From: Euglena gracilis
Lineage: Eukaryota
Assembly (NCBI GenBank): GCA_039621445.1
Contig: CP154954.1
Coordinates: 13,138,716-13,202,715, forward strand
Length of the DNA: 64,000 nucleotides
Direction: 5' to 3'
Part shown: one piece after another, positions 1-64,000 of the stretch
Layout of the letters: every line of letters starts with the position of its first letter
How positions within the stretch are numbered: the stretch's first letter is position 1
The notes under the pieces: generated by a model
What the model saw: only the letters and a program-made list of their open reading frames with translations
Database searches by the model: none
Told to the model about the DNA's origin: nothing
Translations under genes and position numbers: made by a program

Positions 1-16273
<16,273 letters not shown>

Positions 16274-17040
16274 TTGAACTCCCTTTGTGGTGGAAAAAAA
16301 ATTAAATTTTTTTTCCATTTTTGGAATTCATGTTTCAATTTTGAGGCATCGCGATGCAAAAACGAACCACATCTCACCGAACCCAGTTCCATTGCAATAT
16401 CTAACCTTTCCAGAAATACTTGTAAAATGCAAAGGAATGTGTGCTTCCCAGGAGGACAGCCTTTCCAAAGATGTGCAAGGACCCGTGGATGCTTTGGATT
16501 GCTTAATTTCCGAAGCTTGATTTTGGTGATGTGTTAATAAATTGCCCTTAAATAAGCACCCTTACACCTCCTTACACCTTACACCCTTACACCTTAAAAT
16601 TCCTTTTTTTCGATGCCAAGCGCCCGATTTCGTCTCAATCAGCCTGATCCCCCTTTTCCAAGCACACAAAGTTGATCCAACCCTTTTTGACAAGGACCAA
16701 TGGCCCAAAAAATGCAATGAGCACACGTGGGATAACAATGTATACCTGCTCATATATGGCATTCGGTGCATACGAGGTTACATATGTGTCACTTGTAAAC
16801 AATTCATTCTCCTCCCCTTGCATAAATATCAGAAAATCCCAAAATATGTCTATGTCCTGGGGGGGGGGGCTCTTCTTTTCAGTCGGTCTGCAGGCTGCTG
16901 TGTTGTCTTCAGTCTGCAGGCTGCCACTCCTCCCCTGCCTTTTCAAATTTCCAGGAATCCATACGTATCTTCTTTTCATGTTGATTCATTCCCTCCTTCT
17001 GTCATTGAGGAGGCGCCATCCAAAAAAATGCAGGCCAGTG

Positions 17041-17066
17041 TTCGTTTCTTTTTTTATTTTGCACAG
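17041..17066 (+). promoter_or_regulatory. Polypyrimidine tract + AG; probable spliced-leader trans-splice (or 5' UTR intron) acceptor
   Basis: ttcgtttctttttttattttgcacAG, 30 nt upstream of the ATG at 17097. Confidence 0.6.
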
Positions 17067-17096
17067 CATCTGCCTGCTACCACCCATCCTGCAGCG

Positions 17097-29386
<12,290 letters not shown>

Positions 29387-30454
29387 CCCCAACCCCCTGA
29401 GACTGGCGACACGCGGACGAGGATTTGAGGAGCAACGTTGCACTTCGTCAAGAACTGATTGTGGTCGTGACCACAGTCTAATTCGTTGCCTTAAAATGAC
29501 ACCTCTGGCTGTGCATTTAGCCTTTCTCAGACCATGGCTTGTGCATGGTCGTTGTTCATGTGTTGCCTTGTTTATAAGGTTTTTGTGCTTCGGCCCCGGT
29601 GTCCTTTCTTGTCTGATCGGCTCGAGGAGACCAGTTTCAAGTTCAGCAATTTTGGCTGCGAACGAATCCTCAGACATTTTTTCCATTTCGGCTCAATCAC
29701 TTTCAGAGCAGGCGGGTTGGATTGGTTGTAAATGGCTCAAAAACAGGGACCTTTAGTCACTCAAAGTCTTGGCTGGCTGTCACTCAAAAACGTCGCAAGC
29801 AGATTGTCACTCAAAATCCTCGGGGCAGGCTTTTTCAAAAAGGCTCTAAAATCCAATTGATTGGTAGTTTCTTGGGCAAATAATTCACCAAACAATTTTT
29901 CGGAGCAAAACAATTTGGAAAGAAACTGGCAGCCTTTCGAGAAAAGAACCTTGGGGCATCAACTGCTTGCCAAAGACGCCCCCCTTGACCCCGCAGAGCA
30001 TTCGGGCTCCGCACTGCGAGATGGTGAGGTCCTGCTGTCCTTACTCACCATCATCTTACTTGCTCGCCATCTTCTTGTGCTCCGCCCTCTTGGTCCCTTC
30101 CTCCCAATTCCTCCGTCGTGGGAGTCCGACTCCCTCGACCTTGGGGCCCCAACTGCTTGCCAAAGATGCCCCCCTTGACCCCGCACTCCCTCGGGGGGGG
30201 GTGGGACCGAGGGCTCAGCACAAAGACCTTGTGAGGCCATACCTTGCTCGCCGGTGCGGTGCTGTTTGGATTGCTTCGGCGCGTTGGGTTAGGAGCCCCT
30301 GCATAGTCCCGCCTCGCAGGAGTTTGGCTGATAGTGCTTCCCCGGCGTGGCGCCGTGGCCTCTGTCCCGTGGGGGCGTCCCCCCTCTGACCCCCTGGCCC
30401 CATTTTCTTCTGGCCGAGGGCTTTTGATCACAAATACGCGTGGGGGGGGGGCGG

Positions 30455-30901
30455 AGTGTACGTCCAACCCTTTTCCTCGCTTTCGGCCTTTGGTGCGCAA
30501 GGTAAAAAGTTGGAGTAACAAAAGGGGAAAAAAATAAATAATATAAAAGTTGTAAGCCCTTTTCCCAAATTAAGAGGCCGAGCACAAGGCAGGGGAGAAG
30601 CCCTATGGGCTACGACAATGCAAAGTGCCAAGTGACTTGGCTGTCCTTTCAGGACTTCAAATGAAAACAAATCAAACTTGAAATTCAAGTAGGACAAAGT
30701 GAAAGAACAAAATAGAAAATAGAAAATACCACCTGTGGTGAGGAGAACCAGAATAAGGATTAGGTATTCCTAATTCAGGCCGTTGGCCATCTTTAGGAAT
30801 ACCACCTAGCATAGTACTGTGTATGGGGCTCAGAGCTATATCTGGCCGTAGGCTTATACCTACATACACAGTACCATGGCCTTACGGGTGCCTGGTACAC
30901 A
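30455..30901 (-). repeat. 3' LTR of element 1 (447 bp)
   Basis: Near-identical to 47405-47852; reads TGTGTAC...GTACACT on the minus strand. Confidence 0.95.
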
Positions 30902-30911
30902 TCCCCCTCCC
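30902..30911 (-). other. Polypurine tract (GGGAGGGGGA)
   Basis: tccccctccc directly abuts the 3' LTR; identical at 60061-60070. Confidence 0.85.
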
Positions 30912-31734
30912 AGGGCTATGCCTGATTTCCCTACTGGACCAGGCCAGTCGGAATGCCGGACACAGTCCTGGGGACGGGGACCTGTCTCAGAGCCGTATGC
31001 GGCTTTTGGTTCTCCTGTCACCAGGGGTGTAGGAAGGAAGATGCTAAATAACGCAATAACGCGCAAAAGTGGTTAACCGCTTATGCGGTGCCTACTTATT
31101 GCGGCAAAGGGGTGGAAGTGGAAGAGCCCATTGGAAAATGGGGCTGAAGTTTTCCATTCCAGAAAGTCCCATCCACCCAGTTTGGGGTGTGTCTATGACA
31201 CGCGGGGAGGTCTCATTCCATAATCGGAAAAGATTGAAGGGTAGGGTGTGGAAGGAGCGGGAACCTGGCCAGTCATATCTGACCAGGGAGAAAGACCTAT
31301 TTACAAAACCGACTGCCGGCGACAGCGATATTTTGCCCAGGGGGGTAAAGGAGAGAGGAGTGGGGGGCTGGTCAAAAGACCTTAGATGGAAGTTTTGCTG
31401 TCTGGCAGTCTTATGGGGCCTTATAGCCGAAAAGTAACAAGTTAGGGCTATTATTACGGTGTGCGCGCCGTACGCTGTGTGTCTTCTTACTGGCGGCATA
31501 TACCGCTGAGGGAAGGCTTCACAGCGCGGCGTGGACACGACGTTGTCGATGGGGTATCCCCAGAGGTGTATACCTCGACAGACGGGCGGTAGCCCAAAAG
31601 AGAGGGGGTCATATGCTGAATATAAATACATATGGGCAGATGTGCCTGGGATGGATACCGAATCTAGGGCCTATAGGCCTGAAGGAAAGGTCAGAACAGG
31701 GTCCATGGACCTGTGGCCTGTAAGCCTGGGGTAT

Positions 31735-34700
31735 CTATGGCACAGATGGGCATTTCCTGGGAGTCGGTGGTCTGATCTCCCGAACGTAATCTCCTTCAGG
31801 AGTTTCCACTATCTCCAGTATCGGAGGTTCAAAATTTACAAGTTGCCTTTCAGGCTCATCGACATCATAATCGGGTGATTCCCAGGTTTGCGTATACCCA
31901 TCGGGTAATCGTACTCCGAGCCTATTGGCTTCTCGATGAAGAAAATTCTGGAGGTTATCCCAGAAGAAAAGTGGCAACATTGCCGGCCAGATCCAAAAAT
32001 TCAGGCGGGGGTGGTTACACTAAACCTGTGGGGGTATCCCCGGGAAGGTGGCAGTATCTGCCTTGCAATGCCAATTTGCGACTCGCGCTCGGATTGTAAA
32101 GGGCCTTAAGATTTCTCTTACCCAATCGGTAAATTCCATCTTATAGGCCTCAGGGGGGTATTCAGGCAACAAAAATGTATAACTTGGTTGGTTTGGCAGG
32201 CTTTGTGCCGAGAAAAGTGGGTATATCACCCTGTCCCAATCGGAGTCTTGAAAAAGATATGGCACTTTGGCCTTCCCTGCTGACTCGACTGCGAGTCGGA
32301 CAGCTGCGCTGTCAAGTTGAAAATCTTTGGCGATTCCGCCTGTGCGGTAGCTGTGTACAGCTTTAAACTTCTTGAACTGGTGAAAGTTGATCTGGGACTT
32401 ATAGTCCCCTTTGAATTTGACCAGATGGTCTTCATTTTCTGGTATGACTCTAGTCATACCGCCAGTGGCAGGTAACCAGAAATCTGCCTGTAGGCAGTTG
32501 ATGCAACAGACAGGTATGTCCTTGTCATAATCATTTTCCGTCCAGCGGAAAGTGTCCATATTGGACCATGGCAGTAGGCAATTGCCACAAAGCAATGCTG
32601 CGCAATTGCGCACATATGCGTCATGGTGGAAGTTTATGCTGTCCGGATTCCGTGTGCAGATATGCACTGCGGGCATGTCGTTTCGTAGCATATGGCCTGC
32701 TGTACATAACCACAATAGTGGATCATTTTCCTTGAAATCCAGGACGAAATTTCCTCCAAAATATTGGGCAAATACCCTTGGAGATTTTGCGTTCCAAAAA
32801 CGCCAAGTGTGGCTGGTCGTGAAAATACCGGGTTGATCCCGATGGAACAAGGGCTTGATCCACTTGTTCAGCCAGGGGTCACTGCTATTGCGGATCATAT
32901 TGATCCTAGCCTGGCGAGTGTTGAGGGGGTCTACTCAGGACAATACGTCCTCAGTCCAAAATGGCTCATTAGCCTCGTAAGGGACATTTGACCGAATAGG
33001 TCTGATTGTGGGTTTGTGCTTAGCGCCTTCAGAGGTTGCAGCCACATAGCTGGCCATTGGTATTGTGGGCCTATGGCCTGTGCCAGAGCCATCTCCACCA
33101 GGAGGTGGTGGCTCATCATCCCGCCGCTTTTGAGCGGGCTTGCAGCCTTCGGCTGAGGGTTTAGCCTTAGGCTTTTTGTGTTTGCCATATCGGCGTTCTT
33201 CCCCAGGGTCTGCCGGAGGCAGTGGTCTTTCCGCCGTTGGCGGTTTCGGGGCTGCCGGCTTGGCAGGAGGTGGTTGCATTTCCGCCGTTGGCGGTGCTGG
33301 TGCCTCTGGTTTCGCCACTGGAACATCCAACTCCATTGGAGTTGTGACCGCAGCCTGTACGGCTGTTGAGCTGCTATCAGCAGCAGTAACCCTTTGGGTT
33401 TCGGGAGGGGATGCGGCAGGTGAGCCGCGAGGGGTCAGCACTGCCGATACTGCGGACATCGCCGCAGTGACACCCTGTAGCACACCACCTTCCTCCTGAA
33501 GGAGATGTCAGCTCAGAATCTGAATCTCCAACATCCGAGGCCGAACGGCCACCGGTACCTCCGGTACCGCCCCTTTCCTTACCCGCAGTGCCAACGGCAT
33601 CAACCCCGACAGAACCTGTCGCATCACCAACAATACCTACAGGGGGTGTTCTGGAGCCCATTGGGGCTGGTGGAAGAGCTGGATGCTGTGGTTCATCAGC
33701 ACATATTTCTTCCAAGCCTTCCATGCGGTCTTCACCGCTCTCTCCATCACTCTCCTCACTGCCCTCCACCGTTTCAGGTGAAGCAGCAGGGGCTGCTGGC
33801 TGTTCCGCTATCGCGGTAGGCACAGTGCCTGTTTGCGCAGTCGGGCTGGTTGGTACCGCAATAGCGGGCTGGGGCGAGGAGGTAGTCCCTTAGGGACAAA
33901 AGGTCTGCTGTAGCCGATAGGCTTGCACCCATGTAACGCCGACCACTCCCGAAGACGGGTGGTGGTGTCTCACCAGGAATACCCTGGGGTAATGGCGTTG
34001 CCGGTTGCGGCTGAGTTGTGACTGATGTTGCCGGTTGCGGCTGTGTTGAGGATTCCGATGGCGGAACTTCCGGAGCCGGTTGCGGCTTCGGGCGGGGTGC
34101 CTTTGGCACCTGTCTTTTCCGTAATCGGAAAAGATCCCATGGTTTCCGTTCTTCTTCAACCATCCTGTGGTTGAAGCGCAGGAGGGGTAGGGCCATGCCC
34201 AACTCGTTCCGTCTGCCGCGTTGGAAAAACAGGCTGGAACAGCGCTCTATCGAGCGTATCGCCGAATCGGCGTTTGACATAATCGTCAATGCTTTCCTTC
34301 TCGAACCGGGGTCTAATGGGGACATAGTCCGGGGGAATCTCCCTATCGGGATTGAGATAATAATATATCTCCATGATCTGGCAGGTCCAAGCCCTGAACC
34401 AGAACTGCTGCAAATACAGCAGGAGTTGACGGTGGTTGCGTCGCCCGTTCGAGCTTTGGTGTACATCCTTTTGATTTCGGCAAAGGTGCAGGAGCATGAT
34501 GCGCTTTGGCGCTGCCTGCGGGACATTGGCCTGTTGGCCTTCCTCGTCCTGGCCTTCGGCCTGTGGTTGAGTACTGCGTACTCCGAATCCCCAGAAGTCC
34601 ACTGCAAACTTTTCGTAGCAGTGAGAAAACCGGACGATATCGACCACTTCAAAGTGATAGGCATATTGCCAGTGGTAAAAGACTTGCAGATTGCTGCAGA

Positions 34701-37417
34701 ACATGTTTCCCGCCAATTTGGCGATATTTTCAGGTAGTGGGTAGAACTCCCACTCCAGGCCTTTTGGGCCCACACTGTGAATGCAGTCGAATAACTGTCG
34801 CAGCAGGTCTTTACCTGTATTGTATCGGTCTTCCCGACCACAATCCAGGTAAGGATAGCCACAGGAGTTCAAGAATCTGCCGAAATTTTGGGTAGGGTAT
34901 CCCGCCCAGAACCAAACATGCCAGAAACCCGGCAGATTGTCCAATATCGGACTGAGGATGGGATTGCCCTCAAAGGCATATAAAGTTCCATCATGGTGGA
35001 AATCACGATTTCGCTCCGTATAGAGCTGTCTGGCCACAGTCACGACGGGGGAGGCGACCAGGATTGCAAGGTTAAGTTCATTTTGGAACTTCCACATGGC
35101 CTCGAATGCGAGGTCATGAATGCTCTGGATTTGCTCGAATAGAGCTTCCATGTCGTCCTCATAGACGTTCCGGTATTGGCCTTTCTGGCCTTTGCCTTGG
35201 CCTTTTTGGCCTGCGGTAGGTGCTCGTTTGGGAGCACTTTTGGCTTTACCCTTGCCCGATTTGGCTTCCCATCGGGCAATCTCTTCCCTAGCTTGTTTCC
35301 AAGCATGAGGACAGAGATCGGATGAAAAACAGGGACATAAAAATGCAGGATTCATATCGCTTGTTCGTCCAAGCTATTCCTGTGGGGCATAAGCCAGTTT
35401 GGGTGCTGGGTATGCTGCAGGTTGATCCTGCATATCTGCCACGTTCGAGGGTATCGTCGAAAATTTTCTGTACTCGTGCACGCTCCGCAGCTTCATGCTC
35501 GATTGCTGCCCTATGGGCTTTTTGAGCCAGTTCGGCTCGCTCGAGCTGCTGCTGTGTGGGTTCAGAAACAGGTAGTACCTCGGTTGCGGCCTGTTGGCCT
35601 GGAGGTACTGGTGTCTCTTGGGGTGGTGCCACTGGTGCTGTTACAGGCTGTGGCGCCGTTGGCGCTGCTACAGGCTGTGGCGCGATTGGCGCTGCTGCAG
35701 CTGTCGGCGCTGCTGCTTGTGCTGGCACCGGTCTGGGGGGTTGCGCCATTGGCGCTGGCTTGGCCGGCACGGTAAACGGTACGGGCACGGGAGGGGGTGC
35801 GGCCTGTTGACCACCCGATGCCCGACGTTGCTGTGCAGGGGTAGCCTGTCTGGCTGGGCCTGGGGGTTTTGGTCTCCCCATTCGGGATGACAATTCTGGC
35901 CTACCCCGTTTCCCTAGGTCTGCTGGCCTGTATGGCTGTGTTGCATATCTGCGTTCTGCAGACTGTGGGCCCTGGAGGTGTTCCAGGGATTGGTAGTACT
36001 GGATGGCCTGCTGAGGTGATGTGAAGCAGGGTTCTGGAAGGGGTTCATGTACCGTTGGTACAATGTCTTCCACAGCCATACGGCCTTCGGCCTCGGCCTG
36101 CTCCACATCCTCAGCCCAGCATCCAGGTTCCTGAGCCACCGGCATATCCAGTTGTACGGGTAACTGACTTCCTGCTTCCAGATGGGCTGGATATGGAAAT
36201 GGCGGTAGTGCCGTTGACGGTTGCGTCGTTGGCTGATACGCATATTACGTTGGGGGTTCCCGATATTCGGGTTGTGGTGGTCTTGGCATACGAGGAGGGG
36301 ACTGGGTATCGCGAAAAATTTGTGATGGCTGCACCATTGGTGCTGGGATATCTCCCGCCTCGCTTTCCGCCACTGGGGGGCTATGCACCCGCATATATTC
36401 GGTGAATGCACCTGTGTGATGACGGATCCGCGGCATCGGCGGTGCCTGGATACTCAGTGTACGCATGCTGACATCAGGGGGATATTCCCCAGGAATGAAG
36501 TACACTTCACCTGTCATCAGAGTTTGGCCACAAGCGCACCATTGTGCAATAGGCATATTGGCCAGGCCCAAAATCTGACGACAGTGGGTATCCCACATCA
36601 CTTGTAAGGAGGGGTCTGCTCTTTCGAGTGCGCTAACGCGCAGGGCAGTCCGCAGAGTTTTCTCTGCGAGATTCACCAATTCTGCGGTGAATGCGGGGTA
36701 TGGCACTGTTAGTGCTGGCTGGGGCGTCTCATGCGCCGCAGGGATCGCATAAGGGGATATACTACTGCTGCTGACCGCGGTCTGAGCCGCAGGCTCCCGA
36801 CCGGGTTGAGCAGCAGGAGGGAGCATCGCCTGTACGGCGTGTACCTGGTGCGGGATACCCTGTACGGGTTGTGATTGGGGTTGTGTTTGGGATTGTTGAG
36901 TCATAACGTACTGTGGTGTATACAGGATGGGAGGTGAGGGACCAGGCATGGCGTAATGTGCCTGCTCCATTGGAGGTGCCTGTCCCTGCCTCGCATACTG
37001 TTGTTGTTTCATTGGAACTTGGTGTACCTGTTGAGGGTGTGGTTGTTCCATTGGAACTTGATATGTCTGTTGAGGCTGTGTCGCATATGTAGCTCCCATT
37101 GGCACAGAAGCCGAATGAGCGACTGGTGGTGGTTGCGCCTGACAGGGGGGCGGCATTTGTGCCTGAGAGGGGGGCGGCATTTGTGCCTGAGACGGGGCTG
37201 ACATATGTGACTGAGAGGGGTATGGAATTTGTGCCTGAACCATTTGAGGGGGGGGTGGCATTTGTGCCTGAGCCGCATAAGCGGCTGGAGGGGGTTGATA
37301 TACCGCATATGCAGGCGCCCCGTGGGCTGGAGGTGCCGCCGCATAGGCGTGTGGGTGGTAGGGAGGGATGGCATACTGTATAGGGGGCGGTCCTGGGCCG
37401 CGCCCTGGGTCTTGCAT
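31735..37417 (-). pseudogene. Extra ORF3 of element 1 (~1,900 codons, disrupted); Pro/Gln/Ala-rich linkers with globular and Cys/His-rich segments; function unknown
   Basis: Track ORFs 36245-37510, 35288-36145, 34156-35355, 33377-33823, 32935-33483, 32020-32898 and 31735-31980 are colinear. They are joined by single in-frame stops (36245, 32935, 32020) or by frameshifts. The ATG at 37417 is preceded by a polypyrimidine tract and AG (37462-37461). Confidence 0.7.
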
Positions 37418-37543
37418 TGGTCCGGGAACCAAAAGAAACAAAAAAAGTAGCTTTGATGAGCTGTAGAAAAAAAACAAGGGATAAATGAATTGGGGTTGGG
37501 AGAAAAACACAGAGAGGGGAGGGAAAAGGCCTATAGGCCGATT

Positions 37544-40500
37544 TCAAAAAATATTCACAGAAATGTCTATGTTATTTCTTTTATTACACAGCTTCCAGTC
37601 CTGTTGGACATAACCAATAAAACTGGAGGCTGGCTCCCAGGTGTCCTCCTCTGGCCCATAGCCTTTCCACCTGACCTTCCAGTAATGGACTCCCCGATCA
37701 AGTTTGTGATCGAGAATTTTGTCCACCACGAAATCATCCGTTTCGGGTAACTTGGAACGGGGCTTGAAATAAAGGCACGGTAGTGCTTTGCATAAGGCGG
37801 GGAAAGGTATGGTTTGAAATCATCCATGTGAACATCCTCGATCCCGTTGGGAAGTGCCACCCTATAGCGGCCACTGTTACCAACGCGTTCGAGAATTTCA
37901 CAGGGCCTGAGCCAGAGGGGGTCTAGCTTGGAAGCTTGCATACGGATTCGGCTATTCCGAACCCATACGCGATCACCAGCACTATAGCCAGGTGATTTGA
38001 ATTCTTGCAAAAATTTATTTCTCTTTTGAGAATGGATATCAGTAATGCGTTTCTGAACAGTAGTTCTGAGAGACTCTACTTCAGAGAACCATGTCTCACA
38101 GGTTACGCTACTTCGAGCTGGTCTCTCTGATGGTATATCACCAATCGCTGGCGGGTCTCGCCCAAAAACAATTTTATATGGGGAGTGCGGCAAAACTAGA
38201 CCCGGTAGGGTGTTTATATAAAAGAGGGATCATGGCAAAACCTGGACCCAGGCCTGGCGCCAGTCATCCAGTGAGAGGCGGAGCATATTTACAACAGCCT
38301 TCACTGCTGCCTCGGCGCGGCCATTGCCCTTCGGGCAATATATAATTGAAAAATGCTGTTTGATTCCCAGTAAACCACATAGGGTTGTGAAGAATCGGGG
38401 GGAGATCAAATGATCTTGATCACTGACAATCTCATTCGGCAAGCCCATTAGTCAGATACACTTTTCTATAAATATCTGCGCTAAAATTTGCGCGGTCAAC
38501 CCTGCCTTTTGGCTTGGAATGGCTACTATGTAACCACTCAACCGACAGAAGACAACAAAAAAAGAATCTTAAATTTTGCCGTCTGATCCTTTGCAAGGTT
38601 CTAATTCAAGAAAATCCATGCAGAGGGACGTAAAAATGTCAGCGGGTACGGGTAAAAAATCAAGCGTACCGGGTGGGTACCTTTGCGCCGTTTCACCGCT
38701 TGACAAATTTGGCACCGTTGCGAAATTTGCAAGCAGCGCGAATGCAAATCTTTTTCTTTCTGGGTTGTACAATACCTGCGACCCACCAGAGAAAGAAGTT
38801 TGGGGGCCCCAGGGTGACCTTGGTTGTGATAACACAAAATTACTTCATCAACCAAGTCACGGGGTATACAATATTTATATCCCGCATCATCGCGGTAAAC
38901 CAACCGTAAAGGCGAGATAGTACAATTATGTACAACCTCGCCATTGCGCAGTCTGTGCACTATCGTGCTATATACAGGGTCATGGGAATAATCTCAATCG
39001 CGAAAGAGGAGGGGGGAAGGAGATTCAGATCGCGTAATGCGACGGGGACCAGGTGTGCGGCCTCGCCGTCTTCTCCCCCATATAGGACAGACTGGCAACG
39101 AACGGAAAATCGATGAAACGGGAAAAGAATCCAACATATCGTCGGCTGCGTCATATCGACGTGTATATTCATCAGCCTCTTGGCTGCCATGAAAGGTGGC
39201 ATCACCTTCATCCAGGTTACCGGGGTAATGCCAGGGTGCTCGGCTGAGCGGGTCTGCTACTTTCTGTGTATGGCCAGGGTATATACAACCACTAGGTTGA
39301 ATTGGCTCAAACATTCATGCCATCGGCATCTTCGGCCTACAGATGACATGGATTTGTTCAGATCCTTGGTATACCAATGTTGAAGACTCTCATTGTCAGT
39401 CAACACCAGTATTTGCACCAAGGAGCTGGCGACCCAACTACGGAATTTTTTGCAAAATAAGTACGATTGTGTACGTTTCCTTCTCACGGATACTCCACTT
39501 GTCATTTGACTTTGCCATCTTCACCTTGTAGCTTTCTACTGAAAAATGCTACAGGGCGTAATTCGTTAGCCGCGTTATGCTGGATTAGAACACCGCCTGC
39601 AGCATAATCGCTGCTATCGACTTCTAGCACATAAGGCTTGTAGGGATCCTCGATGACGAGTACGACATTTTCAAGCATTAGCTTTTTAATGCTCTCTAGA
39701 GCTTCACGCATATCTGCGTCCCATTTAATTTTTGTTTTTTCGGGTGCGCGATTTTTGAGCTGCCTCGATAGAGGCACCGCGATTTTCGCGAAATCTCTCA
39801 TGTAAATCGCGTAGTATTGAGCTAATCCCAAAAATCCTTTCAAACGGGTGATGGTCTTGATGACCTCAGGTGTCCACTTCTTAATGGCCTCTAGTTTGCT
39901 AGGCGCCGCTCGGCGTTGGCCATTATTAAGAATGTGACCGCAAAACTTTATCGTTTCGCGAAATAAGTCCATTTTAGCTCCTTTGACAAAAAGTCTATGT
40001 TTGAGAAATGCGGCTAATACCGCGGAACATCACGATAGTGAATGTCGAGAATATTCTCGTGTGTATTCGCTGAATGAGGGGGGGTACCAACCAAAACATC
40101 ATCAAGTACACCAGCGCAAACGGTAAATCCCGTAAGACCCATTGGATCATGCGCTGAAACATTGCTGGTCCATTCTTAACACCCATTGGTAAAACAGTCC
40201 ATTGGTAAACACCTTTGGATGTTACAAAAGCCGTATAGGCTTGCGAATCGGGATCCAGATGCATTTGGTGGAAACCATCCTCCAGGTCGAAAATTGACCA
40301 CAAGGGGTTATCCGCTTGTTTGGTGATGAGGTCCTCTATTAGAGGGAACGGGAATGGGTCATCCTTGGTTTGTGAGTTCAAGTATCGATAATCCAGTACT
40401 ACCCCCCACTTTTTCTGACCTGATGGGTCTGGGGCTTAGGAACCACAAAAGCTTGGGATGTCCATTCACTCTTGGAAGGGATGATCCACTTCCGCTCTAT

Positions 40501-42930
40501 GAGCTTTTCAATCATTTCATTGAGAGCTATCTCTCTTTCTCCAGAACAACGGAAAAATTTCCGATGCATTGGCTTTGCGCCTTCCTTAAGCTCAATCTTA
40601 CAAACTCCAAAAGGTCCGCGAATAGCGGGATCTATATCGCAAGCGTAAACAGGATTCTCCAAAACACCAGAAAATTCGCGACTGATGCGCGTAAAAACTT
40701 CTGCTGATTTGGGGTGCTGTCCTGCACTTTCAATGACAGCGGAAACCTGTTTATGGGTCATATCAACCACAGGGCAGGCAGAACGGTGATGCTTGTCGGC
40801 ATTATGCAGAAAAGCCGTATCGGATACCACATAGTCGGTATTATCCAACACTCTAACATTCAGGGGTCGAGACTGAGAGACATTGAACGCATCAAAGAAA
40901 CAAACACGGAAAATGATTTCTTGAAAAGGTGGTAATACCACTCCACGGAAATCCTCGAATAGAGGAACATCGTTTGGTAGGTCCCACCAATAAAATGTGA
41001 CATAAGTCAAATTTTGAAACCATTCCGCTTCGGGATTCACAGGAACAAGTAATGCGCCTCGCGCTTGATCCTGGAAAATCTTATTTACAACAAGCGGGAT
41101 AAGTATTATGGGGGGATGCATCCATAGGATAGTGTCTCCCCAAAACTTATCAAAAGCGTTAGAATGTTGCGACCAATGTCGCGGTAATCGCGAATGCGCG
41201 TTGGAGGAGAATGCATCAATTTCCAAGGTCAAATCAAAAGAATCCGCCATATCGGCGATTTTTGAAAACCAATGTTTCAAAATTCGATATTGACCAAATT
41301 GAAAAGCATTCCAGGTATCCTTGGTGTACTTGGAGATCCGCTCAACATCCTGAAGGGGGGTAACACGCTGTAACACACAACAACGGAAATTGTGAATCAT
41401 CGACACAAAATGTCCATAGGACTCAATCCAGGGGGTCATGGGTTGGTTGGGCATATCGCCGATACCCAGGTGTGAGTGCGGATAGCACGAATGCGCGATA
41501 TGCGCGGGATTCGCACTATGTGCGTCAAGCGCGATATGCGCGGGGGTGTTGGAGAGCGCCATAGGCGCATGGGGAGCGCTATGCGCAAATCCGAAAAGGG
41601 AGGCTATGCCTTTGCACTGTAGTGCTTGATTCACATTCGCGAATTGCGAAAAGCTTCCAAGTGTATGTGTGGGATGTTAACAACTACTAAGTGTATTGTT
41701 GGGTGCACTACCCATTGTACCAAGGCCATGTACCTTTTGGTTATCTATTAAATCCGTACCGGTTGTACCACTACCAAGTACATAGGTACCACTACCAAGT
41801 GTAGGGGGGTAAAAGTTCCCGGTTGCGGGATCCAATCGGATTAGTTTGGAAGATTCAACTAGACACCCACAATCAAAATCATGGTAAGCGGAGATTCTCC
41901 GACAGTGAGCGCATTGGTAGGAGGGTTGATGCATGTGGTGCGCGTTTGTGTGGGTGTCAGTGCATAAGTTGGTGTCGGTTGGGGTAGCTGCTGGGGGGTG
42001 TACAGGGATGTCTGAAATCGACACACCTGGTGGAAAACGAAAAAGTTGGGCAGCTGGGCGGCTACTCGACACCGTAATTACTTCAGGCCTTTGGGCTTTC
42101 GCCTGGGAACCCAGCGAAACGTGCGGGGTTAAGCTACTGGCTTTCCCTACCGCATGGGAAACGAGCGGTAAAAGTGCGGTGGGTAGGGGGGCAGCTTTCT
42201 CTTTACCCCTAGGGTAGGAAACGGTGTTTTCGGTTGTGGAAAACGTTGTGGAAATGCAGGGGGACATCCCGGGGGATGTCACGGGAGACAAGTTTGGGGG
42301 TGTGATGTGTATGTGGGGGGTAGTTCACAAACCGTGCGAAGGACAATCCACCACCAATCGGTGTTGCCGTAGGAATGGAAAACCGAGTATGACATCAGAT
42401 CCGGCGATATTCTTCTCGAATGCCCAAGTACCCAGAACATTTTGGAATTGTGGGGGGGGGGTGCTTCGGGATAATGGGGAGGACTATGTCCAAAATGCAT
42501 CCCAAGTCACCACCGCACATGGGGCTGTTGTCTGCAGTCATCATTTTGATGAGATTCTTGGCATGAACCAAGAGGGGGGTGGGTATAAGTCCTTTGCGGA
42601 AAAGAAGGGGGATTCGACATCCTGTGTCGACTAAAATTTTGGCTTGTGCACAAAAATTTTGCGTTTTAATTTTCGCTTGGACCAAAAGTTCCATGGGGGG
42701 TAGGCAAAGCGAATGGTCGGGTGTAAAATTGTTGTCGCACCAACTGTTCCATGACCCTTTGCTTACTTTGCTCAACATTCCAAGCAAAAATTTGGCGCGG
42801 GGAGTGGGGGACCCGAAAATTTTCCGGGTACCGACCAAAAAGACCGATGGGCAGGGGGGCAGGGTTGATCAGTTCCTACCTCCATCTGTTCATATGCCCA
42901 GAGGTCCGTGCCCTCAGACCTCGGGCTCCC
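37544..42930 (-). pseudogene. pol: pol polyprotein (protease, Dam-like methyltransferase, RT, RNase H, DDE integrase, chromodomain), frameshifted
   Basis: Protease ILVDTGC (~42625). RT IFDLEDGFHQM and LPMGVKNGPAMFQR. RNase H LEVDSSDYAAGGVL and LTDNESL. Integrase CMDF / IVSDQD / GNGRAE. Chromodomain VDKILDH...WKVRWKGYGPEEDTWEP (37570-37730). Confidence 0.93.
40885..41295 (-). other. Dam-like (DIRS-type) N6-adenine methyltransferase-like domain within pol
   Basis: LEIDAFSSNAHSRLPRHWS..NAFDKFW..LWMHPP..LIPLVVNKI..ARGALLVP..EWFQNL, in the same reading frame as the start of RT. Confidence 0.72.
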
Positions 42931-45900
42931 CTACTCCATATCGGAGTCAGCCTTTTGGCCTATGGTTGTCTTCCTAGAATAAATTGCGCGTATCGCGCCA
43001 TTCGCATTCATGTCTTCCGCCAACTCATCCTCGGTGCTCTCATCCCCCTCCCTGCCCGAAGCCAGGTCTTTTTCCTCGATAGGGGATTTTTTGAAACCAA
43101 CCCGCTGCCTATTGGCAGAACCGCGATTGGAATCGCGACGACCATGGCTAGGACGGGGAGAACAGGAACGGGGGCACTTGGATGAATGGTGGTCTTTAGA
43201 CCCACAAAGGGAACAACGGTTTCGCGATTGTGATTGCCTTTTGGCATCATAGCGACGCGGGGATCGCGTATCCGCTCGACCGCGATCAGATCGCGAAGAG
43301 GATGATCCACTTCGCGACCGAGATCGCAAAGAATCGCGATTCGTATCCCGATTGCAGGTGGGGGGGCGGGGGGACCGACCACGCGGTATGAAACCACGTC
43401 CGCTATTGCGGTGGGGTGAACAGGAACGCGGTCTACCATCACCCGATCGGTATCCCGATCGCTGCGAATGCGCAGAACGTGAAGAACGCGACCTCCAGGA
43501 AGAGAGGGATCCTCGGGGGCTCTTACTGCGATTTCGCGCTTGGGGATTGGGACACTCCCGAGACATAAGTCCTGGTTGATTACACAAAAAGCAAACTTTG
43601 TCCGAAACTTGATCAGAAGAGCGCGAGTAGCGCGGTTTGGATTCCCGTGTGGGGGATTTGGGGTTTGAGCGCGGATGGCGCGTTTTGGAATCACTCGATG
43701 GTGATTTTGGTGATTTTGGGGAAGTAGTCCTTTGGACTGCATGGACTGAACCGGTGGGTACACCCGCGGTGGGGTGGTGGTGATACGCCGATTCAATCTG
43801 ACCCAGAAGTTGTGATAACTTCATTTGTTTGGAAACATAGTTCCATCTCTCATCGAGAGTCAAAATGTGTCCCGCGAGTTCCTCGCGGTTAATTTCCTTG
43901 ATGAGTTTGGGGATATAGCGCAGTAATACCGCATCAAATTGTTCTTTGATTTGCTCTTCCCCTAACTCATCAACTTCGGCTGCCAGTGCAAGCCACTTGG
44001 AGTACCATAAGTCTATCAAACTTCCATTTGCGGTCCGGGGAGGTAAATTGCCGCCATTTGTTTTCCAGACTGATTCTGGAAACCAAACTGGAGCATGATG
44101 AAGCATATTGCTCAACCAATTCCTCAAAAGAAATGCGCCTGCATATGACTAATTGTCTGGCGCGTTCTTTTTCATCCCTTGGGAGGCAATCAATAAACTC
44201 CATCTTGATTACCTCTGGGTTGTCAACTTGGGTGGGTCCCTTCAAATCCAATAATATTCCCAGTCGCGGAAAAATTGTTTCCATGTGGTGGGGTCACCAT
44301 AACATTGGGGCTTCACCTTGTTCGCTATCGCGATGGTGCCTTTGAAATCTTTCTGAGAAACCCGTTGCCCTTCGGTGGTATTCCAGGGGTGTGGGCCCGG
44401 GCGCGAAATTGCACCACGTGCAGGTACACCGGTGGTTGCACCAAGGGTATTGTTCGGGTAATTCTGCGAATGCGCACGGAACATACCACTTAGTGTACCA
44501 TAGGTACCATGCAAATTAAATGAATCGCGATTGCGCGAACGGTGATGCGGTTGCGCATGTAGGGGTGAGGTATCACATGGTTGCACCATTGGTGCTACTA
44601 AGCGAGTTTGGGAAGTATGACCAAAACCCAGTGTGGGGGTGCGGGCCATACCACGAATTAGTTCGGATTCCCGAATCTCTTGATATAAGAGGGGGGTGGG
44701 TCTGGTTTTCGCTTGAAAACTCGACTCGTCATCCGAAAACTCGTCCATTGGGCCTGGTAATGCTAGTGGGGGAACCACCGCATGAGCGGAAACGCGATTT
44801 GGTGGTAATGTGCCTGTGGACTCGGGGATTGTTGCGCGAGTGGCGCTTTTTGAGCTGGAAGCTGCGGCAAGTGTGCCAACCATACCCGATTGCGGGTTTT
44901 GATGGATGGAACGCAATTGTGCGTGAATTTGGTCCAAATTTGTTGCAAACTCATGCACACTTTGCTCCAAATAGTCAACAACCTGCCAATTGTCGGTTAT
45001 CCGACCCACATCCTCCTGCAAACGCCTAATCCGCCTACGGTATGAGGGTAGCTCATCCAAAAGCGGGATTTTGTCGGATATCGACTGGAAATCGTGCGAA
45101 ATTGCACCAAAACCAGTGTCCAATTCCTGTACTCTTGTCACCAACGTGCGCATCGCACTGTAAATGTTCTCCAATTGTGGAGATGGCTTGGTGGGTTGGT
45201 CCGAATGCGGATCTTTGACTTTTTCAGCCATTTGCTGTTTCTGCAACACTGAAACTTGCGCGGATAGCGCGATAAGCTCATTTTGCAGTTTTGTGACATC
45301 CTGCTTCACCGTTTTCTCGGTGTTCATGAGACCATCACAAAATCCTTGCATGATTTGGTGATTTTCCGCGCGCATTTCAGCGCGAATCTGGTCCAACTGT
45401 GTGTTTGGGAGTGTGGGGGGAGGTGTTGGTAACGGCAATGTGCCTTGGGGTGGTGATTGCACCTGAAGCATTTTTGTGCTCATTTCTTGCATGCGTTTGT
45501 GCAAATCCGCTATCGCGGTGTGAATGCCGGTAACATCCGGGATCCTACCAGCTACTTCCGCATGGCGGGTGTGCAACTTAGCCAATGACGCTTCAATGTT
45601 ACTAACATCCTGTTGTTACTGTTTGTGCAAGTCGGACATGGTGGCCTTGAGTCCGCTAATATGCGGTGTTGGTGCACGGGTTGCCGCATTGCGGTTCTGC
45701 AAATCCGTGATTGCGGTCCGGATTTCCATTGTGTCGTTTTGCCACTGTTGTTGCAAATTGTCAATCCTACTCGCGATATTCGCGATTTGCGTTTGAAAAC
45801 TCACAATTTCAGCAAGAATTTCGCTACAATGGCAAGATATCTGCTCCAATCGAGAAAGTCTTTCCTCCAATTGTTGCACATACGTGCGGGGGGCAAAACG

Positions 45901-47145
45901 TTCATTGGCTTGGGCGGAAAAGTGCGCAAAATTCGCGGAATCACCGCTCTACTGGGAAATGTGCTGTTGCGCTTCCTGAAATGCGGATGCAAGTGTGGAG
46001 AATTGCTCCAATGTGATAAATTGTCCCAAATCGGGATTTTTGACGGAGATTTCATGCAACTTTTGCTGCAATTGTGGAAAAATTGCCGTAATTGGTTCCA
46101 ATTGATGGGATAAAGCTTGCAAACTACGTTGCATGTTGGAGAAAATCGCATCATTGCGGGATTGTGTTTCACACATGGCTTAACTCACTTTTTGGAAGTG
46201 TTGTGGCAAATGTGCCTGCAAATGTGTGTCTAAACCTTGACGCAAAGTTGCTAGGTCCACATTGGTGGATTGAACATTTGTTCGGCAATATTCACCAACA
46301 TCACGCACATAACTGCAAAGGTAATTCAGCTTGTGTTCTACAAACTTTTGGTTGTTTTCATCAAAATCCAAAACAGTGTTAAGTGTCATAGCGCAATCCG
46401 CTACACGGATTGAGTACACACTAAGTGTGGACATGGGAGATTTGCCGCGTTAGCGGGTGGTCCACTGGAAGATTTGCGACTATGCGCTGAATCACGGTAA
46501 TGGGTTGAGGGGAAATATTTTTCAACTACTCCGCATCACTGCTCATAGATTCTGTGGGACTTGCATAAGCCGGAACTGTCAAACGCATCTCCGGGTGCCA
46601 TGGCAATGCCGGAAAAGAACCCGTATCGGGTGGTGCGGGCAATTGTCCAATCAGACTTGTGGGGGGAAGCATAGGTGGGGGCTGAAAGAAACATGGTGTT
46701 TCTAACCCACCCTCAACAAAAAGTTGCTGTGGCGTATCCGCCTCAGAGTCAAATGTGCCTATCGGCACCAGTGCGAGATCTCGCCGTGGGAATGGGTGTT
46801 AGCCGATCGGCTTTCCAACAAAAGGGGTTGGGCCTGTTGGGCATGGGGTTGCTCTATAGAGCTGGAAACCAAAAGTGGTTGTGCCTGTTGGGCATGGGTT
46901 TGCTCTATAGAGCTTGACACCGATAAGTGTGGGGGTGCCCATCGGGCGGTGGGAGGATTATTCGACACAGACACCGATAGGTGTGACACACGCGGGGAAG
47001 GAGGATTACCTGCACAATGAGTCAATGCTTGAGTACCCCTATGGGGTTGAGAATCCTCATTGGAGCTAGTCAATGATGCCGCAGGTTCAAGTACTCGAAG
47101 TGATCCAATCAATGCAGCGTAGTCAATGGGAGTTGTGCTCTGCAT
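42931..47145 (-). pseudogene. gag: Very long gag (~1,400 codons): coiled-coil N-terminal half, capsid-like region, two CCHC knuckles around an Arg/Ser-rich tract; disrupted
   Basis: ATG at 47145 (MQSTTP). Knuckles CFLCNQPGLMSREC (His lost) and CSLCGSKDHHSSKC. Ends at TAG 42933-42931. Homologous throughout to 50462-54439. Confidence 0.85.
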
Positions 47146-47371
47146 TTTTGAAGCAAAAACACAAAAACCAAGTGTAACTAGTGGTGTAAAATGCAGAAAC
47201 AAGTGCAAAAAGAGGGGATAGTATAAAAAGTAAGCAGAGACCCGAACTCTGAGGTTTGAAGCAGCGTATACTGCGAACCGTCAGAGGACGTGTCCGTGCG
47301 TACGGCTTTGGCCGGAAACGGCTTGTAGTGCCTGTGGTCGCCTATAGGCGGGGCACCACACGACCGTTTCC

Positions 47372-47404
47372 GGTCAAATGGATCGAAAACCTAAACTGCT
47401 ACCA
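47372..47404 (-). other. Primer-binding site, initiator tRNA-Met-like
   Basis: TGGTAGCAGTTTAGGTTTTCGATCCATTTGACC immediately after the 5' LTR. Confidence 0.8.
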
Positions 47405-47852
47405 AGTGTACGTCCAACCCTTTTCCTCGCTTTCGGCCTTTGGTGCGCAAGGTAAAAAGTTGGAGTAACAAAAGGGAAAAAAACTAAAATAATATAAAAG
47501 TTGTAAGCCCTTTTCCCCAATTAAGAGGCAGAGCACAAGGCAGGGGAGAAGCCCTATGGGCTACGACAATGCAAAGTACCAAGTGAATTGGCTGTCCTTT
47601 CAGGACTTCAAATGAAAACAAATCAAACTTGAAATTCAAGTAAGACAAAGTGAAAGAACAAAGTAGAAAATAGAAAATACCACCTGTGGAGAGGAGAACC
47701 AGAATAAGGATTAGGTATTCCTAATTCAGGCCGTTGGCCATCTTTAGGAATACCACCTAGCATAGTACTGTGTATGGGGCTCAGAGCTATATCTGGCCGT
47801 AGGCTTATACCTACATACACAGTACCATGGCCTTACGGCTGCCTGGTACACA
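47405..47852 (-). repeat. 5' LTR of element 1 (448 bp)
   Basis: Near-identical to 30455-30901. Confidence 0.95.
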
Positions 47853-50461
47853 GGCGGCTCAATTGGTCTAGTAGTCCCGGGATAAACCGTGACCAGCGAG
47901 GAGTTGCGTGGGAGTACTTCAGTGCCACAATGGATTTTCCTTCTGAAGATTTTCCAGAGAGATTATTCCTGCCAAATTTACTTGTCGTATCACCACAGAT
48001 TTTTCAGAAAAGCGAAGTCCCAGCAGTTTTTCATGGGTTGCCACAGGATGTTAAGACCCGAGAAGATTTTTCACAATCAACTTGGCCAATTTCAGCACGA
48101 ATTTAGACGAGTACCCAGATTTTTTTGGAATTTTCTCAAGATTCCCACAGTTTTTGCCAACGGCATGCATTTTCAGCAATATTTATTGTGGGGGGCATGG
48201 GCCCATTTATAAACTGGCATGTATTTTCCCGCACAAAGGTGTTATCTCACACAAGGTTCGTTCAGCTTTCAAGTGAAAAAAAAGTTAATTTTTCCTTTCC
48301 CCGTCACAGAAAGTTTCCTGTGACTTTGACAGATTTTCAGCCAAAGCGGTCGAGATGGGTGATATCCTCCGTACGGGGAGATGGGGAGGAGGGAAGATCC
48401 TTGGTAGGAATGTGCAATGAGGAGAGTGCACGAAAGTTATGTGGGATGGGATCTTTTCAGAAACGACCACAAAAACAGGCGGAGACCCAAGCCCGTCCCG
48501 TTTTGCAAATTTTCCTTTTACCCCCTAGTTGCTCCCTCCCTAGGCAACCTAGGTCCAGAGGTATGGGGAGCAACATTTTTGACACCCCTCGCTCAGATTT
48601 TGGTCTTCCCCAGAATGGTGTATTTTCCTTCCGTATTTTTTGCAAGTAACAGACTCACGAACAATACCTTCTTTGTATGCCCTCCAGGTAAGCGTGTTGG
48701 ACTTTCCCGTTGAAACACATGAAACATTTCCATCTGTGATTGCCCTGGTGCAACATTAGCTCACAGGGATTGGGGAAGGGGAAGGGATGATGGGGGAAGG
48801 CGCCGTTCTTTGTTGCCAAGATTCAATTTTTGTAGGTATCCCATTTCGGGGCATGGTGAAAAATGACGCAAAAATAAACAGGTTTTCTTTTCATTAGCAG
48901 GATTTTACGCCAAAACTGTCCAGAGTTTCAACAACGTTTTTTAAGAAGGATTGGAAGTTTTTTTGAGACATAAATTTTCGACGCTTCAGAGTTTTGTCAA
49001 ATGTGTCTCTGATGCGAATACGTGTCATGTGCTAAGACAAGAATTTCCCCTTATTTTTCACCAAAAACGGTAGAATTAAAGCCAGAAAGAAAAAGAAACT
49101 AGAAAGGAGTTGGCAAGGGAAAAAAGTTTGCTTATTTCACTCAGTGGATGGTTGATTTCCATCGGACATGAATTGCTGATTTCCCCTAGCGATTTTCATT
49201 TCCCCCAAGCTCAAGTCCTGAGAATGATACAGGGATTTTTTGAACAAACGCAGAGGGGATGCAATTCAAAGGACCAGGTGACCCCCTCTTGATACGAGTC
49301 AACCCCGCGTTTGGTTGCAGGTAACCAAATTCGTTTAAAAAACACGAAACGAGAACGTTTCTCAAAATTTCACCAGAAAACCTCAGGAAGGGGGGGCGTC
49401 GTCAAAAAATTCTTCGAAAGTGGAAGAAGCACCGCTGCTAAACCCCAACTCTCTTGTAGATGCCCCCTAATGAATTTTGGGTTCGGAGGAACAATTTTTG
49501 AAATGCCAAGGAGACAAAAAATTGACAATTTTGGATTTTATTTCTGTAAAAGCAAAAGTTGGACAAATTTTCCAAGTGCATTTTTTCTCCAAAAGAGGTT
49601 ACAATTTGAGCCAAGATTTGAGAGATGGCCGGGTGGGCAAGGGTTGGTGTGACCCACCCAAAAAAACGAATCCGTAAGTCACATTTCCTTTTCACTTTTG
49701 GGAAAAGTGATCAATTTTTTTTGTTGTTTCTGATATTTGGTGTTTGGTCGCGACAAGCAACATACCACAAAATTCAACAATACCCCCTAACAGAAAAGCG
49801 TGCAACACTCAAAAAGCGGGGAAAGACAAAAAAACGAAAACAAAACAAAGTTTGTGAGACTAATGTCATGAGCAACGCTTCCAAACTGTGTACCAGGCGT
49901 ATGCTTCTCTCCACTTCCGTTAAGGAAGTTAGGATGGAAGCTGATCCTTCTCTCTCCACAGGTGGTATTCTTATTCTTTTATATTCTTGTTCCTTCCTTT
50001 TCTCTGGACCGGACTTGGATATCCAGTCCGTCCTCCCTGCATTGCACTGTGCTCTGCTTCTTGGGAAGTGGGAAAAGGGTTTTTTCTGTTACTCTGATTT
50101 TCAGTTCCCAAGTAGGTGCGCCAAGGCGAAAGCGAAGGCTTTTTGTGAATTGGGAAAGGGAAATTGGGAATCAGACGTACACTTGGTAGCAGATTGGTTA
50201 CGATCCCACACATACTTCACAGAAAGAAAGGCTACCAGGTATTACACTTGGTAGCAGATTGGTTCGATCCTACGCTGACTGGCAGCGCAGGGCCCCTGCA
50301 CCGTTGTTACACGGTCGCAGCGTCAGCTCCCGGCTTCTAGTCAACGTCTAAGCAGACGAGCAGGCTCCGGAAGGCTCTGTACGGATTACCCGTTACAGCC
50401 CCTCTGGTGCCAGCACATCTGCTTAGTTTTGTGGTTTTTTGCTGTTTTTGTCATCAGAAAG

Positions 50462-53400
50462 ATGCAAAGCACAGGCCCCAACCATCAATTCAACTATGCC
50501 TTATTACAGGCATCATTGCAAGACATTGACCAAGAAACTGGGGACTGGAAGCTTTTATGTGAACGTGCTTCCAGTTCCCACGCCGATGAGGCACAATTGG
50601 TTCAATTGTCAAGATTGCAACATTTGTCATCATTGACAGTGGTCGGCGATGAGCCCTCCACTTCATTGGCTTCAGAGGCTAATGCGGCCTCTTCCGCAAT
50701 CACCTTGCCACAACGGGGGTATTCGCCTCTGTCTGCGGCAATGGTGCAGCTGCGCACGCCGGAGAGACCCGTGGTGATTCCGCCACCGGGCTTCTCTGGT
50801 GATGGTGGGCTGGAAACCCCGTGTTTCTTTCAACCACCCCACCCGTTCTTCCACCGGCAAGCCCTTACAGAGCTTTGCCACCACCACCCGATCTTGGGTG
50901 CTATCCCGCATTACCTTGGCAGCCGGAGACTCGCCTAGTGGTACCAGAATTCTCTGGTACGTCCCAACCCATGGATGGCTATGGGAAGGGCACTGGGGAG
51001 CTCCTCACTGCTGAGGATGTGCAGGATATCGTTGCTCGGCTTCCAGGGGATCACCCCCTTGTGAGGCAGTTCAACCATGTGCAACAATGTGTTGCAGATT
51101 GTGCAACTGCACTGAACAAAGTGCTTCAGTTTGATGAGGACAACCAAAAACATGTCTTCACCAATCTGGAATACTGCTGGAATTACTTGCAGGAAGTTGG
51201 GAAATATTGCCAGAGGAATTTCGAAAGTGCGGGTATTGACCTTGCAAACTTTCGGGAAACCTTTGACAAAATGTGCCAACAACTCCCGCAAAACTTCCGG
51301 CAAATAAGTGAATGCATGCATGAAGCGGAAACGCGGAATGACTCCAAGTTTCTGCACTTGCATGACTCACTACGGCAGTTATCGGGACAAATGCAGTCCT
51401 GTTCATCCGCGTTGTTGCATTTGCAACAACAGTTGCATGCACGAGATTCCTCGTCTGCAACAACAAACAGTGGTGGATTTGTGTCTACGGACCATTTCAC
51501 CACATTGTTCGCAACTTTTCATGAATCGAAACTCCGCATTATGCAGTTGTGCGATGAAACGGAAACGTTTCGGCAATTCCAGTCACAAGCTAATGAGAAT
51601 TTTGCTCCCCACGCGTATGTGCGGCAGTTGGAGGAGCGACTTTCCCGTTTGGAGCAGAAAACCTGCTATTGTGATGCAAATCGGGTTCGACTATCCAATC
51701 TGAGCGCGAAAGTCGCGGAAGTAGCACAACGACAGGATTACTTGCAGTTGCAGTTGCAATCCGACATTGGCGGGATTAACTCGGCCATTGCGGGTTTGCA
51801 ACAAAGCTATTCCGCACTTTCCCACCGAGTTTCGGACATTAGCGGTATTCAAACTGCTATTGGAGAACTCCAGACCCGGTATGCATCTGTGTCTACCAAA
51901 GTAGCGGAAATGCAGTCTCTACCTGCAGCTTCCAGTTCCCGGATTACAGAGAACCCTGATTTCAAGGCATTTTATGACAAAATGCTCACTGGCAATCAGG
52001 AAACCTTGCAAGATTTCTGCAACAGCCTATTACGGCTTGAGGAATCGGTGAATCGGAATTCCCGATCCACGCAAGGTGAGATTACCAGGTTGGATGAGCG
52101 AATTTCCGCGTTTCTGGATAAGCCACAACCCGGAAATTTGCCCGTAATTACCACAACCGCGTTGTCGGATAACCCCGCACTGGTTGAACCCAACACCACA
52201 CCAACCAAGGTGCAAACACCTTTGCAGATTCTCTCAAAAGCTGTAAAATCATTAACGGGACAACTCCAATTATTGGATGAGTCTCACGGGAAACTTGTCC
52301 AAGATGTTACCGGAATTTCTGAAAGGATTCCGCATTTGGATGACTTTTCCCGTTACCGCAAGCGTATTCGCGCTTCGGAGGATGAGGTTAACCGTTTTTG
52401 CGGCCAACTCCAACTCGTTGAGCATTTGGAGCAAAGTGTGCATTACTTGTCTGTCGGTTTGGATAGTGTACAACCAACAGCGGGTTTCACACCGCAATTC
52501 GGCAGTATTCATTGCCGAAGATGCGCCACATGTTCCAGATTCGCGTTTCCACAACCCGAATCCAGGTGCACACGCACCACCACCACCCGTGTCCCGAGTG
52601 TCACAATCCGCGATTCCGCGAATGGTGCCACCATTGGCCCTGTCCACAACCCAAACCCAGTTTTCGGATGAATTTCCCATTACGGGAACCGAATTTTCGG
52701 AAAAAACGGCGATTCTGCAAATGTCTCCATCAAGAAATACATCATTGCATGCTTGTGCGTGGAATGAGCCAAACCCGTACACCGGGAGTGGGTCACATGT
52801 TGCATGCGCGACATACCCCCACACCGGAGAGTCCCCCTATTACGGGTGACCAACAGGGTTTGCGACCGGATTTCCGGTACCAGGATTCACCTTCACCAGA
52901 AATTTCGCGATTCCGACAAGAATCCGGAAAGGATACGCTTTGTGCTCGAGCGTACCCAGGCACAAAACCGCCCTATACCACCGAGGGTCATTGGGTTTCT
53001 CAGAAAGACTTCAAGGGCACCATCGCAATCGCGAACAAGGTGAAACCCCAATGGGAAGGTGATCCAACCACATGGAGACAGTTTTTCCGGGACTGAGAGT
53101 ACTACTGGGCATTGAAAGGGCCAACCCAGGACACAAACCCGGAGGTGATCAAGATGTAATTCATCGATTGCCTCCCTAGGGATGAGAAGGAGCGCGCGCG
53201 ACAACTTGTACTTCGCTACCGCGTTTCCTTTGATGACCTGGTGGAGCAATACGCTTCCACCAGTTCAAGTTTGGTCGCTGGGATTACTCTAGAGACCAAG
53301 TGGTGGCAATGCGCCTCCCCCGATCGCAATTGGAAGTCCATTGACTTTTTTTATGTCAAATGGTTAGGACTTGCCGCTGAAGTGGATGAACTCAGTGAAA

Positions 53401-54439
53401 AGCAAATGCGCGAACAGTTTGGCGCTTTTCTCATGCATTTTACGCCTAGCCTCATTAAGGATATCCATCGTGAGGAGTTGGCGAGTCATCCAATGACTCT
53501 TGGCCAACGCTGGAACTACGTTTTCAAGCAATTGAAGCTATCACAGCTTCTTGGTCAGATTCAATCCGTGTATAACGCACACCAAACCGCTGGATTACCG
53601 GCTGGTTCGGTGAACGCATTGCAAAAATCACCGGTTTCACCCACTTCACCCACCACGGGATCGAAAACGTGATATCCGCGTTCTTCGGACCAAGCCACGG
53701 ATAAAGTGTGCTTTTTGTGCAACAAATCGGGACATATGTCTCGGGAATGTCCTAATCCTGAAGCGCGAAAGCGTATTCAGAGTCCGCGAGGCTCGACCTC
53801 ATCACGAGGTTCGGGTTCTTCCGCATTTTAACGCCAATCGGGCAATTCACGGTCATCGGGTCCCCGTTCCGGTGGTATTAGCCCCCGGATCCCGTTCCGT
53901 GATGAGCGGAAACACGGTACCCCTCGGGGTAGGTCACCCGGTGCACCAGCCAAAAAGCGTGATTCTTATCCCGAGACACCGCGATCGCGTTCGCGAAGCG
54001 GATCATCCTCTTCGCGATCCTCATCTGGAAAACCCCGATACACCGGTCATGGTCGACGGGATACCCGCTCACAACGACGGTTTGACGGGAAATCAGGAAA
54101 CCGATCCCCCCGTTACCCAGAACGCGACACAAATCTCGGTGTTCGCTTTGTGGATCGAGTGATCACCACTCATACAAATGTCCGCGTTCTCGTTCTCCCC
54201 GCCCTGGCCATCGTCATCGCGGTATGAATCGCGGTGACAAGGGCCAATCCTCCAACCGCCATAAAGTCGGTTTCAAGATATCTTGTTTGGAGGATGACAC
54301 CCCGGCTTCGGGCAGGGAGGGGAATGAGACCACGGATACCGATTTCGACGAGGCCCGCATGGCGGTGCGCACATTGAAATCCGTTTATACCTCTAATTGG
54401 CCCATAGCCGGCTATTCGGCCGGTTCGGACCTGGAGTAG
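50462..54439 (+). pseudogene. gag: gag of element 2 (disrupted)
   Basis: MQSTGP start, 616-aa coiled-coil ORF, KGTIAIANKVKPQWEGDPTTW, CFLCNKSGHMSREC knuckle (~53710); ends at TAG 54437-54439. Confidence 0.85.
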
Positions 54440-57400
54440 GGGAGCCCGAGGTCCGAGGGCACGGACCTCTGGGCTGATGAACAGATGGAGGTAGGACCTG
54501 ATCAACCCTGCCCCCCCTGCCCATCTGCCTTTCTGGTCGGTACCCGGAAAATTTTCGGGTCCCCCACCCCCCACTCCAACTTTCCGCTCGGAATGTTGTG
54601 CAAAGTAGGAAAGGGTTCATGGGAAAGCTGGCAAGAAAACGTATTTTCGCCAGACCCTTCACTTTGCCTACCCCCCATGGAACTTTTGGTCCAAGCGGAA
54701 ATCAAAATCAAATTTTTTTGTGCAAAAGTCAAAATTCTCATTGACACTGGTTGTCGCATTGCACTACTTTTTCGGTTCGGGTTGATACCAACCTCCATCT
54801 TGGTGAAAGCCAAGAGGCCGATCAAAATTACGACGGCTGACGACACCCCCATGTGCGGTGGTGACTTAAGCTGCTTTTTGGACATTGTCCTACCCCTCAT
54901 CCCCAAGCACCACTCACACCCCCCGCAACCGCAAAATTTTCCGGATACCTGGGGATACGAATCCGGAAACCATGGTTCTGACGTATTTATAGGACACCCC
55001 TTTTTACGTCAGCCCCGGCTGGTAGTGGATTGCCACTGCCACTGTTTGCGCACACCACCATTCTCTTCATTGCCCCCCAAATCTTCATCACCTGTGGCGT
55101 CAAACCGCGACGACCACCAATTTTTCTACACCGTTTTCAAAAACTTTTAACCCGTTACCAACCACACCAACCAACGTTTTACACACCGGGTGTACCGAGA
55201 AAGTTCACCCCCTGCCCACTGACACACCAACTTCCGTTCCCCATGAAGCAGGGCAGGCGAGTAGCGGTACCCCTCTCGTTCCACTGGGTTACAAGACGCA
55301 AGCCCAAAGGCCTGAAGTAATTACGGTGTCGAGTAGTCGCCCAGCTGCACCAACATCCCGTTTTCCACCAGATGTATCGCTTTCAGATACATATGTACAC
55401 CCCCCAGCAGCTACAAAAGCGCATCCCAACTTTTACACACATCCTCACCAGACCAACACGCGCGACCAGGACCACTACTCCAACACTTCCTTCCAATGTG
55501 TGCACTGTAGGAGAATTTCCGCCCAGCCAGATTTCGATTGTGGTTGTTTAGTCCAAACACCAACACTAATCCCGATTTCGCTCACCCATACACTTGGTTG
55601 CGGATCGCAATGCGCGACCGTACACCAAGTGCTCCAACAACGAGGTATTGCCTTGTTGTTTGGGTCCGCGAAATCCGTGTCACACACCTCCCCCACCTCC
55701 ATCTGGCATGATATGGACTTGGTATGCACCCATCCAACCCATCAACCCTTGGGAATGCCCCTATGGAGTGTGGATGACACACCCTTGACCTATGTTTGTG
55801 GATCCCTGAATTGCGTTACCGCTCTTCAACCCGCGAACCAGGTGGACACCTACGCGATGCACGTGTGGAACGCATTTAATTTTGGTCAATACCGTATTTT
55901 GGAGGAATGGTTCTCCAAAATAGCTGTTTTGGCTGATGCTTTAGATTTGTCGTTGGAAATTGATGCGTTTTCAGCAAAAGCGCATGCGCGCTTGTCGCGA
56001 TATTGATCGCGACATTCCAACGCATTTCTTAAATTTTGGGGTGATACGTTGCTATGGATGCACCCTCCCCCAAAACTTATCCCGGATGTGGTGGAGAATA
56101 TCCTCCGCGATGAAGCGCGAGGAGCTCTCTTCATACCCGTCAATCCGAATGCAGATTGGTTTCACCAACTATCCTATGTGTGCTTTCATTGGTGGGATTT
56201 ACCCGCTGATGTACCACTATTCGAGGATTTTTGTGGTATATTATTACCACCTGTTAAAGAAATCATTTTTCGTGTTTGTTTCTTTGACACATTCGGAATA
56301 TCCGATTTGCGTGTGCCAAGATACCTTGGTACCAATGGGGATGCCACACCCTCAACACAGATTTCCGCGGTCATTGAGAGTGCTGACCAACACCCTAAGT
56401 CAGCTGATTAGTGTTCGCCAATTACTCGCGAATTCCATGGTGTACTGGATAACCCAGTTTACGCCTGCGACATCGACCGCGCGATTCGCGGTCCGTTCGG
56501 TTTTTGCAAAATCGAGCTCAAGGGTGGAGCTAAACCCATGCACCGGAAATTCTTCCGTTGTTCGGGTGAACGCGAACAAGCTCTCAACGAGATGATTGAG
56601 AAGCTCATCCAGCGGAAGTGGATTATCCCTTCCAAGAGTGTATGGACATCACAAGCCTTTGTGATGCCCAAACCCGCTGACCAGTCTGGTCAGAAGAAAT
56701 GGAGACTGGTGCTGGATTACCGGTACCTGAACTCCCAAACGAACTATGACCCCTTCTCATTACCGCTGATCGAGGATTTGATCACCAGACAATCGGATAA
56801 CCGGTTGTGGTCAATCTTTGATCTGGACGACGGTTTCCATCAAATGCATTTGCATCCTGATTCGCAACCGTATACGGCATTCGTGACATCCAAGGGTGTG
56901 TACCAATGGACGGTACTCCCCATGGGTGTTAAGAATGGCCCAGCCATGTTTCAACGCATGATCCAGTGGGTTTTGCGCGATTTACCGTTTGCTCCGGTGT
57001 ACATCGATGATGTACTGGTGGGAACGCAACCGCCATCCTCGAAGTCGGGCGAGGATATCCTCGAACCGCATTATCGCGATGTGCGGGCGGTATTATCCGC
57101 GTTCAAAAAGCATTTGCTTTTTGTGAAGGTTTCCAAAAGGCACCTGTTTCGCAAAATTATTAAGTTTTGCCGGCATATCCTGAGCAACGGGCAGCGTAAA
57201 GCCGCACCCAGCAAGATGGAGGCCATTAAGAAATGGACTCCTGAGGTCATTAAGACCATAACGCATTTAAAGGGATTTTTGGGATTAGCCCAATATTACG
57301 CGATTTACATGAAAGATTTCGCGAAAACCGCGGTACCCCTAACCCGACAGCTCAAACATTGGACACCCGATAACGCAAAAGTCATTTGGGATGACCAAAC

Positions 57401-58325
57401 GCGCGAGGCCTTGAATACAATCAAGGACTTGCTCCTCGAGAACGTGGTTCTCGATATCGCGGATCCATACAAACCGTATGTCCTGGAAGTCGACATGAGC
57501 GATTACGCTGTTGGCGGGGGTCTTAGCCAGCATAATGCGGCGAATGAACTCCGACCTATGGCTTTCTTCAGCAGGAAGCTACAGGGCGACAACGGGAAAG
57601 GACAGGTTAAATGGAGCATTCGCGAAAAGGAGACATATGCCATTGTGCTTATTATCCAGAAATTCTGCAGCTGGATAGCCAGCAGCTTGGTCCAGATACT
57701 CGTGTTGACGGATCGAGAGCCTTCAACACTGGTATACCGAGGACCTGAACAAGGCCATGTCATCAGTTGGCAGAAGATGCCGATGGCATGAGTTCTTGAG
57801 CCAGTTTAACCTGGTGGTTACCTATACCCCAGGTCACACGCAAAAAGTTGCGGATCCTCTCAGCCGAGCCCCCCGGTTTTATCCTGGGAACCCGGAAGAG
57901 GGTGATGCTACTTTTCATGGCAGCCATGAGGCTGACCAGTTCGCACGTCGATCCGACGCTGCGAACAACATGCTCGATTCACTACCCGTTTCCCGGGTAT
58001 ATCGCAGCATCGCCATTTCACCACTGCGTGGAATGCGCCGACGTGGACGCACTGCCGGAGCCCGTCGCATTACGCGTACGGAAACTCCTACCCCCTATTT
58101 TTCCGCGAATAGGATTATTCGCGTGACCCTATATATATAGTACCATTGTGAATAGACTTCGTAATGGTTAATCCATAGAGAATTACTCTCTATCACCATT
58201 GGGACTTATTTTCCGGAATGATTCTGGTTATAAATATATGTATACCCCAAGACCTGGTTGATGATGTGATTTTGAGCTATCACAACCATGGTCACCCTGG
58301 GGCCCCCAAACTGCTTTCACTATGT
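54440..58325 (+). pseudogene. pol: pol of element 2 (PR, MT-like 55884-56295, RT with YIDD, RNase H, partial IN)
   Basis: LIDTGC (~54743), IDAFS..WMHPP, YIDDVLV (~57000), LEVDMSDYAVGG. Confidence 0.92.
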
Positions 58326-58994
58326 TCCCGCCCGTGGGCGCCCGAATTGTTTCAATTCAACGGCTTTCCGGCTTCTCGACCGCTGCGAGCGGCGAAAAAG
58401 CCGTGGAAAACAGCTGAAAAGCCGTGTTGAACAGCGAAGATGCCGTTTGTCCGTGCCCTTTTGGCGGAAAAGCCGTTTGGCCGGCGGCACTGGCGCAAAA
58501 GGCGGCTTTTTTGTACTCCGTCGCGGAAAACCGACAAGGAAGGAAGGGACACCGCGGGCGAAGCACAAAGGCCTTGGGAAACTGAGGCCCCCCCTTCTCT
58601 CTGCGCCGGCCCACGACGCAAAAAAAAACGCCCATTTTCTTTGCTGTGGCCTTTTTTTTAACATGGCTGGCTTTCCCCGTTTGTTTCGACAACATATTTG
58701 CCAACCCCTCAACTAACAAGGAAAAGCAACTCTCATCGCAAAGTGTTCGTGACAAAGTGCGGGACAAAACTGTTCTGGAGTTCTGGGACAAAAGTGCGGG
58801 ACATCTCAAAAGAAGGGTTGATGTCACTGCTGTGCCTCCGCCACTTTGTTCTGCAACGAGTGCAGTATAAGCTCTTGAAAAGCAGAAGCGTATATCTGGC
58901 CGAATTGCACCATTTCTCGTTCAGCTGTCGGGCAGGGGAAAAAATTCCTCTACGAAAAAGAGGAGTCCAGAATGAGGCTCACAACCAGAACAAA

Positions 58995-59322
58995 ACATGC
59001 ATTGCACACATGGTGGCCATCATGGGGCATGATGGCAGATGGCCATCCTGGGTTGTGTTGGCCATCAAGGGTCATGATGGACATCAAGGGTCATGATGGC
59101 CATCACAGGTCATGATGGCCATCAGGGCCATCAGGTGTCATCATGGCCATCATGGATATTGATGGGCATCAAGGGTCATGATGGCCATCATGGGTCATGA
59201 TGGCCATATGGGTCAGGATGGCCATCATGGGTCATTATGGCCATCATGTCATGAATATGGGTCAGGATGGGCATCATGGATCTTGATGGCCATGGGTTGT
59301 GATGCACCTCATGACAACCATG
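58995..59322. repeat. Degenerate ~18-bp minisatellite (catgatggccatcatggg)
   Basis: Repeated ggccatca(a/t)gggtcatgat units. Confidence 0.85.
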
Positions 59323-59626
59323 GACAGAAAAATGGCCCTAAAGTGCTAAGTGGGGGGCGAAAAAAACAAAAAAAGCAAATATCCCCAAACTGGAAAAACC
59401 AAATCCAACAGAAACATTTTTTTTCAAGAGCTTTGATGGAAGGAATTGAACAAACTCTTTACAATCAGGGGTTTTTTCAGACGGGGGGGGGGGATCGGCA
59501 GACACCCACCAACATGGCCAAAAATGCATGAAATTGCACCTCTTTCAAAATTTTCGAGGCCAGAAAAGATATACTCACCAGCCCGTACCCCACCCCCCCA
59601 GTGGGGGGGGGGGCAGGGGGTCCAAG

Positions 59627-60830
59627 AGTGTACGTCCCCTGACTCTATTCCCACTGCCTGTCGGCCTACTTACACCCTCCCGTGGGAACAGAACCAGGAG
59701 AGTAACAAAAAAGAAAGTCTTTCACTTAACTATTAGTTTTTATTGCCTTTGGGCTTATGCAGAGCACAAGGCAGGTGGAGGAGCCCTATGGGCTACGGAA
59801 ATCGATGCCAAGTTCTTGGCTGTCCTTTCAGGACTTCAAATCAGAAAAATCAAACTTGAAACTCAAGTCTTGAATCAAAGACCAGAATGGAATAAAATAA
59901 TACCACCTGTGAAAAGAGAAGGCAGATCCGAGATAGGATAGGCCATTCCTAATTCTGCAATTTGTATTGCAGAACATGGAATGATACTATCTGGCATGCC
60001 ACTGTACATTCTGCAGATTGCTGCTATGCACAGTGCCATGTTCATGCTGCCTGGTACACATCCCCCTCCCAGGGCTTTGCCCGATTTCCTTACTGGACCA
60101 GGCCAGCAAGGACACAGGAAAGGCCGTGAGATAGATGAACATTCACCAGGAAAGCATATCTTGGGTCTGCTTCTCCATCACAAGGTAAAAAACCAGAAAG
60201 GGAAGGAAGAAAGGGGAACCCATAAACCCAAAACGCGCAAAAGAGTTTACCCGCTTATGCGGCTAACTACTTATTGCGGTAAAGGGGTGGAAGTGGAAGA
60301 GCCCATCGGAAAATGGGGCTGGAAGGTTTCCATTCCAGAAAGTCCCATCCACCCAGTTTGGGGTGTGTCTATGACACGCGGGGAGGTCTCATTCCATAAT
60401 CGGAAAAGATTGAAGGGTAGGGTGTGGAAGGAGGGGGCACCTGGCCAGTCATATCTGACCAAGGAGAAAGACCTATTTACAAAACCAACTGCCGGCGACA
60501 GCGATTTTGCCCGGGGGGGAAAGGGGAGAGGGGTGGGGGGCTGGTCTAAAGACCTTACAAAGAATTTTTGCTGTCTCGCAGTCTTATGGGGGCCTTAAGG
60601 CCGAAAAGTAACAAGTTGGCCCTATTATTACGGTGTGCGCGCTGTACGCTGTGCGTCTTCTTACTGCGGCATATACCGCTGTGAAGTCTTCACAGTGCAG
60701 CGCGAGCACGATGTTGTCGATGGGGTATCCCCAGAGGCGTATACCTCATAATAGCGGGCAGTAGCCCTAAAAACTGTAGATTTGGCATTTGTGCCATGGG
60801 TGTGCAGCCTGTAGGCTGAAAGGTTGGCAT
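59627..60830 (-). mobile_element. 3' LTR (59627-60060), PPT and 3' untranslated region of a third related element
   Basis: agtgtacgtcc...ctggtacaca + tccccctccc; 60250-60760 is highly similar to 31080-31600. Confidence 0.9.
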
Positions 60831-63199
60831 TAGCCAAAAATAATGGGGGGGGGGTAGGCTTTATCGCCCAGAAACATTGCCTTGCGGAATATGCATGGCA
60901 CAAAAATACTAATGGGTGTATACCCGAATCAAAAATTTCGGCAGATTGCCAAAAAGATCATAGTGAGGTGTACAACCGCAGAAAAAATGCGGAATTGTGG
61001 CAGGCTGCTGCCAATTCACAGAACAACTGTGGTTGGGGTGGCTTATACCACTTTTTAAAACCACAAATGAAGTGTGAATGCACATAAAAGGATGGAACAT
61101 TGTTCCAGTGCGGTGAAATTCATCACAAAAAGCTGGATTTCACCATTTTTGAGCTATGGTTCTTATAAACCTTGCAGAATGACACCATTGGTGTTGCACA
61201 TGATGACCATTGGGTCCTCCGAATTATATCGGTAAGGGGGTCCAACTGAATAAAGTGGGGGGGGGGTGGGGCAAGAATGCCGTTAGTGTGGTAAGAAGAA
61301 AAAATACTGCAAATATGACAAAATCTCATCATTTGTGACTATGTCACTGAGAAATACTGACTTTTGTCAAATTTTTAGGGAAATCCCTATCAGGATTTAG
61401 GGCAGAAATGCAGATTCTGCGTCGAGAGTTCCATTTTTGCAACCAAAAGTGCAACTTTGTTGCATTTTGAGTCATTTAAGACTGCAAATTCGCCAAGTGC
61501 ACATAGTGCTTGTTGAGAGTGTCCAATAACACTGCATGTTTGTTGTTTTTACAGATTTTGAGATTTGGGTGTCTAATAACACCACATCACCCAAAAAGCT
61601 GTAAAAATGTGCAAAAATGTCGCAAAAAAAGCAAAAATACGCTTAAAAATACAAGTAAAACATGTCTATGACATCTTGAGCAAAGGAAAAATTGCCATTA
61701 TCAGCATATTCCTTTGCACTCCACTCTGGCATAGTGCCTCATGGTCACTCCCATTAGGGATATGAGTGCCAGAGTGGGGAAAAATCACCAAAAATTGCAG
61801 AAAAGCAATGATATAAATGGAAATTTGCACATAAGTGCTCCTAAAAATGATTCTAGTGAGTCGAAATGACCCCAAATCAGCCCCCGGAACTGTACCAGGC
61901 CTAATAGCCCATACAGAGGGGGCAATGGGCAGAATGCTGCCAAAGGTACTAAAAAATGGCCGTTAGCCAATCTGGTAACCAATGGTAATTAGCCATCAGA
62001 AACGATGTGGGGAACAGTATAGAAGCCTTTCAGGCTGATTTGCCAGTCTGGTACATGTTCGTACAAGATTTGGCCCCATATTTGGCTTTTGGCCAAATTG
62101 GCTGGGCCTAATTCAAAATTTCACGATCTCTTCAAATAAGAGTACCGTGCGGAGTTACAGCGATCTGATAGCATCGCTGAACGGCTCGTCCAACGAGCTT
62201 TCGAATGAGGGGTAACATGGCCTATCGGCCAGCTACGGACGCTGAGATACGTCTTTGATCTTTTGCCTGTGTGAGTGAGCTTTTGCTATAAGCTCCCATA
62301 ATTTATTCTACAAAGACAACTTTTGGTTTCTATCTCATAGGCACTACTACATACAGTCAAAACCTCATGGCACGAGGTGCCAGAAATTTTGAAGCTTTTG
62401 TGGTGGTTTTGAGGCTATGCCAAAGTGACACTTATGCAAATCTGCATAAAACTAGCCTATTTGGCTTGTTTTGGCCAATTCAGCCACTTTCAGCTACATA
62501 ATATGGCTTTTTGTGCCATTTTTTGAGGTCCTATGGACTTTTCACTTTATAATATGGATTTGTGGACCTTTGTCCTTTTGGTCCTTGCAATTTGTGCAAA
62601 TTGGTCCTATGGACCCATGGACCACATGGGTAATGGCCCATAGGCCTTGCACATCATAGGGTGTATTGGTCACATAGACCTAAGGCTAAGTGGTCAAGTC
62701 CACAAAAATGCATGTTTGAATGAATTTTCTTCATTTTCTTTTTGCAGGGGGGCAACTATGTTGCACATAAAAGAAATGAAATTGTGAGCATTTTCCCATA
62801 TCTGGATTGCATTTTGCCAAAGTATAAGCCATTTAGGCACAAAACTGCTATTTAAGCACAAGTTGGATAAGTTTTCGGGAAAAATGCAGTATTTGCAATA
62901 CATCCCAAAAACTTTATCACATAACGTGTGTTGCTTTGCTCTATAGAGCTTTGGGAACACCAAAATATTTTTGGTGTGGGAATGGATTGGGCAAAGAACC
63001 GTATTCACATAAAACTTCACTTCTTGTTTGCTGTCATCAAACAAAATCTGCAATTTGATCATGTGGTACAGAAACAAACATCCATGAACAGAATTGCGGA
63101 TTTCCACACATATATCTTTGGGAATGATTCCCAAAAGAATATGGGTGGTTTGGGCGTATACCCATGTGTCATAAATGCACGATAGTGGTCACACCACAT

Positions 63200-64000
63200 C
63201 GTGAGAAAGGGGGGTTGCCAAGGTGGGTGGCGCGATACGCGCCGGGTCTAGCGCGATACGCGCATGATATGGCGCGATACGCGCGGGGGGGGGGGGGCAG
63301 TTGCCTCACTGCACAACATGTGCGGGGGGGGGGGGAGGCTTGGAAGCGCGATATGCGCACGATTCGCGCGACGCGCGGTGTGCGCAATTAGCGCTTGGGG
63401 GGGAATGTGAGCTATGCGCATCGGCATTGATGTGCGCTATGCGCTTCGGGGGGAATGTGCACATAGTGCTGAATTTGTCTTGCACTTGACAAAAATCGGT
63501 CAATGAGTAGAGCTCTCCGTTGGAGATAGAGTGTGGGGGGATTAGTTTTGATGTATATATTCACCTTTGTGTTTGGTTGGTGATTGTGTGGAAAGTTCTC
63601 CCAGAGTGCACACCATGGGGGGAAGGTGCGGAGTAGTTGTCCTTGTCGCGCATGTCGGTCTGCGGGGGTGAGTGTGTTGGAAAAATGAGTATGCGACTTT
63701 TGAAGCTGCTGGGGGTGTACAGGATTGTCTGAATCAACAAACCTGGTGGAAAACGGAAAGTTGAAAGCAGCTGGGCGACTACTCGACACCGTTTAAACTT
63801 CAGGCCTTAGGGCTTTCGTCTTGGAACCCAGTGAAACGAATGGGGGTTAAGCTACTTGTTACCCCTACCGCATGTGGAACGTTTGTGGATATGCGGTGGT
63901 TAGGGGGGGCACTTTCTCTTTACCCCGGGTTGAAAACGGTGTTGGTGTTGTTGAAAACGGTGTTGCTGTCATCGAAAACGGTATGTAAAAGTGATGATTA
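63200..64000 (-). mobile_element. Degenerate pol fragment (post-protease linker) of the same family, running off the window
   Basis: SSSRPAA..F peptide and nucleotide similarity to 41480-42250. Confidence 0.8.

Follow-up and report, generated by a model that had tools for sequence, protein, structure and literature searches.

Sense additional open reading frames (ORFs) between pol and the 3′ LTR, known as aORF-3S, occur in plant and insect Ty3/Gypsy elements and include the env-like ORFs of the Athila/Tat type and that of barley Bagy2 (PMC7264820). Pol and the 3′ LTR are also far apart in the Retand lineage of plant Gypsy elements (PMC11963269), which are non-chromoviruses with a known extra ORF in antisense orientation (PMC7264820). 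LTR retrotransposons of bdelloid rotifers carry captured additional ORFs common to diverse elements (PMC5408684). In Euglena, the DAM-LTR and EpiLTR elements contain DAM, DNMT and chromodomain modules in or beside pol, and EpiLTR combines a cytosine DNA methyltransferase (DNMT) with DAM and a chromodomain (bioRxiv 10.64898/2026.05.21.726589); a term search of the main text of that work found no mention of an additional ORF or of anything accessory, uncharacterized or of unknown function.

The element analyzed here is located on the minus strand of a 64,000-nt stretch of Euglena gracilis contig CP154954.1 (the window), to which all coordinates refer. Its extra gene is of the known aORF-3S type, and this copy is dead. 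We suggest that the extra region is probably a real, family-borne accessory coding region of a high-copy Ty3/Gypsy chromovirus-like retrotransposon. It resembles aORF-3S in position, orientation and occurrence in many copies, as well as in an acceptor-like tract before its ATG and thus a possible spliced RNA, and differs in having no membrane span or signal peptide, a chromodomain-bearing element, ~1,900 codons and a euglenid host (PMC7264820). The unusually long interval between pol and the 3′ LTR is reminiscent of Retand (PMC11963269), but here the ORF is in sense orientation and a chromodomain is present (PMC7264820). Extra ORFs beyond gag-pol are shared with the bdelloid elements, a likeness by description only and from a different host (PMC5408684). 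No similarity of the extra ORF to any named family was detectable.

The element spans 17,398 bp, in agreement with the ~17.4 kb proposed in an earlier note on this DNA, and is complete, showing the hallmarks of a Ty3/Gypsy LTR retrotransposon: paired LTRs, a target-site duplication, a primer-binding site and a polypurine tract. The 5′ LTR (47405..47852, minus strand), which begins with TGTGTACC and ends with GTACACT, and the 3′ LTR (30455..30901, minus strand) are 97.5% alike across a 448-nt alignment, and the 5-bp target duplication CCGCC is present on each flank (47853-47857 and 30450-30454). The primer-binding site TGGTAGCAG (TGG...) adjoins the 5′ LTR; the stretch immediately past this LTR, TGGTAGCAGTTTAGG (47390..47404, minus strand), was assigned by sequence reading as a putative primer-binding-site-like sequence. 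The polypurine tract GGGAGGGGGA (30902-30911, minus strand) adjoins the 3′ LTR within the 3′ untranslated region (30902..31734, minus strand). A stretch of the latter, 31050-31599, has 90% identity to 60225-60771.

The Gag region (42931..45615, minus strand) comprises a coiled-coil-like ORF (44242-45615), with weak matches of the coiled-coil type, and a CCHC zinc-knuckle ORF (42931-44148), with a Pfam zf-CCHC match at its cut-off (E=4e-4). A VDTG motif was seen by eye in the translation of the protease-like ORF (42395..42868, minus strand), which has no Pfam match. The order RT - RNase H - integrase in pol was confirmed by Pfam on the minus strand, where the RT, RNase H and integrase zinc domains (38604..40435) are decayed and spread over several frames (RVT_1, E=6e-17, piece 39998-40435; RT_RNaseH_2, E=3.2e-17, with RT_RNaseH in piece 39505-40029; Integrase_H2C2, E=3.2e-7, piece 38604-38993). 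They are followed by the integrase SH3 domain and the chromodomain (37625..37975, minus strand): SH3_Tf2-1 (E=6.9e-7, piece 37570-38229) covers 37822-37975, and the chromodomain covers 37625-37732 (PF00385, E=1e-11, 45 bits vs. a cut-off of 25.1 bits, minus-strand piece 37547-37819). A chromodomain directly upstream of the extra ORF, as read in the earlier note, is therefore present, and its location at the integrase C-terminus makes the element a chromovirus by architecture, a class given by domain layout and not by an RT tree.

A DAM-like (N6-adenine methyltransferase) stretch was found in pol (41011..41241, minus strand) as a weak match to PF05869 (E=3.3e-4; 20.8 bits, below the cut-off of 28.1 bits), covering profile positions 25-105 of 169. 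The host, the Ty3-like layout and the chromodomain are features in common with the DAM-LTR and EpiLTR elements, and this weak DAM-like stretch may be another; the element is unlike EpiLTR in having no DNMT among the scanned pieces (bioRxiv 10.64898/2026.05.21.726589). That Pfam scan, which found no DNA-methylase family, covered 14 ORF pieces, a further 35 drawn from the leader and the protease-to-chromodomain part, and 65 from all six frames of 31.1-37.7 kb; in gag it was confined to the two long ORFs.

The extra coding region (31735..37417, minus strand) lies between the chromodomain and the 3′ LTR, and runs in the same sense as pol from ATG 37417 to TAG 31735-31737 over ~1,894 codons. The decayed same-sense ORF of ~1,900 codons (5.7 kb) described earlier could indeed be traced, the path in this copy having three in-frame stops and at least four frame changes. 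The same-sense open stretches are 37543 to 35290, interrupted by TAA 36245-36247; 35373 to 34158; ~34250 to 33900; 33889 to 33379; and 33507 to 31737, interrupted by TGA 32932-32934 and TAG 32017-32019. The decay is roughly equal to that of gag-pol. The number of frame changes needed, together with a path that is ambiguous at 34250-33880 from this copy alone, would also suit two or three consecutive, separately expressed cistrons, corresponding approximately to blocks A, B and C (see below) with their linkers. We consider such a division rather unlikely, and a single ORF comprising all ~1,894 codons reasonably likely.

The window is GC-rich (~54%), the P/Q-rich start of the region is open in all three frames, and no Pfam match was obtained in any frame on either strand (65 pieces, 31.1-37.7 kb), as might be expected of a nested unrelated element or of GC-rich DNA that codes for nothing and is open by chance. 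This explanation is extremely improbable. Stop-free stretches of at least 150 aa in 31735-37543 numbered 11 in sense vs. 1 in antisense, far beyond the chance level of 500 first-order Markov simulations (mean 1.07, maximum 5). All five tandem-repeat periods of the region (24, 51, 39, 27 and 30 nt) are multiples of three and so keep the frame. No inverted repeats, terminal repeats or second TE gene set were found inside it, and the nested element that the earlier note had named as a possible refutation was thus not detectable. These repeats and the strand asymmetry, with the block C family and the sibling copies considered below, have already largely refuted both a nested element and chance frames. 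The extra region is thus neither a chance product nor a nested element, and other copies have it too.

Sibling copies were examined as DNA contigs of the same organism with at least 90% identity along the element (runs X1 (79,157) and X14 (33,019)). The region was present in many contigs of both runs, contrary to the absence from siblings that had been named as another possible refutation. The sibling variants read were 40 of the 958 substitutions and 12 of the 30 indels, among those listed. Two stops proved private to this copy, one of them among the three counted on the path: TAA 36245..36247 (minus strand), where siblings read CAA (the letter making it accounts for 215,473.5 of 215,539.9 depth in X1 and 61,507.7 of 61,507.7 in X14), and TAG 35374..35376 (minus strand) in the block-B frame, where siblings read TTG (150,959.5 of 150,959.5 depth in X1). 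After 33903, siblings have an extra base (30,014.8 of 30,308 depth in X1; 8,502.4 of 8,502.4 in X14), and the one-base gap at 33903..33904 (minus strand) is a frameshift in this copy; by itself, this indel, one of those listed, does not unite the two frames of the minimal path. The listed sibling letters thus open two stops and do not confirm ORF ends, which argues against several cistrons.

Averaged over its 10 bins, the extra ORF had 0.51x (X1) and 0.49x (X14) of the mean summed depth of gag-pol (16 bins). Contig depth summed in this way does not count copies, and some copies may lack the extra ORF. Such a halved depth would be in line with a passenger, that is, one or more cellular genes that the element captured in the manner of retroviral transduction, by recombination or read-through, and that were amplified with the family without serving the element. 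We regard this origin as improbable; a very large number of contigs contain the region, which in siblings is open at the sites read.

The encoded protein begins with a low-complexity part rich in Pro, Gln, Ala and Tyr (36716..37417, minus strand) with in-frame 24-nt and 39-nt tandem repeats. Block A (36368..36715, minus strand; ~116 aa) is rich in order-promoting residues and has no Pfam family, no PDB sequence match and no detected relatives. Block B (34273..35193, minus strand; ~307 aa) is rich in Trp, Phe and Tyr and in order-promoting residues; searches of Pfam, NCBIfam and PDB sequences gave no match, and no relatives were detected. AlphaFold gave a pLDDT of 37.7 for block B, and both AlphaFold models were unusable. 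Blocks A and B are taken as coding only from their open frames, their frame-keeping repeats and the letters read in siblings. The Pro/Ala/Thr/Gly-rich linkers (33022..34272, minus strand) contain in-frame 30-nt and 51-nt repeats as well as one acidic patch and others that are basic, and near 33490-33300 share 59-73% identity with the predicted proteins P0011, P0013 and P0015. Three basic clusters are present in the protein as a whole. The computed order-promoting blocks (36715-36368, 35193-34273 and 33021-31774) match the three globular-looking blocks noticed before, the last of which, block C, extends beyond an in-frame stop. The highest 19-residue Kyte-Doolittle mean was 1.37, giving no membrane span, and the Pro/Gly-rich N-terminus MQDPGRGPGPPP is not signal-like, so the earlier reading of a protein with neither signal peptide nor transmembrane run holds. 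Since there is also no Pfam match in any frame, the extra ORF is not env-like.

Block C (31798..33114, minus strand) is a conserved domain. A search of 1.84 billion representative proteins gave 14 relatives with E<=1e-3, of which 8 reach <=1e-10 and 2 reach <=1e-30. It contains a Cys/His cluster, CTxCH...HxC...NCxAxxCxxC...CxNC, and a second motif, PGxPxQxxxNHPxxNxxIWP, both of which align with P0004, P0006, P0008, P0010, P0014, P0017 and others. Identity to the relatives ranges from 22 to 93%, and those at 22-49% keep the Cys/His pattern and NHPxxNxxIWP. The closest of those named here, P0003 (93%), is an E. gracilis transcript with the EukProt name EG_transcript_43227; this style of naming occurs in E. 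gracilis papers, and EG_transcript_43227 itself did not appear in supplementary tables from the Euglena papers examined. In this copy, Gly replaces the second Cys, one motif codon is a stop, and the stops of the block are those at 32932-32934 and 32017-32019. Judging from these alignments, the ~400-aa C-terminal block C is a member of an unnamed protein family whose conservation extends to 22% identity, and shows long-term conservation at the protein level.

The relative P0017 is a 426-aa protein on a 1.6-kb contig, with an unbroken ORF across the site of TAG 32017-32019 and a Met start just ahead of block C. Its free-standing look suggests that block C may once have been a cellular gene, as the passenger explanation supposes, and its start position would agree with a separate cistron for this block. 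On the other hand, P0004, P0006 and P0008 keep the linker-plus-block-C layout down to ~40% identity, which fits long persistence, and in P0006 and P0008 the linker passes into block C unbroken, against a division into cistrons. The complete element, the excess of sense ORFs, the coding-type repeats, the sibling DNA with its letters and the block C relatives together argue for a family-borne gene.

The pol stop TGA (37544..37546, minus strand) shares its frame with the beginning of the extra ORF. A single TGA is all that separates the chromodomain ORF from the in-frame stretch 37543 to 36247 in this copy, as a C-terminal Pol extension made by read-through would require. We judge this very improbable. 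The 42 codons from the pol TGA to ATG 37417 form a T/C-rich tract that reads like a non-coding spacer, and the chromodomain ends shortly ahead of the stop, as it does in ordinary chromoviruses. Moreover, the base at 37521 in this spacer is missing in ~45% (X1) to 72% (X14) of sibling depth; with a one-base loss in about half of this depth, pol and the extra ORF do not stay in frame across siblings. For this reason, the extra ORF is likely a cistron of its own, with ATG 37417 as its start.

The pyrimidine-rich part of the spacer (37461..37527, minus strand), ending in ...TTTTTTTTCTACAG, has by sequence reading the look of a splice acceptor, a putative function. The 12-nt palindrome GGCCTATAGGCC occurs 5 nt past the pol stop (37528..37539, no strand assigned) and 56 nt past the stop of the extra ORF (31668..31679, no strand assigned). 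These are its two exact copies in the window, and with up to one mismatch there are 4 matches vs. 0.09 expected. Identical palindromes on either side of the module could be the marks of a captured passenger; however, the core GCCTATAGGC is found three times in the element, the first time in the 5′ leader (47340..47349, no strand assigned), which makes a recurring signal more plausible than an insertion scar. GCCYATRGGC has 4 matches in the window vs. 0.34 expected. Euglenids use spliced-leader trans-splicing, which can resolve polycistronic RNA and could therefore serve several cistrons, but no further pyrimidine-tract/AG and palindrome punctuation was found inside the extra region, the palindrome being at its two ends only.

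RNA was sparse on the element (85 matching records among 12.9 million and 200 among 8.3 million, mostly 90-95% alike). In run X24, the summed bin depth of gag-pol was 13.4 in sense vs. 2.6 in antisense, and that of the extra ORF was 2.8 vs. 3.9, with no sense bias. No splice or leader joint was found among the RNA rows listed. Translation of the extra ORF would be carried by a subgenomic RNA starting from the pyrimidine-tract/AG acceptor past the pol stop and produced by cis-splicing or by euglenid spliced-leader trans-splicing; we put forward this route only tentatively.

The product would be a soluble, non-membrane protein with three folded blocks held together by long disordered Pro/Gln/Ala linkers and basic patches; the third block would bind zinc by 8 conserved Cys and 2 His. 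Rather than an envelope, it might be a scaffold or adaptor that works on nucleic acid, on chromatin or on the particle of the element itself. Retroviral accessory and regulatory genes, which also lie downstream of pol and act on the host cell or their own RNA, encode far smaller proteins; the likeness is one of role only, with no homology. The non-env accessory protein proposed in the earlier note is thus supported by the lack of a membrane span, signal peptide and Pfam match, but its designation as an anti-silencing or chromatin factor has no support from homology, fold or expression, and a specific nuclear chromatin or nucleic-acid role is doubtful. Nothing ties the protein to any retroelement function, a point that would favor a passenger.

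In its fullest form, the proposal would be a giant accessory protein (~1,900 aa) with disordered linkers and three folds absent from current libraries, translated from a capped subgenomic mRNA that trans-splicing at an internal acceptor releases from the full-length transcript, with GCCTATAGGC as cistron punctuation; this combination as a whole is unlikely. Block C would then represent a new two-zinc-type Cys/His domain common to free-standing genes of other protists. If true, this would mean a new route to a retroelement subgenomic message via host spliced-leader trans-splicing, and the protein would represent a new class at the retroelement-host interface, in a genome with elements already bearing DNA-methylation modules.

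The element occupies 17,398 bp on the minus strand (30455–47852) and is bounded by direct repeats (LTRs) at 30455–30901 and 47405–47852, which show 97.5% identity across 448 nt. In the minus-strand reading, the LTRs start with TGTGTACC and finish with GTACACT; a primer-binding-site-like run, TGGTAGCAGTTTAGG, directly follows the 5′ LTR, and a polypurine tract, GGGAGGGGGA, directly precedes the 3′ LTR. CCGCC is present at both outer flanks (47853–47857 and 30450–30454). Taken together, these features indicate that the element integrated normally. In sense-strand order, a coiled-coil-like ORF and a CCHC zinc-knuckle ORF come first, then an ORF with a VDTG motif spotted by eye, and the pol domains, all on the minus strand: RT (E = 6e-17), RNase H (E = 3.2e-17), integrase zinc domain (E = 3.2e-7), integrase SH3 (E = 6.9e-7) and, last, the chromodomain (E = 1e-11). 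Upstream of RT, the pol ORF includes a DAM-like stretch (N6-adenine methyltransferase, PF05869; 41011–41241, minus strand), a weak match below the cut-off (E = 3.3e-4). The pol domains are spread over many frames, and so this copy is decayed throughout.

The chromodomain ORF stops at TGA 37544–37546, which is followed by a 12-nt palindrome, a pyrimidine-rich tract of about 65 nt ending in TTTTTTTTCTACAG, and ATG 37417. From this ATG, a same-sense path leads through five open stretches to TAG 31735–31737, with three in-frame stops (TAA 36245–36247, TGA 32932–32934 and TAG 32017–32019) and at least four frame changes. There are 11 stop-free stretches of at least 150 aa in the sense direction versus 1 in antisense; 500 simulations with matching dinucleotide composition gave 1.07 such stretches on average and 5 at most. 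The tandem-repeat periods inside the extra ORF (24, 51, 39, 27 and 30 nt) are all multiples of three. These figures are evidence that the extra ORF is more than a set of chance open frames, and the same-sense, decayed ORF of 5.7 kb proposed in the earlier note is borne out, with the caveat that each of the three frames is partly open at 34250–33880, leaving the path there ambiguous in this copy. Each of the four frame changes that the minimal path needs along 37543–33379 (minus strand) is +1. The indel listed for sibling copies at 33903 has the opposite direction; hence, the minimal path may not be the real one in the linker joining blocks B and C.

Three blocks rich in order-promoting residues, A (36715–36368), B (35193–34273) and C (33021–31774), were found close to where globular-looking parts had been noted. 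The maximum hydropathy of any 19-residue window is 1.37, too low for a membrane span, and the N-terminus is Pro/Gly-rich. The noted lack of an obvious signal peptide or transmembrane run held, and the ORF is not env-like.

The first open stretch is in frame with TGA 37544–37546 in this copy, which would allow the extra ORF to be a Pol extension made by read-through. We consider this unlikely: the spacer between TGA and ATG reads as non-coding, and 45–72% of the sibling depth lacks one base at 37521, which breaks the frame relation. The palindrome GGCCTATAGGCC is located 5 nt past the pol stop (37528–37539). Exactly one other copy occurs in the window, 56 nt past the extra-ORF stop (31668–31679). 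At no more than one mismatch, four matches were found versus 0.09 expected in the window, the one-mismatch forms (62219 and 62635) lying where CCATAGG-type palindromes abound. A further copy of the 10-nt core GCCTATAGGC (0.34 matches expected in the window) lies at 47340–47349 in the 5′ leader; it is enclosed by a GTGGT...ACCAC stem roughly 55 nt beyond the primer-binding site. The flanking 12-mers as the target duplication of a nested insert were dropped because of this third core copy. With a copy at each of three cistron boundaries, a putative signal for processing, dimerisation or packaging seems likelier than the scar of an insertion. There was likewise no sign of the extra ORF being a nested, unrelated element: repeat scans found no inverted repeats inside it, and Pfam scans found no family in any frame on either strand.

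A second copy of the extra ORF was not found within the window. The related plus-strand element at about 50838–58331, with 68–75% nucleotide identity in gag-pol and an intact 459-aa RT/RNase H ORF (56412–57788), breaks off inside the integrase and is therefore uninformative on a former extra ORF. A minus-strand fragment at 59759–60771 resembles the element in the LTR and the 3′ untranslated sequence alone (overall identity 78%); identity between 60225–60771 and 31050–31599 is 90%, and beyond this the fragment sequence is unrelated. To the right of the fragment lies unrelated AT-richer sequence, and then 63643–63926 briefly matches 41926–42209.

Public sequencing runs decided the matter. Fourteen DNA-type runs of one organism contained 46–54% of the region's sampled words. 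Contigs of two DNA runs, X1 and X14, were placed along 30300–47404 at ≥90% identity in 30 bins; 79,157 (X1) and 33,019 (X14) contigs matched the element, and all 30 bins, including every bin of the extra ORF, were covered by sibling contigs. The ratio of mean summed depth in the ten extra-ORF bins to that in the sixteen gag-pol bins was 0.51 (X1) and 0.49 (X14), where the gag-pol bins themselves differ about two-fold and summed contig depth is not copy number. We read this only as the extra ORF occurring in a large share of family copies. Absence from the siblings was thus not observed, and the coverage argues that the ORF is family-borne rather than private to this copy. A few single contigs of very low depth join distant parts of the element (e.g., 30968 to 39039), indicating that deletion derivatives exist at very low depth. 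Among the sibling differences listed (40 of 958 substitutions and 12 of 30 indels), the siblings almost unanimously have CAA in place of TAA 36245–36247, TTG in place of the block-B-frame TAG 35374–35376, and one extra base after 33903. At 32382, the siblings and the transcript-derived protein P0003 have Tyr where this copy has His.

A search of 1.84 billion representative proteins with translated 31735–33507 (stops as X) yielded 14 relatives of block C at E ≤ 1e-3, of which 8 reached ≤ 1e-10 and 2 reached ≤ 1e-30; identities ranged from 22 to 93%. The relatives have two motifs in common, a Cys/His cluster (CTxCH ... HxC ... NCxAxxCxxC ... CxNC; eight Cys, two His) and PGxPxQxxxNHPxxNxxIWP. 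In this copy, the second Cys is replaced by Gly, and a TAG codon lies inside the second motif; the relative P0017 (426 aa) is unbroken across both. The relatives P0006 and P0008 reach upstream into the Pro/Ala-rich linker and have an RDDEPP..GG patch in common, and the linker near 33490–33300 shows 59–73% identity to P0011, P0013 and P0015. P0003 (123 aa, 93% identical) carries the EukProt label EG_transcript_43227. Labels in this style appear in Euglena studies, among them the transcriptome paper on E. gracilis; we therefore take at least one sibling to be transcribed, and the host to be E. gracilis or else a species very close to it. The entry itself was not found in the supplements of PMC6366073, PMC12267456 and PMC10967724. 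Judging by these alignments, block C is protein-coding and under constraint.

A word-index protein search (167–532 aa) gave no block C relatives, a metagenome contig scan with the block C alignment confirmed no genomic loci, and a viral contig scan gave no locus. For block B, nothing was found in the word-index search (222–709 aa), and a metagenome contig scan confirmed no locus. Overall, blocks A and B had no relative in the 222–709-aa word-index search and the exact-peptide metagenome contig scans, which is weak evidence of absence. No Pfam family was assigned to nine path pieces and 65 further pieces (all frames, both strands), the only match being low-complexity Cornifin below its cut-off; therefore, the extra ORF contains no DNMT, and the element is not an "EpiLTR" form as described in bioRxiv 10.64898/2026.05.21.726589. 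Scanned against Pfam, the 13 aligned block C members gave a best E of 0.022, in one member. NCBIfam gave no match to the extra ORF, PDB sequences gave best E-values of 0.24 (single-protein queries) and 0.47 (block C profile), and Rfam found no family anywhere in the window. AlphaFold models of block C (from the 13-row alignment; mean pLDDT 37.8) and of block B alone (pLDDT 37.7) were unusable.

A pyrimidine tract and AG located 44 nt before ATG 37417 look like a 3′ splice site. Hence, the most economical route of translation would be a subgenomic RNA made at this predicted acceptor. Euglenids add a spliced leader to their mRNAs, and an internal acceptor alone would suffice to give the extra-ORF message. 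The predicted route can be likened to the subgenomic RNAs of retroviral env and barley Bagy2 (PMC7264820). Only 85 and 200 reads of the two RNA runs matched the element, mostly from siblings, and no splice joint or leader was present among the reads listed. In the RNA run X24, coverage was lower over the extra ORF than over gag-pol and had no sense bias over the extra ORF. At 42857–42916, RNA reads of run X21 stack on 60 nt and run on both sides into non-element sequence (17, 4 and 12 reads); this seems to be a gag-protease piece common to the element and an expressed transcript from elsewhere. At 30901, reads of both runs exit the LTR edge into other internal sequence (7 and 5 reads, one consensus), and expressed elements with the same LTR and a different 3′ internal part appear to exist.

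The predicted product is soluble and linker-rich in make-up. It has a prion-like P/Q/A/Y start, three predicted folded blocks, basic and acidic patches (including three Lys/Arg clusters) and the Cys/His cluster of block C, with ligands enough for two zinc ions by sequence. This layout suggests a scaffold or adaptor that may bind nucleic acid, chromatin or the particle, a tentative proposal that we hold to be less likely than not. The earlier interpretation is partly supported: the giant non-env accessory ORF and an element of about 17.4 kb stand; none of the results supports the specific anti-silencing or chromatin factor.

Elsewhere in the window, repeat units of 8 and 10 nt form a long array (about 1027–2250; 133 overlapping copies), which shows a strong GC skew of 0.415 and is open in all six frames. 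Three plus-strand ORFs at 20134–26453 have leucine-rich-repeat matches (LRR_4, E = 9.9e-8 at 25902–26453) and may be host-gene pieces. A tandem duplication of about 350–370 nt (27627–28363; 81–85% identity) has several open frames on both strands.

Extra ORFs located between pol and the 3′ LTR belong to a known kind (PMC7264820), and further cases on LTR elements have been reported (PMC5408684, PMC11963269). Euglena elements with adenine and cytosine methyltransferases and chromodomains, including DAM-carrying LTR elements, were described in a 2026 preprint (bioRxiv 10.64898/2026.05.21.726589); by term searches, its main text makes no mention of such an ORF, its passages on ORFs being about other subjects, and a literature search on Euglena Gypsy retrotransposon ORFs gave no paper on one. 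Within the known kind, the present case is distinct as a sense-oriented accessory ORF of very large size and non-env character, carried by a chromodomain-bearing euglenid element and ending in a member of an unnamed domain family. LTR elements make up 32.81% (text) or 21.8% (Table 4) of the E. gracilis genome, and another third is unclassified (PMC11252322). In each DNA run, contigs matching the present family number in the tens of thousands; if functional, the extra ORF, which escapes domain-based annotation, would be among the most repeated coding sequences of this genome. It provides three protein blocks, as yet uncharacterised, for work on structure and function, and a concrete site at which to ask if spliced-leader use for downstream genes extends to retroelements in organisms that trans-splice. 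As a further accessory gene, of 5.7 kb, on an element of the sort described in the preprint, it widens the view of retrotransposons as vehicles for host-interaction toolkits.
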